The notes under the pieces: generated by a model
The model's input: only the letters and a program-made list of their open reading frames with translations
What the model was told of the DNA's origin: nothing
The model's database searches: none
Part shown: in pieces, positions 1-64,000 of the stretch
How positions within the stretch are numbered: the first letter of the stretch is position 1
How the letters are laid out: every line of letters starts with the position of its first letter
Position numbers and translations under genes: made by a program
Source of the DNA: Patescibacteria group bacterium
Lineage (GTDB): Bacteria > Patescibacteriota > Patescibacteriia > Patescibacteriales > JAQTRU01
Length of the DNA stretch: 64,000 nt
Direction of reading: 5' to 3'
Assembly (NCBI GenBank): GCA_041645555.1
Contig: JBAZPX010000001.1
Span: 204,731 to 268,730 of the forward strand

Positions 1-669
1 ATAGTTTTGGGGGCGATCGCCTTTTTAATGCTGCTGCAGCCGGATATCGGGACTCTATCTATTATTGCCCTTGTCTCTTTAATTGTTTATTTTATCGGCG
101 GGGGAAAAATTTTTCATATTCTGGTTATGATAACCATCGGCGTTCTGGCTTTTGCCGTCATGGTCCATTATAAACCTTACCAGATGGATCGTTTCCGGTG
201 CTTGGCTGACCCGGGTTTCAGCAGCAATGATATTTGCTATCAGGTTAACCAGTCTTTAATTGCCGTTGGTTCCGGCGGATTTTGGGGCCGGGGGCTAGGA
301 GAGAGCCGGCAGAAATTTATGTATTTGCCGGAAGTGAGCGGCGACTCAATTTTTCCTATCATTGCCGAAGAAACCGGCTTAATCTTCAGCGGGCTGTTGG
401 TAATTTTATATATCTACGTTTTTTACCGCGGTTATTTAATCGCTAAATACGCGCCTGATATGTTCGGCCGGATTTTGGCCATAGGCATTGTAAGCTGGAT
501 TGTTATTCAGGCGATTTTTAATATTGGCGGCATGGTTAATCTTCTGCCCATGACCGGCGTGCCTTTGCCCTTTATTAGTTATGGCGGGACAGCCATAATT
601 TCGTCTTTGGCCGCGATTGGGATATTAATTAATATCAGCAAACATACGAAGATGGGGGTTAGGTGTTAA
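1..669 (+). CDS. ftsW: SEDS-family FtsW/RodA peptidoglycan polymerase/flippase, C-terminal part (5' end outside window)
   Basis: Frame 1 is open from base 1. SEDS hallmarks are present (GSGGFWGRGLGES, YLPE..DSIF, PLPFISYGG). It lies directly upstream of murG, as in dcw clusters. Confidence 0.85.
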   Translation: MVLGAIAFLMLLQPDIGTLSIIALVSLIVYFIGGGKIFHILVMITIGVLAFAVMVHYKPYQMDRFRCLADPGFSSNDICYQVNQSLIAVGSGGFWGRGLGESRQKFMYLPEVSGDSIFPIIAEETGLIFSGLLVILYIYVFYRGYLIAKYAPDMFGRILAIGIVSWIVIQAIFNIGGMVNLLPMTGVPLPFISYGGTAIISSLAAIGILINISKHTKMGVRC

Positions 670-683
670 TTATTTTTTCATTT

Positions 684-822
684 TTGTCATCTCGACGATC
701 TCGTACCGCCGAGGCGGGACGAGGGAGGAGAGATCTGTAATAGGATGTTAGCGGTGTTGATAATGTATTATAGATTTCTCCCCGCTCAATGCGCTACGCT
801 TATGAGCGGGTCGAAATGACAA
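684..822. mobile_element. MITE-like non-coding element, family 1 (termini ttgtcatctcga ... tcgaaatgacaa)
   Basis: It has terminal inverted repeats. A homologous copy at 30621-30742 shares gaRatctgtaata, tattatagatttctc and gggtcgaaatgacaa. There is no credible ORF. Confidence 0.7.
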
Positions 823-841
823 AATATATACTTTAAAAATT

Positions 842-874
842 AAAAAAAGACCTACTGTGTTGCTTAGTAGGTCT
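842..874 (-). terminator. Rho-independent terminator abutting the stop of the 61-aa ORF
   Basis: Stem agacctact (848-856) pairs with agtaggtct (866-874). The A-run at 842-848 gives a U-run on the minus strand. Confidence 0.7.
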
Positions 875-1060
875 TTAAGAAGAATCCTGGCAGACTGGGC
901 CTGTGCCCTTACCAGTTTTGGCGCAAATACAGACGCCGGAGTATAAGCCATTTTCATTCGCTTTCATCCATGGCAAATACTTTAAAAAATAACCGCATTT
1001 CATGCATTTTTCCGGATTCACTCCCGGATAGGCATTTTTAACAAGAGCAGTAGCGGCCAT
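875..1060 (-). CDS. Small cysteine-rich protein (61 aa), unknown function
   Basis: GGGAGGTG Shine-Dalgarno lies 7 nt upstream of the ATG, and a terminator hairpin follows the stop immediately. It has five Cys, including a CMKCG knuckle and CICAKTGKGTGPVC. Confidence 0.6.
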   Translation of the reverse strand: MAATALVKNAYPGVNPEKCMKCGYFLKYLPWMKANENGLYSGVCICAKTGKGTGPVCQDSS

Positions 1061-1110
1061 AATTGCACCTCCCTATGTAAAGTTCAATTATCTTTTAGCC
1101 AAACATAAAG

Positions 1111-2223
1111 ATGATACAGCAAAAAAATAAAAATGTCAAAGTACTTCTAACTGGCGGGGGAACCGGAGGCTCGGTTTCGCCGCTTTTGGCGGTGGCTTCC
1201 GGACTTCGGATGTCGGATGTCGGACTTCGGACATATGAATTTTTGTGGGTGGGGACAAAATTTGGTCCAGAGCGGGAAATGGTTGAGAAAGACGGTATTA
1301 AATTTATAGCTATACCGAGTGGAAAATTAAGGCGTTATTTTTCTTTAAATAATTTTTTAGATCCTTTTAAGATTATTGCCGGATTTTTTAAATCTTTTTT
1401 TATAATTTTAAAATTCAAGCCGGATTTAATAATGACGGCTGGCGCTTTCGTGAGTGTGCCGATAGTTTGGGCGGGTTGGGTTCTGCGCGTACCGATTTTG
1501 GTTCATCAGCAGGACGTGCGGCCCGGCTTGGCTAACAAATTAATGGCGTTGTTTGCCCGCGTGGTTACCGTAACTTTTGAAGAATCATTGGCTAGCTATG
1601 GGAAGAAAGCGGTTTGGACAGGAAATCCCGTCAGATTTCAGATTTCAGATTTCAGATTTCAGATTGACGAATTTTGTAAGAAATATGGATTAAAAAGGAA
1701 CTTGCCAATAGTCTTAGTGGTTGGAGGGGGAACCGGCGCAGAAGCAATTAATAAACTGGTTTGGGAGAGTTTGGATGAACTAGTAAAAATTTGTCAGATT
1801 ATCCATATAACGGGAAAGAAAAAGGGAATCAGGAATCAGGAATCAGGAATCAGGAATTATGTTTCTTATGATTTTCTTGAACATGAAAAAGTGATGGGGA
1901 TTATGCAAGCGGCGGATTTGGTGGTTTCGCGAGCTGGGCTGGGATTTTTGACGGAAATTTCCTATTTAGGAAAACCGGCAATTATAATTCCGATTCCGGA
2001 TTCGCACCAGGAAGATAATGCCCAAGTATTTGTTAAAGATGAAGCGGCGATAATTTTAGACCAGAAAAAATTGACAGCAAAGGATTTTGCTAATAAGATA
2101 GGAGAATTATTAAAAGATGAAACTTTACGCCGTAAGTTAAGTAACAATGTGGCCGAGGTTATGAAGAAGGGGGCGAATGAAGCGATTGCGAAAATCGTGG
2201 AACTGGTAGCACGCAACGCCTAA
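1111..2223 (+). CDS. murG: UDP-GlcNAc:lipid I N-acetylglucosaminyltransferase MurG
   Basis: N-terminal LLTGGGTGGSVSPLLAVA glycine loop and C-terminal GT28 motifs (VVSRAGLGFLTEISYLGKPAIIIP). dcw-cluster context. Confidence 0.9.
   Translation: MIQQKNKNVKVLLTGGGTGGSVSPLLAVASGLRMSDVGLRTYEFLWVGTKFGPEREMVEKDGIKFIAIPSGKLRRYFSLNNFLDPFKIIAGFFKSFFIILKFKPDLIMTAGAFVSVPIVWAGWVLRVPILVHQQDVRPGLANKLMALFARVVTVTFEESLASYGKKAVWTGNPVRFQISDFRFQIDEFCKKYGLKRNLPIVLVVGGGTGAEAINKLVWESLDELVKICQIIHITGKKKGIRNQESGIRNYVSYDFLEHEKVMGIMQAADLVVSRAGLGFLTEISYLGKPAIIIPIPDSHQEDNAQVFVKDEAAIILDQKKLTAKDFANKIGELLKDETLRRKLSNNVAEVMKKGANEAIAKIVELVARNA
1201..1235 (+). repeat. Period-7 array inside murG (ggacttc ggatgtc ggatgtc ggacttc ggacata)
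   Basis: Read directly from the sequence. It encodes GLRMSDVGLRT in a variable MurG loop. Confidence 0.85.
1631..1665 (+). repeat. Heptanucleotide tandem repeat (tcagatt x5) inside murG
   Basis: Five perfect 7-nt units. It encodes RFQISDFRFQI. Confidence 0.9.
1824..1857 (+). repeat. Heptanucleotide tandem repeat (ggaatca x4 + ggaatt) inside murG
   Basis: Perfect units encoding GIRNQESGIRN. The same array, in the same frame, occurs in murC at 6041-6067. Confidence 0.9.
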
Positions 2224-2239
2224 CGAGTTTTACGGAAAT

Positions 2240-2267
2240 AAAAAAACCGCCAGCGAAATTCCGGCAG
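2240..2267 (-). terminator. Rho-independent terminator of the 135-aa membrane protein gene
   Basis: On the minus strand, CUGCCGG pairs with CUGGCGG (with G-U pairs) and is followed by a U7 run. Confidence 0.55.
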
Positions 2268-2278
2268 TCTGTCTCCCC

Positions 2279-2686
2279 CTATAAGAGGAATTTTGTTATA
2301 TTAACGTATAAAGCGTAAAGCAGAGCTAATAGAGAAAACGCAAAGATGGCAATGTAATTCCACTGGGCCTTGCTTGACCGCAGGCTCTTGGCAATATAGA
2401 GCAGAACGTTGCGGTCGCCCTTATTAAGTGGCTTATCGTGGTATAATTTATAGATAATTTTCCGTTCAATGATTAATTTTTTCCGTTTGTGCTCTATGTT
2501 GTAGCGGTGGGCAAAGTACCAAACAAAACCGATAGTGCCGATGTACCAGGCAATTTCTACCCAAAGCGCCGAGTAAAAGTTTAAGACGACAATGATGCGG
2601 TAGGCAATCGTAGCGATAATGCCAACCCAAAATACAAGCAGGCGGTAGGATTTGTGCGAAGTTTTCATTTTCTTTTTTTCGGGCAT
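2279..2686 (-). CDS. Small integral membrane protein (about 3 TM helices), unknown function
   Basis: Hydrophobic helices are visible in the translation, and a terminator lies downstream. AT-rich accessory context. Confidence 0.55.
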   Translation of the reverse strand: MPEKKKMKTSHKSYRLLVFWVGIIATIAYRIIVVLNFYSALWVEIAWYIGTIGFVWYFAHRYNIEHKRKKLIIERKIIYKLYHDKPLNKGDRNVLLYIAKSLRSSKAQWNYIAIFAFSLLALLYALYVNITKFLL

Positions 2687-2812
2687 ATTTTAGCAATCAA
2701 TAAATATTAAAGAGTATTGATTATTTATTGCTTTATTTTACCATACTTTTCAATTATGAGAAAGAACGCATATTGCATAGTTAGGTAAAATATTAAAATT
2801 ACTTGTTTTAAA

Positions 2813-3499
2813 ATGAATAATACAACGGATTATAAAATAATTGTTCGCGCTCAAACTGCCGATGAAGAGTTTAACTATCTTATCAAAGTTCTCGGGAAAA
2901 TGTCGTTTTATAATGAGCATGGCTACAAGATACCGATTCCTGATCATCCATTTTTTCTAAAAATTTCCAATAATCTTGATTTGCTTAAATCGTTGGATAT
3001 GGAAGAAGCGAGAGATATATTTAAAAGAGAAGTATATGATTTAGATTATTTTAAAAATGGATTGAAGACCGTAATCAAAGGAATTAGTTTAGCTGAAAAA
3101 GCGATAAAAAGAATGGAAAAATGGAAAAGCTGGGGATTTAAACTTTTTCCAAAATATGAAATTAGGCTGACGGCCTATGGACCGGGAGGATCATATGATT
3201 TTGATGCGGGGGATATTATTATAAAAACAAAGAAAGACGGCATATTTAAGCGTCGCAATCCAATTCATACTATAGTCCATGAAATTGTCCACATCGGAAT
3301 TGAAGAGTGCATTATAAAAAAGTTTAAACTAACGCATATTGAAAAAGAGGGACTTGTGGACGCAATATGCGCAAATTATTTTAAAGATATTTTAATTGAT
3401 TATGCAATACAAGAACGCGGTGATAAAAATATCTTTAATATTATTTCTGAAAATAGTATAGAAAACCTGCCAAAAAAATTGAAGAATACAAAAAAATAA
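2813..3499 (+). CDS. Hypothetical protein with an HExxH motif (putative zinc metallopeptidase-like)
   Basis: 228-aa ORF containing TIVHEIVHIGIEE. I recognise no family. Confidence 0.55.
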   Translation: MNNTTDYKIIVRAQTADEEFNYLIKVLGKMSFYNEHGYKIPIPDHPFFLKISNNLDLLKSLDMEEARDIFKREVYDLDYFKNGLKTVIKGISLAEKAIKRMEKWKSWGFKLFPKYEIRLTAYGPGGSYDFDAGDIIIKTKKDGIFKRRNPIHTIVHEIVHIGIEECIIKKFKLTHIEKEGLVDAICANYFKDILIDYAIQERGDKNIFNIISENSIENLPKKLKNTKK

Positions 3500-3512
3500 A
3501 GATTTTATAAAT

Positions 3513-3986
3513 ATGGCTCAAATTTATCAGACAGAAAATTTTATTGTTGAGGCCGTCGAACAACCACACGTTACTCGCACCGATGGCGGTCATCTGAAAA
3601 TTTCCCCCAAAGTGAGACTTATTGACCGTACGCAACTTTCACCTAAATTGGCGATTGAGCTTATGCGATTGACTATGCTGGTTGGCAAAGCAATGACCAT
3701 CGGCCTAAACAATCGAGGAATTGATGTGGGCAGGATAAACTATCAAGACAATGGCAATTGGAGCGTCTTTAAGCCGGAAGGTCCATATTTGCATATTCAT
3801 TTGTATGGTCGAGCTAAGAGCGCTAAAATTCATAAGTGGGGCGACGCTTGTAATTTCCCACATCGTGAAACTGGATTTTATGATAAATTTGAGCCTTTAG
3901 ATAATAAAGATATTTTAGAAATACAAAAACAAATTGAGATTTTGTTACGGCAAGATAAATATCAAGCTTCGGAGTGGGGGCTTTAA
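3513..3986 (+). CDS. HIT (histidine triad)-like nucleotide hydrolase/transferase family protein
   Basis: Histidine-triad-like motif HLHIHLYGR near the expected position. The size (157 aa) is typical of the family. Confidence 0.55.
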   Translation: MAQIYQTENFIVEAVEQPHVTRTDGGHLKISPKVRLIDRTQLSPKLAIELMRLTMLVGKAMTIGLNNRGIDVGRINYQDNGNWSVFKPEGPYLHIHLYGRAKSAKIHKWGDACNFPHRETGFYDKFEPLDNKDILEIQKQIEILLRQDKYQASEWGL

Positions 3987-4027
3987 AAAATTAAACATCG
4001 CATAACGTGGAACGTATAACATTAAAC

Positions 4028-4140
4028 TGTCATTCCCGCGAAAGCGGGAATCCAGGAGTGAACCATACGAATTAGACTTTGCAGAAAAGAAGATTAAAAT
4101 CACGCAACCCTGGATTCCGGCTCGGAGGCCGGAATGACAA
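4028..4140. mobile_element. MITE-like element, family 2 (tgtcattcccgcgaaagcgggaatccagg ... cctggattccggctcggaggccggaatgaca)
   Basis: About 30-nt terminal inverted repeats, each itself a hairpin. The element is 113 bp with no ORF. Confidence 0.7.
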
Positions 4141-4213
4141 GGGGTGGGAATGGGAGATAGTACGGAATATCCGATTCGCGAGCTAAATAAAATTATTTTT
4201 TATAAAATATATA

Positions 4214-4471
4214 ATGGATAATCTTATGGAAATATTATCTTTAATTTTTTCACTGTTAGCTTTAATCGTTTCTTCTTTTATTGCAATCAAAGGTTGGATG
4301 AGAAATAGAACCATTTACAATCTTGAATTTCATGAATTTTTACCAGACAAGCTTAGAGATGTTGGCAATAAAACAATTCGTGAAAAACTTAATTCCGGTG
4401 ATTATACAATATTGCATGCAAATTATACAGGCGCACAATACAATGTGTTGCTAGGTAAATTAAAAAAATAA
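4214..4471 (+). CDS. Small single-pass membrane protein, unknown function
   Basis: 85-aa ORF with an N-terminal hydrophobic helix (ILSLIFSLLALIVSSFIAI). There is no homology signal. Confidence 0.4.
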   Translation: MDNLMEILSLIFSLLALIVSSFIAIKGWMRNRTIYNLEFHEFLPDKLRDVGNKTIREKLNSGDYTILHANYTGAQYNVLLGKLKK

Positions 4472-4780
4472 TTTTATTCTTAACGCTCACTCTCCCTAAT
4501 TCAGCCACTTTTTAATTATAATAATTATAAATTTATGGAATATTTTGATTGGCCATTTATTATTAATGTAGCAATCGGTATCATTATTGGTGGTATAGTT
4601 TTATATTTACTTAAGGTTGCAGAGGAGTTAATTGTGGAAAAGTTGATGGACAGATAAAAGTAGACAAACTTTAGATATGCCGAAACGTTAGGCGAAATAG
4701 TTATTAAGAAAGGAGAAAAAATGATTTAAAAATAGGGCATATACATAGTAGTGTTATGCGTTGCGCGTTATGCGAATAAT

Positions 4781-6205
4781 ATGGATTTATCCAAGATAAA
4801 AAACATATACATGATCGGCATCAAAGGCGTGGGCATGACTATGCTCGCGCAGTTTTTGGCTGGCAAGGGTTTTTCCGTAAGCGGATCTGATATAAAGGAA
4901 AAATTTATGACGGATGAAGTTTTAAAGGATGCCGGCATAAAAGTGATAGAAGGGTTTTCTAAAGATAATCTTCCGAATGACGTTGATTTAATTATTTATT
5001 CCACGGCCTATAACGGAGAAAACAATGCGGAAGTGGCTAAGGCGCTAGCTGGTAAAACCAAAATCTTAACTTATGCCGAGGCCTTAGCGGAATTTTTTAA
5101 TTCCCATTTTGGCATAGCGGTAATCGGCTCGCACGGTAAAACTACGACCACGGCCTGGCTTGGATTCGTGCTCTCGCAAGCTGGCCTAGAGCCGAACGTT
5201 TTAGTCGGTTCCCGCGTTCCCCAATTTAACGGCTCCAGTCTGGTTGGTAAATCAGATTATTTGGTAGCGGAAATTGATGAATACCAGAATAAGTTTAAAT
5301 ATTTCCAGCCCCGGGCCACAATTCTTACCAATATTGATTATGACCATCCGGATTTTTTCCCGACCAAGCAGGATTATGAAGACGCTTTTATAAAATTTAT
5401 TGAAAAGCTTCCGGCTCGCGGTTTCCTGGTCGCTAATTTTGACGACCCTGCCATACGCAAAACCGTTAATGTCAATTGCCGGGCTAAAGTAATAAGTTAT
5501 GCCTTAAACGAAGTGGCCGATTATGTCGCTTATGATATTAAACAGGGAGCGGGAAAGCAATTTTTTAAAGTTAAGTTCGGTCTGGATGAAGAGGAAGCGG
5601 AAGGAGAAAGAGACGACCTATTGGGAGATTTTTCTATTCAGCTTTCCGGAGCGCATAACGTTTCTAACGCTTTGGCCGTGATTGCGGCAGGGATTGAGCT
5701 GGACGTTCCTTTAAATCTTATCAGGACTTATCTTGAAGAGTTTTCCGGCACGGCCCGGCGCATGCAGGTTTTAGGAGAGTACCGGGGAGCGACGATTATT
5801 GACGATTACGCCCATCACCCCACGGAAATAAAAGCGACCTTGGCCGGCGCCAGGCAGATTTATCCGAATAAAAAAATAATTGTGGTTTTCCATCCTCACA
5901 CTTTTACCCGCACCAAAGCTTTGCTTGATGATTTTTCCAAAAGTTTCGGACAGGCGGATGAAGTGATAGTTTTGGATATTTACGGGTCGGCGAGGGAGAA
6001 ACAAGGCGGGGTTAGCAGTAAAGATGTAGTGGAGAAAATTGGAATCAGGAATCAGGAATCAGGAATTAAGCAAAAATTAAACTATATTTCAACTCTTAGC
6101 GAATGTGAGAAGTATTTGCGGGAGAAGGCGGAGAGGGGAGACGTTATAATTTTAATGGGAGCCGGAGACGTTTTCCGCATCGGGGAGAACTTGGTAAAGG
6201 GCTAA
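4781..6205 (+). CDS. murC: UDP-N-acetylmuramate--L-alanine ligase MurC
   Basis: Mur ligase motifs are present (GIKGVGMT, GSHGKTTTT, DDYAHHPTE). I place the start at the ATG at 4781 (MDLSKIKNIYMIGIKG) rather than the GTG at 4751. Confidence 0.9.
   Translation: MDLSKIKNIYMIGIKGVGMTMLAQFLAGKGFSVSGSDIKEKFMTDEVLKDAGIKVIEGFSKDNLPNDVDLIIYSTAYNGENNAEVAKALAGKTKILTYAEALAEFFNSHFGIAVIGSHGKTTTTAWLGFVLSQAGLEPNVLVGSRVPQFNGSSLVGKSDYLVAEIDEYQNKFKYFQPRATILTNIDYDHPDFFPTKQDYEDAFIKFIEKLPARGFLVANFDDPAIRKTVNVNCRAKVISYALNEVADYVAYDIKQGAGKQFFKVKFGLDEEEAEGERDDLLGDFSIQLSGAHNVSNALAVIAAGIELDVPLNLIRTYLEEFSGTARRMQVLGEYRGATIIDDYAHHPTEIKATLAGARQIYPNKKIIVVFHPHTFTRTKALLDDFSKSFGQADEVIVLDIYGSAREKQGGVSSKDVVEKIGIRNQESGIKQKLNYISTLSECEKYLREKAERGDVIILMGAGDVFRIGENLVKG
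6041..6067 (+). repeat. Heptanucleotide tandem repeat (ggaatca x3 + ggaatt) inside murC
   Basis: Encodes GIRNQESGI, the same unit and frame as murG 1824-1857. Confidence 0.9.
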
Positions 6206-6286
6206 GATTGAAACCTTTTTACTGATTTTACGTATATTTATAGAGGGAAAGAGAAATTCCTCTTATTTTTATTGGTTGTCATATTT

Positions 6287-8080
6287 ATGATTGAAAAAGA
6301 ATTAAATCTAAAACTGGACAGAAGGCCGATTAATATGCGCCAGTTTTGGCTAAGACTGTGGCGGTTAATCGCGCCGGCGCATAAGCAAATTATTTATTTG
6401 CTTGTTTTAACAATGTTTTTAGAAGGATCTAAATTCATCGGCCCATATTTAGTTAAAAGAATTATTGACTTAATTACCGACTTTAAAGTTGAGTATATAG
6501 AAAATATAATAATTTTGATTATTTTGATATTAATTTCCGATTTGTTAGTCAACCTCATAGATTATTTCGGGGATAAAAAAATATTTAGAATTATTGTCGG
6601 CGTGGAAAGGTATTTATCAATTAACGCCCAGAAGAAAATGGTAGAGCTGGGGCTGGCTTACCATGAAAAAGAAAATACCGGCAATAAAATTTTTAAGATT
6701 CATAGGGGTATTGATAAGATAACCGACCTGATAGGCAATTTTTTCTGGGAAGTCGGGCCGACGATTATCCAGGTGGTTATGACCGGAGTTATTTTATTTT
6801 TGGTTGACTGGCGTTTTGGCTTAATTTTTTCCCTTTTTACCCCGGTTTTTATTTATCTGACCGCGAAGCTGAATAAAAAAATTTCTCCCTTGCGCCGATT
6901 GAGGCATGATTTGTACGAAGAAGCCGCCGGCAAAATGACCCAGACAATAATAAATATTAATACCGTGAAATCATTCGTCCAGGAGGAGAGAGAGGTAAAC
7001 GAGTTTAAAAAGATAAAAGATAAAAGCAAGAAAGTCGCGCTGTTCGAATTTTTTAAGATGCTTAGCTATAATTATTCCCGCAGCGCGGTTATAACCGCCG
7101 GCCGGGTTTTAATAATACTTTTCGGCGTTTATTTGGTTTGGAACGGCGGCATTACTATCGGCAGTTTAGTCTTTATAATTACGATTTCGGAAAAGGCCCT
7201 TGTTTCCCTATTTAGAATTTCCCGGCTTTATGACCGGATTATGGATTCAAGCGAGGCGATTGACCGCCTTTATAAACTGGCTAATCAGGAACTTGATATT
7301 ATTAACCCGGCTAATGGCCTTAAAGTGAAAGACCTGCGGGGCCAGGTTGAGTTTAAAGGCGTAACTTTCATTTATAAAGACAGCCGAGTAAGGGCGCTTG
7401 ATAAAGTAGATTTTAAAATAAATTCCGGCTGCACCACGGCTTTAATCGGCCCGTCCGGCGGCGGAAAAACTACGGTCGCGCGCCTGATTTACCGGCATTA
7501 TGATCCGCAAAGCGGGACGGTATTTTTGGACGATAAGAATTTAAAAGACTATGATTTATATGAGTTTAGAAAATTTATAGCGATTGTGCCGCAGGAAGTA
7601 GAAGTTTTTAATACGAGCGTAAAAGATAATATTTCTTACGCCAACCCGGGCGCTAGCTTGGCGGAGATCAAGGCCGCGGCCAAAATTGCCAATGCCGACG
7701 AGTTTATTGACCAGTTATCGGATAAATATGAAACTTTGGTCGGGGAACGGGGGATTAAACTCTCCGGCGGGCAGAAGCAAAGAATCGGCATTGCCCGGGC
7801 GGTTTTGGCTAATCCGCGGATTTTGATTTTTGACGAAGCGACTTCTAATTTAGACAGCAAAAGCGAAAAATTAATTCAGGAAGCGATGGAAAAAATTAAA
7901 CGGGGCAGAACCGTAATAGTTATTGCCCATCGCTTAAGCACGATAAAGAAAGCGGATAAAATTATTGTTTTAGAAGACGGGAAAGTGTCTGAAGAGGGCA
8001 GCCACTATGAGTTAGCCAGTAGAAATGGCGGCTTGTACGCCGAACTGTTAAAGTTGCAGAGGATGGGGGACGTGGACTAG
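6287..8080 (+). CDS. ABC transporter, fused permease/ATPase (MsbA/ABCB-type exporter)
   Basis: Six-TM N-terminal domain, Walker A GPSGGGKTT, signature LSGGQKQRIGIARA and Walker B ILIFDEATS. The ATG at 6287 is preferred over the TTG at 6272. Confidence 0.85.
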   Translation: MIEKELNLKLDRRPINMRQFWLRLWRLIAPAHKQIIYLLVLTMFLEGSKFIGPYLVKRIIDLITDFKVEYIENIIILIILILISDLLVNLIDYFGDKKIFRIIVGVERYLSINAQKKMVELGLAYHEKENTGNKIFKIHRGIDKITDLIGNFFWEVGPTIIQVVMTGVILFLVDWRFGLIFSLFTPVFIYLTAKLNKKISPLRRLRHDLYEEAAGKMTQTIININTVKSFVQEEREVNEFKKIKDKSKKVALFEFFKMLSYNYSRSAVITAGRVLIILFGVYLVWNGGITIGSLVFIITISEKALVSLFRISRLYDRIMDSSEAIDRLYKLANQELDIINPANGLKVKDLRGQVEFKGVTFIYKDSRVRALDKVDFKINSGCTTALIGPSGGGKTTVARLIYRHYDPQSGTVFLDDKNLKDYDLYEFRKFIAIVPQEVEVFNTSVKDNISYANPGASLAEIKAAAKIANADEFIDQLSDKYETLVGERGIKLSGGQKQRIGIARAVLANPRILIFDEATSNLDSKSEKLIQEAMEKIKRGRTVIVIAHRLSTIKKADKIIVLEDGKVSEEGSHYELASRNGGLYAELLKLQRMGDVD

Positions 8081-8123
8081 CGATTTTAGAATTAAGATTT
8101 TAGAATTAAGATTTAAATAAAAA

Positions 8124-8151
8124 AACGCTCGGGTGCTGCCTGAGCGTTTTT
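8124..8151 (+). terminator. Rho-independent terminator after the ABC transporter gene
   Basis: Hairpin acgctc...gagcgt followed by ttttt. Confidence 0.65.
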
Positions 8152-8200
8152 GATGGGTCAAGGGCTGGATTTTTATCTGTTTTTTTGGTAAAATTTGTAG

Positions 8201-8235
8201 TAGGATTATTAAGATTTTTGGGATTCTTAGGATTT
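8201..8235. repeat. Intergenic word array (taggatt/aagattt words) upstream of murB
   Basis: taggattattaagatttttgggattcttaggattt. The same word set recurs downstream of murB at 9180-9222. Confidence 0.8.
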
Positions 8236-8237
8236 GT

Positions 8238-9176
8238 ATGGGAAATATTCAAAAAGACATACCTTTAGCCCAGTTTACCACTTTCCGGATTGGCGGGCCG
8301 GCTAAGTTTTTTATTGAAGTAAAAGAGAAAGATAATTTGCTGGAGGCGATAAAATGGGCTAAGGAGAGTAAAGAAAAATTTTATATTTTGGGCGGGGGCA
8401 GCAATATAATAATAAACGATAAGGGAGTTGACGGTTTAGTGATAAAAATGGCTAATGATAATATTACGGTTCATGGCGAAAGAATGGAGACCGGAGCCGG
8501 AGCGACTTTAGCCCGGGCTGTGCTCCTCGCCACTGGTGAAAATTTGTCCGGTTTGGAATGGGCGGCCGGCATTCCCAGAGCGACAATCGGCGGAGCGATT
8601 CGGGGAAATGCCGGCGCTTTTAGCTTGTCTATGGCTGAAGTAGCGGAGACGGTTGAAGTCTTTAATGTTAAAAAGGAAAAATTTGAATTATTCAGCCATA
8701 AAGACTGCCGGTTTGATTATCGCGAAAGTATTTTTAAGAAAGATAATAGTTATTTAATTTGGAACGTTGTTCTCAAACTGGAAAAGGGAAATAAAATCCA
8801 GATTCAATCCGCGGTAAATAAATTTTTAGAATCAAGGCAGAGCCGGCAGCCAAAACTTCCCAGCGCCGGTTCGGTTTTTAAAAATTTGCCGCTTGATTAT
8901 TTAAAAGAGAACAATGCGAACATAGCGGACTTAGCCAACAAGGCCGGCGTTGTTAAAGAAGGCAAAGTCGGAGCCGGCTGGCTGATAGAGCTGGCTGGGC
9001 TTAAGGGCAAAAAAATCGGGGGAGCAAAAGTGAGCTTAGAGCACGCTAATTTTATTGTTAACACCAGCCAAGCCACGGCCGAAGATATTGTGATGCTAAT
9101 TAGTTATATTAAGCAGCAAGTCAGGAACAGGTTTAATATCCAGTTGCAGGAAGAAGTACAGTATTTAGGGTTTTGA
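8238..9176 (+). CDS. murB: UDP-N-acetylenolpyruvoylglucosamine reductase MurB
   Basis: FAD-binding N-terminus (FTTFRIGGPAKFF, LGGGSNII) and C-terminal MurB motifs (PSAGSVFKNL, HANFIVN). Confidence 0.9.
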   Translation: MGNIQKDIPLAQFTTFRIGGPAKFFIEVKEKDNLLEAIKWAKESKEKFYILGGGSNIIINDKGVDGLVIKMANDNITVHGERMETGAGATLARAVLLATGENLSGLEWAAGIPRATIGGAIRGNAGAFSLSMAEVAETVEVFNVKKEKFELFSHKDCRFDYRESIFKKDNSYLIWNVVLKLEKGNKIQIQSAVNKFLESRQSRQPKLPSAGSVFKNLPLDYLKENNANIADLANKAGVVKEGKVGAGWLIELAGLKGKKIGGAKVSLEHANFIVNTSQATAEDIVMLISYIKQQVRNRFNIQLQEEVQYLGF

Positions 9177-9179
9177 GGC

Positions 9180-9222
9180 GGGATTCTTGAGATTATTAAG
9201 ATCTTTAGGATCCTTAGGATTT
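9180..9222. repeat. Intergenic word array (period about 9, gattcttRa / ctttaggat)
   Basis: gggattcttgagattattaagatctttaggatccttaggattt, read directly from the sequence. Confidence 0.8.
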
Positions 9223-9239
9223 AATTTTCTAAATTTTTG

Positions 9240-9263
9240 CAGGGCAGGATAGCCCTGTTTTTT
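9240..9263 (+). terminator. Rho-independent terminator after murB
   Basis: cagggc...gccctg hairpin followed by tttttt. Confidence 0.65.
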
Positions 9264-9349
9264 ATTATTTGCGGCGGAGAGTTATTTTATAGGAGATTTT
9301 GCCGAAGTATAAGTTTTGTTTTCTTGCTTTTTTGTTTTTTTGATACGCC

Positions 9350-9378
9350 TTGACACATATAAAAATTTATGCTATATT
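9350..9378 (+). promoter_or_regulatory. Sigma70-type promoter (TTGACA-17 nt-TATATT)
   Basis: Consensus -35 element, exact 17-nt spacer and near-consensus -10 element, about 110 nt upstream of the 9486 CDS. Confidence 0.6.
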
Positions 9379-9485
9379 ACCAACATAGTAGACAAGATAC
9401 TTAAGTTTATTAGGATATTTTTACTAATATTAGCTAAAATTATAAATCACTTTTTTATTTTAAAACCCCTTGCTTTTATAAATTT

Positions 9486-10721
9486 ATGGATAATATCTCA
9501 ATCTTGGACAAAATAATCAATAATCAGAAAGCCGAAGAAATAGCGAAATTAAATGCGGTGGAAATCGTAAATAATTTGCTGGGCGAACTGGCGGACAGGG
9601 AAAAAGACGTCCTTACCCGTCGTTTTGGTTTGCATGGCCAGGGCAAAGAAACCTTAGAAAAGGTGGGCCAGGCCCATAAGCTTACCAGGGAAAGAATAAG
9701 GCAGATTGAAGTTTCCGGCATAAAGAAACTGCGCCAGCTGGAAAAGCTCGGGAGTTATGTTGATATTTTAAAGAAAGTAACTTCGCAGCTTCTGGAAGAG
9801 CACGGCGGGCTTATGGAAAGGCAGTATCTGCTTAATGCTTTAGCTAAATTTTCCTTAAACGGCGACGGCCGGGAAAAAGACGAGGAGCTGATCCATAAAA
9901 GCCACCTTGATTTTCTTATTTCTAAATTATTGCCGGAAGAATTTGAAGAGGTAAGCGACTCCGAGTTATTTTTGGATTTTTATAAATTAAGATATCAAAC
10001 TCTTGATCATTTAGAAGAGTTATCCCTTGAATTGATTGAGAAGATAGAAAGCCTTAAAAAAATATTTAATACGGAAGAGATGATAGATATTTTCACTAAA
10101 CTGGAAGGCTATAATAAAAATCGTGAGAAATTTAATATTCCTTACAGCCTTGATATCTCAAGAATTTTAGGCAACAATTCTTTTGCGGAAAAATTTGAGG
10201 TCATAAACAGCCATAAAGTTTTATATTCCCTCCTGCGGGCTTTAAGGAAGGTTGAGCAGAATAAATTCGGCGATTGGGGAATTTATGACTGGCGGGAAAT
10301 AAAACCGAAGACCATAAACGATAAGATATACCTCGTCTTAAAAAACCATGGCAAGCCGATGCATTTTGCCGAGATTGCCGACCATATTAATCAGACCGGT
10401 TTTGACAGCAAAAAGGCCAATGCCGCCACGGTCCATAATGAGCTTATTCTCGACGAGAAATATGTTTTAGTCGGACGCGGCCTTTATGGCTTAAAAGAAT
10501 GGGGGTATAAAGAGGGTACGGTCGCTGACGTTATAAAGGATATTTTAACCCAAGCCGGCAAGCCCCTGACTCGCGACGAGATTATTGATAAGGTTTTAGA
10601 AAAACGTTTGGTAAAAAAGACGACTATAGTTTTAGCCCTAATGAACAGGGAAATGTTTGAGAAGGCCGGGAATAAATACCAGTTAATAGAAAGCTTAAAG
10701 ACGGCTGACGTAAACAAATAA
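9486..10721 (+). CDS. Sigma-70 region-4-like HTH protein with C-terminal HARE-HTH-like domains
   Basis: EKDVLTRRFGL...TLEKVGQAHKLTRERIRQIE resembles sigma region 4. The C-terminus has winged-helix segments (PMHFAEIADHI..., GKPLTRDEIIDKVL). Confidence 0.7.
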   Translation: MDNISILDKIINNQKAEEIAKLNAVEIVNNLLGELADREKDVLTRRFGLHGQGKETLEKVGQAHKLTRERIRQIEVSGIKKLRQLEKLGSYVDILKKVTSQLLEEHGGLMERQYLLNALAKFSLNGDGREKDEELIHKSHLDFLISKLLPEEFEEVSDSELFLDFYKLRYQTLDHLEELSLELIEKIESLKKIFNTEEMIDIFTKLEGYNKNREKFNIPYSLDISRILGNNSFAEKFEVINSHKVLYSLLRALRKVEQNKFGDWGIYDWREIKPKTINDKIYLVLKNHGKPMHFAEIADHINQTGFDSKKANAATVHNELILDEKYVLVGRGLYGLKEWGYKEGTVADVIKDILTQAGKPLTRDEIIDKVLEKRLVKKTTIVLALMNREMFEKAGNKYQLIESLKTADVNK

Positions 10722-10744
10722 AAGTTAAAATATATATAAAAAAA

Positions 10745-10776
10745 TCGTTCCCTCATCAGGGGAGCGGTTTTTTTGT
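10745..10776 (+). terminator. Rho-independent terminator
   Basis: cgttccc...ggggagcg hairpin followed by a T7 run. Confidence 0.65.
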
Positions 10777-10792
10777 TGGAAAGCGGCAATTA

Positions 10793-10801
10793 TGGTAGAA
10801 T
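10793..10801 (+). promoter_or_regulatory. Extended -10 promoter element (TGGTAGAAT)
   Basis: The string tatggtagaat is identical at 12946-12956. It lies after a terminator and before the 10857 ATG. Confidence 0.45.
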
Positions 10802-10856
10802 GATAAAAGAGGCGATTTTATTAATATTTTATATATTATTCAAATTTAAAAAAATT

Positions 10857-12857
10857 ATGCAAAAGCTAAAATTTAGAAAAATGTTTGCGGTTATGACATT
10901 TTTTATTGCAGTAGCCGTCGTTAGTATTTTAGCCATTCCACAAGCTAAGGCTGCCAGTTCTACCTCACCCTCCATCACCGTTTTGAGCCCGAATGGGGGA
11001 GAGCAGTGGGAAGCAGGAAAAAACTACACCGTTCGATGGAATTCAACCGGAATTTCTCAAGATGCAAGTATTAGTTTGAATCTTTTAAATAGAACGGCTA
11101 AAACTAATGTCGGGTCATGGATTACTATGGTTCCCCAGAATACTGGTTCGAGTGATTTCGTTGTTCCATCAAATGCGGAGCCAGGATCAAGCTATGAAAT
11201 GCTCATCTCTGTTTGTAGCTCCATTAATGGGCAAGATGTCTGCGCAGATGAACGGAACCAATATTCGGGCGTTGAAGATAGAAGCGACAACTATTTCAGT
11301 ATTATTGCGGCATCTACTGCCTGTACCGATTCCGGCAAAGAGTGCAGTTATCCGGAAACCTGCGGCGGAGGCGGAACTCCTAATGTTTGCGGTCAGGGTG
11401 ATTATAACTGGTATACGGGCAACTCAGGAGAGACATGCGACACAGTATGCAAAAACAAGGGATTAACCTGCCAGGCAGTTGACGATGACAAGAATTGTAC
11501 AATCGGTAAATATTTTGATCCCGGCAACAACTGCGTTTGCTCAAAAGATAACGCCGGTGGAGTTTATGGCTCTCCCTATTATGCCACTGGTTATAACAAT
11601 TGCCACTATTTAGATATTACTCCGTCATGCACTAAAGTTAATAATGTCTGCGCCACTTGCCATCCTATATGCGCTTGTGCGGGATCCAGCAACCAGACGA
11701 AGCCGGATTTAACCGTAACTAGCATTAAGTTTGAGTCGCCAAATAATCTAAAAGGCGAAGATGGTACACTCTCTGTTGTGGTTAAAAATTTGGGCAGTGA
11801 TTTGTCTGGAACAGCAGGATTATTGAGTTGGTACAATAATTTTTCAGCCCAAAATTTTGTATTTAATAGTGCTACGCCGTCTATCTTATCATTTAAAAAC
11901 GACAGGGATGTTTTAACCGCTTCAAAACCGTTAAATACAAATGAGTCAGTTACATTTTCCTGGCTGGGAAATTTCAATACGTCCGGAAATATTTATCTCC
12001 ATTTTACCGTGGATAATAGCAATGAATTGGATGAGTCGAATGAAAAAAACAATACCTTATCGACAGTGATTCAAATAAAAGAAAATTCGCAAGACACAAC
12101 GGAAGTTGTTAAGGATGAGCAGGTTGTAGAAATTGACTACAAGGCTAAGCTTTTGAATAAGGACGAATTCAGCACAATCCTCTCTGAACTTAGAGAGCTT
12201 CGTAATATAATTAAAGAACAGAATGCCAAAATTAAATATCTGGAAAAATTAACCAAGAATGTAGAAAAATTATCCACAAGAATGGAAAGCGCCATTAATA
12301 ATTTTATAACCTATGGCGTAGACGCTAACACTCAAAAACTCGGAGAAGGCGAGAGAGCGGCGGTTATATACTCATATAAAAGCGCTTTTAGTAAGCTTCC
12401 GGAAACCGAAGTCGAGCTAGCAGACGCGATTAAAATAGCCAATGGCCGGTGGCCGAGCATTACTAATGACGAGGCCGAGAAAAAAGCCAAAGAGCAGTTT
12501 CAAAAGATCTACCAAAGAATAGCCGACATGAACAACGCTAATGATAACGCCGCCGTAACCGTCATGGCCTACGGTCTTCGCCAAAAAGCGGAAAATAGGA
12601 ATTTAAATTCAGAAAAACAAGGGATAAAAATTTTTAAGAATATTTACGGCCGCGCTCCAAGCTCAACAGAAGATTGGAATATAATGCAGGCAATTACTTA
12701 TTCCGGTTCGGCCAGGGGAATTGATTCTGACGGAGATTTATTGACTGACGAGAGAGAGGCCGAGCTGGGGACTGATCCGAAAAAGAAAGATACGGACGGC
12801 GATGGGTTTATTGACGGGATTGAAGTAGCTAACGGGCACGATCCATTGAATAAGTAA
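10857..12857 (+). CDS. Secreted modular surface protein: beta-sandwich (PNGGE) domain, Cys-rich region, CARDB-like domain, coiled coil, C-terminal TSP3-like Ca-binding repeats
   Basis: Signal peptide MQKLKFRKMFAVMTFFIAVAVVSILAIPQAKA. Also KPDLTVTSIKF...VVVKNLGS (CARDB-like) and DSDGDLLTDERE..DTDGDGFIDGIE at the C-terminus. The start is moved from 10773 because that extension overlaps the terminator and promoter. Confidence 0.75.
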   Translation: MQKLKFRKMFAVMTFFIAVAVVSILAIPQAKAASSTSPSITVLSPNGGEQWEAGKNYTVRWNSTGISQDASISLNLLNRTAKTNVGSWITMVPQNTGSSDFVVPSNAEPGSSYEMLISVCSSINGQDVCADERNQYSGVEDRSDNYFSIIAASTACTDSGKECSYPETCGGGGTPNVCGQGDYNWYTGNSGETCDTVCKNKGLTCQAVDDDKNCTIGKYFDPGNNCVCSKDNAGGVYGSPYYATGYNNCHYLDITPSCTKVNNVCATCHPICACAGSSNQTKPDLTVTSIKFESPNNLKGEDGTLSVVVKNLGSDLSGTAGLLSWYNNFSAQNFVFNSATPSILSFKNDRDVLTASKPLNTNESVTFSWLGNFNTSGNIYLHFTVDNSNELDESNEKNNTLSTVIQIKENSQDTTEVVKDEQVVEIDYKAKLLNKDEFSTILSELRELRNIIKEQNAKIKYLEKLTKNVEKLSTRMESAINNFITYGVDANTQKLGEGERAAVIYSYKSAFSKLPETEVELADAIKIANGRWPSITNDEAEKKAKEQFQKIYQRIADMNNANDNAAVTVMAYGLRQKAENRNLNSEKQGIKIFKNIYGRAPSSTEDWNIMQAITYSGSARGIDSDGDLLTDEREAELGTDPKKKDTDGDGFIDGIEVANGHDPLNK

Positions 12858-12947
12858 TTTTAAAATTCAGGAAAATATAAGAAAAACCGCCTCCTTATCA
12901 AAGGGGCGGTTTTCGTTTGTCTAAAAATGGCAAAATATGGTAGAATA

Positions 12948-12956
12948 TAGTTAGCT
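12948..12956 (+). promoter_or_regulatory. Extended -10 promoter element (TGGTAGAAT)
   Basis: Follows the terminator hairpin accgcctcc...ggggcggt (12885-12912). Same 11-mer as at 10791. Confidence 0.45.
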
Positions 12957-13049
12957 ATAAATTTACGAATTTGCTAATTTTAGGGTTGGTATTTAGTGAT
13001 TAGCCGTGGGTTTATTATATAGATAACCTTTATTTTTGATATAATAATT

Positions 13050-13117
13050 TTTAATTTCCGAATTTTTAATTCCGGATTTTCGGAATTGAAAATTGTGAAT
13101 TGAAAATTGAAAATTGG
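13050..13117. repeat. Intergenic word array (aattccg/gaaaatt, period 7) with internal inverted repeats
   Basis: ttaatttccgaatttttaattccggattttcggaattgaaaattgtgaattgaaaattgaaaattgg. Confidence 0.8.
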
Positions 13118-13120
13118 TTG

Positions 13121-14584
13121 ATGGATATTGTCATAGATTTTTCATCTGTCTACAATTTTTTTAATACCAGCCCGGATTTACTGATGTGGCGGACTTTTTT
13201 ATTGTTCGGCTGGCTGCCGATTTCTTTGGCTTTCCTTTGGGGCGCTAAAGAAAGTTGGATTTTTTACATAAAGACTCAATGGGATAAGACAAATAAATAT
13301 GTTCTTTTAGCCGTTGATATCCCGCGCAATAACGAGCAGACGATTAAGGCGGTGGAAAATTTATTCACTTATATCGGCGGCGCCCACAAAACCCATACTT
13401 TAATTGAAAAATATTGGGAGGGACAATTTCAAATACCTTTCAGTTTTGAGATTATTAGCATAGAGGGTTACACCCAGTTTTTAATCCGCCCCCACGTGAA
13501 ATTCCGGGATATGGTGGAAGCCGCGGTTTATTCCCAATATCCGGATGCGGAAATTACCGAAGTTGATGATTACACCGAGGGCATGCCCGATAAATTTCCG
13601 GACGAAGTTTATGATATCTGGGGGTGCGAATTTATCCAGGCTAAAAATCCTATCTATCCGATTAAGACTTATGAAGAATTTGAGCAACAAATGGGGCCGC
13701 CCGAGGCCCAATATAAAGACACCATGGCAACTTTAATGGATTTATGCAGCAGTTTAAAAAAGGGCGAACAGTTTTGGTTCCAGATATTAATTAAGCCTAT
13801 GGGTTTTGACTGGCCGGAGGAAGGGGAAAAAGAAGTAAAGAGAATTTTGAAGGAAAAGCTGCCGGCTACTTTCGCCAATAATGTAATAGATGGAATTATT
13901 GGTTGGATGGGAAATATTAGCGAATCTATTTATAGTATTTGGGGGGATATTGAGGAAAAAGACGAAAAAGACGACGCTTTAAAAATGATGAATTTGAAGC
14001 CGAAAGAAAAAAAACAGGTAGAAGCTATTCAAAACAAGACCAGTAAATTAGGTTTTCAATTTAAATCAAGGTTTATTTATGTCGCCAAAAAAGAAATAAT
14101 GAACAAACCTAAGGTCAGGGAAGGATTTATCGGCTATATGAAGCAATTTATGGATTTAGACCTGAATAATTTAAAACCAGACATGGATTTAACGGCGACC
14201 TCTGCAGATTATTTTTTTACGGAGTACCGCGCCAATGTAAGAAAGAATAAAATTATGCGGGCTTATAAAGGCAGGAGCACTACCCGCGGAAGAAATATGG
14301 GCATAATGAATATAGAGGAGCTGGCCACTCTTTGGCATTTCCCAATAGAGTTCGTGGTTAAAGCGCCGATGATCCAAAAAGCGCCGGGAAGAAAATCCGG
14401 TCCGCCCATGCAACTGCCGATTGGCGAAGAAATAGTAAGCGAAGCTACGCTTGAACCGGAGTTTATGGAAGAGGGAAACAAAAATAAGAATGGAAAAAAA
14501 GAATTACGGGACGAAGTTATGACTAAAGAGGAGAATAATCCGAAAAAAAATGCTTCCCCGCCGGCTAACTTGCCGTTTGCCTAA
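13121..14584 (+). CDS. Membrane-anchored protein of unknown function (two N-terminal TM helices, large soluble domain, Lys/Glu-rich tail)
   Basis: Long uninterrupted ORF. The ATG at 13121 is preferred because the TTG at 13100 lies inside the word array. Confidence 0.7.
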   Translation: MDIVIDFSSVYNFFNTSPDLLMWRTFLLFGWLPISLAFLWGAKESWIFYIKTQWDKTNKYVLLAVDIPRNNEQTIKAVENLFTYIGGAHKTHTLIEKYWEGQFQIPFSFEIISIEGYTQFLIRPHVKFRDMVEAAVYSQYPDAEITEVDDYTEGMPDKFPDEVYDIWGCEFIQAKNPIYPIKTYEEFEQQMGPPEAQYKDTMATLMDLCSSLKKGEQFWFQILIKPMGFDWPEEGEKEVKRILKEKLPATFANNVIDGIIGWMGNISESIYSIWGDIEEKDEKDDALKMMNLKPKEKKQVEAIQNKTSKLGFQFKSRFIYVAKKEIMNKPKVREGFIGYMKQFMDLDLNNLKPDMDLTATSADYFFTEYRANVRKNKIMRAYKGRSTTRGRNMGIMNIEELATLWHFPIEFVVKAPMIQKAPGRKSGPPMQLPIGEEIVSEATLEPEFMEEGNKNKNGKKELRDEVMTKEENNPKKNASPPANLPFA

Positions 14585-14594
14585 AAAATTAACT

Positions 14595-14664
14595 GGGATT
14601 CTTGAGACTCTTAGGATTATTAGGATAGTGTTATTTTCAAAATCCTAATCCCGAGTACTCGGGA
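14595..14664. repeat. Intergenic word array plus 16-nt perfect palindrome tcccgagtactcggga
   Basis: gggattcttgagactcttaggattattaggat faces aaaatcctaatcc. The palindrome with its flank (tcccgagtactcgggactaa) is repeated at 23132-23151. Confidence 0.8.
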
Positions 14665-14688
14665 CTAAAGATCCCATAGTTTAACCTT

Positions 14689-15459
14689 ATGGATGTAATC
14701 CAAAGCATAATTTTAGGAATAGTTGAAGGCTTAACCGAGTTCTTGCCCATTTCTTCAACGGCCCATTTAATAATTACGGCCAAGCTTTTGGCTATCGGCC
14801 AAACCGAGTTCGCCAAGAATTTTGAGATCACCATCCAGCTGGGCGCGATTTTAGCTGTGGTATTTTTATACTGGCAGAGGTTCTTCAAAGATCTGGATTA
14901 TCTAAAAAAAATAATTATGGCTTTTCTGCCGACGGCCGTAGTCGGTTTTATCTTTTATCAAATTATAAAGAATTTTTTAATGGAAAGTCTTTCGGTTATT
15001 GCTTTGGCTCTGCTAATCGGAGGTATAATTATTATTGTTTTTGAAGCTGGCAAAGGCAAAAGAACGGCGGATAATGGCAGCGATGCAATTACTTACAAGC
15101 AAGCTTTTTTAATAGGACTGTGCCAGTCAGTGGCAGTAATCCCTGGAGTTTCCCGGGCCGCGGCTACGATTATCGGTGGCTTATCGTTAAAACTTTCCCG
15201 CCGGGCAATCGTGGAGTTTTCTTTTCTCTTGGCGGTGCCAACGATGATAGCGGCGACTGGTTACGACTTAATTAAAACCGGGTTTAGCTTTTCCGGCCAG
15301 GAATTAGGAGTTCTTCTGGTCGGTTTTATAATTTCCTTTTTTGCCGCTTTGGCCGGCGTAAAGTTTTTCCTGAAATTTATAACCAAATACAATTTTTTCT
15401 ACTTTGGGGTTTACCGAATAATTTTAGGGCTGGTAATTTTAGCCTGGCTTTGGGTTTAG
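14689..15459 (+). CDS. uppP: Undecaprenyl-diphosphate phosphatase UppP/BacA
   Basis: GLTEFLPISSTAHL motif and PGVSRAAATI motif in a polytopic membrane protein. Confidence 0.9.
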   Translation: MDVIQSIILGIVEGLTEFLPISSTAHLIITAKLLAIGQTEFAKNFEITIQLGAILAVVFLYWQRFFKDLDYLKKIIMAFLPTAVVGFIFYQIIKNFLMESLSVIALALLIGGIIIIVFEAGKGKRTADNGSDAITYKQAFLIGLCQSVAVIPGVSRAAATIIGGLSLKLSRRAIVEFSFLLAVPTMIAATGYDLIKTGFSFSGQELGVLLVGFIISFFAALAGVKFFLKFITKYNFFYFGVYRIILGLVILAWLWV

Positions 15460-15516
15460 CGGTTTTAAATGTAAGATATTGCGCTCAGGGCAGAGTATGC
15501 CCTGAGTTTTTAGTTA

Positions 15517-15545
15517 TTGACGACAACAAAGAAATATGCTAATAT
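15517..15545 (+). promoter_or_regulatory. Sigma70-type promoter (TTGACG-17 nt-TAATAT)
   Basis: Located after the terminator ctcagggca...tgccctgag-ttttt (15484-15511) and before the 15641 CDS. Confidence 0.55.
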
Positions 15546-15640
15546 TTTTTAATGCTCTTTTTAGATTGGAATATTAAGGCATTCATCAAAATAGAAAACA
15601 GAATCTCAAAAAACAAACTTTCAAAGAAGGGGGAAGTACC

Positions 15641-16183
15641 GTGAGAAATCTTCTGGCGGCATTAGCAATTATCTTTTTTCTGCTGCCGATAGCGGGTAAG
15701 GTTGCGGCGGAAGAGGATATCGTTATCATCGCCTCGGGTTGTGAATTAAACGAGGTTGATAAAAAAATCATTAAGTCGACAATAAGGACCGATAACAGGG
15801 GGTTGCCTGTAAAGGAAGTTATAATCTTGGTGGACTCGTACGATTTCAAGAGATCAGACGGGAGCCCGGAAAAAAGAAATTTTACAACCGTCACAGTAAA
15901 TGGCGAAGCCAGTAGTGATTCCTTCGAAGGAAAAGATCTCTTCTCTGGAACGGCTAAGTCAGTTAGTTCGATTAAAAGAGCGTTGAAATTTGCGCTCCAG
16001 AAAAGGAACGAAAAGCAGGCGGCTGGGAATAAGGCCGGCGATAAGGCGGTTAACTCCACCGGCTCTGATGCTCAGATGAAACCTGACCAGACGAAGAACC
16101 AGGGCCAGGAAAAATCCGACCTCGTGACTGCCCCAAAAGTAGAAAAATCAAAAGCAAAGTTCAAAATCATCAAAAAGCAATGA
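15641..16183 (+). CDS. Secreted protein of unknown function (signal peptide, Lys-rich tail)
   Basis: GTG start preceded by AAGGGGGAA. Signal-like N-terminus LLAALAIIFFLLPIAGKVAA. Terminator acctctataa...ttatagaggt-ttttttt at 16207-16247. Confidence 0.6.
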   Translation: MRNLLAALAIIFFLLPIAGKVAAEEDIVIIASGCELNEVDKKIIKSTIRTDNRGLPVKEVIILVDSYDFKRSDGSPEKRNFTTVTVNGEASSDSFEGKDLFSGTAKSVSSIKRALKFALQKRNEKQAAGNKAGDKAVNSTGSDAQMKPDQTKNQGQEKSDLVTAPKVEKSKAKFKIIKKQ

Positions 16184-16373
16184 CCTTTCCCGTCCTTGCC
16201 CATACAACCTCTATAACTTCAGCCGAAGCATTATAGAGGTTTTTTTATTTGCCAATCTGTTTATAGCCTGGAGCCAACAAAAGCATTGAGCTTATCCAAC
16301 AATAATGGTAAAATAAATTCAGATAACCAAAACAGTTTTTCTGTCTGTTTTTTGGTATAGGGAATTTCTAAAT

Positions 16374-17132
16374 ATGAATAATTTAGTTAAAAAAATAGCT
16401 AATTTCCTGGATCTAAAAGAATTAGGCAAAAGAGCCGCTACGGTTATTGTTTTAACTCTGACCGCAATTATTACGGTTTGGGTTTACGCGGCGTTTGTTG
16501 AGCCTTCAGTTGGCCCCAATTCTTCCGACCAGGATTTCGCCCAGAATATTTTAGGCAATAATGACGCTAATAACGATTTTAGCTCTTCTAATGTCGCTTC
16601 TAACGCCGACGGCAGTATTATTGAAAGAGAAGAGTATATCCAGACAGGAATCGGCACCAATGCGAGCGCGACTACGACACCCTCCGCAGCTTCCTCGCTT
16701 TGGAGCGGGTTGAAGTATATAGAAGGTAATATGTTGAACAAAAAAAAGTATTATTTGACTTCGGCCACGATGGAGGGCGGTGGGCCTTTGACCGCCTGCG
16801 CCTCTGGGTACCACTTCGCTTCATTATGGGAATTAATTGATCTTAATCAACACACTTACAACTCATCTCTTGGGATGTATTTGGATGATTCCGGGTTGTA
16901 TGGTCCTCCAGTCGGCACACTCGGGTGGATCAGGACCGGTGGTGTCTCTAATACCACAGTTACTGTAGGTACGGGAAATTGCGCCGCCTGGACATCAACT
17001 AGCGGAGCTCATTATGGAACTATGGCAAGGATAACAACATCATGGGCAGGGGGCGCCACAACCATCTCTCCTTGGGAAGGCGACATAGACTTTTGCAACA
17101 CACAGCACAGAGCGTGGTGCATGCAAAATTAA
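16374..17132 (+). CDS. Membrane-anchored surface protein: conserved N-terminal module plus Cys-containing C-terminal domain
   Basis: The N-terminal ~110 aa are homologous to the 44261 CDS (AAFVEP..GPNSSDQDFAQNILGNNDANNDFSSSNVASNADGSIIEREEY). Terminator ccgcagtc...gactgcgg-tttt at 17208-17237. Confidence 0.75.
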   Translation: MNNLVKKIANFLDLKELGKRAATVIVLTLTAIITVWVYAAFVEPSVGPNSSDQDFAQNILGNNDANNDFSSSNVASNADGSIIEREEYIQTGIGTNASATTTPSAASSLWSGLKYIEGNMLNKKKYYLTSATMEGGGPLTACASGYHFASLWELIDLNQHTYNSSLGMYLDDSGLYGPPVGTLGWIRTGGVSNTTVTVGTGNCAAWTSTSGAHYGTMARITTSWAGGATTISPWEGDIDFCNTQHRAWCMQN

Positions 17133-17332
17133 TAGGATACCCTTAGTAGATAGAGGATTAATACTTGCTTAACGGTTTACCTTTGGTATTAATTGTTAAA
17201 TTATTTCCGCAGTCTTTTCACGGGGACTGCGGTTTTGTTATAATTGAGATTAAAATTATCTCATTTGCCAACACTGTCCTTCTTAGGTATGATAATAGAT
17301 GAAATAAAGGTTATTAATTAACGCCCGATAAC

Positions 17333-20300
17333 ATGAAATTTGTCCATCTCCATACCCATAGCCATTATTCTTTGCTTGACGGCTTAACTAAAATAGACGA
17401 ACTCGTAGCCGCGGCTAAAGAAGACGGAGTTCCCGCTCTGGCTTTGACTGACCACGGGGTTATGTATGGCGCGATTGAGTTTTATCAGAAATGCAAAAAA
17501 GCCGGGATAAAGCCGATTATCGGGGTTGAAGCATATCTCGCGCCAAAATCCCGTTTTGACAAAAATTCCAGGGCGGATGAAAATTATTACCATCTGATTC
17601 TCTTGGCGAAAAATAATGAAGGTTATAAAAATTTAATAAAACTCACGACGATCGCCCATCTCGAAGGGTTTTATTATAAGCCGAGAATAGACTGGGAAGT
17701 TTTAGAAAAATATCATGACGGCTTGATCGCCTCTACCGCCTGTTTAGGCGGGGAAATACCCCACCTCATTTTATCGGGCAAACTGGAAAAAGCTCGGCAA
17801 AGGATCATTGAATATAATAATCTTTTTGGCCAGGATAATTTTTATTTGGAATTGCAGGACCATCCCACCCTAGATGGTCAAGGCGAAGTTAATAAGAAAT
17901 TGATTGAGTTTTCCCGGGAATTGGGGGTCCCTTTAATTGCCACCAATGATATCCATTATTTAAAGAAAGAGGACGACGAAGCGCAGGATATCCTTCTTTG
18001 CCTGCAGAATAAAAAAAAGAAAGAAGATAGCGACCGAATGAACATGACCGGGGTTGATTATTCAATGCGCCCGGGCCGGGAAATAGCCGAAGCTTTCCGC
18101 GACGTGCCGGAGGCAATCGCCAATACGGAAAAGGTCGCTCTAGCCTGCGAAGTAAATATTGAATTAGGCAATATTACTCTGCCTTTTTTTGAGGTGCCGG
18201 AGGGCTATAATGAAATAAATTATTTAGGGGAACTATGCCGGCAGGGCCTGGATAAAAGATATGGAAAAAATTACGAAAAAGTTGGCAAGGAGATAAGAGA
18301 AAGAATGGATTATGAATTGTCCGTGATTGAGAAAGTGGGCTTTTCTTCTTACTTCTTGATTGTGGCGGATTTCGTTAATTGGGCGAAAGACAACGGGATT
18401 GTCGTTGGTCCGGGCCGAGGTTCGGCGGCCGGCTCTTTAGTCTGTTTTTTAACCGGCATAACGAACCTGGATCCCTTAAAATACGATTTGCTTTTTGAGC
18501 GTTTCTTAAATCCCGACCGTATCTCCATGCCGGATATAGATATGGACTTTGCCGATACCGGGCGGGATGAGGTAATCCGTTATGTGGAAGAGAAATACGG
18601 GAAAGACCATGTTTCCCAGATTATTACTTTTGGGACGATGGCGGCCAGAGCCGCTGTTCGCGACGTCGGCCGGGTTCTAGATTATCCCTATGACTACTGC
18701 GATAAATTAGCCAAGATGATCCCGATGTTTTTAAAAATTGACGAGGCTTTGAAAAATGTTAATGAGTTAAAAGAGATATATAAGAACGAAGAAGCGGCCC
18801 GGCGGATTATTAATTATGCCAAACGCTTGGAAGGCGTGGCGCGGCACGCTTCCACCCATGCTTGCGGAGTTCTTATCACTAAAGAGCCACTCACTGATTA
18901 TGTACCTTTGCAGTACGCTTCTTCGTCCGACCGCAGCATAGTTTCCCAATACAGCCTGCATCCGATCGAGGATCTGGGCCTCTTAAAGATGGATTTTTTG
19001 GGGCTTAAAAATTTAACGATCATTGAGTCGGCCATTAAGATTATAAAAAATACCCGCGGTTTTGAGATTGATATTAATGATATTCCTTTGACTGATAAAA
19101 AGACTTACGATTTATTCCAGGCCGGAGAGACGACCGGGGTATTCCAGTTTGAATCATCCGGCATGAAGCGGTATCTCAAGGAACTTAAACCCACGGAGTT
19201 TGAGGATATTGTCGCCATGGTGGCCCTGTACCGGCCCGGTCCGATGGAATGGATAGAAGATTATATCAACGGGAAACATAACCGAAAAAAAGTTTCTTAT
19301 CTTCACCCCAAACTCGAACCAATCCTTTCCAAAACTTACGGCGTGGCGATTTATCAGGAGCAGGTTATGGAAATCGCTAAAAGTTTAGCCGGGTTTTCCA
19401 TGGCCGAGGCGGATGTTTTAAGAAAAGCCGTTGGGAAAAAGATTTTGGAACTTTTAGCCAAACAAAGAGAAAAATTTGTTGACGGCTGCGTGAAGAACGG
19501 CATTGCCAAGGAGCAGGCGGAAAAGATTTTTTCTTTTATTGAACCGTTCGCCGGTTATGGCTTTAATCGAAGCCACGCCGCCTGCTATGCTTTAATCGGC
19601 TACCAGACCGCTTATTTAAAAGCCCATTGGCCGGCGGAATTTATGGCCGCGTTGCTCACTTCCGACCAGCAGAATACGGACAGGATTACTATCGAAATCG
19701 AAGAGTGCCGGAAAATGGGGATTAACATAATGCCGCCCGATATAAATGAATCTTTCGCTTCTTTTACCGTCGTGACGAGCGGCACAAAAGCCAACCAGGC
19801 GGTCGGGGAAGCCGAGGAAGTTAAGACTATCCGTTTCGGTTTAAGGGCCGTAAAGAATGTCGGCGAGAATATTGTGGGGGTAATTATAAAAGAGAGAAAG
19901 ACGGAAGGGCCTTATAAAAATATTTTTGATTTTTTGGCCAGGGTGACTGATAAGGATTTAAATAAAAAGTCTTTGGAAAGCCTGATAAAAAGCGGCGGTT
20001 TAGACCAATTTGGCGAGCGCGGGCAGATGCTTGCCAATATTGACGGCTTGCTTAGCTTTAATAAAGAGGTGAGCAAAGCCAAGGGGAGCAAACAAAACAG
20101 TTTGTTTATTGACGCTCCCAGTTTAAATAAGGGAAATGAAATAAAGCTGGCCCCAGCTCCGCCGGCCGGAAACCGGGAAAAGCTTGATTGGGAAAAAGAA
20201 TTATTGGGTTTTTATATTACCGAGCATCCGTTTTCAAGCTATGAGAAATATTTGCTAGATATAATTGTTCCTTTAGCCGAACTGCAATCAGCTTTATTGG

Positions 20301-20989
20301 AGGACCCGAGTTCATCCGGCATTTTTCCGGGGAAAGCGAATTTTTCTTCCGGCCAAAACGGAAACGGCGAGCTGATTAATATTTCCGGAATAATTACCAG
20401 CATAAAAAAAATAACTACCCGCACGAATGAATCAATGTTTTTTGTTAAAATAGAAGATGCCATAAGCAATGTGGAAGTTTTGGTATTTCCCCGTTTGCTA
20501 AAAGAAACTGCTTATATCTGGCAGGAAGGGAAAGCGATTATCTGCCAGGGAAAAATTTCCACTAAAGACCGGGAAATAAAATTATTGGCCAATAAGGCCG
20601 AAGAGCTAATTTTAGAAACTATTGAAAATTCCATAAGTAATTTTAGGAAAAAGTCGGCTAGTAACGGTTTTACTAAGAGAGGAAACGGGAATGGTTTAGA
20701 TAGCCGCAGGGAAAAATTCGCAGATAAAGCAGCGCCCCTTCTTCCTCCTAAAGCTGCCAGCCGGCCCTTGGGGTTAATGTTTAAAAAGGGTTTGGATCCG
20801 GAAGAGCTTGAAGAGCTTAAGGGTATATTTTTAAGAAATAAGGGAGAGGATAAGGTTTATTTTATAATCAGAGATGGCCAGGGAAAAAGCGTAATGGAAA
20901 CAGGTTTCCGCGTAAACAATAGTAATTATTTAAGGGAAGAAATAACCGGTTTGTTTGGCGGCAGCTTAGAGGTTGTAGACAAAAAATAA
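17333..20989 (+). CDS. dnaE: DNA polymerase III alpha subunit DnaE
   Basis: PHP domain (FVHLHTHSHYSLLDG), polymerase core (PDIDMDF, GLLKMDFLGL, RPGPM) and OB-fold region. 1218 aa. Confidence 0.95.
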   Translation: MKFVHLHTHSHYSLLDGLTKIDELVAAAKEDGVPALALTDHGVMYGAIEFYQKCKKAGIKPIIGVEAYLAPKSRFDKNSRADENYYHLILLAKNNEGYKNLIKLTTIAHLEGFYYKPRIDWEVLEKYHDGLIASTACLGGEIPHLILSGKLEKARQRIIEYNNLFGQDNFYLELQDHPTLDGQGEVNKKLIEFSRELGVPLIATNDIHYLKKEDDEAQDILLCLQNKKKKEDSDRMNMTGVDYSMRPGREIAEAFRDVPEAIANTEKVALACEVNIELGNITLPFFEVPEGYNEINYLGELCRQGLDKRYGKNYEKVGKEIRERMDYELSVIEKVGFSSYFLIVADFVNWAKDNGIVVGPGRGSAAGSLVCFLTGITNLDPLKYDLLFERFLNPDRISMPDIDMDFADTGRDEVIRYVEEKYGKDHVSQIITFGTMAARAAVRDVGRVLDYPYDYCDKLAKMIPMFLKIDEALKNVNELKEIYKNEEAARRIINYAKRLEGVARHASTHACGVLITKEPLTDYVPLQYASSSDRSIVSQYSLHPIEDLGLLKMDFLGLKNLTIIESAIKIIKNTRGFEIDINDIPLTDKKTYDLFQAGETTGVFQFESSGMKRYLKELKPTEFEDIVAMVALYRPGPMEWIEDYINGKHNRKKVSYLHPKLEPILSKTYGVAIYQEQVMEIAKSLAGFSMAEADVLRKAVGKKILELLAKQREKFVDGCVKNGIAKEQAEKIFSFIEPFAGYGFNRSHAACYALIGYQTAYLKAHWPAEFMAALLTSDQQNTDRITIEIEECRKMGINIMPPDINESFASFTVVTSGTKANQAVGEAEEVKTIRFGLRAVKNVGENIVGVIIKERKTEGPYKNIFDFLARVTDKDLNKKSLESLIKSGGLDQFGERGQMLANIDGLLSFNKEVSKAKGSKQNSLFIDAPSLNKGNEIKLAPAPPAGNREKLDWEKELLGFYITEHPFSSYEKYLLDIIVPLAELQSALLEDPSSSGIFPGKANFSSGQNGNGELINISGIITSIKKITTRTNESMFFVKIEDAISNVEVLVFPRLLKETAYIWQEGKAIICQGKISTKDREIKLLANKAEELILETIENSISNFRKKSASNGFTKRGNGNGLDSRREKFADKAAPLLPPKAASRPLGLMFKKGLDPEELEELKGIFLRNKGEDKVYFIIRDGQGKSVMETGFRVNNSNYLREEITGLFGGSLEVVDKK

Positions 20990-21012
20990 AAAGTTTGTTA
21001 TATTATTAGTGT

Positions 21013-21155
21013 AACTACGAATTATCACCGCCTAGGCGGGATCCCGCTAGCAATAAATAATAAGGAGCGGGACAAATCCGCTACGAATTTACGAATTTTG
21101 GCAGAAAAAGTTCATTCAGTATTCGTAAATTTGTAATAAATTTGTAATTCGTAGG
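21013..21155. repeat. Intergenic word array (ctacgaatt / aattcgtag words) with embedded GC hairpins
   Basis: ctacgaatt...ctacgaatttacgaatttt faces tattcgtaaatttgtaataaatttgtaattcgtag. Internal hairpins ccgcctaggcgg and atcccgct...agcggga. Confidence 0.75.
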
Positions 21156-21249
21156 GAAGTAAACATCTATAAACCGCGTTAACTTGAAAATCAGTCGAGA
21201 GTATAATACTGCTTAAGTCGTGTTAATAATATTAAAATAAGGAGGAATT

Positions 21250-22674
21250 ATGCCAAAAATAAAAGGAAAAATAGAGAAATCTTCCCTTTCAAAAAAAAAC
21301 AATAAAGAAGCCGCTCCTTTAGTTGTTGAAGAGGAGGCCAAGTTTCCCCTAAAAATAGGCCAAGTTTACCAACCGTCTTCTTCTGTGGATAATGCCAGTC
21401 CTGGCCCTAAAAAGCAGAATAAAAATCCTAAAAAATTAGAATCAAGCCCGCTTCGGCCGCTTAAGCGACCCCGCTTAGGGGGAGAGGCTGGCTCAGCCTC
21501 GTTAAGTCTAAGCGAGCCAGCCGAAAAAGAGGCAAAAAAAAATATGAATCCTCCAAAAATAAATTTATACCGCAAAATAGCCCTGAGTTTTATTGTTTTA
21601 ACGGTTATTTTACTGGGTGTTATTTTTTATTTTTCTTTCGTTAAGTTAAATATCGTTTTGATACCGGCGCAGGAAAGGTTAAGCGACAGTTTATCCATAG
21701 ATATTTATGGGAGCGGCAGCGAGCCGGCCGTATTAGAGAAATCTCTGGCTGGCATTGTGGAGCAAACAAGCATTGAGGAGAAAAATACCTATTCCGCCAG
21801 CGGATCAGAAAAGATCGGCGAAGAAGTGACAGGCAAGGTTACGGTTATAAATAATTACAATAAAAGTCAGCCGTTGGTGGCGACCACCAGATTGCTGTCT
21901 TCGGATAATAAATTGTTCCGGATAAAAAATACAATCAATGTGCCGGCAGGAGGATCGCAGGAAGTAGAAATATATGCTGATCTAGTCAATGAAGATATGG
22001 CTATCGGCCCGACAAAATTTACGATTCCTGGCTTATGGGCCGGGCTGCAGGATAAAATTTATGCTGAAAGCAAGGAAAAATTTGTTTATGGGCAGCAGGC
22101 AAAAAAATATATTCAGCAGTCAGATATTGACCAGGCGACTAAGGATTTAAAAAGAAGCCTATTGGAAAAAGCAAAGAACGAAATAGGCGAGAACTATAAA
22201 GGTTATAATGAAGTTATTTATAGTGTTGATGAAAATACGATCAGCACCGAGGTCGGCGGGAAAGTGGGCGAAGAGAAGGATAAATTTGATGTAAGCATGA
22301 AGGCGATGGTAACGATTGTCGCTTTTTCGGGCGACGAGGCGGGGAAAATGGGAAAGGAAAAATTAGCGGAAGTGGTGCCGGATAATAAGGAACTCATAGA
22401 ATTTAAGCCGGAAGAGGCAAGTTACAGTTTAAACAGTTTTGATGTGGCGGCGGGCCGGGCAACGGTTAACGCTACTTTTGAAGGCAAGATGAGCTTAAAA
22501 AGCGAAGCGGATATTATTGACCGGCAGAAAATCGTTAATTTAACGCGCGAGCAACTAGAAGATTATTTAAGCGGCTTTAAGGAAATTGCCGGTTATGAAA
22601 TTAATTTCTTCCCGTCTTTTATAGACAAGGTGCCGAATTTAGCAGACAGGATAAATATAGAAGTTAGGGAGTAA
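21250..22674 (+). CDS. Membrane-anchored protein of unknown function (disordered N-terminus, one TM helix, large extracytoplasmic domain)
   Basis: AGGAGG RBS before the ATG and a TM segment IALSFIVLTVILLGVIFYFSF. I recognise no family. Confidence 0.75.
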   Translation: MPKIKGKIEKSSLSKKNNKEAAPLVVEEEAKFPLKIGQVYQPSSSVDNASPGPKKQNKNPKKLESSPLRPLKRPRLGGEAGSASLSLSEPAEKEAKKNMNPPKINLYRKIALSFIVLTVILLGVIFYFSFVKLNIVLIPAQERLSDSLSIDIYGSGSEPAVLEKSLAGIVEQTSIEEKNTYSASGSEKIGEEVTGKVTVINNYNKSQPLVATTRLLSSDNKLFRIKNTINVPAGGSQEVEIYADLVNEDMAIGPTKFTIPGLWAGLQDKIYAESKEKFVYGQQAKKYIQQSDIDQATKDLKRSLLEKAKNEIGENYKGYNEVIYSVDENTISTEVGGKVGEEKDKFDVSMKAMVTIVAFSGDEAGKMGKEKLAEVVPDNKELIEFKPEEASYSLNSFDVAAGRATVNATFEGKMSLKSEADIIDRQKIVNLTREQLEDYLSGFKEIAGYEINFFPSFIDKVPNLADRINIEVRE

Positions 22675-22703
22675 AGAGCTTATTATAAATTAAAGTAAAA
22701 TAT

Positions 22704-23057
22704 ATGCTGAGAGAAAAAGGGCCGGATATGCCTTCCGGCAAAGAAGAATGGAGGAGAGAGTTAGAATTAAGACGCCAAGGTTTAGATCAAGCAGATCAGG
22801 AGTTATTAAAGAATAGCAGTCCGGCCAATTCAGAAGTTCATAATAAACATTGGAAGACGTTTAACAGGGTAATAACTATTGATACTTTTTTGGAGCCGGG
22901 CAATAGTGGGTTAAGCCGGGACGAACTAATGGAAAAAGTTCATAGTAATATGGGCACCGCGTTTATTAAAAGTGTGTTTGAAGAAGAGATGGATGAAATA
23001 GAGAAAGTGTCAGGGATGGAGAAGGATGAAATAGAGAAAATAAGAGACGTCGCTTAA
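22704..23057 (+). CDS. Hypothetical acidic protein (117 aa)
   Basis: ORF only; no motif recognised. Confidence 0.45.
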   Translation: MLREKGPDMPSGKEEWRRELELRRQGLDQADQELLKNSSPANSEVHNKHWKTFNRVITIDTFLEPGNSGLSRDELMEKVHSNMGTAFIKSVFEEEMDEIEKVSGMEKDEIEKIRDVA

Positions 23058-23079
23058 TAAAATTTATTATAATTTATCC

Positions 23080-23270
23080 AAGAGGCGATTGCCGTGGTTA
23101 CCAGCCATGGTGTTACGTAAGCTACGTAATATCCCGAGTACTCGGGACTAAGCCAAGAGGGTAAAGAAAGAGTGGTCTTGTTTCTAGCGAGACAATCTGG
23201 GTGGAACCGCGGAATTAAAAACTCCGTCCCGGTGTGTTAAATTATTTTAATACATTGAGGCGGGGTTTTT
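23080..23270 (+). promoter_or_regulatory. T-box riboswitch-like leader (antiterminator/terminator switch) upstream of GNAT-thrS
   Basis: T-box core GGGTGGAACCGCGG at 23199-23212. Canonical antiterminator: helix A1 cuggg/cccgg, 7-nt bulge UGGAACC, helix A2 gcgg/ccgu. Competing terminator cuccguccc (23222-23230) with gaggcgggg (23257-23265) plus U5. Stem-III-like hairpin gtcttg/cgagac just 5' of the core. TATAAT at 23068-23073. The Stem I region is atypical. Confidence 0.7.
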
Positions 23271-23306
23271 AAAATGAATAATTAATAATGAAAAATAAAT
23301 AATTAT

Positions 23307-23846
23307 ATGATCGGGTCGATTTTAAAAGGTGAAAAAGTGATATTGAGGCCGATAAAAGTCAGTGAAGCTGAGAATTTTTTGCGTTGGTTTAAAGATTCTA
23401 AAGTTACTAGGTTCCTTAGGATAGAAGGAGGGGATTTAAATTTAAAAAAGGAAAGGGATATTATCAAAAATATTAGAAAAAATAAAAATAAAATGGTGTG
23501 GTCTATTTATACTAAGGAGGGTAAACATATTGGCGACTCGGGGCTGCATGAGTTAGATTTAAAAAGAAATAAAAAAGCTACGTGGGGAATTGTAATCGGC
23601 GAAAAAAATTATTGGGGCCAAGGATATGGCACCGATACTTTGAGGACCATTTTGAAATTTTGTTTTACTAAATTAAAACTAAACAGGGTAGAATTGTCTG
23701 TTTATCCTCCGAATATAGCCGGTTTTAAATTATATACTAAATGCGGTTTTAAAAAGGAAGGGATAAAAAGAAGATCTATTATGAAGAGGGGAAAATATTT
23801 AGATGAGATAATTATGGGGATATTAAAAAAAGAATTTAAAAATTAA
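23307..23846 (+). CDS. GNAT N-acetyltransferase (RimJ/RimL-like)
   Basis: Acetyl-CoA-binding motif region WGQGYGTDTLRTILKFCF. Typical length and LRPI..SEAENF N-terminus. Confidence 0.8.
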   Translation: MIGSILKGEKVILRPIKVSEAENFLRWFKDSKVTRFLRIEGGDLNLKKERDIIKNIRKNKNKMVWSIYTKEGKHIGDSGLHELDLKRNKKATWGIVIGEKNYWGQGYGTDTLRTILKFCFTKLKLNRVELSVYPPNIAGFKLYTKCGFKKEGIKRRSIMKRGKYLDEIIMGILKKEFKN

Positions 23847-23856
23847 CTATAAAAAT

Positions 23857-25641
23857 ATGGATAAAGAAAAAAATTTAGAGATTATTCGGCATAGCTTAAG
23901 CCATGTTATGGCCGCGGCGGTTAAGGAGTTTTGGCCAAATGTGAAGTTCGCTATCGGGCCGGCGTTAGAAAACGGCTTTTATTATGATTTTGATTTTGGC
24001 AAAGAAAAAGTAAGCGAGGAAGATTTAGCCAAGATTGAGAAAAAAATGGAGGAGATTATAAAAAAAGACCTGAAATTTGAAAGGTCAGAAGTAAAAATTA
24101 ATGAAGCGATTGCCAGAGAAAAAAAATCCGAGCAGATTTATAAGGGAGAACTGATAAAAGATTTAAAAAAAGACCCAGCCTTCGCTAAAGCCTCGGCGGG
24201 CAAGGGGGGGGAAGTTAGTTATTATAAACTTGGCGAATTTGAAGATTTATGCCGCGGACCGCACGTGGCTTCAAGCGGAAAGCTGAATAATGCCGGCTTT
24301 AAACTGACTAAACTGGCCGGAGCCTATTGGCGGGGAGATGAAAAAAACGCTATGCTTACCCGGATTTACGCCGTGGCCTTCGCGAATAAAAAAGAGCTGG
24401 GAGATTATTTAAAGATGATGGAAGAGGCAGAAAAAAGAGACCATCGTAAATTAGGGAAAGAATTGGATTTGTTTGTGTTTTCCGATTTAGTCGGACCAGG
24501 TTTACCGTTATACACTTTTAAAGGCACGATTATTCGCCGTGAAATTATTAATTTTTCTAATGAGCTCCAGCGTGAAATTGGCTACCAGGAAGTGCATACG
24601 CCGAACATGAACAAAGCGGAACTTTTTAAAGTATCAGGCCATTATGATAAATACAAAGAAGATATGTTCCGAGTTGTTTCCAATTATACTGATGAAGAAT
24701 ATTTTCTCAAGCCCATGAATTGCCCGCAACACACGCAGATTTACGCCTCAGAAATGAGAAGCTATCGCGATTTGCCTATTAGGATAGCGGATTTTGCGAA
24801 TCTTTATCGTGACGAAAAGCCCGGCGAGCTTTCCGGCTTGATTCGCCTGCGCTCATTCTGCCAGGACGATGGCCATTGTTTTTGCCGGCCGGATCAGATT
24901 AAAAAAGAATTTCAATCTGTCCTTGGCGCCATTAAAAAAGCCTTGGCTGTTTACAAAATGGATTATCATATTCGTCTATCCCTCTGGGACCCAAGCCAAC
25001 CGGATAAATATTTAGGCGAACCGGCAGTGTGGGAAAAATCTCAAGCGATATTAAAAGATATTTTGGAAGAAAATAAATTAACTTATATCACCAGTATCGG
25101 CGAGGCGGCCATTTATGGCCCAAAAATGGACATTCTAACCAAGGATTCGCTCGGTCGTGAATGGCAAATATCCACTATTCAGCTTGATTTCATTATGCCG
25201 CAAAGATTCGGCTTGTCTTATATTGACGAGAATGGCAAGCAAAAGACGCCGGTTATGATCCATCGGGCGATTGTGGGCTCGCCAGAAAGATTTTTAGGCA
25301 TTTTAATCGAGCACTATGCCGGCGCGTTTCCGGTCTGGCTTTCGCCCGTTCAGGTAAAGATTATTTCTGTCGGAGAAGGCCATATTGAATTTTGCCAAAA
25401 GTTGGCCGGGGATTTTAGAGAAGAAAAAATAAGGGTAGAAGTGGATGGAGACAATGAAACCGTCGGCAATAAAATCAGGAAAGCGGTTGGCGAAAAAACA
25501 CCTTATGTTTTAGTAGTCGGGGACAAAGAAATGGAGTCTAAAAAATTAGCGGTGCGCGACCGGGGGTCTAGAGAAACCAGAGAAATAGAGAAAGATAAAT
25601 TTATTGCTGAAGTGAAAGAAAAGATTAAAAACAGGAAATAA
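23857..25641 (+). CDS. thrS: Threonine--tRNA ligase (no N-terminal TGS domain)
   Basis: Editing-domain RHSLSHVMAAAV, class II core motifs (DHRKLGKELDLF, FRDEKPGELSGLIRLRSF, HRAIVGSPERF) and the anticodon-binding domain. Confidence 0.95.
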   Translation: MDKEKNLEIIRHSLSHVMAAAVKEFWPNVKFAIGPALENGFYYDFDFGKEKVSEEDLAKIEKKMEEIIKKDLKFERSEVKINEAIAREKKSEQIYKGELIKDLKKDPAFAKASAGKGGEVSYYKLGEFEDLCRGPHVASSGKLNNAGFKLTKLAGAYWRGDEKNAMLTRIYAVAFANKKELGDYLKMMEEAEKRDHRKLGKELDLFVFSDLVGPGLPLYTFKGTIIRREIINFSNELQREIGYQEVHTPNMNKAELFKVSGHYDKYKEDMFRVVSNYTDEEYFLKPMNCPQHTQIYASEMRSYRDLPIRIADFANLYRDEKPGELSGLIRLRSFCQDDGHCFCRPDQIKKEFQSVLGAIKKALAVYKMDYHIRLSLWDPSQPDKYLGEPAVWEKSQAILKDILEENKLTYITSIGEAAIYGPKMDILTKDSLGREWQISTIQLDFIMPQRFGLSYIDENGKQKTPVMIHRAIVGSPERFLGILIEHYAGAFPVWLSPVQVKIISVGEGHIEFCQKLAGDFREEKIRVEVDGDNETVGNKIRKAVGEKTPYVLVVGDKEMESKKLAVRDRGSRETREIEKDKFIAEVKEKIKNRK

Positions 25642-25660
25642 AAAATTTTGAAAATAAAAA

Positions 25661-25691
25661 AAGCCCACCGGTTAAAAACGGGTGGGCTTTT
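25661..25691. terminator. Bidirectional rho-independent terminator between convergent thrS and aspartokinase
   Basis: agcccaccg...cgggtgggct hairpin flanked by an A-run and a T-run. Confidence 0.75.
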
Positions 25692-25704
25692 GTATTGATT
25701 TGCA

Positions 25705-26937
25705 TCAAGATGACAAAAGGTCAAACTCTTCCGCCAAAACCGAAGCGGCTTTGCCCAGGTTTTGGGCAGAAATCGCCACGGTGATACTGATCTGGCTGGT
25801 GGAGATAAATTCAATGTTTATGCCATTTTCCCCCAGGACCCTGAATAGGCGATAGGCGAAACCTGATGTTTCTTTCATATCCATATCAATAAGAGAAATG
25901 GCGACGAGCCCTTGGCGTAAAACAGTTTCCGTCCCTCCGGTTTTTTCCATGGTCGGGGCAACTCTTTCCGCCGCCGTTGTTTCCAGAAGAATGGAAATTT
26001 GGGTAGTTTCGCCCCCCTGGCCTTGAGCGATGTCAATTACGTTTATTTCTCCAAAAACGGAGAAGACTTCCGCGGCCTTCCCCGGCTCATTGGGAATGCC
26101 AGAAATAAGGAAGCAGCTGATCTCCTTTTTTATAGCTATTCCGCTTTGGCTGGCGGTTTTTTCCAGATCGGCGATATCACCGCTGGTAGCGGTGACCAAA
26201 GTTCCGCCAGTGCTTTCCCCGATACTAGGAGAAAGTAGAACTCTGATATTCACGCCATACATCTTGGCCAACATAACAGACCTGTCCCTTAGCACTCCGG
26301 CTCCGGCCACAGACATAGCGATCATCTGCTCATAGCTTATGGTATAAAAACGGCGGGCGTTAGGGACTAGACGCGGGTCAATGGTATAAACGCCATCAAC
26401 GTCTGTGTAGATTTCACAGACGTCAGCCTTTAAGACAGCGGCCAAAGCCACGGCCGTAGTATCAGACCCGCCCCGGCCTAAAGTAATTATATCCAGGCCG
26501 TTTTCGAAGATGCCCTGAAAGCCGGTGACAACAACTACTTTTCCTTCTTTCAGCAGTTTTTTTATGGGAGACCCTTTTTTTAAGGCCTTTATCCTTCCTT
26601 CTCCGAATTCGCCAGTAGCCACAAGACCGACTTGGCCTGCCGTCAGGCTTTCTGCCGGCACGCCAATATCTTCCAGGGCGATGGCGAGCAAAGACGCGGA
26701 TTGCACTTCCCCGGTCTGAACAAATTGATCTGTTTCTCGCTTTTTAGGATCACGACTTATTTCTTTGACTAAAGCGAGAAGCCTGTCGGTTTCATCTCCC
26801 ATAGCAGAGACGACGACAACAATACCGCATCCATCTTTTCGGCAGCGTTTTATATGGGCTGCCACCTTTTTGATTTTCCCCGCGTCGGCCAGCGAGCTGC
26901 CGCCGAATTTCATTACTGTAATCGGCATACGAGGCAT
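25705..26937 (-). CDS. lysC: Aspartate kinase with C-terminal ACT domains
   Basis: VMKFGGSSLADAGKIKKVA, VVVVSAMGDETDRLL and GRGGSDTTAVALAA motifs. Confidence 0.9.
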   Translation of the reverse strand: MPRMPITVMKFGGSSLADAGKIKKVAAHIKRCRKDGCGIVVVVSAMGDETDRLLALVKEISRDPKKRETDQFVQTGEVQSASLLAIALEDIGVPAESLTAGQVGLVATGEFGEGRIKALKKGSPIKKLLKEGKVVVVTGFQGIFENGLDIITLGRGGSDTTAVALAAVLKADVCEIYTDVDGVYTIDPRLVPNARRFYTISYEQMIAMSVAGAGVLRDRSVMLAKMYGVNIRVLLSPSIGESTGGTLVTATSGDIADLEKTASQSGIAIKKEISCFLISGIPNEPGKAAEVFSVFGEINVIDIAQGQGGETTQISILLETTAAERVAPTMEKTGGTETVLRQGLVAISLIDMDMKETSGFAYRLFRVLGENGINIEFISTSQISITVAISAQNLGKAASVLAEEFDLLSS

Positions 26938-26984
26938 AAGCCCCTCCTATTTTTAAGGGTTTTTTGTCGAATGAGCGTTATAAG

Positions 26985-27013
26985 ATATTATCATCTAAAT
27001 ATTCAAGCGTCAA
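26985..27013 (-). promoter_or_regulatory. Sigma70-type promoter (TTGACG-17 nt-TAATAT) for aspartokinase
   Basis: Read on the minus strand. AGGAGGGG RBS precedes the ATG. Confidence 0.55.
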
Positions 27014-27073
27014 TTGTGTTATTATCTAATATGCTTTATAATATAATCATCTCTAAAATTAATTAACATCTAC

Positions 27074-28126
27074 ATGGAAATAAACAAAAGGCCAATTAAT
27101 ATTAATATTTCCACCGTCACCATTTTAAAAACCATTCTTATTATATTAGCGCTTTATTTTTTTTATCTGGTAAGAGATATTTTGGTCATTATTTTCATTT
27201 CTTTAATACTGTCCAGCGCTCTTGAGCCGTGGATTAATTGGATGCATAAGAAAAAAATACCCCGCGGGATAGGCATTATTATCATTTATTTTTCTTTATT
27301 TATCATTGTCAGCTCCGCTTTTTATCTTATTATTCCGCCGATTGTGGCTCAAGTTAAAGAATTATCGGTAACTTTTCCCTACTACCTAGAAAAAGTAATT
27401 TCCGGGGTTTCCGCTTTAAAAGAGTATGCTAGCCAGCATGGCGTTTTAGACAATCTCAAAGGCAGTTTAGACGCTTTCGCCGCTAACTTAGAGGGAGCGG
27501 CCGGCGGAGTTTTTTCTACCGTTTCCGGAATCGTGGGCGGTGTTCTTTCTTTTTTTCTGATTTTAGTCATGACTTTTTACATGGTGGTTGAGGAAAGCGC
27601 GATGAAAAAAATTATCTGGTCAGTGGCGCCGGAAGAGTATCAGCCTTATATTATGCAGCTTATCAGCCGGATGCAAGGGAAAATCGGCTTGTGGCTCCGC
27701 GGCCAGTTAATTCTTTCCTTGATAATATTCACTTTAACATTTCTAGGGCTTTCTATCTTAGGGGTAAATTACGCTTTGACTTTAGCTTTAATCGCCGGGC
27801 TGACCGAATTTATCCCTTACTTGGGGCCGATCTTGGCGTCTATCCCGGCCATATTTTTGGCTTTTACCCAGTCGCCTATGCTCGCTTTATTTACTTTAGG
27901 CCTTTATTATATTATTCAAATGATGGAGAACCACATTATTGTGCCGAAATTAATGCAAAAAGTGGTGGGTTTGAACCCGATTGTGAGCATTGTGGTTTTA
28001 TTGGTAGGGTTTAAAGTCGGCGGTATTGTCGGAGCGATTCTGTCCCTGCCAGTCGCCACCGCTATCGGCGTTTTTTTGAAGGATTTATTTGAAGGGAAAG
28101 GAGTGAGGGAGGATGTCGCAAAATAA
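27074..28126 (+). CDS. AI-2E family transporter (PerM/UPF0118)
   Basis: Polytopic membrane protein with the family motif LTEFIPYLGPILASIPAIFLA. Confidence 0.8.
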   Translation: MEINKRPININISTVTILKTILIILALYFFYLVRDILVIIFISLILSSALEPWINWMHKKKIPRGIGIIIIYFSLFIIVSSAFYLIIPPIVAQVKELSVTFPYYLEKVISGVSALKEYASQHGVLDNLKGSLDAFAANLEGAAGGVFSTVSGIVGGVLSFFLILVMTFYMVVEESAMKKIIWSVAPEEYQPYIMQLISRMQGKIGLWLRGQLILSLIIFTLTFLGLSILGVNYALTLALIAGLTEFIPYLGPILASIPAIFLAFTQSPMLALFTLGLYYIIQMMENHIIVPKLMQKVVGLNPIVSIVVLLVGFKVGGIVGAILSLPVATAIGVFLKDLFEGKGVREDVAK

Positions 28127-28270
28127 AATTCCTAATTCACCTAATTCACCTAATATCTAATTTCTAATAAAATTCCTAATTCAAAAATTTCTAATGCCAA
28201 AAAATTTTTAATTTAAGAATTAGGCATTAAAATTTTTATTAGGAATTAGGTGAATTAGAAATTAGGAATT
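28127..28270. repeat. Long imperfect palindrome built from cctaatt/aattagg words
   Basis: The left arm aattcctaattcacctaattcacctaat... mirrors the right arm ...attaggaattaggtgaattagaaattaggaatt. The centre is near 28210. Confidence 0.85.
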
Positions 28271-28286
28271 AAAATTTTTTAAGAAT

Positions 28287-30575
28287 ATGTCCAATCGTTT
28301 TTCCGTCATTTTAGATAATTTAATCGTTTATTTAGTTAAGGGCTTGGTTTTCCTCCTGCCTTTATTTTTTTTACCCTGGACGCTTGAGTTTTTTGAATTT
28401 AACAAGCAGGTCTTGCTTTGGCTGGTAGCGATCCTTTTGGCTGTTTTGTGGCTTGTAAAGATGGTTTACCCTGTTATAAATTTTAACGAGAGTATCATTT
28501 CTAACGGGGCGAGGTTTGAAAAGCAAATAATCTTAAAGCGCACGCCTCTTGATATTCCGATTCTGACTTTTTTAATCATCACCATGCTGGCCGGTATTTT
28601 CAGCCAGGACCGATTTTCTTCCTTTTTTGGTTATTTCGGCGCCGCCGGCAATGCCTGGTTTGGCCTTTTGGCTTTAGCTATTTTCTATTTTTTAATCGTC
28701 AACCTGGCCGGTACGGACAGGCGTCTAGCTCCTATTTCTTTATTAAAACTGCTGTTCTATTCTTATGGCTTAATTCTTCTTTCCGCCTTTCTTTCTCTTT
28801 TCGGATTATGGGATAAGCTGCTTCAGAAAACAAATACTTTTTATTCCTCGGGCTTTAATTTTCTCGGCGGCTCTTTGGAGATGCTAGCTCTTTACAGCGT
28901 CGTGATGATGGCCGTACTATCGGGAGTAATATTTTGTTGCCGTCAGGACGGAGCAAACAAAGCAAGCATTTGGCTGTTTAAAATAATTTTATTCTTTTCT
29001 TTAGTTTTTTTGGTAATAGTGAATTTTTCTTTGGCCTGGCAGGGATTGGCAATCGTCGGCTTTCTGTTTATTTTTTTAGAATTCAGAAACGCTGGTTTTA
29101 AGATTGGCGGGTTAAATAAAAGAAGGGTTTTATTTTTCTCTCTTCTTGTTATTCTGGCCGCTATCTTCTTGATTTTTCCCGCCCGTTTAAATGGGGAGGC
29201 GCAGTTTTTAACCGGCCAGGACCTGTCTCCGGAAGTAAATATTGGCTTTAAAAATACCGCTTCCGTTACTTTTGCGGCTTTAAAAGAGAATATAGTATTG
29301 GGCAGCGGACCCGGGACATTTTCCTATATTTTTTCCCTATATCGCCCGAATAGTTTAAATAGCACAGACCTTTGGCAATTCAGGTTTGACCATGGCGTTT
29401 CCTATATTCTGGAGATGCTCGGAACTACTGGAATTCTGGGAATTTTAAGTTATCTCTTGATTCTATCCTCCCTTTTTTATTTATTCTATATCTTTTTAAA
29501 AAGAGGGAATGGGGGAGAGGGGAACGGCTTAGTTTCCTCCCTCTTAGTAGCGCTATCAGTTTTAATTTTTTTCCAGTTTTCCTATTATACCAGCACTTCC
29601 ATTTTGTTTTTATTTTGGCTGATGCTCGCTCTTTTAATGGTTTCCTGGCGAGCCTATCCGGGCTGGCTGATATTCAAGGAATTAAAATTAGACAAAGGCG
29701 GAAATTCTTTTAAGATATTGGAGCTGGCAGTGTTTTTTCTTTTTTCCGCCTGGCTGATTTTAGCCGGTTTTACCGTTCGGTATTGGCTAGCTGATTTTTA
29801 TGCCCGAGCCGGAGGCGAAACCAATTTAATCAAAGCCGCCCGGTTAAATCCTTATTGCCCCGATTATGATATTCGCTTAACTAAAACTTATTTAAATGAA
29901 ATAAGAAACGAGGCTTTAAAACCGGCTGATTTCAGGGATGACGAATTGATTCAGAAGTCGATTAACAGCAGTGTGGCCTGGGCCAAGGAAGCTGCCAGAG
30001 TCTGCCCTAATTGTGTAGCGTCCTGGGAAACTTTGGGAATGGTTTACCGCGATATTGGATCTTTTACCCAAGGCAGCGAAGCCTGGGCGGCTAAAGCTTT
30101 TAGCCAGGCTTCTTCCTTAGAGCCTTCCAACCCGGTAATTATAACCGAGTTAGGCAAGGCCTATTTGGACGATAACAAGTTAGCCGAAGCTGAGCAATCC
30201 CTAAAGAAAGCTCTGGAATTGAAAAGCAATTATCACGAAGCGGATTTTGCCTTAGCCCGGCTTTATGGCCAGCAGGGCAAAACCGACGAGGCCTTAGGAA
30301 TCTTAGACGAACTAAGTAAGATTTATAAAGACGAGCGGATTTACTATGAACAGGGCCGGCTTTATTATAACCGCGGGGAGACTGACGAAGCTTTAGACAG
30401 ATTTTTAAAAGTAATAGAAATTAATCCAATTCATTCTAATGCGCTCTATAGCATTGGCTTGGCTTTGGAATTAAAGGGAGAAAATAAACTGGCTTTAGAA
30501 TATTTTAAAAAAGTTTTAGAGCTTAACCCGAACAATTCAGAGATTAAGAAAAAGGTGGAGGAGATGGAGAAGTAG
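28287..30575 (+). CDS. Polytopic membrane protein (O-antigen ligase/Wzy-like) with C-terminal TPR repeats
   Basis: More than 10 hydrophobic helices, then TPR-like repeats (AEQSLKKALELKSNYHEA..., ALEYFKKVLELNPNN). Paralog of the 55448 CDS. Confidence 0.7.
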   Translation: MSNRFSVILDNLIVYLVKGLVFLLPLFFLPWTLEFFEFNKQVLLWLVAILLAVLWLVKMVYPVINFNESIISNGARFEKQIILKRTPLDIPILTFLIITMLAGIFSQDRFSSFFGYFGAAGNAWFGLLALAIFYFLIVNLAGTDRRLAPISLLKLLFYSYGLILLSAFLSLFGLWDKLLQKTNTFYSSGFNFLGGSLEMLALYSVVMMAVLSGVIFCCRQDGANKASIWLFKIILFFSLVFLVIVNFSLAWQGLAIVGFLFIFLEFRNAGFKIGGLNKRRVLFFSLLVILAAIFLIFPARLNGEAQFLTGQDLSPEVNIGFKNTASVTFAALKENIVLGSGPGTFSYIFSLYRPNSLNSTDLWQFRFDHGVSYILEMLGTTGILGILSYLLILSSLFYLFYIFLKRGNGGEGNGLVSSLLVALSVLIFFQFSYYTSTSILFLFWLMLALLMVSWRAYPGWLIFKELKLDKGGNSFKILELAVFFLFSAWLILAGFTVRYWLADFYARAGGETNLIKAARLNPYCPDYDIRLTKTYLNEIRNEALKPADFRDDELIQKSINSSVAWAKEAARVCPNCVASWETLGMVYRDIGSFTQGSEAWAAKAFSQASSLEPSNPVIITELGKAYLDDNKLAEAEQSLKKALELKSNYHEADFALARLYGQQGKTDEALGILDELSKIYKDERIYYEQGRLYYNRGETDEALDRFLKVIEINPIHSNALYSIGLALELKGENKLALEYFKKVLELNPNNSEIKKKVEEMEK

Positions 30576-30620
30576 GGACTAGTTAATTAGGTATTAGGTT
30601 TTAGGTGTTAGTTTATTTTT

Positions 30621-30742
30621 TTGTCATCTCGAGCGTAGCGAGAAATCTGTAATATCCTGCGAACGATAAGGACAAAGTGTTATTGCCGTTATTCGCGTAT
30701 TATAGATTTCTCTCCCGAGTGCTCTCGGGATCGAAATGACAA
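30621..30742. mobile_element. MITE-like non-coding element, family 1 (second copy)
   Basis: Same termini and internal blocks as 684-822. Confidence 0.7.
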
Positions 30743-30788
30743 GGGGTAGCGGCGATGTACTGAAATAGAGACTAAAAAATTTACAAAT

Positions 30789-30831
30789 AAAAAAAGAGCA
30801 CCGGTTCCGTTGTTTGGACTCGGTGCTTTTT
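30789..30831. terminator. Bidirectional rho-independent terminator
   Basis: agagcaccg...cggtgct hairpin flanked by A7 and T5 runs. Confidence 0.7.
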
Positions 30832-30862
30832 ATTACCGTTTTTGACGGTTAGCGGGTGAATG

Positions 30863-32134
30863 TTAAAATAGCTGTGAGATTACCTCTCTCAAGTCCGTTT
30901 CGACCCTTTCGTGCCAGGGACGCAAATCCGGTTCGAAACGCTGTTGCAAGAGGTGCTGGATACCCATGATATAGCGGATTGCGATAGCTGCGCGCTGCTC
31001 GTCAGAGTATCCCTCTTTCCCCTTTGACATGTCGCGGGCGAACTCTTTGGAAAAAGACTTCGGGACTATTATGACCCGGCTATTCACGACATAGTCTTTT
31101 TCCGTGATTCCTGGTTGTGTCCTTTGAAGATACTCAACCAGTCCGCTTTCATCACCGGCGAGGAAAAGTTTTTCCTGGGCGAGGTAATCTACGAGATCCC
31201 AGTAGCGAGCCGAATTCATGGTATAAAGCTCATCCTTCGAACAGAGCACGCCCAAATAATTATAGCCGTGTTCGGTTTTAACATCGACGAGAATGATCCC
31301 GCGCTCGAGAAGATAGGCCATCACCGCGCCGAACGCAGCAAGTGATTTATTCCTGAGTCTGAAGTAGGCCACGGGGGTGCAGATCTTCATTTTGAACAAA
31401 TATCCTGGTTCCACCGTAACATCATGGGATGCACTCTTCGTCGAGGGCGTGTCATAAATGGACGGCGTAGGCCCGTTCGGATACAAGTCGTCTGGAAGAT
31501 CATAGCCGGCGAACTTCCTCAGCTTTTGATTCATGTAAGCGTGATAAAGCGAAGTTTCGGTCGTAGTTTTTGCCATGAATGCGCGAAGAACGTTTTCGAA
31601 ATCCATACCCGTAACCTGTTCGGACGCGATGACCACGGAACCGGGCGGTAAACCCAGCTCAAACTGCGAACTGGGGAAAAAGGGAGTGACCAGACGACGC
31701 ATGTGATCATGGTTCAGCGCCAAAACTTGGTCATTGAACGGAATACGGCCTCGGCCAATATCATGAGTTGAAAGGCGGTTAGACCGCAACATGATATAAC
31801 CGGGGATTTTTTCAGCTCTTGTGAGCAGTGGCGGGTTTTTGAAGGAAACTCGGACTTTGGGCTTGTTATCGTCCGCCGTATCAGTGAAAGCGGTAAATTC
31901 AACCGGAAGACCTCTGAGTTGGTCCAGATAGTAAGGTTCTTTGTCGGCCGGAATAATGAATTCGCCCTCGCCACCGTTAATACAGTCGGAAACTTTACCA
32001 GGTTTTACAACGAAGCCGTTGAGGATAGGGAAAACACCAGCATTCAAAATGTCTTGTGCGGTAACGGGTTCCCCCTCTTTTGCCATGTAGGCGCGAACAA
32101 GTTCACGCGCCTCTTCTTCGGAAAGATATTGCAT
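30863..32134 (-). CDS. purC: SAICAR synthetase (PurC)-like ligase with an extra ~110-aa N-terminal region
   Basis: PurC-family blocks are present but divergent: NRLSTHD (cf DRISAFD), ENVLRAFMAKTT, ILVDVKTEHG, DELYTMNSARYW. AAAGGAG RBS upstream. Confidence 0.65.
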   Translation of the reverse strand: MQYLSEEEARELVRAYMAKEGEPVTAQDILNAGVFPILNGFVVKPGKVSDCINGGEGEFIIPADKEPYYLDQLRGLPVEFTAFTDTADDNKPKVRVSFKNPPLLTRAEKIPGYIMLRSNRLSTHDIGRGRIPFNDQVLALNHDHMRRLVTPFFPSSQFELGLPPGSVVIASEQVTGMDFENVLRAFMAKTTTETSLYHAYMNQKLRKFAGYDLPDDLYPNGPTPSIYDTPSTKSASHDVTVEPGYLFKMKICTPVAYFRLRNKSLAAFGAVMAYLLERGIILVDVKTEHGYNYLGVLCSKDELYTMNSARYWDLVDYLAQEKLFLAGDESGLVEYLQRTQPGITEKDYVVNSRVIIVPKSFSKEFARDMSKGKEGYSDEQRAAIAIRYIMGIQHLLQQRFEPDLRPWHERVETDLREVISQLF

Positions 32135-32163
32135 GCGTTTCTCCTTTCATGTCGCAGGAATGT

Positions 32164-32685
32164 TTACTCCTGATCAGACGAGGTTTCAACGTGAATTTTC
32201 GGTGGGGGATTGAATTCCTTCAGATATTGGTCCAGCACATGTCTTACAGCGGCATCATTGATACCGAACATTTGAGCCACGATAAACGCGGCATTTGTCA
32301 AGCCGTTTTTACCGATACCAGCCCACAACACTGTGCTTCCTTCAGGTCTTGCAACTGCGCATGCGATAGTGACATAAGCGGGAATAGTCGATGAATTCAG
32401 AGCAATACCGATGACCGGAACTGTGCGGGTAATCGCGGCAATAGCTCCGGGGAGAGCGGGATTTAATCCGGCAGCTGCGATGAAAACTTTTGCGCCATTT
32501 TCGGCTGCCGATACGCAGTATTTTTCCAATTCCTCCGGATTCCGGTCGGCGGAAATATACGAAAGATCCCATTCAAATCCCATTTTTCCCAGAGCTTGCA
32601 ACAATTTTGATTCATCAAGAACCGGTCGATCATGCGGACTTCCAAGCACAATTTGAACATCCTTAAATGTGGTGTTCTGATCCAT
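32164..32685 (-). CDS. purE: PurE (AIR carboxylase/N5-CAIR mutase)-fold protein, divergent active site
   Basis: Aligns along its length with PurE (VLGSPHD, ISADRNPEEL, FIAAAGLNPALPG, VPVIGIAL). SADR replaces the conserved SAHR. The ATG at 32685 is preferred over the TTG at 32724. Confidence 0.65.
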   Translation of the reverse strand: MDQNTTFKDVQIVLGSPHDRPVLDESKLLQALGKMGFEWDLSYISADRNPEELEKYCVSAAENGAKVFIAAAGLNPALPGAIAAITRTVPVIGIALNSSTIPAYVTIACAVARPEGSTVLWAGIGKNGLTNAAFIVAQMFGINDAAVRHVLDQYLKEFNPPPKIHVETSSDQE

Positions 32686-32865
32686 CAGATTGCCTCGCTT
32701 TCGGTTAAAGTAAAGTTTGTGCAAGGTACGTTGACTGCTTTATAGGTGAATTGAATTATTAAGTTCTAATGAGCGTTAAAACAAAAAAGCCGACCCTCCT
32801 TGGTTAGGCTTATTTCTAGTTTTTTCTTATTTCACTTTAACAGACTTCTTATAAAAAATCAACTA

Positions 32866-32962
32866 CCTCACCCTCCACCTCGGCGAGCCTTCGGCCCGCT
32901 TCGCCAAAGCTCCAGCGAGGCGAGCGAGACGGGCCGCCCCTCTCCTAAGTAGGAGAGGGGAT
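32866..32962. repeat. GC-rich palindromic element, family 3 (tacctcaccc...; hairpin cccctctcctaagtaggagagggg)
   Basis: Shares the tacctcaccc end and the ctctcctaRktaggagagggg hairpin with the in-frame element in mnmA (58810-58887). Confidence 0.65.
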
Positions 32963-33029
32963 TGTTTAGGAAATAAAAAAACGGCGCCTGGCTTATAGCC
33001 TGGCACCGCTTGGAACAAAAAGAGACTTC

Positions 33030-34625
33030 TTAGGTGGCAGGAATTATTCGACTTAATTCCCGCCGATATTTTCGATAGTCTCTCCTTAACAATTGCATTT
33101 CCTGGCGTACGAGTTTATGAACCGGGGCGACCAAATTCTTCGGTTCAAGGAGAGCGTCCAATTCTTCCATTTGCTCTTCCGGAAGGGAAAGATTTTCCAT
33201 CGCCGCATCAAGACCTTGACGAAATTCTTCAGCATTCGCATAGCTTCCGTCCGGATTAATCGCGATTTCCTGGATGGTTCTGTATGCGTCTCCGGAAATC
33301 CCCATTCTTTTTAGCACGGTTTGTAGACTGCTGCCGGCCATGCCAGGGTATTCGCGGAAGAATGCGCCAATCTTCCTTTGATTCGGGTGATAGTTTTTTA
33401 GCTCGGTCCGAATTCGGCTGAAGGCGATAAAAATCGGCATAAAATATCCGCCGATATTTCTGAATAGGTAAGATCTTTTCATGTCGCCCTGATGCGGATA
33501 TTTCGGCAGTTGTTTCGCGAGAAGGTGAAGATTGCTTATGGCCTCTTCAAGCATGCTGATGCCGCCTTCCATACCCCACGCATTGCTTTTGCCTGGCATC
33601 AGGGAAGAACCTTTTCCGCCCTTCTTTTTTTCTTTCACGAAGAATTGGGAAGGACAGCTTGCCAAACTTACAAAGTCCGCCGTGAATTTAATCACTTGTT
33701 CAAGAATATTCGCAATTGTGGAAAAGATTTGCGCTTCCCGAACATAGGAAACGGATTGATTCTGCATGCGATCATAATGAAGGCCGAAACTTCCAACATA
33801 ACTTTCCGCGAATCGCTGCCAATCAATGTCGGGGTATGCTGCGTAATGGCAAGTTAAGTTTCCGGTCGCCCCGCCAAAATTGCCGGTAAACCGTTTAAAA
33901 CCGTGGCCATCTCTCAATTCCCTTGTAAGAGAATTTATGGCATATAAAACGGTTACTACTTTTTTGCCGAGAGTCCCGGGCTCTGCCGCCTGCTGGTGGG
34001 TAAAATCCCCAAGAATCAAGGGCTTACGAAAAGTTTCATACAGATTGATGTATTTCAGCAAGTCATCGCAGAATTCAAGAAGTGCGGGAATGAAATGGCC
34101 GTACACGAGCCTGTTCCCGATGATTCCGAAAACGTTGCCCATTACCATTTCTGACGTGTTAGCGAAGTGAACGCCATCAATATGGCTCTCAAGCCGAGGA
34201 AACATTCTCGCAATGAGGATCTTCAGGTAATCGGTGGCTGCGGCTGTATCGTGCTCCGTGAACTTTTCCATAAACTCCGCACGAAATACGTCTTCGGCCG
34301 TGTTGCCCAAATTCCGAATGCCATTAGTTTCCTCCTCGGTCAGTCCGGGGATGACTTTTCGATGGCTGAATATTCCTTGGTAGGAACGCAATTCTTCGCT
34401 CAAGGCAATAAAATATTCAGCCGCGACCCGGAATCTCAAAGTTCCGACCGCCCTCCCCGAAGTGATGTCATGAAGAAATATTGCATTCTTCAGATATCGT
34501 CCTAAACCGGGGATCGGAGATTCCAGCCTCAAACGCTCCGCCTCGTCCGGCACTTTCAAGAATAGATCTTCCAGAGTCGGAAATTTCGGGCCGTATCCCT
34601 TAATCATTTCATCAACCAAGCTCAT
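33030..34625 (-). CDS. purB: Adenylosuccinate lyase (PurB, E. coli-type), extended
   Basis: Blocks match PurB: HFANTSE, FTHQQAAEPGTLGKK, GNFGGATGNLTCHYAAYPDIDWQRF, and the signature loop GSSLMPGKSN. Confidence 0.8.
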   Translation of the reverse strand: MSLVDEMIKGYGPKFPTLEDLFLKVPDEAERLRLESPIPGLGRYLKNAIFLHDITSGRAVGTLRFRVAAEYFIALSEELRSYQGIFSHRKVIPGLTEEETNGIRNLGNTAEDVFRAEFMEKFTEHDTAAATDYLKILIARMFPRLESHIDGVHFANTSEMVMGNVFGIIGNRLVYGHFIPALLEFCDDLLKYINLYETFRKPLILGDFTHQQAAEPGTLGKKVVTVLYAINSLTRELRDGHGFKRFTGNFGGATGNLTCHYAAYPDIDWQRFAESYVGSFGLHYDRMQNQSVSYVREAQIFSTIANILEQVIKFTADFVSLASCPSQFFVKEKKKGGKGSSLMPGKSNAWGMEGGISMLEEAISNLHLLAKQLPKYPHQGDMKRSYLFRNIGGYFMPIFIAFSRIRTELKNYHPNQRKIGAFFREYPGMAGSSLQTVLKRMGISGDAYRTIQEIAINPDGSYANAEEFRQGLDAAMENLSLPEEQMEELDALLEPKNLVAPVHKLVRQEMQLLRRDYRKYRRELSRIIPAT

Positions 34626-34757
34626 ATTAATCTCGCTTTCAAATAGAGTGAATGTGAATGTACAAAAAAGCCAAAATCCCTCTTTAGTTTGGCTTTGTTA
34701 GATTTTTAACTTTATTCTGAATTCTGCATTCTTAAATCTGAATTCTGCATTCCGATG

Positions 34758-34841
34758 TGCCCAGGGAGAGAATCGAACTCTCATGGACTTGCGTCCACAC
34801 GATTTTGAGTCGTGCGCGTCTACCAGTTCCGCCACCAGGGC
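34758..34841 (-). tRNA. tRNA-Leu (anticodon CAA), class II with long variable arm; CCA not encoded
   Basis: Minus strand reads GCCCTGGTGGCGGAACTGGTAGACGCGCACGACTCAAAATCGTGTGGACGCAAGTCCATGAGAGTTCGATTCTCTCCCTGGGCA. T-arm GAGAG-TTCGATT-CTCTC, anticodon loop CTCAAAA, one U-U mismatch in the acceptor stem. Confidence 0.85.
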
Positions 34842-35037
34842 CTTTTGATTTTAGATTTTAGATTTTAGGATTACTCCTCTTTTTAAGCCATTGGAGATGT
34901 GAATAAAAATGGGCTTTAAGCCCTTTCACAATAGTTTGGCTGTTTTCAGTATAATAAAATTAGATTAAATTGTCAAAACGGTGCGGATAAGTTATAATAA
35001 TGGGGTAATACCAAAAAGTTCAAATGGCAAAATCAAA

Positions 35038-35427
35038 ATGACAAATCAAATCCAAATGGCAAATGATAGAATAAATAATAGGATATATGATTTAGAAGAG
35101 AGGACAGCGAGAGTTGGAGAGGATTTGATAGAATTTGCAAAAAAATTAGAAAAGAATTCGATTAATAATCCATTAATTAGCCAAGTAGTCAGATCGGGCA
35201 CGAGTATGGGAGCTAATTATATGGAGGCTGATTGCGCAGATTCTAAGAAAGATTTCATTTATAAAATTTCTTTGTGTAAGAAAGAATCTAAAGAGACTTG
35301 CCATTGGTTAAGGATGATTGCTAAAGCGAATCCAGAATGCCTTAATCAATGTCGGAAATTATGGCAAGAATCCCATGAATTAACTTTAATTTTTTCTAAA
35401 ATAATATTATCCAGTAAAAGTAAATGA
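35038..35427 (+). CDS. Four-helix-bundle protein (23S rRNA intervening-sequence protein family)
   Basis: Family motifs RSGTSMGANYMEA and KDFIYKISLCKKESKETCHWLRMI. The start is uncertain (35038 or 35056) because the 5' end lies in a word array. Confidence 0.75.
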   Translation: MTNQIQMANDRINNRIYDLEERTARVGEDLIEFAKKLEKNSINNPLISQVVRSGTSMGANYMEADCADSKKDFIYKISLCKKESKETCHWLRMIAKANPECLNQCRKLWQESHELTLIFSKIILSSKSK

Positions 35428-35485
35428 TTTTTTAATTTTTTGATTTGGCATTGATTTGACATTAGGATTTTGACATTAATTAAGT

Positions 35486-36250
35486 ATGGGAAAAATTATC
35501 TCTATTGTTAACCAGAAAGGCGGGGTAGGAAAAACTACGACGGCTGTAAATCTGGGCGCTTACTTAGCTTCTTTGGGCAAGCAGGTTTTATTAGTGGATA
35601 TTGACCCGCAGGCCAACGCCACTTCCGGTCTGGGAATTGACCATAAAAATTTAGAAAGCGGAATTTATGAAGCGATTATCGGGGATAAACCAATATTTGA
35701 AATTATAAAAAGAACTTTGCAGGAGGGGTATAAAATCGCGCCTTCAACTCTGGCTTTGGCCGGAGCCGGCGTGGAGCTGGTTAATATGGAAAATCGGGAA
35801 TACCGGCTATCAAGAATTTTGGAACACATAAAGGATGAATATGATTATATTATAATTGACGGACCGCCTTCTTTAGGACTGCTCACTATAAATAGTTTAG
35901 TGGCGGCGGATGAAATTTTAATTCCGATTCAGAGCGAATATTACGCCTTAGAAGGCGTGGGGCAACTGCTGGAAACCATTGGCTTAGTCCAAAATAACCT
36001 AAAGCCGGAGCTGGGGATTATGGGAGCGGTAATTACTATGTATGACGGAAGAAACCGTTTGTCTTCTTCGGTTATGCATGAATTATACCAATATTTTCCT
36101 AACCGCGTTTTCCGCTCGGTAATTCCCCGAAGCGTGAAATTAGCCGAAGCTCCAAGCTATGGCCGTTCAATCCTTCATTACGACTCGGGGTCGCGGGGCG
36201 GGAAAGCGTATGAGAGACTGGCTAGGGAAGTAATAGACCTGGAAAGATAA
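35486..36250 (+). CDS. parA: Chromosome partitioning ATPase ParA/Soj
   Basis: Deviant Walker A NQKGGVGKTTTAVNLG. Followed by parB. Confidence 0.9.
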   Translation: MGKIISIVNQKGGVGKTTTAVNLGAYLASLGKQVLLVDIDPQANATSGLGIDHKNLESGIYEAIIGDKPIFEIIKRTLQEGYKIAPSTLALAGAGVELVNMENREYRLSRILEHIKDEYDYIIIDGPPSLGLLTINSLVAADEILIPIQSEYYALEGVGQLLETIGLVQNNLKPELGIMGAVITMYDGRNRLSSSVMHELYQYFPNRVFRSVIPRSVKLAEAPSYGRSILHYDSGSRGGKAYERLAREVIDLER

Positions 36251-36262
36251 AATGTAGTATTT

Positions 36263-36340
36263 GGGATTTTTAGGATTTTTACGATTCTTGAGATTCTTAA
36301 GATCCTAATAATCCCAAGAATCCTAAGAATCACAATAATC
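36263..36340. repeat. Intergenic period-9 word palindrome (gattcttRa / aatcctaag)
   Basis: gggatttttaggatttttacgattcttgagattcttaagatcc faces aatcccaagaatcctaagaatcacaataatc. Confidence 0.85.
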
Positions 36341-36360
36341 TTATTTTAACATTTTAAATT

Positions 36361-37242
36361 ATGTCTAACGGACTTGGTCGGGGGCTTGGCTCCCTTATAC
36401 CGCAGAAAATAAAAAAGATAGACGCTTTGCCCGAAGAGGGCTTAAGCGTGGTTGATGTTACTTCCGAAGACGACCGGGGAAAGGTGCTGGAGGTGGAGCC
36501 GGATAAAATTAAAGTTAATCCCATGCAGCCGCGGAGCCAATTCAGCGATTTTAATATGGATGAATTAGTTGAATCAATAAAAGAATACGGAATTATCCAG
36601 CCTTTAATAGTTACCAGAGCTGGCGGCGATAGCTACGAACTGATTGCCGGGGAAAGGCGTTTGCGGGCGGCCAAACAGGTGGGTTTAAAAAAAGTTCCGG
36701 TGATTGTCCGCGATGCTAATAGTCAGAGAAAATTAGAAATGGCTTTAGTAGAAAATTTGCAGAGAGAAGATTTAAATCCGATTGAAGCGGCTTTGGCTTA
36801 TAAAAAATTAGCGGATGAATTTAACCTGACGCAGGAAGAAGTAGCCAAAAGAGTAGGCAAGTCCAGGTCGGCCATAAGCAATTGCCTGCGTTTTCTTAAT
36901 TTGCCGGAAGAAATTCAACAGGCCTTAGTTGAGGGGAGAATTAGCGAGGGACATGCTAAATATTTAATCGGCCTTGACTCCGAAGCTAAGCAGATGGCTT
37001 TGTTTAAGAAAATTCTTCGCCATAACCTTACCGTGAGCGATACGGACAAAGAAGCTAAAAGAATGGGTGGGACTAAGCAGGCCCGGGTTAAAATTGATTA
37101 TGCGGATAAAGACAGGGAATTTTCTTTGCGGGAGTTTTTCGGCGCAAAGGCGGAGATTAAGCGCAAAGGAAAGGGCGGGCTGGTCGTTGTTAGTTTTTTT
37201 AGCGATGAGGAGCTAGAGAATATAATGGGAAAAATAAAATAA
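36361..37242 (+). CDS. parB: Chromosome partitioning protein ParB/Spo0J
   Basis: ParB box GERRLRAAK and HTH LTQEEVAKRVGKSRSAISNCLR. Confidence 0.9.
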   Translation: MSNGLGRGLGSLIPQKIKKIDALPEEGLSVVDVTSEDDRGKVLEVEPDKIKVNPMQPRSQFSDFNMDELVESIKEYGIIQPLIVTRAGGDSYELIAGERRLRAAKQVGLKKVPVIVRDANSQRKLEMALVENLQREDLNPIEAALAYKKLADEFNLTQEEVAKRVGKSRSAISNCLRFLNLPEEIQQALVEGRISEGHAKYLIGLDSEAKQMALFKKILRHNLTVSDTDKEAKRMGGTKQARVKIDYADKDREFSLREFFGAKAEIKRKGKGGLVVVSFFSDEELENIMGKIK

Positions 37243-37332
37243 TATAAAAACAAAATAATAAGATAATATAAAAAGAGCCGTCTGTTAAGGCGGTTTTCTT
37301 TTAGGAAGTTAAAAGTTTATAAAGTTAAATTG

Positions 37333-37418
37333 TGGGATCTTTAGGATTCTTACGATTTTTGGGATTCTTGGGATTTTTTAAAAACTCTATCTTAAGAATC
37401 CTAAGAATCTCAAGAATC
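37333..37418. repeat. Intergenic period-9 word palindrome (same word family as 36263-36340)
   Basis: gggatctttaggattcttacgatttttgggattcttgggatt faces cttaagaatcctaagaatctcaagaatcc. Confidence 0.85.
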
Positions 37419-37476
37419 CATAGGGAGAAAAGCGTTAGGTGTTATACGTTATGCGAAGGTATGTTATAATATAGGC

Positions 37477-38643
37477 ATGCAAAAAAATAAAGAAAAAACA
37501 AAGCGCATCGGCATTGACGCCCGCTTTTATGGTCCGATTGGCAAAGGTTTAGGCCGGTATACTAAAGAAGTTGTGGATAAGGTAGTGGCTTTAGACAGAG
37601 AGAATGAATATGTAATTTTTTTAAGCAATGAAAATTTTAGTGAGTTTGTTTCTGGCAATCCGAAAGTGAAAAAGGTTTTGGCCGATGTGCATTGGTATAC
37701 TTTAGCCGAGCAAATCATTATGCCTTATTTAATTTGGCGGGCGCATTTGGATTTAATGCATTTTCCCCATTTTAACGTGCCGGTCCTGACGCCGGTTAAA
37801 TTTGTCGTTACTATCCATGATTTAATTTTAACGAAATTTCCCACCGTTCGGGCTACGACTTTAAGCCCGCTTTTTTATAAAATAAAAAACCGGATTTATC
37901 GGATGGTTATTTGGCTGGCAATAAAGAGAGCTAAAACCGTCATTGCCGTATCGCAATTTACTAAAGATGATATTGCCGGGCAGTTTAAGATCAAGCCGGA
38001 AAAAGTGGTTGTTACCCACGAAGGAGTTTCCAGTTTGCTTAATAGAAAGTCAGATGATTTTCCCCATGACAAAGAAACGCCTTTAGGTTATAATATAGGC
38101 AGCCCCTTCTTACTTTACGTGGGCAATGCTTATCCTCATAAGAATTTAGAAGGGTTGGTTAAGGTTTTTTCTGTTATCCATGGGAAAAGGTCTGATTTGA
38201 GTTTAATTTTAGTCGGCAGACAGGATTATTTTTATAAGCGGGTCAAAGAGTTTACGGAAAAATATTGGGGTGAAAAAAGTCCGGTGGTTTTTCCCGGCTT
38301 TGTGCCTGATAGGAATCTGAAGCTTTTATATGGCCAGGCCTTGGCTTATGTGTTTCCTTCGTTTTATGAAGGTTTTGGCCTGCCACCCTTAGAAGCGATG
38401 GCTTGCGGCTGCCCGGTGGCAAGCTCTAATAAATCCAGCTTGCCGGAAATTTTAGGAGAAGCGGCAATTTATTTTAATCCGGAAGATGAGAAAGAAATGA
38501 CGAGGCAGATTGAGAAGATTGTAGGGGATGAAAATCTGCGGCAGGAATTGACAAAAAAAGGTTATGAACAAGTAAAAAAATATAGCTGGGAGAAATGCGC
38601 GAAGGAGACTTTAGAAGTTTATAGAGAAGTTTTTAAGAAGTGA
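37477..38643 (+). CDS. Glycosyltransferase family 4 (GT-B, GT1 clan)
   Basis: EGFGLPPLEAMACGCPV motif. TGTTATAAT extended -10 ends only 6 nt before the ATG. Confidence 0.85.
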   Translation: MQKNKEKTKRIGIDARFYGPIGKGLGRYTKEVVDKVVALDRENEYVIFLSNENFSEFVSGNPKVKKVLADVHWYTLAEQIIMPYLIWRAHLDLMHFPHFNVPVLTPVKFVVTIHDLILTKFPTVRATTLSPLFYKIKNRIYRMVIWLAIKRAKTVIAVSQFTKDDIAGQFKIKPEKVVVTHEGVSSLLNRKSDDFPHDKETPLGYNIGSPFLLYVGNAYPHKNLEGLVKVFSVIHGKRSDLSLILVGRQDYFYKRVKEFTEKYWGEKSPVVFPGFVPDRNLKLLYGQALAYVFPSFYEGFGLPPLEAMACGCPVASSNKSSLPEILGEAAIYFNPEDEKEMTRQIEKIVGDENLRQELTKKGYEQVKKYSWEKCAKETLEVYREVFKK

Positions 38644-38722
38644 GAGCAAGGCCCTTGATGAAATTTTTGCCGGAAGCATTTGCCGCCATGAGGGAAGCGG
38701 CGAAAACTTTAATCATTTTATT

Positions 38723-40126
38723 ATGAATACTCAAGAAGCTTGGGGAAAACAGCAAGAGATAATTGAATATTACAAAAAAAATGACCCAGGGATTCTTGAG
38801 CGCAAAAAAGGCTGGTTAGAAGATAAAATATTTAGCGAGATAGGTATAGAAAATATGCCAGACAATAGACCGGCTGGTTATTTACGACTTTTTCTCCAGG
38901 ATTTTATTGTTGAGGAAAAAATAAAGGATAAAATAATCAGAATTAATGAGCTTAATAGTATAAATAGTAAGCAAACAGTTACTGAAAAAGAAAAAACTTT
39001 ATATGCTCATTTAGTTAAAATAGGTATTCCGACCAATGTGGCCGTAGAAAGAATTTCGGAATCTTTAAATTATGAAAAGAAAAAAATTGGATTTGCGGGC
39101 CTAAAAGATGCGGATGCTATTACCGCTCAGCTAATAGCCATGCCGAGAATTAAAATGTCCGTTAATGAGATCGAGAAGATTAAAATCCAGAATGTTTTAC
39201 TGACTAATTTCCATTATGCTCCCGGCTCATTAAACCCCGGTGATTTAGACAGGAATGTTTTTACCATAACTATTCGGGCTAAAGAGAAAATAGATGAACA
39301 AAATTTTAGTATAAAATTGAAAAATATTGAAAAGTATGGAATCTTAAATTATTTTCAATCACAGAGATTCGGAGGTTTAAGATTAATTAGCCACAAGCTT
39401 GGCAAATTGATTTTACAAGGTAATTATGAGTCGGCAGTTAAATATTTTCTTTTAAAATCCAATGAATATGACATACCCTTGGTGGCTGAATTAAGAAAGA
39501 GCGCGGAGGAAAAATACCCGGGTTGGGGGAAGATGATGGAAATATACGAAAAATTTCCTTATTCATTTTTTAACGAGTTGAAGGCATTAGAATATTTAAA
39601 AAATAATCCTAATAATTTTATCGGCGCCTTGATTGAAATAAATGACCAGACGAAGTTATGGGTTTTTGCTTATTCAAGCTGGCTTTTTAACAAGTTTCTT
39701 TCTGATTATTCAAAAATTAACGGCTGCGTTAAGGAAGAGTTTCCCATATTATTTAGCAGTAATCCGGAGGACTATAAGAGCTTTAAGAAATATCTAATTG
39801 AAGATGGAACATTAGATTTTGCAAAAAATTTATATCCGTTTAAGTTTATTCAGTTAAAGAAACGTTTAATATCAGGGAGAATATTCCCCGAGGATATAAA
39901 CTACAAAATATTTAATGGCGGAGCAGTAATAAATTTTTCTTTGCCAAAAGCCTGCTACGCCACTACGTTTCTGTCTAATTTATTTGAGCTTACGGTCGGA
40001 TTGCCTATCCCGGAATGGGTTAATACCGAAGAAATAGACCCAAAGGAAATAATCGGGCAGGGGAGTATTGCGGAAGTAAAAGAAAAGTTTAAGGATTGTT
40101 GGTATTCGAAATTAGACCAATTATAA
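38723..40126 (+). CDS. truD: tRNA pseudouridine(13) synthase TruD
   Basis: Catalytic motif FAGLKDADAITAQ, plus NYFQSQRFG and C-terminal FSLPKACYATTFL blocks that align with E. coli TruD. Confidence 0.85.
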   Translation: MNTQEAWGKQQEIIEYYKKNDPGILERKKGWLEDKIFSEIGIENMPDNRPAGYLRLFLQDFIVEEKIKDKIIRINELNSINSKQTVTEKEKTLYAHLVKIGIPTNVAVERISESLNYEKKKIGFAGLKDADAITAQLIAMPRIKMSVNEIEKIKIQNVLLTNFHYAPGSLNPGDLDRNVFTITIRAKEKIDEQNFSIKLKNIEKYGILNYFQSQRFGGLRLISHKLGKLILQGNYESAVKYFLLKSNEYDIPLVAELRKSAEEKYPGWGKMMEIYEKFPYSFFNELKALEYLKNNPNNFIGALIEINDQTKLWVFAYSSWLFNKFLSDYSKINGCVKEEFPILFSSNPEDYKSFKKYLIEDGTLDFAKNLYPFKFIQLKKRLISGRIFPEDINYKIFNGGAVINFSLPKACYATTFLSNLFELTVGLPIPEWVNTEEIDPKEIIGQGSIAEVKEKFKDCWYSKLDQL

Positions 40127-40228
40127 TAATATTCTAATATAATAATATTATAAAAAAAGAACACCCCGGGGTAGACTTTTAGCATGTAGTTTCCACGCTA
40201 TTGTCCGCCCAGGGGTGTGTGGTCGGTT

Positions 40229-40810
40229 TTAAACTAACCGATATGTATTCCCGTCGATGCCGAGTTCCGCCGTTGTCTTCGTCGGTTTCGGCTGGTACGG
40301 CCCGGTGAGATTCACCGTATCAAGCCGGAACTGGCCCGGTCCGTCTTGCTTGTAACGCAGATTGCACCAGACCGAACAGTCTGCGAAACAGTAGTTGGCG
40401 AGAAGGTCTTTCACGGCCGGAGGGATGGGAAGCGCGTCGCCTTCCGCGCTGAACTGGAAAGTTTGAACCGGCTTGCTCTTGCCCTCCATTTTTTGGTAAA
40501 AACAGCCGGTGTATTTCAGTCCGAGTGCCTGCAACTCGGCGACCAGGTTGGTGATCCGTACGCCGGTTTTTTTCTGAAACAGGCAATAACCGGTGTCTGC
40601 CTTCCGCCGGTAGGCACCCGGGTTGAGACCCCTTCTGGTTGCTTCAGCGGTGTGGGCTGTTTCAATCCTGGTATCATCACGTTTTTTCTCTTCCACTCCG
40701 AGGACCGGGCCAATGCCCAGTACCTTGACCAGGACGATTGTCCGTGGTTTGGTGAAAACCGGCTGACGTTTCTTGGCTTCCCCTGTCGGTGCTTTAATTT
40801 CTTCTCTCAT
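40229..40810 (-). CDS. Hypothetical protein (193 aa), GC-rich, unknown function
   Basis: GGAGGAAG RBS 3 nt before the ATG. The codon composition differs clearly from neighbouring genes. No motif recognised. Confidence 0.6.
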   Translation of the reverse strand: MREEIKAPTGEAKKRQPVFTKPRTIVLVKVLGIGPVLGVEEKKRDDTRIETAHTAEATRRGLNPGAYRRKADTGYCLFQKKTGVRITNLVAELQALGLKYTGCFYQKMEGKSKPVQTFQFSAEGDALPIPPAVKDLLANYCFADCSVWCNLRYKQDGPGQFRLDTVNLTGPYQPKPTKTTAELGIDGNTYRLV

Positions 40811-40982
40811 GACTTCCTCCGATGTGTGTGGTGTTGCGGTTTGGAACGAGGATTATTTATGTGTCTCAGATAATGTTTCCAATCCATGAAAAGAACGTAA
40901 CATTACATAATATCACATTTTATAATTATTGTCAATAGTTTTATATAAAAAGTAGTATTTTTAGCTAATATTGGGTAAATTA

Positions 40983-43835
40983 ATGAAGAGTGATGATAAA
41001 AAACTAAATATTTTGTCAGTCAGAAAGGAAGAAAGGTCTTCTCGTTTTGTCATTGATTTAAAAAAGGCGGCAGAAGAGGAAGAGGCGGGGAATAAAAAGA
41101 AAGCTGATAATTATGGCCGAGGCGATTTTTTTGACAGACTGGCGGAGTTTGATTTTAAAGAATTCTTCTCAAGAGGCGGTAGCCTGAAAAAAGAATTTTC
41201 TGAATTTTTTAAAAATTATCGCGGGGATAAAACCAATATTGCCAAAGGAGCCGTTAAATTATTAGCCGCCAGCAAAGTACCGCTGGGAGCGAAAGAACCT
41301 TTTATCTTCGGCTCGAAACTGGCGATTGAATGGCTTGATATTTATAGCGGGAAACTAAAAGATCTGGCTTTTTTCAGCTTAATTAAATTTGTCTTCGTTA
41401 TTTTCTTTAAGATAGCCGGCTGGCTTTATAAATTTTGCTATAGAGTCGGCTGGCTGGCTTTATTTCTAATTCGGTTTTTATGGTTAGTTCTTTATGAACT
41501 TATCGGTTTGGTTTTTTCAGCTATCTACAAATTTTATTCAGGAGTTAAATTTATCAGCCAATTTTTGTATGTGAATTTTAGGGATTTTATCCAGGAGATT
41601 TTTGGGATAATAAAAAGATTTATTTTTTTATTGTCAAAAGAATTAAAAATAGGATGGGGTCAATCGTCGGTGAAGGCTAAAAATGTAGTGGAAACCATAA
41701 AGAGAGAAAAAGCGGCAATTAGCCAGCGGCTAGAAGATAGTTATGAGGAGAAGAAGGCAGAGATATTAGTAAACCCCGTTAGAAAAATACAATTTTCTAA
41801 CGGGGTAAAACCAAGGTTGACTTGGCGGCGTTCGGTTTTGGGTTTTGCTTTGGTTTTATTGATCTTAGTTTTGCCTTTTAAAATTTTTGCTTATTATAAA
41901 TCACTTGATTTAGAAAAATTGAAAGGCAAGATACTCGGCGCGTCTGAAGCCGCCCTGGGCGACTTGTCCACGGCTTCGCAATCAGCCACCCGACTTAATT
42001 TCGGCGAGGCGAGCGATAATTTCTCCAAAGCTGGTGAAAATTTTTTAGAGGCGCAAAAGCAGGTATCGGAAATAAATGATGTATTTTTTTCCTTAGCTTC
42101 CCTGGCGCCCGGAGGGGAAATAAAACTGGCGGGAGAGGGCAAGAAAATTTTAGCTGCCGGACAGGTCGCCTCAAGTTTGGGTGAAAATTTAAGTTTGGCG
42201 ATGCAAAGTTTATTTGAAAATAATGGTAGGGATATCCCAGAGATGATAAACAGCTTTACTCAGTATGGGAAAATAACCGCCGGCGAAGCCGCTGATTTAA
42301 ATAATAAATTGGAAGAAATTGATATTAATGCCTTGCCTGACGAATATAAAGATAAGTTTTTATTTTTGCAGGAAAAAACAGAAGTTTTAGAAAAGGGATT
42401 GGCTGAGTTTATTGGTTTAATGGACAAGTTGGGAACCTTTTTGGGGACTAATCAGGATAAGCGGTATTTATTGGTTTTCCAGAATAATGCGGAAATGAGG
42501 GCGAGCGGAGGATTTATCGGCAGTTTTGCTTTAGTAGACATGGCCGGCGGGAAAATAAAAAATATAGAAGCGCCGGGCGGAGGGAGTTATGATACCGAGG
42601 GGGGCTTAAGGGAATTAGTGGCGGCGCCTGAACCTTTGCATTTAGTTAATCCTTTGTGGCATTTTTGGGACGCTAATTGGTGGCCGGATTGGCCGACTTC
42701 GGCTAAAAAGTTAATGTGGTTTTACGAAAGAAGCGACGGGCCGACGGTAGACGGAGTTATCAGCTTTACCCCGACGGTTTTAGAAAAACTTCTGGCCATA
42801 ACCGGCCCGATTGATATGACCAAGGATTACGGCGTGACTTTAACCGCGGAAAATTTTTGGCTAACTACGCAAAAGATCGTTGAAGAAAAACCTAACCCCG
42901 AGGAAGCCGATAAGCCGAAAAAAATTATCGGGGATTTGCTGGATAAAATCATTGAAGATCTGCCGGCGAAATTAGATAAAGAAAAATTAATTAAGATTTT
43001 GGCTCTTGCCGAAGAAAGTTTAAGCGAAAAGCAAATTTTATTTTATTTTACTGACGAAGAGCTGCAAAAAGAAATAGAGAAGCGGGGCTGGGACGGAAAA
43101 ATAAGGGAGGCGGGCAGGGATTATCTGTCAGTGGTTAATACTAATATTGCCGGCGGTAAAAGCGACAAACGAATAAAAGAGAAGATAAATTTGGTGTCAG
43201 AAGTTATGCCCAATGGCTCTGTCATCAATACTTTAAAAATAGAAAGGAGCCATGAAGGAATAAAGAATGAGCCGTTTGCCGGCGTGAGAAATGTGGATTG
43301 GCTAAGAGTTTATGTGCCTTCGGGGAGCGAACTTCTGGAGGCGCAAGGATTCAACCAGCCGGATGAAATTTATTTTGAAGAACCGGAAGATGGATGGACA
43401 AAAGACCCCCTAGTTTATCAAGAAGAAACAACCGCCAAAGTTCATGAAGCGAGCAAGACAAAAATATATAATGAAAGCGACAAGACCGTTTTTGCCAACT
43501 GGTCAATGGTTGACCCGGGGAAAACCGCGACAATTTATTTAAAATACAAACTACCCTTTACTTTAAAAGAGGAAGAAAAGGGAGATGGTTTTATTGATAA
43601 AATAAAAGTGCTTCTTAATCCTGACCAGAAAGAGCTTATGCCCTATACTTTGTTCGCGCAAAAACAAGCCGGCTCTTTAGGAAGTGAAATTAACACCAGT
43701 TTAAAACTGCCTGATAATTTTAAAATAGTCTGGAAATATCCGGCCGGCTTGTCTTTAGCGCCTGGCGGCTGGCAGATAAGTGATAAATTAAATACGGATA
43801 AATATTGGGCGGTGATGTTAGAAAAACAGGACTAG
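40983..43835 (+). CDS. DUF4012 domain-containing membrane protein
   Basis: Diagnostic block RYLLVFQNNAEMRASGGFIGSFALVD, with N-terminal TM helices. The ATG at 40983 is preferred over the TTG at 40971. Confidence 0.8.
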   Translation: MKSDDKKLNILSVRKEERSSRFVIDLKKAAEEEEAGNKKKADNYGRGDFFDRLAEFDFKEFFSRGGSLKKEFSEFFKNYRGDKTNIAKGAVKLLAASKVPLGAKEPFIFGSKLAIEWLDIYSGKLKDLAFFSLIKFVFVIFFKIAGWLYKFCYRVGWLALFLIRFLWLVLYELIGLVFSAIYKFYSGVKFISQFLYVNFRDFIQEIFGIIKRFIFLLSKELKIGWGQSSVKAKNVVETIKREKAAISQRLEDSYEEKKAEILVNPVRKIQFSNGVKPRLTWRRSVLGFALVLLILVLPFKIFAYYKSLDLEKLKGKILGASEAALGDLSTASQSATRLNFGEASDNFSKAGENFLEAQKQVSEINDVFFSLASLAPGGEIKLAGEGKKILAAGQVASSLGENLSLAMQSLFENNGRDIPEMINSFTQYGKITAGEAADLNNKLEEIDINALPDEYKDKFLFLQEKTEVLEKGLAEFIGLMDKLGTFLGTNQDKRYLLVFQNNAEMRASGGFIGSFALVDMAGGKIKNIEAPGGGSYDTEGGLRELVAAPEPLHLVNPLWHFWDANWWPDWPTSAKKLMWFYERSDGPTVDGVISFTPTVLEKLLAITGPIDMTKDYGVTLTAENFWLTTQKIVEEKPNPEEADKPKKIIGDLLDKIIEDLPAKLDKEKLIKILALAEESLSEKQILFYFTDEELQKEIEKRGWDGKIREAGRDYLSVVNTNIAGGKSDKRIKEKINLVSEVMPNGSVINTLKIERSHEGIKNEPFAGVRNVDWLRVYVPSGSELLEAQGFNQPDEIYFEEPEDGWTKDPLVYQEETTAKVHEASKTKIYNESDKTVFANWSMVDPGKTATIYLKYKLPFTLKEEEKGDGFIDKIKVLLNPDQKELMPYTLFAQKQAGSLGSEINTSLKLPDNFKIVWKYPAGLSLAPGGWQISDKLNTDKYWAVMLEKQD

Positions 43836-43848
43836 AAAATTTTTTTCT

Positions 43849-44250
43849 GTCATTGCGAGTCCCGAAGCCTCGGGACGAAGCAATCTCTGGTTAAATAGAA
43901 AAACATGTTAAACGAACGATACTATTTTGTTTATATAAACACCAATAAAACCCACAACGTTTTTTATACCGGAGTGACCAATAATTTATTAAATAGGAAT
44001 TACCAGCATAAGAGCAAAGAGAATAAATTAAATTTCACAGCCAAATATAAGGTAAATAAATTAGTCTATTGCGAGACGTTTTCCGATATCCGTGATGCCA
44101 TTGCCAGAGAAAAGCAAATCAAAGGTGGTTCCAGAAAAGATAAAATCAACCTTATAATTAAATTAAACCCGGAGTGGAAAGATTTAAGCTTGGATATGTA
44201 AAACCAGAGATTGCTTCGTCTCCCGCCTCGGCGGGATCCTCGCAATGACA
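43849..44250 (+). mobile_element. IR-bounded element carrying a GIY-YIG nuclease gene
   Basis: The left arm tgtcattgcgag...cgaagcaatctctggtt is the reverse complement of the right arm aaccagagattgcttcg...ctcgcaatgaca. The ORF stop abuts the right arm. Confidence 0.75.
43905..44201 (+). CDS. GIY-YIG nuclease family protein (98 aa)
   Basis: YFVYINTNKTHNVFYTGVTNNLLNRNYQHK matches the GIY-(X)n-YIG pattern, with REKQIKGGSRKDK at the C-terminus. Confidence 0.85.
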   Translation: MLNERYYFVYINTNKTHNVFYTGVTNNLLNRNYQHKSKENKLNFTAKYKVNKLVYCETFSDIRDAIAREKQIKGGSRKDKINLIIKLNPEWKDLSLDM

Positions 44251-44260
44251 AGGGAAAATA

Positions 44261-45277
44261 ATGGATAAGCAAACCCTGAAAACTAAAATTAAAGCCCAAG
44301 CCAAGAAAATCGCTTGGCGGGCAATCACCACGGTTATTTTAACTCTAACCGCGGTTATTACGGTTTGGGCTTATGCCGCGTTTGTTGAACCCTTAGTCGG
44401 ACCGAATTCCTCTGACCAGGATTTTGCCCAGAATATTTTAGGCAATAACGACGCTAACAATGATTTTAGTTCTTCTAACGTCGCTTCTAACGCTGACGGC
44501 AGTATTATCGAAAGAGAAGAATATTTGCAAACCCAAATCGGCACTTATGCTGACGCCACGACTACGCCGAGTGCGGCAAGTTCGGTGTTCGCGGCGTTGA
44601 AGGGATTGGATTCTTCGTATCAGGAATACACTAGCGGAAGTGGGAACTGGACGGCTCCGGCTGGTGTCTATTTGATTAATGTGCTCCTTGTCGCCGGAGG
44701 CGGAGGTGGCGGTTCTACAGTGGCAAATTCAGGAGCAAGTGGCGGAGGCGGAGGTGGTGAAACTTTTTCTATGATGAATTATAAAGTTGTGCCCGGAACT
44801 GCTTATGCATATGCAGTAGGCGCTGGAGGTTCCGGAGCAACAGGAAACGACGCGGATGGTTCAAATGGCTCAACCTCCACCTTCATGGGTTATTCTGTTG
44901 CGGCTGGTTATGGTGGGAAGAGGGGAACGGTTATGACCGCCGGAAATGGTGGCGGGGTGGGTGGCGGAACAGCCGGCGGTACTCCAGGAAGTGGTACGAC
45001 GATGGGAGGAGCACTTTTTTCGAGGACTGGCGGAGGAGCAGGGAGCAATGGCAATAGCGCCTCCGCCGCTGGAAGCAGTATCGGTTCTGGCGGTGGACTA
45101 ACGGCTCCGGGCGGCGCAAGCTATCGTTCATCTCCGGATGGTCCTTATACGAATGGGGTTGGAATAAATGCACCTGCCAATAGTGGTGCCGGCGGCAGCG
45201 GAGCAACTAATTCGAACGCAGGCGGGATTTTGCCTGGAGGAAATGGTGGTTCTGGTTATATTTTAATAACTTGGTGA
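44261..45277 (+). CDS. Membrane-anchored surface protein: conserved N-terminal module plus glycine-rich C-terminal domain
   Basis: The N-terminus is homologous to the 16374 CDS. The C-terminus has GGGGGGS.../GGNGGSGYILITW glycine-rich repeats. Confidence 0.8.
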   Translation: MDKQTLKTKIKAQAKKIAWRAITTVILTLTAVITVWAYAAFVEPLVGPNSSDQDFAQNILGNNDANNDFSSSNVASNADGSIIEREEYLQTQIGTYADATTTPSAASSVFAALKGLDSSYQEYTSGSGNWTAPAGVYLINVLLVAGGGGGGSTVANSGASGGGGGGETFSMMNYKVVPGTAYAYAVGAGGSGATGNDADGSNGSTSTFMGYSVAAGYGGKRGTVMTAGNGGGVGGGTAGGTPGSGTTMGGALFSRTGGGAGSNGNSASAAGSSIGSGGGLTAPGGASYRSSPDGPYTNGVGINAPANSGAGGSGATNSNAGGILPGGNGGSGYILITW

Positions 45278-45313
45278 GTAATAATAAGTGCAAAAATTAA
45301 AAGAGCTTCCTTT

Positions 45314-45514
45314 TGTCATTGCGAGGAAGGAGTTCCACAGAATTGCGGGACGACTGACGAAGCAATCTAAGGTTAGCTGGAAGTAACAAGAAAATTAAAA
45401 AACATCATTTTATCCGAATAAATACTAATGATAGACATTTAACAGAATCAGACTTTATACCTTTAAACCAGAGATTGCTTCGGCTCCCGCCTCGGCGGGA
45501 TCCTCGCAATGACA
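45314..45514 (+). mobile_element. ORF-less derivative of the GIY-YIG element
   Basis: The right arm at 45466-45514 differs at 1 of 49 nt from 44202-44250. The left arm starts tgtcattgcgag...gaagcaatctaaggtt. The interior is only ~90 nt. Confidence 0.7.
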
Positions 45515-45557
45515 GGAAGTATTATTTTTGAGATTTACATTTTAAATTTTATATTTT

Positions 45558-47561
45558 ATGCCAAACACAAATAAAAATAATAATGATGATTATGAAGGAA
45601 AAATAAAGGTGAGAAACGGCAATTCCGGCTTGTCTGAATTTGTAAAACGCCCCTTGCCGACTGATGATGAAATTAAAGAGTTCGAGGAGGTTATTGGAGA
45701 AGAGGCGCGGGAAGGCGAAATTGACGAGAGTTTGTCGGAAATTTATCAGGATGAAAAGGGCGATATGGTGGATGTCATGAAGCTTAACATAAAAAAGAAA
45801 CGGGGATTTTTCTTTAAGATGCTTAATCTTATTTTTTTTCTGGCGATTTTAGCCGGCGTGGGCTACGGGTTTTATTATTATATTTTCCGCGGCGGCTCTG
45901 ACGCTACGGCTTTGGATTTATCTATTTCGGCTCCGGAAAAAGTTATCGCCGGAGAAGAATTTTTTTCCGTTCTTTCCTACAAGAATTTAAGCCGGGCTGA
46001 CGCCAGCCAGGTAAGGATTGAGGTCACCTATCCGGATAATTTTATATTTTTAGACAGCCAGCCGAAAGCGGCAGAAAAAGATTCGGTTTGGCAATTTGAA
46101 AAACTGGCGACCGGGGAAAACGGCGAAATAAAAATAAAAGGTAAAATAGTTAACGGGAAAGAGACAAATAATATAATTTTAGCCAAAATAACCTATACGC
46201 CGGCGAACTTTTCTTCCGAATTTAAAAAAGAAGCCTCCCAAACTATTTTAGTTGAGGATATCGGGATTGATATAAATTTTGATTATCCTTCCGCCGTGCT
46301 GGTCGGGCAGGAGAACGAAATCGCCGTCAAAGTTAGGCTTAAGGAGAATAATTTCCTGCCTCAGTTCAAACTGACCATTGACCCTTTAGAAAATATGGAA
46401 ATTATTTCCGCGGCCGTAACGGAGGCGGAAGAGAAGAAAGAAGGCCAGAATTTAAAAATAGAGAAGGTGAGAGCCGGCGTTTATAACGTGAGCGAAATAG
46501 GTGCGAGCGAGCAGGAATTTAAAATAAAATACAAACTAAGCAAAAAGATGGCCGATGAGCAGGAAATTGTCATGCGCTTTGCCAATTTAGCCGAAGACGA
46601 TAAAACCCGCTCTTTCCTGGAAAAGAAAATAAAAATCGAAGTGATGAAAAGCGATTTAAATCTGACCTTAATCATAAACGGCTCAAAAAATGACCAGGCG
46701 GTAAATTTTGGCGACCAGCTTAACTATTCCCTTGTCTATAACAATAAAGGCGAAACCAGCATGAAAGACGTGGTGTTGATGGCGGTTTTAGAAAGTGATT
46801 TTCTTAATTGGAAAACCTTAAAAGAAGAAAATAACGGGCGGGAGAAAGGCAATTCTCTTACCTGGACAAAAGAAGAAATTCCGGCTCTGGCCGAGTTAGA
46901 GCCGAACAAAGAAGGAATAATAGATTTTTCTATTGATATTGTTTCTTTGGAAGAAACGCAAGCTATGGCTAGCCGGAGTTTCCAGATAAAAAGCTATGTC
47001 CAATTTAGCATTGGCAATAGCGAAGAATTTAAAGAAAATCTTGATAACCGCAGCAATACGATTATCAATAAAATTAATAGCGACTTATCTTTAAAAGAAG
47101 AAGTAAGATATTTCAGCGCCGACAATGTGCCGGTAGGCAACGGGCCTTTACCGCCTAAGGTCGGGGAAACAACGAGTTTTAAAGTTTATTGGACTTTAGG
47201 CAATAATTTGCATGAGTTGAACGACGCGAAAGTGGAAGTTAGCCTGCCGGAAGATGTAAGCTGGAATAATAAAAACCGGACTTCGGTCGGCGCTATTAAC
47301 TATGACAGCGATTCCCGCAAGGTTACCTGGCAGATAGGCCGGTTGCCGGTTACGGTTTATCGGGCCGATGCCGAATTTAATATAAGTATCACACCGGCAG
47401 ATTCTGACAAAAACAAAATTATGGTCCTGTTGCCCGAGGCTCGCGTTACGGCGATTGACAGCGAAACGGGAGGGGCTATTACCAGCACGACTAAAGCCAA
47501 AACCACAAAGCTGGAAGATGACGAAATCGCGGGGATGAGCAGCGATGGACGGGTGGAATAA
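45558..47561 (+). CDS. Large membrane-anchored surface protein with repeated beta-sandwich (DUF11/CARDB-like) modules
   Basis: One TM helix (FFFKMLNLIFFLAILAGVGYGFYYYIF) followed by repeated ~110-aa segments of similar pattern. The family assignment is tentative. Confidence 0.7.
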   Translation: MPNTNKNNNDDYEGKIKVRNGNSGLSEFVKRPLPTDDEIKEFEEVIGEEAREGEIDESLSEIYQDEKGDMVDVMKLNIKKKRGFFFKMLNLIFFLAILAGVGYGFYYYIFRGGSDATALDLSISAPEKVIAGEEFFSVLSYKNLSRADASQVRIEVTYPDNFIFLDSQPKAAEKDSVWQFEKLATGENGEIKIKGKIVNGKETNNIILAKITYTPANFSSEFKKEASQTILVEDIGIDINFDYPSAVLVGQENEIAVKVRLKENNFLPQFKLTIDPLENMEIISAAVTEAEEKKEGQNLKIEKVRAGVYNVSEIGASEQEFKIKYKLSKKMADEQEIVMRFANLAEDDKTRSFLEKKIKIEVMKSDLNLTLIINGSKNDQAVNFGDQLNYSLVYNNKGETSMKDVVLMAVLESDFLNWKTLKEENNGREKGNSLTWTKEEIPALAELEPNKEGIIDFSIDIVSLEETQAMASRSFQIKSYVQFSIGNSEEFKENLDNRSNTIINKINSDLSLKEEVRYFSADNVPVGNGPLPPKVGETTSFKVYWTLGNNLHELNDAKVEVSLPEDVSWNNKNRTSVGAINYDSDSRKVTWQIGRLPVTVYRADAEFNISITPADSDKNKIMVLLPEARVTAIDSETGGAITSTTKAKTTKLEDDEIAGMSSDGRVE

Positions 47562-47633
47562 AGAATTTTTAATTTTATAATTTTCAATTTTTAAACAATT
47601 TTCAATGGTTTAATTTTTAATTTTTAATTCTCT

Positions 47634-48719
47634 ATGGTTATGAGATTGGGGAAAATTATAAGAACGCCGCATGGGAGTATCATAACTCCTTTTTTTATGC
47701 CGGATGCGACGCGGGGTTTTGTTAAATTAACTGATGGCGAAGAACTGGAAAAAGCCGGAGTTAAAGCCTTGGTGATAAATACTTTGCATCTTTATCTGCA
47801 GCCCGGGATGGAAATTATAAAAAAAGCCGGTAATATTCACAAATTTATAAATTGGAACGGGCCGATTTTGTCTGACAGCGGCGGATTCCAGGTTTTTTCC
47901 TTAATCCATAAAAATCCGGTGATGGGAAAAATTACTGATAAGGGGGCGGTATTTAAGTCTCCTTTAGACGGCTCCCAACATATTTTAACGCCGGAGAAAT
48001 CAATTCAGATTCAGTTTGATTTAGGGGTTGATATGATGGTTTGTCTGGATGATTGCCCGCCGAATGATTTTAGTCGTCCCGATTTAGAGAAATCAGTAGA
48101 GCGGACAATTAGCTGGGCGAAAAGGTGCCGGGCCGAATATGACGGGCAAGTTAAGAAGAGAAAAATGAAAGCAGGAGAGAGGCCATTATTGTTTAGCGTT
48201 ATCCAGGGCGGAGCCGAATTGGATTTAAGGAAATATTGCGCGGAAGAATTGGTTAAAATTGGTTTTGACGGATATGGCTTTGGCGCCCGGCCGGTTGATA
48301 AAGACGGGAAGTTTCTAGGCAAAGTTCTACAATTCACGGCTGATTTAATTCCGAAAAATTCTATTCGTTTCGGCTTGGGCATAGGATTGCCGGAAGATAT
48401 TGTTCGCTCCGCGGCTATGGGTTGGGATATTTTTGATTGCGTAATTCCGACGCGCGAGGGCCGGCACGGTAAGCTTTTCCTTTGGAAAGAAAATCGCGTA
48501 TCAAAGAGCAATTTTTATAGAACGATAAATATTATCAATGCGAAATTTGCAAAAGATTTTTCGGCGATTAATAAAGATAGCAAATTGCCGGAACTGCGGC
48601 AATACACTAAAGCGTATTTGCATCATTTATTTAAATTAAAGGAGCCTTTGGGAGCCAAGCTGGCGAGTTTGAATAATTTGGAATTTTACATGGAGTTAAT
48701 GGATAAAATAAGAAAATAG
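47634..48719 (+). CDS. tgt: tRNA-guanine transglycosylase (Tgt) family protein lacking the zinc-site ligands
   Basis: LSDSGGFQVFSL, LFSVIQGG and GLGIGLPEDIV motifs are present. The CxCxxC...H zinc site is replaced (DSKLPEL...N). Confidence 0.8.
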   Translation: MVMRLGKIIRTPHGSIITPFFMPDATRGFVKLTDGEELEKAGVKALVINTLHLYLQPGMEIIKKAGNIHKFINWNGPILSDSGGFQVFSLIHKNPVMGKITDKGAVFKSPLDGSQHILTPEKSIQIQFDLGVDMMVCLDDCPPNDFSRPDLEKSVERTISWAKRCRAEYDGQVKKRKMKAGERPLLFSVIQGGAELDLRKYCAEELVKIGFDGYGFGARPVDKDGKFLGKVLQFTADLIPKNSIRFGLGIGLPEDIVRSAAMGWDIFDCVIPTREGRHGKLFLWKENRVSKSNFYRTINIINAKFAKDFSAINKDSKLPELRQYTKAYLHHLFKLKEPLGAKLASLNNLEFYMELMDKIRK

Positions 48720-48782
48720 AGAAAAAAAATTTAAAATAAAAAAATTCCCCCTCCCGCGTATTTCTTGCGAGAGGAGGAATAT

Positions 48783-49553
48783 TTATGCCAACACTCCAAT
48801 CCTTTTAGAATGATGGCTTTTGATTATCGCGCAGATTTTTTCTGCGAGATATTGATCATGCAACGGATAGTGGGGGAGCTCAGGAAGGAACTCCGGGGTA
48901 GTTCCCAAGCCTAAGGCTATAGCCCTAGACACACGTGGTGTCACCATTCTGTCTTTACCGCAATATATCATGTTTATGTCGCAAGTAAGGCCATGGACAG
49001 AAGTGATGGGGTCTTTTTCCATCAATTGCGATAACATACTGCCCGAAGCCCAACGAGCACCAGAAACGATTCTATTCTTAATGTCTGGCGGCAAGTTGTG
49101 CCCGATAGCGCGTATGGTCTGCCTTGGTGTACGCCTGATGGGTTTATTTTCCCAGCCTGGCCTCAAAATGATTGGCAGATAGTTTAGCAGAGCGGACCAG
49201 CTAAAACCATTCACGCCGAACTGCGGTGCCGGGTTGATGAGAATTATTCGCTCGATTTTTTGGTTCTTTGAAGCGAGAATTTCACCGATAAGGGCGCCTA
49301 GAGAATGGCCGATGATGATTATTTGCCCATCAATCTTTTCGATAAATTCGTGCTGCAGATGAGCAATCGCATCTTCAATTCTGAATGGACCAAGATGGTC
49401 ATCTGGCTCTTCGTCTATACTCGTTTCATGATAAGGCAAGGTGGGGCAGATGATATCCGCATTTGGGAATTTTTCACTAATATTGTCAGCCAAGAATTTA
49501 AAGCACCTTCCCCACGAAAACATGCCGTGCAAGAAAAGAATTGTCAAATCCAT
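48783..49553 (-). CDS. Alpha/beta-fold hydrolase
   Basis: Nucleophile elbow GHSLGA and an N-terminal LHG oxyanion region. GC-rich relative to its surroundings. Confidence 0.75.
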   Translation of the reverse strand: MDLTILFLHGMFSWGRCFKFLADNISEKFPNADIICPTLPYHETSIDEEPDDHLGPFRIEDAIAHLQHEFIEKIDGQIIIIGHSLGALIGEILASKNQKIERIILINPAPQFGVNGFSWSALLNYLPIILRPGWENKPIRRTPRQTIRAIGHNLPPDIKNRIVSGARWASGSMLSQLMEKDPITSVHGLTCDINMIYCGKDRMVTPRVSRAIALGLGTTPEFLPELPHYPLHDQYLAEKICAIIKSHHSKRIGVLA

Positions 49554-49717
49554 GACAGTCTCCCTTAGTGACAGTTGTTATTTGTTGGAAAATATTTTTT
49601 TGTTCCAAGAAAGGAAAGAGCAATGTTTTGTGTTAATATATTAATACATTTTTTTGGTATTGTCAAGTTTTCTGAAAAAAAACGGCGGAGTTGGTTAGAA
49701 GTCTCCGCCGTGTGTTT

Positions 49718-50764
49718 TTAGCCGAGAATAAGGCCGCGATTACGCATTTCCTGGAGGATAAATCTTTCCTGGATATGAGCAGCCTGGTTGAACAGCAGGG
49801 GGTTACAATACTTGGGGTTCTCGCCTTTTTTGAGCCTGGAGATGAGTTGGTCAAGACCCCAGGCCTCCGGAGTATACCAAATTCTTCCATCCCCAGGTTT
49901 TACCGAGAAAAATTGACCGGCTTTTGTTGCTTGCCGCCAGTTATTAACCCGTTCATTCAGCGAGCCTTCTCTAGAAATAAGCTCTTTAACTGTCGGGGCC
50001 AATTCATCCCAGGCCTGGCATTTGCTTCCCTGATCCCCATAGGCAGGGCTGGCGTTAAGCACACGAATTAAAAATTCATATGCTTTGAAAGCTGCTTCAA
50101 GAAAGTCTTCAATATTGTCTCTGACAACCGGCCGCCTATCCTCGGTCTCATATTTAAGGCGTAAATAAGGGATATCTGCCAGCGTGCCCAGAGCACAGTG
50201 ACCCACGGGGATGGTTTCAGCAATTGATCCCTGAAGTTTTTCCCGAAAATCTCTGAAAACATTCAGGAATTGTTCCGCAACTGATTTAGACCGCCCCTCG
50301 ATTTTAAGCGAGCCGTTTCTGATTTTGTTGCTTTCATGGCTCAACCCGATGAAATCCCAATGCGAATAGGAATCGCATAAGGCATGAAGGGCAATCCCGA
50401 CAAGATGAAGGAAAAACGGTTCGCTCTTATAAAGAAGGACATTGTCGAGCAGCAAGGGGATTAAGATCCCGTCTTTCTGGCACCTCATTCTTTTGAAGGG
50501 GTCACCAGATTCTTTGCCGTTCGGCAGAAAATGAAATTCTGTCCAAGGCCTTGACCTTCTTTGGGTCTTGAATATTTTCAGGTCAAGCGGCTTGTGGGAC
50601 GTGCCAATCATGTTAACAAGAAAATTGCCGGCACGTACCAAATCGTTGCACTCCGCAAAATCAACATTCTGCGAGGAGTGAGCGATTAATCTGGCTGCCC
50701 AAGGGTAACATCCGATTGCTCTGGCCAGAAAATATATTTCGGAAAAATGCATATCGGTCTGCAT
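49718..50764 (-). CDS. Hypothetical protein with His/Asp-rich motifs (possible metal-dependent hydrolase)
   Basis: 348-aa ORF with MHFSEIYFLARA at the N-terminus and HALCDSYSHWDF. The family is not confidently recognised. Confidence 0.6.
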   Translation of the reverse strand: MQTDMHFSEIYFLARAIGCYPWAARLIAHSSQNVDFAECNDLVRAGNFLVNMIGTSHKPLDLKIFKTQRRSRPWTEFHFLPNGKESGDPFKRMRCQKDGILIPLLLDNVLLYKSEPFFLHLVGIALHALCDSYSHWDFIGLSHESNKIRNGSLKIEGRSKSVAEQFLNVFRDFREKLQGSIAETIPVGHCALGTLADIPYLRLKYETEDRRPVVRDNIEDFLEAAFKAYEFLIRVLNASPAYGDQGSKCQAWDELAPTVKELISREGSLNERVNNWRQATKAGQFFSVKPGDGRIWYTPEAWGLDQLISRLKKGENPKYCNPLLFNQAAHIQERFILQEMRNRGLILG

Positions 50765-50931
50765 GGCTAAACTCCTCGTATCTGAATTTCGTTGTTTTTC
50801 TCGGTTTTTAAAGGTACATGTTTAACATTCCTTTATATCATATAATTTATAATTTGTCAATACTTTTTAATTTGTTTATTTTTAATAATTTTGGCTAAAA
50901 TTAAATATAATATAGCAAATTTGTTGACTTT

Positions 50932-50960
50932 TAAGTTGTCCAGTGCTATGTTATTTGTAT
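50932..50960 (+). promoter_or_regulatory. Sigma70-type promoter (TTGACT-17 nt-TATGTT) for rnpB
   Basis: Exact 17-nt spacer, about 20 nt upstream of the start of the extended P1 helix. Confidence 0.55.
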
Positions 50961-50980
50961 AATTAGCCCTTTAAATTCCA

Positions 50981-51450
50981 ATAATATCAGGGTAAGCGAA
51001 TAGTCGATCGCTTGAGAAAACTTGAGCGGTAGGAAAGTCCGGACTCCCGCCTACGCTAAAGCTTCGGCGGGCAAGTCGTAAAGATTTTGCCTGCTAAGTG
51101 ATTTAGTTAGGTGCCATGGCAGCGGGTAACGCCCGCCAGAAGTAATTCTAGGGAAAGTGCCACAGAGACTATACTAATCAATGCGAAGCATTGGTCAAAC
51201 GTGAAAAGTTCTAGGGTGTGTAAATTGATCTCGGATATCCGTTTAATTTACGCTACTTGGATCGTCCTCTGGCAACAGAGTGACGTGGTAAACCCTGCCT
51301 GAAGCAAGAGCAAACCCCGCTCAGAATGTTAAAGCATTTGAGCGGGATGAAAAGTGGCTCGCTTGATCCCGAGAGCGATTTCGGGACTAGATAGATGACT
51401 ATTTAAAACAAAATCCGGCTTACAGCTTGCCCTGATATTAGTGGAATTTA
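50981..51450 (+). ncRNA. rnpB: RNase P RNA (bacterial type A-like), enlarged
   Basis: GGAAAGTCCGGAC (P4 5' strand), GGTGCC...GGGTAACGCCC, AGTGCCACAGAGAC, and AGATAGATGACTAT...ACAAAATCCGGCTTAC (P4 3' strand). P1 pairs aaattccaataatatcagggtaagc with gcttgccctgatattagtggaattt. P2 pairs aatagtc with gactatt. The ends are approximate. Confidence 0.85.
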
Positions 51451-51539
51451 TTTTCGCAAACGCTAGAACGCATAACACATAACGTTTTATAATTAGAACG
51501 TTATTTATGTTATGTTTTAGGCGTTAGGCGCTAAATATT

Positions 51540-52979
51540 ATGAAACGCAGTGAATTAATTTTTACTTTTTTGCTGGTGCCTCTGGATTTTTTAATGATAG
51601 TTTTGGCCGGCGTTTCCGCTTACTATATCCGTTTTTCCGAATTTACCACGGGGATAAGACCGGTTATTTTTAATTTACCTTTTTCTTCTTATTTTAAAGT
51701 CGTCCTGTTGATTTCTCTTTTGTGGATAATTATTTTTGCTTTGTCGGGGCTTTATAATATAAAAGATGCCCGGAAATTTATAAAAGAATTTTACCGAGTC
51801 GTGTTGGCTTGTTCTACCGGTTTGATGTTAATAGTAATTTTAATTTTTGTCAGGCGGGAATTATTTGATTCCCGTTTTATTGTTTTAGCCGGCTGGATAT
51901 TGGCTATTTTTTACGTAAGTTTTTCCCGCGCCCTAATCAGGGGTTTGCAAAGAACTCTTTTCTCTTTTGGTATTGGCGTCCATAAAATTGTTTTAGTCGG
52001 CAACAGCCAGACGACAGACACTTTAGTCCGGGAATCTTTCCGCAATAAAAAGTCCGGCTATGAAATTGTAAAGCGTTTGCGTAATTTTAATATTGAAGCG
52101 GTTGAAGAGCTGGCTGAATTTTTAAAAACTTTTCGTCAGGGGGGCCAAGATATAGATGAAATAATCCAAAGCGACCCCAATTTAACTAAGGGGGAGATTT
52201 TGCGTTTATTTGATTTTGCCGATGAGCACCATATTACTTTTAAATACGCGGCCGACCTTTTAGGCACAAAAGTTTTAAAGACCGAGGTGGCGGAAATTGC
52301 CGGCATCCCAATTGTGGAAGTGAAAAAGACGCCGCTGGAAGGCTGGGGCCGGATTATTAAAAGAATTTTTGATGTTGTTTTTTCTCTTTTTTTCATTATC
52401 CTTTTCAGCCCGATTTTGATTATTACGGCCTTAGCCATAAAATTAGAATCAAGAGGGCCGATAATTTATAAAAATGAAAGAGTGAGCAAAAATGGAGTCT
52501 TTAAGGTTTTTAAATTCAGGTCAATGTCAATCCAGTATTGCGTCGGCGAAGATTATGTTAATAGCGAAAGGGCCGTTAAGTTTGAAAAAGAGCTGATCGA
52601 AAAACAGAACACCAAAGAAGGCCCGGTTTATAAAATTGCGGCGGATCCGAGGATAACGAAGGTGGGAAGATTTATAAGGCGCTGGAGCCTTGATGAATTG
52701 CCGCAGTTTTTTAATGTTCTATTCGGCAATATGAGCTTAATCGGCCCCCGGCCGCATCAGCCGCGGGAAGTGGCTAAATATGAGCGCCACCACAAAAAAG
52801 TTTTAACCATTAAGCCTGGCCTTACCGGATTGGCGCAGATTTCCGGCCGGAGCGACCTGGGCTTTGAGGACGAAGTAAAGTTGGACACCTATTATATTGA
52901 AAATTGGTCTCTTCTCTTTGATCTGGGAATATTGTTGCGGACGCCGTTGGCGATTTTGCGGCCGAGGAAGGCGGAGTAG
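51540..52979 (+). CDS. Polyprenyl-phosphate glycosyl-1-phosphate transferase (WbaP/bacterial sugar transferase family)
   Basis: N-terminal TM helices and a C-terminal catalytic domain (KFRSM, DELPQFFNVLFGNMSLIGPRP, TGLAQISGR). Confidence 0.85.
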   Translation: MKRSELIFTFLLVPLDFLMIVLAGVSAYYIRFSEFTTGIRPVIFNLPFSSYFKVVLLISLLWIIIFALSGLYNIKDARKFIKEFYRVVLACSTGLMLIVILIFVRRELFDSRFIVLAGWILAIFYVSFSRALIRGLQRTLFSFGIGVHKIVLVGNSQTTDTLVRESFRNKKSGYEIVKRLRNFNIEAVEELAEFLKTFRQGGQDIDEIIQSDPNLTKGEILRLFDFADEHHITFKYAADLLGTKVLKTEVAEIAGIPIVEVKKTPLEGWGRIIKRIFDVVFSLFFIILFSPILIITALAIKLESRGPIIYKNERVSKNGVFKVFKFRSMSIQYCVGEDYVNSERAVKFEKELIEKQNTKEGPVYKIAADPRITKVGRFIRRWSLDELPQFFNVLFGNMSLIGPRPHQPREVAKYERHHKKVLTIKPGLTGLAQISGRSDLGFEDEVKLDTYYIENWSLLFDLGILLRTPLAILRPRKAE

Positions 52980-52982
52980 CGG

Positions 52983-53074
52983 AAGATTTAAGAATTATGA
53001 ATTATGAATAAAGTGAAAATAGAATCAAAAAAATTAACTTATCATTCTTAAATCTTAATTCTAAATTCTTAATT
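52983..53074. repeat. Intergenic word palindrome (aagaatt/aattctt words)
   Basis: aagatttaagaattatgaattatgaata faces tatcattcttaaatcttaattctaaattcttaa. Confidence 0.8.
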
Positions 53075-53075
53075 T

Positions 53076-54182
53076 ATGCGCGTAGCTTTAATTCATGACC
53101 ATCTAGCCCAAGACGGGGGCGCGGAAAAAGTTTTAAAAGTCCTGACGGAAATGTTTCCCGAGGCGCCGATTTATACCCTGCTTTACGAGAAGAAAAACGC
53201 CGACAAATATTTTAAGAACCGGCAGATAGAAACTTCTATTATTCAAAAGCTTCCGGGCGGGATAAAGCATTACCAGTGGTATATGCCGTTTATGCCTATG
53301 GCCGTAGAATTTTTTGATCTGCGGGAATATGATTTGGTGATTTCCGACACCAGCTCTTTTGCTAAAGGCGTCATTACTTCAACTGATACTCTTCATATTT
53401 GTTATTGCCATACTCCGACCCGTTATCTTTGGGATTATACCCATCAATACATAAACGAACTTAAATACAATAAATATTTAAAAAAAATAATTTCTCTGAT
53501 TTTAAATTACATCCGGGTGTGGGATAGAGAGGCGGCGGATCGGGTGGATACTTATGTTGCCAATTCCGAGACCATAAAAAAAAGAATTAAAAAATATTAC
53601 CGGCGGGAGGCAGCCGTAATTTATCCGCCGGTAGAGATTGAAAATTTTCATATTTCCGAAAGCCAGAAAGATTATTTTTTAATTGGCGGCCGGCTAGCCC
53701 CCTATAAACGGGTGGATATTGTGGTGGAAGCTTTTAAAAATTCAGGTAAAAAACTTAAAATTTTTGGGGACGGGGTTGATTTAGAAAGACTAAAAGAAAT
53801 AGCCGCTGGCAGTAAAAATATCGAATTTTTAGGCCGGGTCAATGATAAAGCTAAAGCGGAGTTATATAGCAATTGCCAGGCATTCTTAAATCCGCAGGAG
53901 GAAGATTTCGGCATTACCGTTGTCGAAGCCATGGCTTCCGGCCGGCCCATAATCGCTTTTCGCAAAGGCGGGGCCACTGAAACCGTGATTGAAGGAAAAA
54001 CCGGCATATTTTTTGACGAGCAGACGCCGGCGGCGGTCGCCGAAGCTGTGGAAAATTTTAGCGCTAAAGAGTGGCAGCCGGCTGAAATCCGCAGCCAAGC
54101 CGAGCGGTTTTCCGTGGAAAAATTTAAAAGAGAACTGGGAAGTTTTATCGAGGAGGAATACAGGAAGTTTAAAGAGAAATAG
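53076..54182 (+). CDS. Glycosyltransferase family 4
   Basis: EDFGITVVEAMASGRPIIAF motif. Located in the glycosylation gene block. Confidence 0.85.
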   Translation: MRVALIHDHLAQDGGAEKVLKVLTEMFPEAPIYTLLYEKKNADKYFKNRQIETSIIQKLPGGIKHYQWYMPFMPMAVEFFDLREYDLVISDTSSFAKGVITSTDTLHICYCHTPTRYLWDYTHQYINELKYNKYLKKIISLILNYIRVWDREAADRVDTYVANSETIKKRIKKYYRREAAVIYPPVEIENFHISESQKDYFLIGGRLAPYKRVDIVVEAFKNSGKKLKIFGDGVDLERLKEIAAGSKNIEFLGRVNDKAKAELYSNCQAFLNPQEEDFGITVVEAMASGRPIIAFRKGGATETVIEGKTGIFFDEQTPAAVAEAVENFSAKEWQPAEIRSQAERFSVEKFKRELGSFIEEEYRKFKEK

Positions 54183-54201
54183 GAAGGAGGCCCCTAAAAA
54201 T

Positions 54202-55356
54202 ATGAAAATCGGCATTGATATAAGAACTTTAATGGAAAAGGAATATAGCGGCGTGTCAGAGTACACGCTTAATTTAGTTAAGGCGATTTTAGAGCAAGAC
54301 AGGGAAAACGAATATAAATTATTTTATAATTCCGGCCGGAATATAAGCGGGAGAATGCCCGAATTCAAATATAAGAATGCGCAAGTAGTTAGTACTCACT
54401 ATCCCAATAAGATATTCAATTATTTAATGCAGAAAACTTTGCGGCAGCCGAAGGTTGACCAGCTGCTTGGCGTGGACGTTTTTTGGCTGCCAAACCTTAA
54501 TTTTATTTCCCTGTCCCCTAAAGCGAAAAAAATACTAACTGTGCACGACTTGTCTTTTCTCCGTTATCCCGATTTTTTTAGCTTGCGGAGAAATTTGTGG
54601 CATTATATAATTGACATTAAGAAACTGATAAGAGAGTCTGATGAGATTATAGCGGTTTCAGAAAATACAAAAAATGATATAATAGAGCTGGGAGAAATCA
54701 GCGAAAAGAAAGTGAAAACCATTTATTCCGGTGTCGCCGAAGAATTCGGGGTTATTGATAAAAATAACGAGGCCCTCCGGGAGGTTAAGGAAAAATATAA
54801 TTTGGCGGATAAATTTATTTTATTTTTGGGGACGCAAGAGCCGCGCAAGAATATTATCGGTTTGATAAAAGCTTATAATGAATTTAGGAAGAATCGGGCC
54901 GGCGGGAAGGAGGAGGTAGAATTGGTAATAGTCGGCGGTAAGGGCTGGAAAGAAAAGGGAGTCGTGAATGAGTGGAAGAAATCAAAATACCAAGGGGATA
55001 TAAAATTTTTAAATTATATTCCCCGCCAAGACAAAGTTTATCTTTATAATTTAGCCACAGTTTTCGTTTACCCCTCGTTTTATGAAGGATTTGGCTTGCC
55101 GCCCTTAGAAGCTATGGCCTGCGGGCTGCCGACCATAGTCGGTTTTTCTTCCAGTCTGCCGGAAGTGGCCGGCGGTGCGTCTTTGTTGGTTGATCCGTAT
55201 AAACCTCAAGAGATCGCTCAGGCGATAGAGAAAATTTTGTCAGACGGCAATCTTAAAAATAATTTAATAGAAAAGGGCAAGGCGAAAGCTTCAGAATTCA
55301 GCTGGCAGAAAGCGGCAGGGGAATATCTTGATGTTTTTAGAGAATTTTCAAAATAA
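54202..55356 (+). CDS. Glycosyltransferase family 4
   Basis: EGFGLPPLEAMACGLPTIV motif. The ATG at 54202 is preceded by AGGAAGGAGG. The upstream extension from 53989 overlaps the previous gene. Confidence 0.85.
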   Translation: MKIGIDIRTLMEKEYSGVSEYTLNLVKAILEQDRENEYKLFYNSGRNISGRMPEFKYKNAQVVSTHYPNKIFNYLMQKTLRQPKVDQLLGVDVFWLPNLNFISLSPKAKKILTVHDLSFLRYPDFFSLRRNLWHYIIDIKKLIRESDEIIAVSENTKNDIIELGEISEKKVKTIYSGVAEEFGVIDKNNEALREVKEKYNLADKFILFLGTQEPRKNIIGLIKAYNEFRKNRAGGKEEVELVIVGGKGWKEKGVVNEWKKSKYQGDIKFLNYIPRQDKVYLYNLATVFVYPSFYEGFGLPPLEAMACGLPTIVGFSSSLPEVAGGASLLVDPYKPQEIAQAIEKILSDGNLKNNLIEKGKAKASEFSWQKAAGEYLDVFREFSK

Positions 55357-55441
55357 TAAAATAACAAAATAATAAAATAATATAAAAAGTAGTAGAAGGT
55401 ATTCCCACTGAATTTTTAAATTATTTTATTATCTTATTTTT
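55354..55441. repeat. Intergenic word palindrome (aataaaataa words)
   Basis: aataaaataacaaaataataaaataatataaaaag faces tttttaaattattttattatcttattttt. A related string lies at 37243-37275. Confidence 0.75.
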
Positions 55442-55447
55442 AAAGTT

Positions 55448-57904
55448 ATGACCGGACTAAAAAATTTGATATCGCTAGGGCGGGCGGGCAAGAAGACGGA
55501 AGGAAAACCGGCAACTAGATTTCTGGATTTTATTATTATCAGTTTAATTGTCCTGACGTTTTTCCTCTGCCCCTTATTTTTCTCCGGCCAGGCGCTGTCG
55601 GGCTTGGGTTTTGAGAAAATAATGTTATTTTATTTTCTTGTTCTCATCGCTATTGTTGCCTGGGTAACGAAGGGGGTTTTAGACGGGGAGTTAGAGCTAA
55701 AAAGGACGCCGCTTGACTGGCCGATTTTACTTCTAGTGGGGGTTTTTATCATAGCCACAATCCTTTCTATAAGCCCGAAAGACAGTTTAATAGGCACTTA
55801 TACAAATTTAACAAAGGGGCTGGCGGCAGTAATTATTTTTTCCTTGTTCTATTATTTAGTCTCAAATAATATCAGTCCAAAGAGGATAAAGGTAATATTT
55901 TGGTCGTTAATCATTTCTTCCTCTCTTGTGACTTTTTATTCTCTGTTTCAGCTACTGGGGTTTTTTGTCCTGTCCCTGCCTTTCACGCAGACGATCAATT
56001 TTAATCCCCTTGGCTCTTCGTCTGGTCTGACAATGTTTCTCGTTTCGTGCCTTCCTTTTTTCATCATAATAGCTTGCCAGATAAGGGAGATTCATCCTCG
56101 CCTGAATAAGGCAGCCGCGGCCTTCATAAAAATCCTGATTATTTTAACGGCCCTGGCGAATTTAACTATTTTAGTCCTTCTTAACGGGTTTACTTTCTGG
56201 CCGGCCGCTTTAGTGGGGGTAGTAATTATTTTGATGTTTTTTTTGGCCAAAATCATATCTGTGGCAAGCAGTAACTTAATTATCCCCCTGGCCGCTTTTC
56301 TCCTTATTATTATTTTTTTAGTTTTAGGCAATTTTAATGTAAAGAGTCTGGATCTGCCGGCAGAAGTGAGCCTTTCCCGCAGCGCTTCCTGGGATATTGC
56401 CAAGAATAGCTTAAAGGCAAACCCGATATTCGGTTCCGGGCCAGCCACTTTTTATTATAGTTTTTCCAAGTTTAAGGGAATTGATTTTAACGCTTCGCCT
56501 TTGTGGAATGCCCGTTTTAATAGCGGCAGTGGAATCATTTTCGAATTGCTGGCTGGTATTGGTGTAGTCGGGGCTTTGGTTTTCATAGTGGTCGGCTTAA
56601 TAGCGCTGTCTATTTGTTTTCTTACGCTCCTCAAAATGACCGACAAAGAGCTCCAACCCATCATTCTAGCTCTATTCTCCAGTTTTATAGTAATAATTAT
56701 TTTTGCCCTGCTTTTTTCCTTAAATAGCAGCCTGATATTATGGTCGGTTCTGGTTTCCTGTCTGATGGTCTCTTCCGCTATTCGGCTCTATCCGGAAAAA
56801 TTTAAGTCCCTGAAACTTTCCTTCCGGTCTTCGCCTAAGTACGCCTTAGCTTTAGCGGCTATATTTTTATGCGTAAGCGCTGGCGTGGTTGTTCTTTTTA
56901 CTATGGGAATGAAAATGTATTTGGCTGATGCCCATGCCAAGAAATCTTTGGCGATTGAAGATGCTAACGGCAAAATTGTCGAGCTAAGAAAGGCGGTAAC
57001 TTTATTCCCTTATGAAGATAGTTATTATATGGAATTAGCCAGTAATTATATGATCTTGGCCAACCAAGAGGTTAGCGGCGGCGGGGACCAGGTAAAAATT
57101 GAAAATAACTTAAGCCAGGCGATTGAGATGGGCAAAAAAGCCGTTGAGATTTCTCCTAATAAGGCGGCCGCCAATGAATCTTTGGCCCTGATATATGAAA
57201 ATGCCAGTTTTTATACAAGAGGCGCTTTAGAATGGGCGGAAAACCTTTATAACAAGGTGCAGGAACTGGAACCGGATAATCCAACGCCATTTTTGCGCCT
57301 GGCTTTGATAAACATGGCCCGGTCTAACGCCCTAGAGGATAAAACTGAAAAAGAGTATTATATTAATGAAGCTATAAAAAAATATGATGAGGCCATAGGA
57401 AAGAAAAGCGATTTAGCTCCGGCTTATTACGGTAAAGCTGTTGCTTATGAGAAATTAGGCGATAACGATGAGGCGATTGAACAGCTTAAGAAAGCCGTAA
57501 TTTTAGTCAAAGACAACATAGATTATCGTTTTGAATTAGGCAGATTATATTTTAACCGCGGCGTTTCCCAACTTGACCTATCGCAAAGCGCCACTAAAGA
57601 ATTAACCGAAGAAGAAATAACTAGTGGCGAGGAGGGGGGCGAGGAATTGAGCGTGGAGTCAAGCCAGCCAGCCGGAGCAGTTATTAGCCCCAATGATGAT
57701 TTGATTTTGGCTGAGCAAATTTTTTACAGCGTCTATCAATTAAATCCGAAACATGCCAATGCCCTGTATAGTCTAGCTCTTCTTTATCAGAAATTAGGCG
57801 AGAACGATAAAGCCAGGACGGCGGTCGGGGCTTTACTCCCCGTAATAGCCGATGATACCAAAGCTGTCCAAGCGGTCCAGCAGCAATTTCCGGGGCTATA
57901 TTAA
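55448..57904 (+). CDS. Polytopic membrane protein (O-antigen ligase/Wzy-like) with C-terminal TPR repeats
   Basis: Paralog of the 28287 CDS (shared KRTPLD.PIL block, many TM helices, TPR tail). Confidence 0.7.
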   Translation: MTGLKNLISLGRAGKKTEGKPATRFLDFIIISLIVLTFFLCPLFFSGQALSGLGFEKIMLFYFLVLIAIVAWVTKGVLDGELELKRTPLDWPILLLVGVFIIATILSISPKDSLIGTYTNLTKGLAAVIIFSLFYYLVSNNISPKRIKVIFWSLIISSSLVTFYSLFQLLGFFVLSLPFTQTINFNPLGSSSGLTMFLVSCLPFFIIIACQIREIHPRLNKAAAAFIKILIILTALANLTILVLLNGFTFWPAALVGVVIILMFFLAKIISVASSNLIIPLAAFLLIIIFLVLGNFNVKSLDLPAEVSLSRSASWDIAKNSLKANPIFGSGPATFYYSFSKFKGIDFNASPLWNARFNSGSGIIFELLAGIGVVGALVFIVVGLIALSICFLTLLKMTDKELQPIILALFSSFIVIIIFALLFSLNSSLILWSVLVSCLMVSSAIRLYPEKFKSLKLSFRSSPKYALALAAIFLCVSAGVVVLFTMGMKMYLADAHAKKSLAIEDANGKIVELRKAVTLFPYEDSYYMELASNYMILANQEVSGGGDQVKIENNLSQAIEMGKKAVEISPNKAAANESLALIYENASFYTRGALEWAENLYNKVQELEPDNPTPFLRLALINMARSNALEDKTEKEYYINEAIKKYDEAIGKKSDLAPAYYGKAVAYEKLGDNDEAIEQLKKAVILVKDNIDYRFELGRLYFNRGVSQLDLSQSATKELTEEEITSGEEGGEELSVESSQPAGAVISPNDDLILAEQIFYSVYQLNPKHANALYSLALLYQKLGENDKARTAVGALLPVIADDTKAVQAVQQQFPGLY

Positions 57905-58024
57905 GTGATAGATTTTAGTAATTAGGTTTTAGATATTAGTCAATAATAAAAGGCGTTTTAATTATAAAGAACGTCTTTTATTATTGGAGTTGATGAAAGA
58001 GATAAATACGGATATAATTCAATT

Positions 58025-59278
58025 ATGGCTGAAACAAAAAACAAAAAAATTATTATGGCGATGTCCCCGCGCAAATCCCTTCGGGATTCTGCGGGGCAAG
58101 CTGGCGGCAATAAAAAAAAGCACATAATTATAGCGATGTCGGGCGGAGTTGATTCTTCGGTGGCTGCAAAATTATTAAAGGACCAGGGGCATGACCTTTT
58201 GGGAATCTTTTTGCATTTCTGGAAGGATGAAAATAATCCCCCTAACCCCCTTTATCAAGGGGGTGCGGCAGAGAATAAATGCTGTTCGCTTGAAGCTTTA
58301 ATGGACGCCAGACGGGTTTGCTCCAATATCGGCATACCTTTCTATACCCTGAATTTCAGCAGTATTTTTAAAAAAGAGGTGGTCGATGACTTTCTTGATG
58401 AATATAAAAAGGGCAATACTCCTAATCCCTGTATCCGTTGCAACAAATTGGTTAAGCTGGGTTTGCTTGTCGAGCGAGCGAAAAAATTAGGGTTTGACTA
58501 TGTGGCCAGCGGCCACTATGTGAAAAACCAAAAACCAAAAACCAAAAACCAAAAATATAAATTATATAGAGCGAAAGATAAGAACAAAGACCAATCATAT
58601 TTTTTATACACTCTGACGCAAGAGCAATTGGAACATCTGCTTTTCCCTTTGGGGAATTATATAAAAGAGGGGGTGAGAAAAATAGCCGGAGCTTCCGGTC
58701 TGCCGGTGGCAGCGAAAAAAGAAAGCCAGGAAATTTGTTTTATTTCCGGCAAAAGCCACAATGATTTTTTAAAAAGATATCTTAAATTAAAACCGGGGCC
58801 AATAAAACTATTACCTCACCCTGGCCCTCTCCTAATTAGGAGAGGGGAGGAGCTCCGCCAGCCGGCGGAGCGAAGGGGTGAGGTAATTGGTAAGCACCAG
58901 GGTCTGCCTCTTTATACCATCGGCCAAAGGAAGGGAGTGGAGATCGGAGGTGTCGGCCCGTTTTATGTAGCTAAATGCGATTATAAAAGCAATACTTTGT
59001 ATGTGGTGAAGGACGGCGATGACCCGGCTCTGTATGATAGTAAACTAATAGCCGGCAATGTCAACTGGATAGCCGGGCAAGAGCCAAAAATACCTCTTAC
59101 CTGCGAAGCGGTAATCAGATATAGGCACAAACCCACGAAGTGTAAAGTTACAAAGTCAAAAGTTAAAAGTAGTTATATAGTAAAATTTAAAAAGCCGCAG
59201 AGGGCGATTACGCCTGGGCAAAGCGTAGTTTTTTATAAGAAAGATGAGGTTTTGGGCGGCGGGGTTATTAGTCCTTAG
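58025..59278 (+). CDS. mnmA: tRNA 2-thiouridine(34) synthase MnmA, carrying several in-frame insertions
   Basis: PP-loop AMSGGVDSS, NPCIRCN, SGHYV, KDQSYFLY, QEICF, HQGLPLYTIGQRKG and C-terminal ITPGQSVVFY all align with E. coli MnmA. Confidence 0.9.
   Translation: MAETKNKKIIMAMSPRKSLRDSAGQAGGNKKKHIIIAMSGGVDSSVAAKLLKDQGHDLLGIFLHFWKDENNPPNPLYQGGAAENKCCSLEALMDARRVCSNIGIPFYTLNFSSIFKKEVVDDFLDEYKKGNTPNPCIRCNKLVKLGLLVERAKKLGFDYVASGHYVKNQKPKTKNQKYKLYRAKDKNKDQSYFLYTLTQEQLEHLLFPLGNYIKEGVRKIAGASGLPVAAKKESQEICFISGKSHNDFLKRYLKLKPGPIKLLPHPGPLLIRRGEELRQPAERRGEVIGKHQGLPLYTIGQRKGVEIGGVGPFYVAKCDYKSNTLYVVKDGDDPALYDSKLIAGNVNWIAGQEPKIPLTCEAVIRYRHKPTKCKVTKSKVKSSYIVKFKKPQRAITPGQSVVFYKKDEVLGGGVISP
58810..58887 (+). 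repeat. 78-nt element bounded by perfect 12-nt inverted repeats, in frame inside mnmA
   Basis: attacctcaccc ... gggtgaggtaat, with internal hairpin gccctctcctaattaggagagggg. It replaces ~5 residues of the E. coli alignment with 26 residues. Confidence 0.75.
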
Positions 59279-59344
59279 GTGTTAGCTTTTAGCTTCTAGA
59301 GCGGTATTTTGTATCTCTATTGTTTTATGGTATAATATTATTAT

Positions 59345-59442
59345 TAAGATTCTTAAGACTCTTGGGATATTTATGATTTTTGAGAAACTCGGAACTTTGA
59401 AATCCTAAGAATCTTAAGAATCGCGATAATCCTAAAAATCTC
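59345..59442. repeat. Period-9 word palindrome between an extended -10 element (59327-59335) and the first Cys-rich paralog
   Basis: aagattcttaagactcttgggat ... aaatcctaagaatcttaagaatcgcgataatcc. TGGTATAAT lies just upstream, so the palindrome is probably in the 5' UTR. Confidence 0.8.
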
Positions 59443-59457
59443 AAATAAAAATTCCCC

Positions 59458-61008
59458 ATGCTTCCAAAAAAATTCTCTCTACTTCTAATCTTCTCTATTA
59501 TCCTAACCCTAGGCCTATCCATATCCCTGGGTTCTCTTTTGGCGGCCTGGACGGCCCCGGCTTCTAGTCCTCCGGAAGGTAATATTGCCGCCCCGATTAA
59601 TACGGGCGCGACTTTACAAGCAAAACAAGTCGGTTTGTGGCTTAACTATTTACCATTGGATGAGGGTGGTAGCGCCAACGGTTTACTTGTCCAATATGGC
59701 AATGTCGGCATTGGCACAACCACCCCCCAAGCTAAATTAGAAGTGGTAGGCAATATTATTGCTGATGCCCCAACGGCCAGTAATGAAGTAGCGACAAAAG
59801 GATATGTGGACGCATCGGGAGGCAGCGCCGGTCTTGATCAATATTATGAATCCTGGTGCGCGGCTCACCAAGGCCAGAAATGCGCGCGAAGCGGAACTAT
59901 GGATTATAAATGTATGGGTGATTTCTGCACTAAAGCCGGTATTTCCAATGATATGGATGAAGATGGAGTTACGGGAGCGACTGATTGCAATGACAGTCCT
60001 GGGAGTGGCTCGACCATCGGCGCGGCGGCTGACGGCACTTGCGATGGTGACGCGGATGGCAAAATTGACGTATCCGCCTATCTCACTACTCCCAAGCCGG
60101 CCGAGGCTGATTGTTACGACAGTAATCCGGCCAAATATTCTTGTTTGAGCAATGGCACGACTTGCAGCAGCGGAATTTATTGCGCTTCCACTTATTGCGT
60201 AGATGGATATTGTTGCGAGAGCACCTGCACCGGCCAGACTTGTCAGACTTGCGGAATCTATTCCAGCGCCGGAGCTGGTAAGTGCGGTTATGTAAATAAT
60301 TCTTTGCAAGATCCGCATAATAACTGCAGCCAAGGCTCAACGGCCAGTGATGGGTGCAGTTCTAATAATTGCAGCGGTACTGGCTATTCTTGCGGCACGC
60401 CGCAAACTTCAGGATATGGCGGTTGCCCAACATGTGGATATTGTAATGGCGCGAGCATTGCTTGCACGGCTTATATTAATGGTTTTTATGACTCCAGGTT
60501 GCAGGGATGCAAAACCTGTAATGGAACCATAGGAGGTTTTAATACTATGCCCGATACTAATTGGGGCGCTAACCAATATAACTGTGCTGGTTCCTCTTCC
60601 CGTTGCGTTTCCGGAAATTGCCGGGCTTGTGACGGTTATCTTTATAGCGATGGTTGCAATGGTTGTGCGGGCCAGGGCGGACAAGCCTGTTGGCGCGCTA
60701 TAATGCAAGGATCATGCGATGATAGTTGTAATAACTATGGCGGCTGTATCGCGGGAGGATGGAATGATGATGCTAGCTGTTCAGTTTGCAAGCACATAGA
60801 ACCCGCTGCTACAGAATGTATAACTCATCAGTATGATTTTTTCCCTGCCAATTATTATTATAATTTTAGTTACGGTTCCAGCACTAAATACTGCTATCGA
60901 AGGGATACTGCCCAGACTCCCAATATTAATTGTAGTCTTTCCGTAAGCCCTTATTGTTCCGGAGCGGGGTGCAGTGGATACATAAGGTTATGTGTGTGTA
61001 AGTGGTAA
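59458..61008 (+). CDS. Membrane-anchored cysteine-rich surface protein, paralog 1
   Basis: Signal anchor LLLIFSIILTLGLSISLGSLLAAW, then the conserved block TAPASSPPEGNIAAPIN...GNVGIGTTTPQAKLEVVGN, then a Cys-rich C-terminus. Confidence 0.85.
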   Translation: MLPKKFSLLLIFSIILTLGLSISLGSLLAAWTAPASSPPEGNIAAPINTGATLQAKQVGLWLNYLPLDEGGSANGLLVQYGNVGIGTTTPQAKLEVVGNIIADAPTASNEVATKGYVDASGGSAGLDQYYESWCAAHQGQKCARSGTMDYKCMGDFCTKAGISNDMDEDGVTGATDCNDSPGSGSTIGAAADGTCDGDADGKIDVSAYLTTPKPAEADCYDSNPAKYSCLSNGTTCSSGIYCASTYCVDGYCCESTCTGQTCQTCGIYSSAGAGKCGYVNNSLQDPHNNCSQGSTASDGCSSNNCSGTGYSCGTPQTSGYGGCPTCGYCNGASIACTAYINGFYDSRLQGCKTCNGTIGGFNTMPDTNWGANQYNCAGSSSRCVSGNCRACDGYLYSDGCNGCAGQGGQACWRAIMQGSCDDSCNNYGGCIAGGWNDDASCSVCKHIEPAATECITHQYDFFPANYYYNFSYGSSTKYCYRRDTAQTPNINCSLSVSPYCSGAGCSGYIRLCVCKW

Positions 61009-61032
61009 GTTTATTATAAATATTACATAAAA

Positions 61033-62619
61033 ATGCTTCCAAAAAAATTCTCTCTACTTCTAATATTCTCCATTATTCTCACTCTGGGATTATCCATATC
61101 TCTAGGTTCTCTTCTAGCGGCCTGGACCGCTCCGGCTTCTAGTCCTCCGGAAGGTAATATTGCCGCTCCGATAAACACGGGTGCGACTTTACAAGCGAAA
61201 CAAGTCGGTTTATGGCTTAACTATTTACCATTAGATGAGGGTGGTAGCGCCAACGGTTTACTTGTCCAATATGGCAATGTCGGCATTGGCACAACCACCC
61301 CCCAAGCAAAATTAGAAGTAGTAGGCAATATTATTGCTGATGCTCCGACGGCCGGCAACCACTTAGCGACTAAGGCTTATGTGGATGCGGCCGGAGGCGC
61401 TGGAGGTGAATATGTGCAGGGAAATGCGGTTTATTTTACTTCTGGCGGTAATAATTATTATTGCTCCCAACGTTCCGTAAGTTCAAGCGGGGTGGTTACC
61501 ATAAGCAACGTAAACGAGGGGCAGCCTTGTGATATCAATAAGGTGTGTAATTCTGGGCGATGCTCATCTCTCGGTGAATTCGCTACGGCCTGCACTACCA
61601 GTTCCCAATGTTCTTCCGGTTATTGTGTGGATGGATATTGTTGCGATAGCGCTTGCAGCAGCGTTTGCCGGGCCTGTAATGTTTTTGGCAGTTCCGGCAT
61701 TTGTACCAGTATCCCGGTTGGCACAGATCCGGCTAGTGAATGTTCTTTGGTTACCTGTACTAATTATATATATGGCGGGACAAACCCTTCATGCTATAAA
61801 TATGCTAGTGCCAACTCTAACAATGGTATGTGCAACGGAGCTGGTGCTTGTTATACTTCATCGGCTGATTCCTGCACCGGTCAAGGGGGAGCGACTATAA
61901 CTTGCGGTAACACTGGCTGCTGGAAAGCCTGTGTGGCTGATGCCTTAGCGACTTCTTTTGATAATTATAGTGAAGTTTGCCATACCTCCGGTACTCAAAA
62001 TTGCACTAGCGGTCTTGTCTGCGATGCTACTGGCGCCTGTAAATCAGGGGCCGGAGCGGTTTGCACAGCTGATAGCCAGTGTGGTAGTGGCTATTTATGC
62101 GGTGTTGATGCCGATGGCGATAGATATTTAACTAGTGCCACAACCGGTACTTGTGTTTTGGGGACAGCCCATATTGATTGCTGCGACTCCGATTCCGGAG
62201 TACATCCGGGTACTGGGATTAGAAGCACTGCAAGTGCATGCGGTGGATGGGACTTAGATTGCAATGGATCAGTGCAAAAAGATTCTTCGTGTAAGACATG
62301 TACGTCTTGTTCCTTGTGTGGCACCTCTCGTTCGGCTTCATCTGTAGGACAATCCTGTGTGAGTTGCACGGGAGCATCTACTGTTTATGATGGGTGGTCT
62401 CATACTTGCGGCGTTTCAGCCAATTGCGGACAAACTTTCACTCAAAGGGGTTGCAGGCCCAAGGCCGTGAGTTGCCCCACTTGTTATAGTGATTGGCAAC
62501 CTTGGGGTTGTTATCTTCATGATGCAACCGGTTGTGATGTTTGGGGGCCAACCTTTGGAATTTATTTTTGGCAAAATGATTTATGCGATATTGGAGCTCA
62601 AACTTGCGGATGTAATTAG
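61033..62619 (+). CDS. Membrane-anchored cysteine-rich surface protein, paralog 2
   Basis: The first ~112 aa are identical to paralog 1. The Cys-rich C-terminus is different. Confidence 0.85.
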   Translation: MLPKKFSLLLIFSIILTLGLSISLGSLLAAWTAPASSPPEGNIAAPINTGATLQAKQVGLWLNYLPLDEGGSANGLLVQYGNVGIGTTTPQAKLEVVGNIIADAPTAGNHLATKAYVDAAGGAGGEYVQGNAVYFTSGGNNYYCSQRSVSSSGVVTISNVNEGQPCDINKVCNSGRCSSLGEFATACTTSSQCSSGYCVDGYCCDSACSSVCRACNVFGSSGICTSIPVGTDPASECSLVTCTNYIYGGTNPSCYKYASANSNNGMCNGAGACYTSSADSCTGQGGATITCGNTGCWKACVADALATSFDNYSEVCHTSGTQNCTSGLVCDATGACKSGAGAVCTADSQCGSGYLCGVDADGDRYLTSATTGTCVLGTAHIDCCDSDSGVHPGTGIRSTASACGGWDLDCNGSVQKDSSCKTCTSCSLCGTSRSASSVGQSCVSCTGASTVYDGWSHTCGVSANCGQTFTQRGCRPKAVSCPTCYSDWQPWGCYLHDATGCDVWGPTFGIYFWQNDLCDIGAQTCGCN

Positions 62620-62683
62620 CATTTATTTTTTAAAGGGCAGAGTATTTAGGGTATGATAAGTTTATTATAAATATTACATAAAA

Positions 62684-64000
62684 ATGCTTCCAAAAAAATT
62701 CTCTCTACTTCTAATATTCTCCATTATCCTTACCCTAGGATTATCCATATCTCTAGGTTCTCTTCTAGCGGCCTGGACCGCTCCGGCTTCTACTCCTCCG
62801 GAAGGTAATATTGCCGCTCCGATTAACGCCGGCTATACTGCCCAAGCTAAAAAAGGCGGTTTAATCTTAAACACTGGCGAAGGCGGCGAAGCTATGCTTA
62901 ACGGCTTGATAGTTCAATTTGGCAATGTCGGCATTGGCACGACCAGCCCCCAAGCTAAATTAGAAGTAGTAGGCAATATTATTGCCGATGCTCCGACGGC
63001 CGGCAACCACTTAACTACCAAAGAATATGTTGATGCCATAGGCGGCGGTAGCTGTCTAGACCAATATCAGCATTCTTGGTGTACCGATCATCAAGGAGAA
63101 AAATGCGCTCGGAGCGGCACTATGGACTACAAATGCGTAGGCGATTTTTGCACTAAAGCCGGAATCTCCAATGATATGGACGGCGACGGGATAAGTGGCG
63201 CAACCGATTGTAATGATAATGACCCGACCATTGTCGCGGCCACTGACGGCACTTGCGACGGAGATGCGGACGGGAAAATTGACCAAACCGCCTATCTTGC
63301 TACCCCCAAACTAGCCGCGGCCGATTGTTATGACAGTAATCCCGCTAAATATTCTTGTTTAAGCAATGGTACAGTTTGCAGTAGTGGAATTTATTGCGCT
63401 TCCACTTATTGCGTAGATGGGTACTGTTGCAATAACGCTTGTACAGGAAGTACCTGCCAGACTTGCGGGATTTATTCAAGCAACGGAGTCGGCGCCTGCG
63501 GTTATATAAATAATTCTTCGCAAGATCCTGATAGCGAATGCAGTCAAGGTTCAGCCACTGGCGATGGCTGCCGTTCTAATTATTGTAGCGGCAATAGTTA
63601 TGCCTGCGGGATTCAAACCAGCGGAAATGGCGGATGCCCGGCTTGCCAGACATGCGCTGACTCCGATATTGCTTGCGAATATGAGACCGTCAGCACCGAT
63701 CCTGGTGATCGATGTCCGGCCATAACCTGTATGAATTATATTTATGGCTGGTCCGGAAATAGTTGTTTAAAATATTCTTCAAATACAGCCAACAACGGGT
63801 TATGCGACGGAGCTGGATCCTGTTATGGCGTAGCTAGTTCCTGTTCAGGCGCCGGGCTAATTTCTGCTTCTTGCGGGAACTCCCAATGCAATAAAGCCTG
63901 CGTCGCTAATTCCTTAGCCACTAGTTATGACACTGCGGCCGAAATATGTTATGTGAATAATGAGCCAGCTTCTTGCTCTACTGGTTATTCCTGCAGCCCA
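62684..64000 (+). CDS. Membrane-anchored cysteine-rich surface protein, paralog 3 (3' end outside window)
   Basis: Absent from the ORF track because no stop lies in the window. The ATG at 62684 is preceded by the same gtttattataaatattacataaaa leader as paralog 2. The frame is open to base 64000. Confidence 0.85.
   Translation, partial: MLPKKFSLLLIFSIILTLGLSISLGSLLAAWTAPASTPPEGNIAAPINAGYTAQAKKGGLILNTGEGGEAMLNGLIVQFGNVGIGTTSPQAKLEVVGNIIADAPTAGNHLTTKEYVDAIGGGSCLDQYQHSWCTDHQGEKCARSGTMDYKCVGDFCTKAGISNDMDGDGISGATDCNDNDPTIVAATDGTCDGDADGKIDQTAYLATPKLAAADCYDSNPAKYSCLSNGTVCSSGIYCASTYCVDGYCCNNACTGSTCQTCGIYSSNGVGACGYINNSSQDPDSECSQGSATGDGCRSNYCSGNSYACGIQTSGNGGCPACQTCADSDIACEYETVSTDPGDRCPAITCMNYIYGWSGNSCLKYSSNTANNGLCDGAGSCYGVASSCSGAGLISASCGNSQCNKACVANSLATSYDTAAEICYVNNEPASCSTGYSCSP

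Follow-up and report, generated by a model that had tools for sequence, protein, structure and literature searches.

A GIY-YIG nuclease gene between inverted hairpins in a Patescibacteria genome: a probable example of the Ssn/SRM system and of CGTC-tagged REPs

CGTC-tagged REPs and Ssn nucleases

CGTC-tagged REPs, which comprise the families CGTC-1 to CGTC-4, were described by Di Nocera et al. (BMC Genomics 2013; PMC3733652). Each is a palindrome with a CGTC tag, often TGTC (or CCTC) instead, left unpaired at one end, followed by an 8-9 bp stem starting A-T, T-A, a loop of 4-5 nt, and a tail near CCA. Dimers with the tags outside (HH) predominate, heterodimers occur, and the group includes dRS3 of Neisseria and RPE-4 and RPE-6 of Rickettsia. 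The repeats sit between co-directional or convergent genes, and many REPs have been suggested to be transcribed. Intragenic copies are in frame, encode 20-30 residues, and often lie within DNA-repair genes. In the words of the authors, these repeats “apparently lack a dedicated transposase” (PMC3733652).

Small single-domain GIY-YIG proteins of the Ssn family (cd10448), whose genes lie between inverted hairpins, were described by Chenal et al. (Nat Commun 2025; PMC11893778). The hairpin of Neisseria is the NTS, CGTCATTCCCGCGMAVGCGGGAATCYRG, and its general form is the SRM, which the authors express as HGTCWYN(0-2)YYVSBRHN(0-5)WNVSBRGN(0-2)RNCYNB. SsnA binds the folded hairpin in single-stranded DNA only, and Ssn enzymes do not cut double-stranded DNA. 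Cutting depends on the GTC and binding on the C that follows the stem. The nick made by SsnA falls in one strand, at 3 nt on the 5' side of the tag, a position that we derived from the published substrates (37 nt = 6 + 3 + 28). Residues Y6, Y17, and E64 were mutated in SsnA, and cross-specificity among the published homologues is only partial. NTS-ssnA-NTS was likened to an insertion sequence (PMC11893778).

Literature searches on GIY-YIG proteins in connection with MITEs, REPINs, RAYTs, UPF0213, or YhbQ returned nothing relevant beyond these two papers. The elements reported here are probably head-to-head SRM dimers with their tags outward, which would equally make them CGTC/TGTC-tagged REPs, and one of them, E4, probably encloses its cognate Ssn-family GIY-YIG gene. 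They would then represent, in the genome of one uncultivated member of the Patescibacteria, a new example of the system described in 2013 and 2025, not a new kind of transposon. The host belongs to the CPR, a group that is absent from the main text of PMC11893778 and lies outside the five phyla of PMC3733652.

The window elements and their arms

The window, which is the whole 64-kb stretch of DNA that was analyzed, is ordinary chromosomal DNA carrying the dcw genes ftsW-murG-murC-murB along with dnaE, thrS, parAB, tgt, and the RNase P RNA. It contains five elements bounded by inverted repeats, E1 to E5. All of them start with TGTCAT and end with ATGACA, and all are intergenic on the ORF map of the window. 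The features are as follows, with nick positions predicted from the cut-site mapping of PMC11893778.

E1, 685..821, no strand: probable gene-less head-to-head SRM dimer of family 1, with the ftsW stop (669) on one side and a conserved terminator hairpin (838-872) on the other
E1 left arm, 685-735, + strand: stem ATCTC/GAGAT, nested GC hairpin
E1 right arm, 773-821, - strand: stem ATTTC/GAAAT, nested GC hairpin
E2, 4028..4139, no strand: probable gene-less head-to-head dimer of the canonical NTS/CGTC-1 type, DNA fold z-scores of -5.3 and -3.8
E2 left arm, 4028-4055: TGTC-ATTCCCGC-GAAA-GCGGGAAT-CCAG (continuing CCAGG)
E2 right arm, 4113-4139, - strand: TGTC-ATTCCGGC-CTCCGA-GCCGGAAT-C
E3, 30622..30741, no strand: second probable family 1 dimer, between a convergent TPR gene and a SAICAR-synthetase gene
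E3 right arm, 30705-30741, - strand: intact, stem ATTTC/GAAAT; the E3 left arm is degenerate
E4, 43848..44250, + strand: probable SRM-ssn-SRM unit
E4 left arm, 43848-43885, + strand, and right arm, 44209-44250, - strand: both TGTC-ATTGC-GAG-(GC hairpin)-CGAA-GCAAT-C
ssn-like gene, 43905..44201, + strand: 98-aa single-domain GIY-YIG nuclease, inside E4 and enclosed by its two inverted arms
Predicted Ssn nick at the E4 left arm, 43845..43847, + strand: top strand, 3 nt 5' of the tag
Gly_rich_2-domain gene, 44261..45277, + strand: Pfam PF21722, bracketed by E4 and E5 (SRM-gene-SRM)
E5, 45314..45514, no strand: ORF-less probable dimer with E4-type arms
E5 left arm, 45314-45367, + strand, and right arm, 45473-45514, - strand

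Equivalent nicks at the other arms would lie 3 nt outside each tag, on the TGTC strand. The Gly-rich gene is variable and cargo-like and is not part of the repeat itself.

The sequences quoted for these elements in the preliminary description were all found, each within 1 nt of where it had been placed. That description had also linked several families through a common terminus, a relationship that is supported. TGTCATYBCGM occurs 8 times in the window versus 0.14 expected, and each of the 8 is an element terminus. TGTCAT is found 29 times (14.3 expected), with 10 of the 29 at element termini. What is shared goes beyond a hexamer, being a hairpin module of tag, stem, and C. A detector for this module finds 9 of the 10 arms, with 12 matches in the window versus 1.2 expected from Markov simulations. 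Within this set, E1 and E3 (family 1) have termini and internal blocks in common, while the right arms of E4 and E5 are identical at 49 of 50 positions and the basal stems of their left arms are the same.

Read on the TGTC strand, the layout of an arm is TGTC, with which all ten arms begin, an AT-initiated stem half, a loop, the complementary stem half, and C. The E2 arms have a continuous 8-bp stem with a loop of 4 nt (left) or 6 nt (right). In the arms of E1, E3, E4, and E5, the AT start belongs to a 5-bp basal stem that closes a structured loop of 25-40 nt. In E4 and E5, this stem is ATTGC/GCAAT, the internal loop next to it is always GAG...CGAA, and the GC hairpin nested inside varies; in E1 and E3, the stems are ATCTC/GAGAT or ATTTC/GAAAT, and nested hairpins are present too. 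With DNA energy parameters, the arms fold according to this layout and leave the tag unpaired, and whole elements can also be folded into four-way junctions (z = -5 to -8.4). Outside the tag, only position -1 is constrained (T or C in 87% of arms). Because of the TGTC/GAAA combination, a hammerhead or other small ribozyme was considered as well and ruled out by eye, the conserved cores being absent.

Stem differences between arms are compensatory changes. The right arm of E2, for example, had been taken for the inverse of the left, whereas its stem in fact carries a compensatory change (ATTCCCGC/GCGGGAAT versus ATTCCGGC/GCCGGAAT) and its loop is different. In E1, a heterodimer of ATCTC and ATTTC, pairing is kept within each arm, with a C-A mismatch between the arms. 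Across 1.4 Mb of related loci, 23-74% of the tags of a given stem class have the complement of that class and a C behind them, compared with mismatched pairings between stem classes that mostly stay at ≤5% (maximum, 0.13) and a background of 2.5% for unrelated stems. This covariation is evidence that is independent of how the arms were found.

These properties bear on the label “MITE-like” that the elements had been given. Like classical MITEs (Correia elements, Nezha), they are 100-200 bp long, multicopy, intergenic, and bounded by terminal inverted repeats, and their several families have a terminal hexamer in common. They could be pictured as internally deleted insertion sequences (ISs) that depend in trans on a DDE-type transposase, the gene of which lies beyond the window and the product of which recognizes the TGTCAT termini. 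However, we give this explanation almost no weight. MITEs have target-site duplications and the termini of a transposase-encoding IS, neither of which is seen here. A search for target-site duplications at 181 dimers, a check proposed in the preliminary description, found flank similarity equal to the null, apart from three cases with flank repeats of 10-16 nt that are spacers inside tandem arrays. Furthermore, the termini are hairpins that fold individually and have class-specific compensatory stems, in which the changes keep the pairing within arms even where the pairing between arms is lost, as in E1. Across phyla, such arms enclose the gene of a GIY-YIG nuclease and never that of a transposase. 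The 64-kb window itself, as had been noted before, encodes no transposase; Pfam searches of its 45 ORFs found no transposase, recombinase, or RAYT, and no Y1_Tnp domain.

The GIY-YIG protein and its relatives

The 98-aa ORF within E4 matches Pfam PF01541 (E = 1.3e-14, residues 6-82), has no second domain, and is the only GIY-YIG gene that Pfam finds among the 45 ORFs of the window. No NCBIfam model matches the protein, and a sequence search of the PDB returned no solved relative. It has >7,900 homologues, the closest of which are from named Patescibacteria. A Rhizobium homologue (locus L143; 42% identity) aligns with it from end to end and has exact matches to the published SRM on both sides. 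Residues Y6, Y17, and E64 of this homologue, the numbers of which are those mutated in SsnA, fall opposite Y10, Y21, and E69 of the window protein, and alignments with canonical SRM-flanked homologues show Y10, Y21, R31, E57, E69, and N88 to be invariant. Homology to SRM-flanked proteins thus places the window protein, putatively, in the Ssn family.

The likeness to the Ssn/SRM system extends to the arrangement of the locus, with a small single-domain GIY-YIG gene located between inverted hairpin repeats that have an H-GTC tag, an AT-initiated palindrome, and a C after the stem, and with many scattered gene-less copies that also occur around variable genes. E2 provides the closest correspondence. 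Its left arm agrees with the Neisseria NTS consensus at 27 of 28 positions and is the sole match to the published SRM expression in the window (0.09 expected by chance). It also has every feature of CGTC-1, namely, an 8-bp AT stem, a GAAA loop, a CCAGG tail, and a place in a tags-outside dimer. More generally, the elements and their counterparts in related genomes resemble CGTC REPs in the C/TGTC tag, the AT stem start, the CCA tail as seen in the E2 left arm, the HH dimers, the heterodimers, the placement between co-directional or convergent genes, and the in-frame intragenic copies. They differ in that a GIY-YIG gene is found between arms here, whereas PMC3733652 reported no associated enzyme, and in that only E2 among the window elements fits the limits of an 8-9 bp stem and a 4-5 nt loop.

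The difference in arm structure also sets the window apart from the published Ssn/SRM loci, as most of its arms consist of a 5-bp basal stem, a GAG/CGAA internal loop, and a nested variable hairpin. The published SRM expression matches 1 of the 10 window arms and does not match the E4 arms around the ssn gene. These E4 arms nonetheless carry the tag, a stem that begins with AT, and the 3' C. The assignment of the interrupted-stem arms to the SRM is a putative one, drawn from this layout and from the homology of the protein instead of from the published motif, and the activity and cut site of the window protein are predicted by homology.

A survey of GIY-YIG relatives with one genome per species found proteins at 52-78% identity in Patescibacteria, Bacteroidota, Cyanobacteria, Chloroflexota, Planctomycetota, Proteobacteria, Firmicutes, Nitrospirota, and others. 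At most of 80 homologue loci from many phyla, inverted arms lie on both sides of the gene, 40-90 nt away from it, in support of the earlier suggestion that the GIY-YIG protein is the candidate for the cognate enzyme of the elements. These arms have the form (C/T)GTCAT-TGCGAG...GAAGCAAT-C or are compensatory variants of it (ATCCT/AGGAT, ATTCT/AGAAT, and ATCCC/GGGAT), and the published SRM expression matches at 0 of the 80 loci. The interrupted-stem class (ATTGC-GAG...CGAA-GCAAT) is the dominant and widespread arm type around the closest homologues. Since such arms escape the search pattern, the published work has probably undercounted both the ssn genes flanked by SRMs and the genomes rich in SRMs.

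Altogether, the related loci contain 515 arms and 198 tags-outside pairs, many of which are gene-less dimers of 60-200 nt. Some dimers mix stem classes, as in the pairing of ATTGC with ATTCC, which suggests that one machinery, or several closely related ones, may serve the classes. Homologues are present on rhizobial, Sphingobium, and Planktothrix replicons, and tblastn found no match among 50,697 phage records.

Turnover among relatives and possible mechanisms

Genes that are 75-93% identical to the ssn gene of the window occur in four different contexts. Elsewhere, they are located upstream of VanZ/QueH, in a gap between a glycosyl hydrolase gene and the IMPDH gene, and in the gap between pheS and pheT; the contig with pheS-ssn-pheT has two further ssn copies within 10 kb. 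E1 was looked for at 53 orthologous ftsW-murG loci, of which only the window and L095 have it. It is absent from L088 to L092, where FtsW is 94% identical and the spacer measures 322 nt versus 441 nt, and no clean empty site can be defined there because the flanks are too diverged from those of the window.

The region of E4 and E5, which follows the DUF4012 gene on its downstream side, is also variable. L144, L145, and L146 (71-81% orthologues) lack E4, the Gly-rich gene, and E5 altogether. L148 (93%) has the Gly-rich gene and a different hairpin-rich spacer and is without ssn and E4. L147 (71%) has a gene-less NTS-type dimer (stems ATTCC/ATCCC) at the site of E4, lacks E5, with 27 nt between its Gly-rich and DUF11 genes, and has an ssn unit elsewhere that is 92% identical. 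The latter site is occupied in L145 by an ssn pseudogene that is truncated at its 5' end and contains an in-frame stop; the arm retained next to it agrees with the E4 left arm at 37 of 38 positions. The filled and empty sites compared here come from genomes at 71-94% protein identity, which are too diverged for clean junctions on both sides. The possibility that L147 and the window exchanged the ssn unit by recent horizontal transfer finds no support, as the identity of ssn at the DNA level (85%) resembles that of host genes (71-84%).

The homology of the window with L148 and L146 stops directly after TAGAAAATTTTT (43844/43845), 3 nt outside the left tag of E4. This break coincides with the published nick position, a single, suggestive observation.

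Copies are also found within genes. The murG genes of L111 and L124 contain an in-frame dimer of another class, which adds 'YRHCEELAASDEAISVSATAEIATLRRGGFARNDI' to a variable loop, and L086 has three in-frame dimers in a UvrD-like helicase-nuclease gene and one in pheT. In-frame insertion is known for RPEs and for intragenic REPs.

This pattern speaks to the possibility, raised in the preliminary description, that the copies are conserved structured RNAs or transcription terminators that only seem repetitive. The predicted folds are strong (z = -5 to -8.4), the elements lie downstream of genes, and the suggested transcription of many REPs (PMC3733652) would fit such a role. We nevertheless regard it as very unlikely. 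Some of the close relatives examined lack E1, and the same holds for E4 and for E5, so the copies do not always occur at orthologous positions, and some lie in frame inside coding regions. Rfam matched no family relevant to the elements, either across the whole window at the gathering threshold or at E values up to 10 across 43700-45700. Moreover, E1 is followed by a separate conserved terminator, and SsnA does not bind RNA (PMC11893778).

A reading in which only the gene moves is somewhat easier to entertain, although we consider it improbable. Here, gene-less dimers would pre-exist as targets and the ssn ORF would invade the center of a dimer, so that dimers would not derive from gene-bearing units. 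GIY-YIG domains are those of classic homing endonucleases, a gene-less dimer occupies the site of E4 in L147, and a global alignment of E5 with E4 shows the arms alone in common, with no convincing ORF remnant in the E5 core. The same alignment speaks neither for nor against an origin of E5 from E4 by internal deletion. However, the stems of the L147 dimer (ATTCC/ATCCC) differ from the ATTGC stem of E4, which therefore is not the L147 dimer with a gene added. The ORF of L145 is decaying in place while its arm is kept, which offers a route from a gene-bearing unit to a gene-less relic. Homing would also need a double-strand break, and Ssn enzymes spare double-stranded DNA.

We therefore return to the reading of the elements as SRM dimers, for which the following course of events can be proposed. 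An arm in single-stranded form would fold into a hairpin in which the TGTC tag is unpaired, the AT-initiated stem closes the loop, and C follows. By homology, the nuclease would bind the folded arm, with the stem and the 3' C serving in binding and the GTC in cutting, and would nick the single strand bearing the tag 3 nt outside it. Nicks on replication, repair, or transformation intermediates might then seed the copying of dimers, and the three stem classes may be served by one enzyme or by paralogues. Because several ssn copies occur in closely related genomes, enzymes encoded beyond the window may act as well. Dimers are gained, lost, and left to decay at different sites in related genomes, with insertions that produce no target duplication and can be in frame. 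The arm anatomy, the links between families, the stem covariation, the polymorphic sites, and the missing target-site duplications are all observed, and mobilization of the elements by the nuclease is the step that we infer.

In these respects, the units behave like REPIN/RAYT systems, with few gene-bearing copies and many gene-less dimers. REPINs are reportedly doublets of GTAG-tagged REPs that are associated with RAYT, an HUH Y1 transposase (Bertels and Rainey 2011; Nunvar 2010; Ton-Hoang 2012). The two have in common the tagged hairpins, an inverted doublet as the replicating unit, an enzyme gene flanked by repeats, a single-stranded DNA substrate, the lack of target duplication, and the small number of enzyme genes relative to the many non-autonomous doublets. 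They differ in the tag, which is GTAG there and C/TGTC here, and in their enzymes, which are unrelated. RAYTs are also usually single-copy and vertically inherited, whereas ssn is multi-copy and cross-phylum. IS200/IS605 elements are similar in that hairpins near the ends are recognized in single-stranded DNA, cleavage occurs a few nucleotides outside the hairpin, and insertion causes no duplication. However, their ends differ from each other and are both on one strand, and the enzyme family is different. The ends of the elements reported here are inverted copies, so that the cleavable forms would be on opposite strands.

An HUH tyrosine transposase cuts and rejoins DNA via a covalent intermediate, whereas a GIY-YIG nuclease hydrolyzes the strand. 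As we know of no strand-joining activity of a GIY-YIG nuclease or nickase, the mechanism of mobility outlined above is incomplete.

A more far-reaching proposal, which we put forward tentatively, is that Ssn-type nickases are the missing mobilizing enzymes of the whole CGTC/TGTC REP superfamily, dRS3 and RPE-4/6 included. SRM-ssn-SRM units and gene-less dimers would then form a distinct class of nuclease-only mobile element, with single-stranded DNA as the substrate, no target duplication, and a boundary at the nick 3 nt outside the tag. This class would have reached many phyla, among them the Patescibacteria with their reduced genomes, and would include interrupted-stem arms that current motifs miss.

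The main rival of the SRM-dimer reading outlined before, to which we give clearly less weight than to that reading, is that of a domesticated host system, as in Neisseria meningitidis, in which the hairpins would mark the chromosome and the nuclease would restrict or shape the integration of incoming single-stranded DNA that bears hairpins, with the repeats gathering around variable genes by recombination instead of transposition. The sole biology demonstrated for the family, the limitation by SsnA of transformation by NTS-bearing DNA, is of this kind (PMC11893778). A variable Gly-rich gene that is missing from relatives lies between two dimers, E1 sits at a boundary between FtsW (97% conserved) and MurG (75% conserved), as expected of a recombination breakpoint, and the identity of ssn tracks that of host genes. 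On the other hand, the in-frame insertions in murG, pheT, and the helicase gene require de novo insertion, as does the independent occupation of one spacer by different stem classes. The pseudogenized copy, the several ssn genes within 10 kb, and the 52-78% identity across phyla have the look of selfish birth and death. The domesticated and selfish readings are not mutually exclusive and may coexist.

The interpretation given in the preliminary description is thus partly supported, in that it named the right candidate enzyme and turnover of the elements is observed, but it assigned them to the wrong class. What had looked like a transposon without a transposase is probably the Ssn/SRM system and is mostly explained by existing work. 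What is new is the Patescibacteria host, the interrupted-stem arm type missed by the published motif, and the comparative evidence of turnover for a system whose mobility was raised only as a hypothesis in PMC11893778. The commonest arm type near the closest homologues, in Bacteroidota, Cyanobacteria, Chloroflexota, the CPR, and others, is invisible to the published SRM pattern. For annotation, such hairpins matter in that they yield spurious peptide motifs and break metagenome assemblies.

The literatures on CGTC REPs and on Ssn concern the same object and are unconnected, with PMC11893778 citing no CGTC REPs, RPEs, or REPINs. The turnover seen in small CPR genomes, where units are gained or lost, decay, or insert in frame, makes the multiplication of hairpins by a nickase concretely testable, and the data sharpen the question of whether Ssn nickases are the missing engine of the CGTC-type REPs.

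Flanks of E1 and E3 and the murG-murC gap

E1 (685-821) and E3 (30622-30741), both hairpin dimers with their TGTC tags outside, have the sequence TTAGGTGTTA(A/G)TT(T)ATTTTTT in common directly outside the left tag (659-684 and 30598-30621), whereas their right flanks are unrelated. The common left-flank sequence may belong to the element itself, mark a favoured target, or have arisen by chance. Two features upstream of murG are strongly conserved among relatives:

838-872 and 875-1060 (-), terminator-like hairpin and stretch of ~250 nt

The stretch probably codes for a 61-aa minus-strand protein, which would place E1 between convergent genes.

In the window, murG and murC lie ~2.5 kb apart (2279-4750), and the gap contains three unannotated ORFs, the dimer E2 (4028-4139), and an 85-aa ORF; in several relatives (L093, L094, L096, L098, and L128), murC starts 4 nt past murG. 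An inverted repeat surrounds E2 and the small ORF:

3998-4024 and 4749-4775, 27-nt inverted repeat

Other repeats and RNA genes were also found in the window. AAGAATCYT-like octamers form inverted arrays on either side of parB (36273-36343 and 37333-37419), with further occurrences at 59340-59430 and 28141-28258, and other spacers of this lineage hold similar palindromes that are AT-rich and of the TTAGG/CTAAT type. A tRNA gene (34758-34841) has as its neighbour the coding region (34981-35427) of a 23S-rRNA-intervening-sequence protein (PF05635). The window also carries a class A RNase P RNA:

50988-51438, score of 174.8 bits

Dimers in tandem and within genes

Among the loci used for comparison, dimers of the Ssn-related motif (SRM) occur both in tandem arrays, where identical spacers of 10-16 nt adjoin both dimer ends, and as translated, in-frame segments of a UvrD/PD-(D/E)XK helicase gene, pheT, and murG, yielding peptides such as SVIPAAEPES...GARNDK:

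L078 7696-8399, L008 3792-3955, and L055 7938-8320, tandem dimer arrays with identical spacers
L086 5064-5158, 5646-5728, about 7148-7250, and 12431-12521, in-frame SRM dimers
L111 1173-1272, in-frame SRM dimer

The identical spacers reflect either duplication upon insertion or tandem amplification of dimer and spacer together. CGTC-tagged REPs, RPEs, and REPINs all go unmentioned in the 2025 paper on Ssn and the SRM (PMC11893778), and the equivalence of the SRM with the CGTC-REP superfamily (PMC3733652) is likewise absent from it.

The ssn unit and its relatives

E4, whose arms enclose the GIY-YIG nuclease gene ssn, and the dimer E5 bracket a further gene:

44261-45277, Gly_rich_2-domain gene, with E4 on one side and E5 on the other

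This SRM-gene-SRM order resembles the NTS-gene-NTS arrangement of Neisseria (NTS, Neisseria Transformation Sequence). Three related genomes lack the Gly_rich_2 gene, and a fourth has it at 59% identity.

In L145, an ssn pseudogene (4876-5155) is 5'-truncated and carries an in-frame TAG, with an intact right arm that is almost identical to the left arm of E4; at the same site, L147 has an intact ssn unit. An ssn homologue with 58% identity is also present on Planktothrix agardhii plasmid p1 (L142, 1492-1776). With a restriction-modification gene of the MmeI type on one side and drmA, a DISARM gene, on the other, this homologue is positioned inside a defence island.

What the first reader, a model, noticed from the sequence alone, without database searches (positions are those of the whole stretch)
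1201..1857. Three separate period-7 repeat tracts inside murG, one shared in the same frame with murC
murG contains ggaYKtc x5 (1201-1235), tcagatt x5 (1631-1665) and ggaatca x4 (1824-1857). murC contains ggaatca x3 (6041-6067). The ggaatca tracts are read in the same frame in both genes and give the same peptide, GIRNQESGI. By alignment with E. coli MurG and MurC they fall in variable loops. A 7-nt unit is not a multiple of 3, so gain or loss of one or two units by slipped-strand mispairing would frameshift an essential cell-wall gene. Only steps of three units preserve the frame. That is the architecture of a contingency (phase-variable) locus, which is very unusual in murG and murC. Alternatively the tracts are footprints of a tiny insertion process that also seeds the intergenic word arrays.
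Basis: partly seen in the sequence, partly recalled or inferred. Interest (0 to 1): 0.65.

Follow-up and report, generated by a model that had tools for sequence, protein, structure and literature searches.

The report
In-frame 7-base repeats inside murG
Three short runs of a 7-base repeat sit in frame inside the essential cell-wall gene murG, and a fourth in murC, of a Patescibacteria genome; they are real, they lie in flexible loops that carry other 7-base repeats throughout this clade, and they look like tolerated slippage-prone microsatellites rather than a demonstrated on/off switch.

Summary
murG (1111-2223) carries three period-7 tracts and murC (4751-6205) carries one. Period 7 is the only repeat period enriched in the window: 10 perfect arrays against 0.09 expected.

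The genome is a Falkowbacteria-like Patescibacteria MAG. The tracts are not peculiar to it. In relatives the same three MurG loops and the same MurC loop carry other heptanucleotide arrays (AAATTAC, CAATTAT, TTTTCAA, GACAGAC and others). 68 of the 120 nearest MurG homologues show 7-residue periodicity at these sites.

The tracts coincide with the lowest-confidence loops of the AlphaFold model. "Same frame, same peptide" is automatic, because every frame of a 7-nt array gives the same cyclic heptapeptide.

A sister population shows unit-number ladders: site 1 has 6 or 8 units, and site 2 has 6, 8, 10, 12 or 14. Some counts are out of frame, but this comes from assemblies only. Site 3 and the murC tract keep a fixed unit number across species.

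Best reading: lineage-wide heptamer slippage, filtered by selection to permissive loops, stop-free units and in-frame lengths. An adaptive phase switch is unproven.

The parts
1111..2223 (+). murG CDS (370 aa; Glyco_transf_28 plus Glyco_tran_28_C)
1201..1235 (+). Site 1 tract: GGACTTC GGATGTC GGATGTC GGACTTC GGACATA. Encodes GLRMSDVGLRT, at the end of helix 1 and the loop before strand 2.
   Evidence: Adds 5 aa relative to P. aeruginosa MurG 3s2u. pLDDT block 31-40 = 68.
1631..1665 (+). Site 2 tract: TCAGATT x5, perfect (in register AGATTTC x4 plus AGATTGA). Encodes RFQISDFRFQI, directly after the conserved GNPVR motif in the interdomain linker.
   Evidence: Adds 5 aa relative to 3s2u. pLDDT blocks 171-190 = 70 and 65.
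1825..1859 (+). Site 3 tract: GGAATCA x4 plus GGAATTA. Encodes GIRNQESGIRN, in a C-domain loop.
   Evidence: pLDDT below 50 at residues 239-244.
4751..6205 (+). murC CDS (Mur ligase). The true start is probably the ATG at 4781.
6041..6068 (+). murC tract: GGAATCA x3 plus GGAATTA. Encodes GIRNQESGIK, in a loop of the C-terminal domain.
   Evidence: Adds 6 aa relative to MurC 9ir5.
58523..58555 (+). AAAAACC x4.7, in frame in mnmA (tRNA 2-thiouridylase). Encodes KNQKPKTKNQK. This is the fifth coding heptamer array in the window.
30586..30613 (.). Intergenic period-7 array (ATTAGGT-like), just after a stop codon.
34840..34872 (.). Intergenic period-7 array (GATTTTA).
52982..53074 (.). Two intergenic period-7 arrays: GAATTAT at 52982-53011 and TCTTAAA-like at 53046-53074.

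Best explanation
The tracts are heptanucleotide microsatellites. They are made and maintained by a tendency, shared across this Patescibacteria lineage, for DNA to slip or copy in 7-nt register.

The process acts everywhere in the genome. In coding DNA, selection lets arrays survive only under three conditions:
1. They lie in loops or linkers that tolerate any sequence.
2. The unit has no stop codon in any phase of the sense strand.
3. The net length keeps the reading frame, so viable changes are steps of three units (21 nt, 7 aa).

MurG has three such permissive segments and MurC has one, and these have carried arrays since before this clade diversified. Within an array, units turn over by point mutation followed by expansion and contraction (concerted evolution). 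Occasionally one array appears to be copied onto another in the same genome, which would explain GGAATCA occurring in both murG and murC.

The arrays encode sequence-unconstrained linker peptides. A slip of one or two units would be a frameshift hazard. It is not shown to be a used switch.

Shown: the period-7 excess, the conservation of sites with turnover of units, the loop location, the in-frame length variants, and the stop-free sense strand.

Inferred: slippage as the generating process, inter-array copying, and near-neutrality.
For: Period-7 excess:
- Period 7 alone is enriched in the window.
- The same holds in 471 kb from 29 sequences, the window plus 28 related loci. There are 100 period-7 arrays, against 14 for period 8 and 5 or fewer for periods 5, 6 and 9-12.
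- Arrays are about four times denser outside long ORFs than inside them. 33 arrays fall in 15% of the bases and 48 in the other 85%.

Same sites, different units:
- The three MurG sites and the MurC site carry different heptamer units in relatives.
- 68 of the 120 nearest MurG homologues have tripeptide repeats at lag 7. These cluster at relative positions 0.45-0.55 and 0.60-0.70.

Concerted change:
- The window's site 2 is AGATTTC x4 plus AGATTGA. L003's site 2 is GGATTTC GGATGTC GGATTTT GGATGTC GGATTGA. Both have five units and a nearly identical 3' flank.

Loop location:
- The tracts coincide with the lowest-pLDDT internal blocks of the model.
- They coincide with gaps in alignments to solved MurG and MurC structures.

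Selection filter:
- Sense-strand units are stop-free, whereas every intergenic unit carries a stop on the strand as written, and five of the six on the other strand as well.
- In-frame length alleles differ by 7 or 14 aa.
- Between two strains that are 98% identical, the only indels in 2.7 kb lie at sites 1 and 2.

Sharing between arrays:
- Separate arrays in one genome share a dominant unit in 7.6% of pairs, against 2.2% between genomes (permutation p = 0.001).

Literature:
- Heptameric SSRs are reported as over-represented in many bacteria, and a polymerase-footprint slippage hypothesis has been proposed (PMC4692102).
Against: - A first 7-nt duplication in an essential gene is itself a frameshift. 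De novo birth by simple slippage is therefore hard to explain, and the model relies on ancient origin or on copying of ready-made arrays.
- Sister-population contigs carry out-of-frame unit counts as the assembled consensus in at least 10 samples. That is unexpected for a merely tolerated hazard in an essential gene.
- Why 7 nt in particular is not explained by any test I ran.
- The 28 loci were chosen around murG, so murG arrays are over-sampled among the coding arrays.
Confidence: 0.6

Rival explanations
1. True contingency locus. Slippage by one or two units reversibly switches murG (and murC) off and on, giving the population a bet-hedging switch over peptidoglycan synthesis.
For: - The unit length is not a multiple of 3 and the arrays lie inside coding sequence.
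- Site 1 lies near the 5' end of the gene.
- In a sister population site 1 has 6 units (out of frame, giving an 80-aa ORF) in 20 contigs, of which I inspected 10. It has 8 units (in frame) in 10 contigs.
- Site 2 has 6, 8, 10, 12 or 14 units, of which only 6 and 12 are in frame.
- The 6-unit allele occurs on two flanking haplotypes.
- One MEGAHIT assembly from the same study gives 8 units, so collapse of the repeat by the assembler is not deterministic.
- A precedent exists. neuO of E. coli K1 switches through a coding AAGACTC repeat and is translated in full only when the count is divisible by 3 (PMC13001214).
Against: - murG and murC are essential housekeeping genes (established knowledge), so an off state should be lethal.
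- The window's tracts have only 4-5 units. They are identical in the second contig that carries the gene.
- Site 3 and the murC tract keep their unit number across species.
- All out-of-frame alleles differ by 14 nt, which is the higher-order period. That is also what a repeat mis-assembly would produce.
- The five JGI contigs found by the flank pattern all carry the in-frame 8-unit site 1 allele.
- L029 also has a nonsense codon, which points to decay rather than switching.
- The same arrays occur in mnmA and between genes.
Confidence: 0.13
2. Footprints of a copy-and-paste process. Ready-made heptamer arrays are written into new sites by ectopic gene conversion, by template switching between nearby arrays, or by an unknown element, rather than growing in place.
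For: - The same array, including its degenerate last unit GGAATTA, occurs in murG site 3 and in murC.
- L026 has GTAAGAA GTTAGAA GTTAGAA GTAAGAA at both site 2 and site 3. The sister species uses GGAYKTC-type units at both site 1 and site 2.
- Units are shared within a genome more often than between genomes, p = 0.001.
- This route avoids the frameshift problem of de novo birth.
Against: - In MurC, relatives show a graded series. It runs from non-repetitive ARNKEL (AGAAATAAAGAATTAGAA) through GGAATTA/GGAATAA to GGAATCA, which suggests homogenisation in place.
- The arrays replace ancestral loop residues rather than adding clean blocks of 21 nt.
- No target-site duplication, terminal repeat or associated gene was seen.
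- A limited vocabulary of stop-free units could inflate the apparent sharing.
Confidence: 0.17
3. The repeats are selected for a function of their own. They might serve as a peptide module (linker or heptad), or as a DNA or RNA signal such as a protein-binding or methylation site related to the intergenic GATTC/GAATC word arrays.
For: - The sites are conserved across the clade.
- GGAATCA contains GAATC, the reverse complement of the GATTC core of the intergenic 9-mers.
Against: - Unit sequences, and therefore peptides, differ completely between relatives at the same site.
- AGATTTC and GGAYKTC lack the GANTC core.
- The regions have low pLDDT and are loop-like.
Confidence: 0.06
4. Chance, or an assembly artefact in the window.
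For: None beyond the general difficulty of assembling repeats.
Against: - 10 arrays are observed against 0.09 expected.
- A second contig from an ENA assembly matches at 100% over 8,396 bases.
- Homologous arrays occur in dozens of MAGs built with different assemblers.
- All tracts are in frame within intact ORFs.
Confidence: 0.01

Closest known systems
neuO of E. coli K1 (CUS-3 prophage): coding heptanucleotide repeat (AAGACTC)n
   Same: A 7-nt unit inside a coding sequence. The full-length protein is made only when the count keeps the frame, that is in steps of three units. The repeat is translated into a 7-residue periodic peptide (PMC13001214).
   Different: - The neuO repeat is a long tract at the 5' end (3-53 units) in a dispensable, phage-borne surface-modification gene, and its switching has been measured.
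- Here the tracts have 4-5 units and lie in internal loops of essential chromosomal genes.
- There are three per gene, they are conserved in position across a clade, and no switching has been shown.
Over-represented heptameric SSRs of bacteria (GGGAATC in Xanthomonas; GGGGAYT and the STRR repeats in Nostoc and Calothrix)
   Same: - A genome-wide excess of period-7 tandem repeats over other long periods.
- Extensive length and sequence variation between close relatives at the same loci.
- One unit here (AGGAATC, a rotation of GGAATCA) differs by one base from the Xanthomonas unit (PMC4692102).
   Different: - Those repeats are described as intergenic and G-rich, with potential to form G-quadruplexes.
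- Here more than half of the arrays lie in frame inside ORFs.
- The units here are AT-rich with no G runs, and they recur at fixed protein loops.
Classical contingency loci (tetranucleotide and other SSRs in Haemophilus and Neisseria)
   Same: A slippage-prone SSR whose unit is not a multiple of 3 lies inside a reading frame. Site 1 is near the N-terminus, where a frameshift does most damage (compare PMC3315296).
   Different: - Contingency genes are dispensable surface, restriction-modification or LPS genes with long tracts and demonstrated reversible switching.
- murG and murC are core genes, and the tracts here are short.
Tandem repeats in Borg elements that create disordered protein regions
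   Same: Rapidly evolving nucleotide tandem repeats, specific to each genome. Inside ORFs they add low-complexity, probably disordered peptide segments (PMC9879509).
   Different: All Borg repeats inside ORFs have unit lengths divisible by three. Here the unit is 7 nt, so the frame survives only for particular unit counts.
Rickettsia palindromic elements (in-frame selfish insertions; from my own knowledge, not tested here)
   Same: Small repeated DNA is tolerated in frame in surface loops of essential proteins. Relatives of this genome also carry in-frame palindromes at MurG site 1 and at the MurG N-terminus.
   Different: RPEs are dispersed palindromic elements of 100-150 bp with a defined consensus, not tandem 7-mers.

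Membership tests
Contingency (phase-variable SSR) locus | A tandem SSR with a unit that is not a multiple of 3, located inside the ORF or promoter | tested here: met
   Four period-7 tracts lie inside murG and murC.
Contingency (phase-variable SSR) locus | Unit-number polymorphism within populations or between close strains, including out-of-frame (off) alleles | tested here: inconclusive
   - Window species: the one other contig that carries the gene is identical.
- Sister population: site 1 has 6 or 8 units, and site 2 has 6, 8, 10, 12 or 14.
- This evidence comes from assemblies only. All steps are 14 nt, and no reads were available.
Contingency (phase-variable SSR) locus | The gene is dispensable and mediates interaction with a variable environment (surface, LPS, restriction-modification) | tested here: not met
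   The genes are murG and murC by Pfam and PDB homology. Both are core peptidoglycan enzymes (established knowledge).
Contingency (phase-variable SSR) locus | Reversible, high-frequency switching of expression | not testable with these tools
   This needs cultures, fragment analysis or deep read data.
Bacterial heptameric SSR class (Mrazek 2007; Xanthomonas, Nostoc) | Period-7 tandem repeats over-represented relative to other periods of 4-11 nt | tested here: met
   window; 29 sequences, 100 period-7 arrays.
Bacterial heptameric SSR class (Mrazek 2007; Xanthomonas, Nostoc) | Predominantly intergenic location | tested here: not met
   - 5 of 9 arrays in the window are coding, and 48 of 81 in the clade sample.
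- Density per base is still about four times higher outside ORFs.
Bacterial heptameric SSR class (Mrazek 2007; Xanthomonas, Nostoc) | G-rich unit able to form a G-quadruplex (GGGNATC, GGGGAYT) | tested here: not met
   The units GGAATCA, AGATTTC and GGAYKTC contain no run of three or more G.
neuO-type translated heptad VNTR | A heptanucleotide repeat translated in frame, with full-length product only at frame-keeping counts | tested here: met
   The sister alleles of 407 and 421 aa differ by 14 aa.
neuO-type translated heptad VNTR | A long 5'-terminal tract (tens of units) in an accessory, phage-borne gene | tested here: not met
   The tracts are internal, have 4-5 units, and lie in chromosomal genes of the cell-division and cell-wall (ftsW-murG-murC-murB) cluster.
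Borg-type amino-acid tandem repeats | Unit length inside ORFs is divisible by three | tested here: not met
   The unit is 7 nt. Compare PMC9879509.

The most novel reading that the evidence does not exclude
In this Patescibacteria clade, murG is a genuinely phase-variable or split essential gene. Under this reading, heptamer slippage at conserved loops switches lipid II synthesis off and on, or produces two-piece MurG, in a substantial part of natural populations. The out-of-frame alleles assembled in at least 10 samples of a sister population would then be real and biologically used. The clade-wide retention of 7-nt arrays, which cannot be lost one unit at a time, would be selected for that purpose.
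Probability: 0.12. Interest if true: 0.85.

Novelty: new variant of a known kind. Interest (0 to 1): 0.55.

Why it matters
- Heptanucleotide SSRs are known mainly as intergenic curiosities, or as the switch of one accessory gene (neuO). Here they sit in frame at fixed loops of core cell-wall enzymes across a clade of ultra-small, uncultured bacteria.
- This gives a natural experiment on how a strong mutational bias is filtered by protein structure and by the genetic code: stop-free units, steps of three units, permissive loops.
- It flags a systematic source of apparent frameshifts or pseudogenes in CPR MAG annotation.
- If the out-of-frame alleles prove real, an essential peptidoglycan gene would be subject to stochastic inactivation in nature.
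- The tracts are also ready-made strain-typing (VNTR) markers for these populations.

Tried and rejected
- Chance was rejected by Markov shuffles and by comparing periods.
- An assembly artefact in the window was rejected. A second contig is identical, and homologous arrays occur in many MAGs.
- "Same reading frame in murG and murC" was rejected as evidence of a shared origin. Every frame gives the same cyclic peptide.
- A clean insertion of n x 21 nt relative to array-free relatives was rejected. The arrays replace about 8-9 ancestral loop residues and add only 3-4 aa net.
- A G-quadruplex explanation, as proposed for Xanthomonas and Nostoc, was rejected because the units have no G runs.
- I searched for further cryptic 7-aa periodic segments in the other 42 ORFs of the window. 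There is no excess at lag 7 beyond murG, murC and mnmA.
- A flank-anchored pattern scan of JGI metagenome contigs, looking for other site 1 alleles, found only five contigs. All were of the sister species and all carried the in-frame 8-unit allele. The window species was not found.
- Literature searches for heptamer or simple-sequence repeats in Patescibacteria, CPR or Parcubacteria returned nothing relevant in the held library.
- Deterministic MEGAHIT collapse as the full explanation of the 6-unit site 1 allele is weakened but not excluded. One MEGAHIT assembly from the same study gives 8 units.
Full report
**1. What is in the sequence**

murG is the ORF at 1111-2223 on the + strand (370 aa). 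It contains three period-7 tracts.
- Site 1 (S1), 1201-1235: GGACTTC GGATGTC GGATGTC GGACTTC GGACATA.
- Site 2 (S2), 1631-1665: TCAGATT x5, perfect.
- Site 3 (S3), 1825-1852: GGAATCA x4, perfect, followed by a degenerate GGAATTA at 1853-1859.

murC (4751-6205) contains GGAATCA x3 plus GGAATTA at 6041-6068. Both genes encode GIRNQESGI.

**2. Is it more than chance?**

Perfect tandem arrays of at least 2.5 units number 10 for period 7. Every other period from 4 to 15 gives 0-4. Third-order Markov shuffles of the window give a mean of 0.09 for period 7. Arrays of at least 4 units at 85% or better self-match exist only for period 7. There are nine. Five are coding (three in murG, one in murC, and AAAAACC x4.7 in mnmA at 58523-58555). 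Four are intergenic. A second public contig is 100% identical to window 765-9160, with the same unit numbers.

**3. Whose genome, and what do relatives look like?**

The closest proteins and loci are all MAGs of Patescibacteria, many of them labelled Falkowbacteria. Aligning 25 MurG homologues shows that S1, S2 and S3 are the hypervariable parts of an otherwise well-conserved protein. In relatives they hold other 7-residue periodic peptides, such as ITNYKLQITN, QLSITNYQLSI, FRMSDFGCRISDVGFRMSD and KVHKVESKK.

At DNA level these peptides are other heptanucleotide arrays.
- AAATTAC x5 occurs in L003 and L007 at S3.
- CAATTAT/CAATTAC occurs in L005 at S2.
- TTTTCAA x4 occurs in L008 and L009 at S2.
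- GACAGAC x4 occurs in L010 at S2.
- GAATTAC/GAATTAA occurs in L004 and L007 at S1.
- GTAAGAA/GTTAGAA occurs in L026 at both S2 and S3.
- A few arrays are 8-mers or 14-mers.

The MurC loop behaves the same way.
- GGAATTA/GGAATAA occurs in L002 and L003.
- CTAAAAG/CTACAAG occurs in L011.
- ATTAAAA/ATTACGA occurs in L024.
- Relatives without a repeat are 4 aa shorter.

Of the 120 nearest MurG homologues, 68 contain tripeptide repeats at lag 7. By comparison, 4-10 proteins do at lags 5, 6 and 9, and 25 do at lag 8. The lag-7 repeats concentrate at relative positions 0.45-0.55 and 0.60-0.70, which correspond to S2 and S3.

In 471 kb from 29 sequences (the window plus 28 related loci) there are 100 period-7 arrays. 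Period 8 gives 14, and periods 5, 6 and 9-12 give 5 or fewer each. After merging overlapping hits, and leaving out one sister-species locus, 81 arrays remain. 48 lie inside long ORFs and 33 outside. Because 85% of the bases lie in long ORFs, density is about four times higher outside ORFs. The loci were selected around murG, so murG is over-sampled among the coding arrays.

**4. Where the tracts sit in the proteins**

Compared with P. aeruginosa MurG (3s2u):
- S1 adds 5 residues after helix 1.
- S2 adds 5 residues directly after the conserved GNPVR motif, in the interdomain linker.
- S3 occupies a segment of similar length.

Compared with MurC 9ir5, the murC tract adds 6 residues in a loop of the C-terminal domain.

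The AlphaFold2 model has mean pLDDT 83 and pTM 0.82. Three of its four lowest internal blocks fall on the tracts. Residues 31-40 score 68, residues 171-190 score 70 and 65, and residues 231-250 score 65 and 61, with values below 50 at 239-244. A fourth block, residues 71-80, also scores 68 and holds no tract.

Relatives without arrays have loops only 3-4 aa shorter. The arrays have therefore replaced ancestral loop residues rather than being clean insertions.

**5. Two consequences of 7 being coprime to 3**

First, all three frames of a heptamer array give cyclic permutations of one heptapeptide. "Same frame, same peptide" in murG and murC therefore follows automatically once the strand is the same.

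Second, an in-frame array of three or more units passes through every phase, so the unit must contain no stop codon in any phase. The coding units meet this condition on the sense strand, and AGATTTC and GGAATCA each carry a stop on the antisense strand. All six intergenic units carry a stop on the strand as written, and five of them also do on the other strand.

**6. Dynamics**

S3 and the murC tract keep their unit number (5 and 4) across species that are 73-80% identical, while individual units change.

The window's S2 (AGATTTC x4 plus AGATTGA) is orthologous to L003's S2 (GGATTTC GGATGTC GGATTTT GGATGTC GGATTGA). Both have five units and a nearly identical 3' flank. One substitution has spread through every unit, which is concerted evolution.

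In a sister population (77-80% identity), cluster members and their contigs show the following.
- In-frame alleles of 407 and 421 aa differ by 14 aa at S2.
- S1 has 8 units in ten contigs. These come from JGI assemblies, two SPAdes assemblies and one MEGAHIT assembly.
- S1 has 6 units in the ten MEGAHIT contigs I inspected. All ten carry the P0128 variant, which is recorded on 14 contigs. The near-identical variant P0129 is recorded on 6 more, for 20 in all.
- The 6-unit allele is out of frame and ends an 80-aa ORF at a TGA codon.
- S2 has 6, 8, 10, 12 or 14 units, of which only 6 and 12 are in frame.
- S3 is constant.
- L029 also carries a GAA-to-TAA nonsense change.

Between two strains that are 98.2% identical, the only indels in 2.7 kb lie at S1 (14 nt) and S2 (42 nt).

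All out-of-frame alleles differ by multiples of 14 nt, the higher-order period of those arrays. Both real slippage and mis-assembly of a repeat would give that pattern. The 6-unit allele occurs on two flanking haplotypes, and one MEGAHIT assembly from the same study gives 8 units. In my judgement this favours a real allele, but only reads can settle it.

**7. Sharing between sites**

Separate arrays in the same genome share the same dominant unit in 7.6% of pairs. Between genomes the figure is 2.2% (permutation p = 0.001). The murG S3 and murC pair is one of ten such within-genome cases. This suggests occasional copying between arrays, although a limited vocabulary of stop-free units may contribute. 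In MurC, a graded series runs from non-repetitive ARNKEL codons through GGAATTA/GGAATAA to GGAATCA. That series argues for homogenisation in place at that site.

**8. Interpretation**

The best-supported reading has confidence 0.6. A lineage-wide bias towards slippage or copying in 7-nt register acts across the whole genome, and selection filters what survives in coding DNA. Arrays persist only in loops that tolerate any sequence, with stop-free units and with a frame-keeping length.

Because the loops are needed for chain connectivity, the arrays persist and turn over rather than disappear. They are frameshift hazards. Longer or more perfect arrays, such as the sister population's S1 and S2, are visibly unstable. 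The window's tracts of 4-5 units appear stable.

The contingency-locus reading (0.13) has the right architecture and a real precedent in neuO, where an AAGACTC repeat allows translation only at counts divisible by 3 (PMC13001214). It fails on the kind of gene involved and on evidence of reversible switching. A copy-and-paste origin (0.17) remains open. It would solve the problem that a first 7-nt duplication in an essential gene is itself a frameshift.

**9. Comparison with what is known**

[quoted passage not shown] Examples are intergenic GGGAATC in Xanthomonas and GGGGAYT in Nostoc, and a polymerase-footprint hypothesis has been proposed (PMC4692102). Borg tandem repeats create new disordered protein regions, but always with units divisible by 3 (PMC9879509).

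I found no description in the held library of in-frame heptanucleotide arrays at conserved loops of core genes in Patescibacteria. That absence covers this library only. I rate the finding a new variant of a known kind, with interest 0.55.

Noticed in passing
window 8201-8235, 36260-36340, 37336-37419, 59340-59440: Directly upstream of four start codons lie arrays of 9-nt words (GGGATTTTT, AGGATTCTT and similar). In three of the four regions they are followed by the same words inverted (AAGAATCCT and similar); at 8201-8235 only the forward words are present. The cores are GATTC/GAATC, which fit GANTC. They look like promoter-region or binding-site arrays and have period 9, not 7.
   Followed up: partly
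window 682-824; L001 9560-9700: An imperfect hairpin element has conserved ends (TTTGTCATCTCGAC ... GTCGAAATGACAAA) and a variable interior. The window (ftsW upstream) and the otherwise identical contig L001 (Memo-like gene upstream) diverge inside it, at about position 765. This is either a rearrangement or an assembly join at a dispersed repeat.
   Followed up: partly
window 58523-58555: AAAAACC x4.7 lies in frame inside mnmA (tRNA 2-thiouridylase) and encodes KNQKPKTKNQK. This is a fifth heptamer array in a housekeeping gene.
   Followed up: partly
L002, L003, L008, L014, L015, L024, L026 at MurG site 1; N-termini of P0002, P0005, P0006, P0008-P0010: Relatives carry other small in-frame inserts in MurG. 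One kind is a GC-rich perfect hairpin at site 1 (for example cccctctcctaattaggagagggg, giving PPAPLLIRRGE). The other is an N-terminal insert VNPVRNSS...ISNGV, whose two ends would be reverse-complement codons if back-translated (inferred from the peptide; I did not look at the DNA). This recalls the in-frame palindromic elements of Rickettsia.
   Followed up: partly
L029 2801-4052: In one sister-population contig, murG is broken twice. Site 1 has an out-of-frame 6 units, and a GAA-to-TAA nonsense change lies inside the GGAATCA tract. The neighbouring ftsW is intact. This may be a real pseudogene.
   Followed up: partly
L017 site 2 (about 10590-10650); clade sample: Period 8 is the second most common array period (14 arrays). 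An example is AAAACACG x7 at MurG site 2 of L017, giving NTKTRKHENTKTRKHE. The 7-nt preference is therefore strong but not absolute.
   Followed up: no
window 875-1060 (-): A small ORF of 61 aa lies on the opposite strand just upstream of murG. An ORF of 66 aa is present at the same position in all sister-population contigs. It has no Pfam hit on record.
   Followed up: no
window 8082-8114: GATTTTAGAATTAA x2.4 (period 14, perfect) lies immediately after the stop codon of the ABC transporter gene. A stem-loop with a T run follows at about 8124-8150.
   Followed up: no
L023 10001-11054: The murG match in this 454-kb Falkowbacteria contig reads out of frame after site 1 when I translate it. I did not check whether this is a sequencing indel or a real frameshift at the repeat site.
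   Followed up: no

Follow-up and report, generated by a model that had tools for sequence, protein, structure and literature searches.

Genes A and B of the Patescibacteria DNA analysed here (the window, a continuous stretch of 64 kb) are members of an undescribed, sizeable multigene family. Their products share an N-terminal module and differ completely behind it. On balance we consider it probable that they are exported, phage-fibre-like surface proteins in which a common proximal stalk or docking unit carries variable binding heads. The features concerned are listed below with their positions in the window.

16286-16314, promoter-like site upstream of A
16374..17132, + strand, gene A (ORF, 252 aa): 'T1'-type signal part, core unit, linker, Cys-containing head
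16374..16490, + strand, A residues 1-39: basic n-region and about 20 hydrophobic residues up to V-Y-A; predicted Sec signal peptide or signal-anchor
16491..16637, + strand, A residues 40-88: 49-aa core, A-F-V-E-P-x-x-G-P plus the fibre unit of about 40 aa (SDQDFAQNILGNNDANNDFSSSNVASNADGSIIEREE)
16638..16724, + strand, A residues 89-117: second short common element and Thr/Ser/Ala-rich linker (IQTGIGT..ATTTPSAASS..)
16725..17129, + strand, A residues 118-252: Cys-containing head
17207-17232, terminator-like hairpin downstream of A
43849..44250, + strand, GIY-YIG element directly 5' of B: hairpin end, ORF 43905-44201, hairpin end (PF01541, 1.3e-14)
44261..45277, + strand, gene B (ORF, 338 aa): 'T2'-type signal part, core unit, linker, glycine-rich head
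44261..44377, + strand, B residues 1-39: putative signal peptide or signal-anchor (..KKIAWRAITTVILTLTAVITVWAYA)
44378..44611, + strand, B residues 40-117: 49-aa core and linker element
44633..45274, + strand, B residues 125-338: glycine-rich (TNF-like plus Gly-rich) domain of the receptor-binding type
45313..45514, + strand, ORF-less copy of the GIY-YIG element directly 3' of B (repeat and motif scan)
59458..61008, + strand, C1: signal, A-A↓W-T-A-P..PPxGN.., GNVGIGT fibre motif, Cys-rich C-terminus (↓, cleavage-like site)
61033..62619, + strand, C2: first 125 aa 94% identical to C1, the rest different
62684..64000, + strand, C3: continues beyond the window end; 76% identical to C1 over 338 aa

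The module shared by A and B

Both open reading frames exist as initially annotated, and the similarity reported for their N-termini is real. BLASTP with composition correction aligned residues 15-117 of both proteins without gaps at 79% identity (E 9e-54) and found no common sequence beyond residue 117; the similarity stops at the end of the element formed by A residues 89-117, of which some relatives carry a variant, DAASMSxTLFAGQ. DNA identity, estimated by eye at about 85% over some 240 nt, was calculated as 83% over 235 nt (16447-16681 versus 44334-44568). Codons 1-19 and those from 109 onward are unrelated (37% nucleotide identity). According to tblastn, A and B hold the only copies of the module in the 64-kb window. 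Low-complexity matching, the doubt attached to the original observation, was rejected because of the composition-corrected E value and because the module is conserved across a whole family.

As had been proposed, most of the DNA differences are synonymous. Codons 27-108 contain 33 synonymous and 14 nonsynonymous differences, and 34 of the 47 lie in third codon positions. With dS at about 1.08 and dN at 0.078 (dN/dS 0.07), the module is under strong purifying selection, the protein being conserved while the DNA has diverged. In the core (codons 39-88) 17 synonymous differences are accompanied by a single nonsynonymous one, the lowest count among 162 family pairs with similar synonymous distance (median 15), and 48 of its 49 residues (98%) are identical. 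The core has thus been kept despite saturated synonymous divergence, different signal parts and different heads. No identical DNA run exceeds 23 nt. Gene conversion between A and B has therefore not occurred recently, and the dS of about 1 also led us to reject it.

A multigene family in Patescibacteria

Further genes with this N-terminus do exist: a profile of the module matches 448 protein clusters at E<=1e-3, of which 59 remain at E<=1e-30. Patescibacteria members have one unit each, always N-terminal, in proteins of 94-610 aa (94-550 aa in those retrieved with the profile). The family is multi-copy and dispersed, with five loci containing at least eight member genes in the fragmented draft MAG STD1_219, six loci in M50B90 and seven in MAG137. 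A protein identical to A is on record (P0053, and on three contigs). Genes of about 96 aa that consist of the module only, with a conserved C-terminal YLDSR tail, are common; they have no obvious role as adhesins, which counts against the adhesin reading.

No Pfam, NCBIfam or PHROG model covers the module or the unit-bearing phage proteins described below, and a literature search found no paper describing the module. Matches to HRG, DUF5128 and ARM_TT21 were discounted, being below the cut-offs or within Cys-rich linkers. That the second gene of locus L007 might have come from the first simply by a frameshift was rejected, as the DNA diverges completely and there is no homopolymer slip.

A unit in common with phage fibres

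The unit of about 40 aa within the core, [IV]LGxNxAxNxFxSxxVxxNxDGSxxERxE, is present again, in 1-12 copies, in the virion fibre proteins that uncultured phages encode, and is carried by 79 IMG/VR contigs. A profile built from Patescibacteria sequences only matches multi-unit phage proteins at 1e-46 to 1e-60 and single phage units at 1e-12 to 1e-17. The invariant columns common to the cellular and phage versions are G, N, G, E, R and E. In phages the unit occurs together with a head of about 140 aa, between a beta-helix and a head, or in multi-unit fibres; one family member (L130) also has the phage-type inter-unit domain 'GYGDDYFNNKYW'. The unit-bearing phage protein P0041 is encoded between a major capsid gene on one side and further virion genes on the other, beside the terminase and an SU10-type portal, and contig L109 has two such genes between capsid and connector genes. 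Since the unit genes stand beside the capsid gene in both annotated phage contigs, the phage counterparts may be head fibres or decoration proteins, not receptor-binding tail fibres.

Whereas the phage versions of the unit lack a signal sequence, those of the A/B family have Sec signals. A and B are not part of a virion structural gene module and have housekeeping genes as neighbours. Judged by their sequences, they appear to work like virion fibre proteins but are not phage genes.

Searches of cultured phages with P0042 and B (tblastn) gave no match, and among solved structures there was no sequence match for A, P0042 or the phage proteins L041 and L098. The unit profile matched tectonin and an 'adaptor protein' (30yu, E 0.033) over an 18-residue motif only, and both matches were set aside as too short. 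An EF-hand-like calcium loop, suggested by eye for N-x-D-G-S-I-I-E, was dismissed because the ligand positions do not fit. In an AF2 monomer model of the module (18 sequences, mean pLDDT 60) only the hydrophobic helix is confident (A residues 14-41, pLDDT 83-91); the ectodomain is at about 50.

Heads and their exchange

The glycine-rich domain ascribed to B is readily recognised. Residues 125-338 match PF21722 (Gly_rich_2) at 1.8e-15, with a score of 58 bits against a cut-off of 24.3, and cover profile positions 3-225 of 226. The same head matches phrog_863 (1.5e-17) and, colinearly, the tail fibre of phage Pam3 (7yfw/7ypx, E 0.004).

The head of A has no Pfam or NCBIfam match, PF21722 included, but it too is a genuine domain, as the initial annotation had it. 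Four homologues (P0031-P0034) show 41-46% identity, and their alignment has 41 invariant columns, four of them Cys. These homologues, one of which is from Anaerolineae, sit behind a different N-terminal anchor. Related heads occur on the module proteins P0063 (hhalign 90% with the A-head alignment; a CCASGYH type without family assignment) and L128 (34% identity, 3e-16). Aligned by hhalign with P0046, which bears DUF1554, the A-head alignment gave a probability of 0.8%. An AF2 model of the head from five sequences reached a pLDDT of 37.

The family bears out the arrangement of a constant N-terminal module in front of unrelated heads. Among 74 proteins with an N-terminal module, 15 bear Lcl_C, six Fib_succ_major, three Gly_rich_2 and two DUF1554, and most of the remaining heads have no Pfam match. 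The recognised heads are mainly of lectin type (Lcl_C, Fib_succ_major, DUF1554, Endostatin); an example is a 396-aa protein of locus L004 with an Lcl_C head (4e-27). Neither A nor B matches Lcl_C (PF07603).

The genes have a mosaic structure. The N-terminus of B recurs in close relatives at 15 metagenome loci, where modules 61-86% identical to that of B are followed by different heads and the homology stops at residue 89-92, 111-117, 125, 141-145, 222 or 255. In a related genome the UppP-DnaE locus (L011) is occupied by a family member with a head other than that of A. A itself is composed in this way: in the signal part it shows 84-92% identity to the 'T1' genes, but the cores of these are only 71-86% identical to the core of A, which is 98% identical to that of B.

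It had been suggested that the genes form a cassette system in which a constant anchor or stalk displays variable heads. The exchangeable heads are borne out. 'Stalk' fits better than 'anchor', since phage fibre proteins contain the conserved unit as a repeat, and the anchor role may fail if the signal is cleaved. Cassettes in the sense of active switching find no support: both genes are complete, their modules differ by a dS of about 1, and tblastn detected no silent partial copy of the module in the 64-kb window. A moreover has its own promoter-like and terminator-like sites, which counts against a promoterless cassette. No direct repeat in the 64-kb window involves either head; the idea that they are targets of diversity-generating retroelements (DGRs) was rejected for both, there being no pair of template and variable repeats.

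A model for the A/B family

According to the model that we prefer, the proteins consist of four parts. The first is a predicted Sec-type N-terminal signal or signal-anchor ending in a site resembling that of signal peptidase I, [V/A/T]-x-A↓[A/S]-F-x-E-P. It is followed by the 49-aa core with its unit of about 40 aa homologous to the phage fibre unit, a short Thr/Ser/Ala-rich linker element and an interchangeable distal head. After export via Sec the core would form a cell-proximal stalk. It would most likely assemble into oligomers (trimers, by analogy with phage fibres), dock to a shared partner, or do both. The head, in B the glycine-rich domain by which phage tail fibres recognise receptors and in A the Cys-containing domain, would face outward, its ligand probably being a glycan or protein on the surface of the episymbiont's host organism. 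Rather than by programmed switching, head diversity would have arisen on an evolutionary time scale, through recombination at the boundaries of the modules.

The model might be taken one step further, although we think this rather unlikely to be right. The 49-aa core would then be a compatibility module common to the surface fibres of Patescibacteria and the virion fibres of uncultured phages, and all paralogs within a cell would have to retain one core, since they would co-assemble into mixed oligomers or dock on one base. A hint in this direction is that 48 of 49 core residues were kept in A and B despite saturated synonymous divergence. One small genome could in that case display combinations of heads, the headless 96-aa forms could tune valency, and cells and their phages could trade heads via the common unit.

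In host recognition and attachment by Patescibacteria mainly type IV pili have been implicated so far, as far as two accounts of the subject go (PMC12206443, PMC10633639). The sequences of the A/B family suggest concrete candidates for the recognition and holding of hosts by these ultrasmall, host-dependent organisms. The analysis also defines a unit of about 40 aa, found in several hundred clusters from cells and uncultured phages, that neither domain databases nor solved structures cover. With it, viral contigs as well as CPR genomes could be annotated better. Should the core be an oligomerisation or docking element, the surface complexes that uncultured organisms form could also be pulled down by means of it.

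Is the module a pilin?

The family resembles type IV pilins in its conserved hydrophobic N-terminus, variable globular C-termini, several paralogs per genome and short 'major' and longer 'minor' forms. Following this logic, the module might polymerise into a novel pilin-like filament, with the proteins of about 96 aa as major subunit and proteins of the A/B type as minor or tip subunits with adhesive heads. We judge this to be improbable. The extreme constraint on the core would suit subunit-subunit packing, but the constrained unit is homologous to units of phage fibres, and these are not polymerising pilins. The common module-only genes, which are conserved to the last residue, stand directly upstream of longer paralogs in L001 and L004, and L001 also has pilus genes (T2SSF, GspH, N_methyl) at a distance of no more than 6 kb; the window, however, shows no conserved linkage to pilus genes. 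A and B lack the prepilin motif G↓F-x-x-x-E, and their cleavage-like site is located after, not before, the hydrophobic segment. The N-terminal part of both is without a match in Pfam, and in NCBIfam at E<=1, although a pilin of this kind should have been recognised there by a prepilin or N_methyl model.

Signal segment and junction

A and B have an n-region with 5-7 Lys/Arg, an uncharged h-region of about 20 aa and the site V/A-Y-A↓A-F, with small residues at -3 and -1, as expected for a Sec signal cleaved by signal peptidase I. Across 116 representatives, position F-4 is V, A or T in 103, F-2 is A in 111 and F-1 is A, S or G in 113; the F itself is present in 115, the E in 115 and the P in 114. 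Family-wide conservation begins exactly at the predicted cleavage site, and the hydrophobic segment varies between subfamilies. Some members have short classical signal peptides (e.g. ..NVTHA↓AFTEP). The hydrophobic segment may be cleaved off. On the other hand the uncharged stretch, with a median of 19 aa in the 116 representatives, is long enough for an anchor. If the signal is cleaved, nothing that we found accounts for retention of the proteins on the cell.

The resemblance noted between YAAFVEP of A and B and LAAWTAP of C1-C3 does exist: where the hydrophobic segment ends, both families keep small-x-Ala↓(Ala)-aromatic-x-x-Pro. A special processing or sorting site, which had been considered, does not follow from it; the simplest reading of these sequences is a (-3,-1) site of the ordinary signal peptidase I type with a family-specific mature N-terminus behind it. 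Could A-F-x-E-P..P nevertheless be a new sorting signal, read by a dedicated enzyme and present also in the AWTxP family (C1-C3), with the rest of the module as a spacer? The F, the E and two P are invariant in at least 114 of the 116 representatives, beyond the needs of signal peptidase I, and the AWTxP family keeps an analogous junction, A-A↓W-T-x-P-x-x-x-P-P. The two families are adjacent at one locus (L014) and have downstream GNVGIGT fibre repeats in common. Yet the ordinary (-3,-1) rule and a conserved mature N-terminus explain the pattern fully, conservation runs 45 residues further in homology to phage units that have no signal, and no candidate processing enzyme was linked at any locus examined. 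We consider a dedicated sorting signal hardly probable.

Surroundings of A and B

A and B stand singly among housekeeping genes (UppP, DnaE, TGT and TruD; a DUF4012 gene is also present). A is located between UppP and DnaE, dnaE following the terminator-like hairpin; downstream of B come the GIY-YIG remnant and then a DUF11 protein. No fibre chaperone gene adjoins either gene, and there is no other phage gene near them in the window.

These surroundings also bear on the idea of secreted effectors of the polymorphic-toxin or bacteriocin type, in which a constant export or leader region delivers variable toxic or antimicrobial C-termini. The family has the constant N-terminus, hypervariable C-terminus, several copies per genome and truncated 'orphan' modules that such a system would show, and in several relatives (P0025-P0027, P0007, P0017) the C-terminus is a small Cys-rich peptide of 40-80 aa. 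There is, however, no small immunity-like gene 3' of A (hairpin, dnaE) or B (GIY-YIG remnant, DUF11), and the recognisable heads are of lectin or phage receptor-binding type, not toxin domains. The conserved region far exceeds the length of a leader and is a phage fibre unit. We think effectors very improbable. A leader of the RiPP or bacteriocin type in particular was rejected, since the heads are globular domains of 135-220 aa and the leader has a membrane-spanning segment.

That A and B are structural remnants of a prophage, or decoys against phages with the same fibre unit, and do not serve cell attachment is likewise very improbable: B has a unit and a head that are each of phage-fibre type and two mobile GIY-YIG elements bracket the gene, but no phage gene accompanies the single copies among UppP, DnaE, TGT and TruD, Sec signals absent from the phage versions have been gained, and the family is under strong purifying selection and conserved at a syntenic locus across genomes.

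Comparison with known systems

The closest parallel to the proposed surface fibres is gp24 of the myocyanophage Pam3 (7yfw, 7ypx), in which docking and trimerisation of the fibre are the task of an N-terminal helical domain and receptor recognition that of the TNF-like and Gly-rich domains (PMC9608196). The order of parts would be the same, a proximal docking and trimerisation element preceding a distal receptor-recognition head, and gp24's TNF-like plus Gly-rich portion is homologous to the head of B (PF21722). In gp24 the proximal part is a helix bundle docking to the baseplate, whereas A and B have a Sec signal or anchor, and their proximal element is the other unit of about 40 aa, without solved structure. 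Moreover, A and B are encoded singly in a cellular chromosome with no adjoining fibre chaperone gene. Phage receptor-binding proteins in general resemble the A/B family in combining a conserved proximal part with exchangeable distal parts.

The collagen-like adhesin Lcl of Legionella begins with a signal peptide and has a repetitive stalk that forms trimers; its head, at the C-terminus, is lectin-like (PF07603, Lcl_C). This very head is present in 15 of the 74 module proteins, though not in A and B themselves, and the collagen-like GXY repeat stalk of Lcl is replaced in the family by a single non-collagen unit. Trimeric autotransporter adhesins follow the modular layout of head, stalk and anchor as well, their heads being swappable and their stalk or neck made of short repeated units, but have the opposite polarity, with a C-terminal beta-barrel anchor in the outer membrane. 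Patescibacteria are not known to have an outer membrane. Pfam detected no domain of these adhesins in A or B.

The Vsp/Vlp lipoproteins of Mycoplasma and the pilE/pilS cassettes of Neisseria are likewise multigene systems, in which the N-terminal export region is conserved and the distal parts vary. A and B differ from them in having neither a lipobox Cys nor silent promoterless cassettes, and in the lack of homogenisation at the DNA level (dS about 1, 23-nt run). Furthermore, the heads of the A/B family are unrelated folds, not variants of one sequence. In CPR genomes DUF1566 is among the targets of DGRs (PMC11661182). The C-type-lectin-fold proteins diversified in this way have surface-exposed lectin-fold heads and belong to the same group of organisms, and DUF1566 (Lcl_C) occurs in the present family; its diversity, however, would come from the exchange of whole domains.

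The second family

The three paralogs at 59458, 61033 and 62684 share an analogous layout, as the initial annotation had stated. C1 is a paralog in a second family with constant N-terminus and variable C-terminus; its identity with C2, 94% over 125 aa, gives way to divergent sequence thereafter.

A shared N-terminal module in two distant genes

Two open reading frames lying 27.9 kb apart on the same strand encode proteins with a common N-terminal part, referred to here as the module:

16374-17132, forward strand, ORF A, 252 aa
44261-45277, forward strand, ORF B, 338 aa

This sharing had been claimed in the initial annotation, with roughly 85% DNA identity over ~240 nt and mostly synonymous differences, and it held up well. 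In BLASTP the proteins were 79% identical without gaps over residues 15-117 of each (E 9e-54) and had no sequence in common downstream of residue 117. The DNA repeat (16447-16681 and 44334-44568) measured 235 nt with 83% identity; upstream of codon 20 and beyond codon ~113 identity was at background level. A third copy was not found by tblastn in the 64-kb window. Codons 27-108 contained 33 synonymous and 14 nonsynonymous differences (dS ~1.08, dN 0.078, dN/dS 0.07), 34 of these 47 affecting the third position of a codon. No run without mismatch exceeded 23 nt. The similarity is therefore old and kept by selection at the protein level.

Recent duplication or conversion was ruled out as the source of the similarity by the synonymous divergence and the short identical runs, and a compositional effect by the composition-corrected E value and by conservation across the family.

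Codons 39-88 held 17 synonymous differences and one nonsynonymous difference; the 49-residue core of the module (residues 40-88; 16491-16637 and 44378-44524) was identical at 48 residues despite the 17 synonymous changes. Among 162 family pairs of pS 0.45-0.65 the number of nonsynonymous core differences ranged from 1 to 27 with a median of 15, and the A-B pair was the minimum. Same-contig pairs in three other loci (L004, L119 and L129) were less constrained, leaving A-B as a lone case. Near-identity of the cores would be expected if paralogs of one cell must fit one partner or each other, and the data hint in this direction.

Distribution of the module family

A search for more genes with this N-terminus, suggested in the initial annotation, was productive. 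A word-indexed search returned 30 proteins, none of them named and none with a Pfam domain; most were ~96 aa long and consisted of the module only, with the conserved end ..DGSIIERLEYxxxYLDSR. A profile built from 18 of these sequences and searched against 1.84 billion representatives matched 448 clusters at E<=1e-3 and 59 at E<=1e-30. Proteins of the first match type (57-608 aa; median 226 aa in a sample of 136) carried a single copy at the extreme N-terminus. Those of the second (300-1600 aa) had no hydrophobic segment and matched only the final ~40 residues of the profile, 2-12 times over.

Scanning one genome per species gave 27 loci in seven assemblies, Patescibacteria or unclassified, many of them at contig ends; the organism-named relatives all came from Patescibacteria (CPR) assemblies. 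STD1_219 had five loci, in which an ORF scan counted at least 8 member genes, M50B90 had six, MAG137 seven and a Falkowbacteria genome two. Module-only genes frequently lay immediately 5' of longer paralogs (L001, L004). Some family genes looked disrupted. At 3030-3762 of L004, downstream of a 138-aa module gene, homologues of the middle and of the end of longer paralogs stood as separate ORFs, and at 7322-8128 of L007 a second gene matched the first over its 5' two-thirds and was unrelated beyond. Such genes could be pseudogenes, products of recombination or errors of assembly.

Anatomy of the module

The signal part consists of a basic n-region and an uncharged stretch whose median length is 19 aa. 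It occurred as subtype T1 in A (..LKELGKRAxTVIxLTLTAIITV..), as T2 in B (..xWRAITTVILTLTAVxTV..) and, in M50B90 and MAG137, as short classical signal peptides, e.g. MKIFLKKTILLISVILIILISNVTHA. Counted over 116 representatives, the junction had V/A/T at F-4 (103), A at F-2 (111) and A/S/G at F-1 (113), and from the Phe onward read F (115), x, E (115), P (114), x, x, x, P (114). These residues follow the (-3,-1) rule for signal peptidase I, and cleavage there would leave A-F-x-E-P as the mature N-terminus. The hydrophobic segment varied among subtypes and family-wide conservation started at the predicted cleavage point, as is usual where a conserved mature domain stands behind a signal peptide. 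Inside each subtype the segment was well conserved and of membrane-spanning length, and in the AF2 model residues 14-41 formed one confident helix (pLDDT 83-91, remainder ~50); it may be a cleaved signal or a membrane anchor. A shared processing or sorting site had been suggested at the junction. The A-x-A, aromatic and Pro pattern is adequately accounted for by signal peptidase I, and a novel sorting signal seems improbable to us.

Within the core lies a ~40-aa unit with the consensus SDQDFaQNILGaNnAdNDFdSSxVxxNxDGSIIERLEY. A second short element and a linker follow in A and B (IGTxAxATTTPSAASS), after which their similarity stops; in many relatives the second element is DAASMSxTLFAGQxxI, at times present twice.

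The resemblance claimed between this junction and that of three paralogs at 59458-64000 (C1, C2 and C3, starting at 59458, 61033 and 62684; the AWTAP family) is real, small-x-A, an aromatic residue and Pro occurring in both. C1 and C2 were 94% identical over 125 aa and unrelated beyond, C1 and C3 76% identical over 338 aa; the three tandem genes are mosaics too. Their relatives keep small-x-A|W-T-x-P-x-x-x-P-P, then GN..AP.N.G...Q.K.G.L and then a GNVGIGT motif. The two families adjoin in L014, and module proteins of M50B90 and MAG137 run on into the same GNVGIGT repeats. We read the two N-termini as probable alternative starts of similar exported fibres. All three AWTAP paralogs also contain a Cys-rich motif, S.YCVDGYCC (at 60185, 61613 and 63399).

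The unit in phage fibre proteins

The ~40-aa unit is homologous to one found in phage fibres. Multi-unit proteins repeat [IV]LGxDDADNxFxSxNVVANxDGSxLERLExxQ every 35-45 aa. The gene for one of them, P0041 (948 aa, 6 units), lies immediately 3' of a major capsid gene on a contig that also encodes a terminase and an SU10-type portal; those for P0037 and P0052 share co-oriented blocks with an HNH gene or a gene for a pectate-lyase-type protein. A search of IMG/VR with one narrow peptide pattern gave 79 contigs with the unit, which encode three recurrent types of protein:

Type 1, ~190 aa, unit at residues ~6-46, then a ~140-aa head
Type 2, ~520-570 aa, beta-helix-like N-terminal part, unit, then the same ~140-aa head as type 1
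Type 3, fibres with 3-6 units

The unit-bearing phage proteins matched nothing in PHROG, Pfam, cultured phages or solved structures. In the two phage contigs annotated, L034 (10001-12847) and L109 (7983-9132), the unit-bearing genes lie directly 3' of the major capsid gene. Head fibre or decoration genes, rather than tail fibre genes, usually occupy the site after the capsid gene and before the head-tail connector genes. Two ~190-aa genes of L109 sit between the gene for an HK97-type capsid protein and that for a gp6-like connector, so that some of these proteins, at least, may be head fibres, not tail fibres.

The Patescibacteria member L130 also has the 'GYGDDYFNNKYW' domain, a spacer between units in phage proteins. 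On the IMG/VR contig L064 (1355-2065) a classical signal peptide (..VSVSYA|G) precedes two units and the common phage head. This would be an exported version on a putative virus or prophage, apparently intermediate between the cell and phage architectures.

Heads and exchange of parts

That unrelated distal domains stand behind a constant N-terminus was borne out by A and B and by the many head types of their relatives. The head of B (residues 125-338) matched PF21722 Gly_rich_2 (58 bits, cut-off 24.3) and phrog_863 (1.5e-17), and gave a colinear alignment to gp24, the tail fibre of cyanophage Pam3 (7yfw/7ypx; E 0.004). The N-terminal helical domain of gp24 provides baseplate docking and most of the trimer interface (PMC9608196); the module of B stands where gp24 has this domain. 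The head of A (residues 118-252) matched no database family. Its four homologues (41-46% identity, one from Anaerolineae) have a different N-terminal anchor and share 41 invariant columns, four Cys among them. Relatives of the head of A are the 'CCASGYH' heads of the module proteins P0063 (hhalign 90%) and L128 (34% identity, 3e-16); a link to DUF1554 was not confirmed. Among 74 proteins with an N-terminal module the Pfam heads were Lcl_C (15), Fib_succ_major (6), Gly_rich_2 (3), DUF1554 (2) and Endostatin (1), mostly lectin-type families, and most other members had no Pfam match.

T2-type modules in fifteen metagenome loci were 61-86% identical to that of B. Homology to B ended at residue 89-92, 111-117, 125, 141-145, 222 or 255 and gave way to glycine-rich, CCASGYH, Lcl_C-like, jelly-roll-like or phage-type domains. 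L119 carries a tandem pair, one gene with an A-like and one with a B-like head. The order UppP-family gene-DnaE is kept in L011 with neighbours 73-77% identical, and the family gene there combines a DUF1554-like head with a signal part of type T2. A itself is a mosaic. The stretch of 25 residues preceding its junction was 84-92% identical to T1 genes and 52-60% to T2 signal parts, and the core of A was 98% identical to that of B, 90-94% to those of T2 genes and 71-86% to T1 cores. The family is thus built of three segments that can be exchanged: a signal part, a core and a head. An actively switching form of the cassette system first proposed was not supported.

On balance we favour the view that A and B belong to a family of exported, phage-fibre-like surface proteins with a common proximal stalk unit and exchangeable ligand-binding heads. 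The stalk would serve oligomerisation, docking or both, and the distal heads would confer adhesion by binding ligands, plausibly on the host of the episymbiont. Swappable binding heads on a constant proximal part are a familiar principle in phage receptor-binding proteins, pilins and adhesins. Pilin-like filament subunits, which would have this layout, are nevertheless unlikely, secreted toxins still less likely, and phage remnants or decoys, for all the unit held in common with phage fibres, the least likely; each of these, like a novel sorting signal, failed at least one test. What is new is an uncatalogued unit common to probable CPR surface proteins and to fibres of uncultured phages, together with the family that carries it in multiple copies in very small genomes.

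Genomic setting

A is flanked by the genes for UppP/BacA and DnaE and has its own promoter-like site and a terminator-like hairpin 3' of the gene. Around B lie genes for a DUF4012 protein, a GIY-YIG protein, a DUF11 protein, TGT and TruD. Both neighbourhoods consist of housekeeping and envelope genes. The only two GIY-YIG-type palindromic elements of the window, in the same orientation, lie one on each side of B:

43849-44250, upstream element, intact, with GIY-YIG ORF 43905-44201
45313-45514, downstream element, same hairpin ends, without ORF

Their right ends (44201-44250 and 45465-45514) were 98% identical. The bracketing could reflect chance insertion in two neighbouring intergenic regions (~4% by a crude count) or movement of B as a unit.

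A 9-nt periodic motif, roughly (G/A)GAT(T/C)CTT(A/G), forms intergenic arrays of 4-5 units at gene boundaries, one of them just 5' of the first AWTAP paralog:

8198-8240, 9176-9227, 14582-14633, 36259-36310, 37330-37381 and 59333-59384, 9-nt motif arrays

It might be a regulator-binding or terminator-associated element. Three glycosyltransferase genes have a 53-nt stretch in common (38356-38408, 53889-53941 and 55072-55124; two copies 89% identical). The region that holds these GT4 paralogs also contains the DUF4012 gene and B, and a similar neighbourhood of GT4, DUF4012 and module gene was seen in L001.
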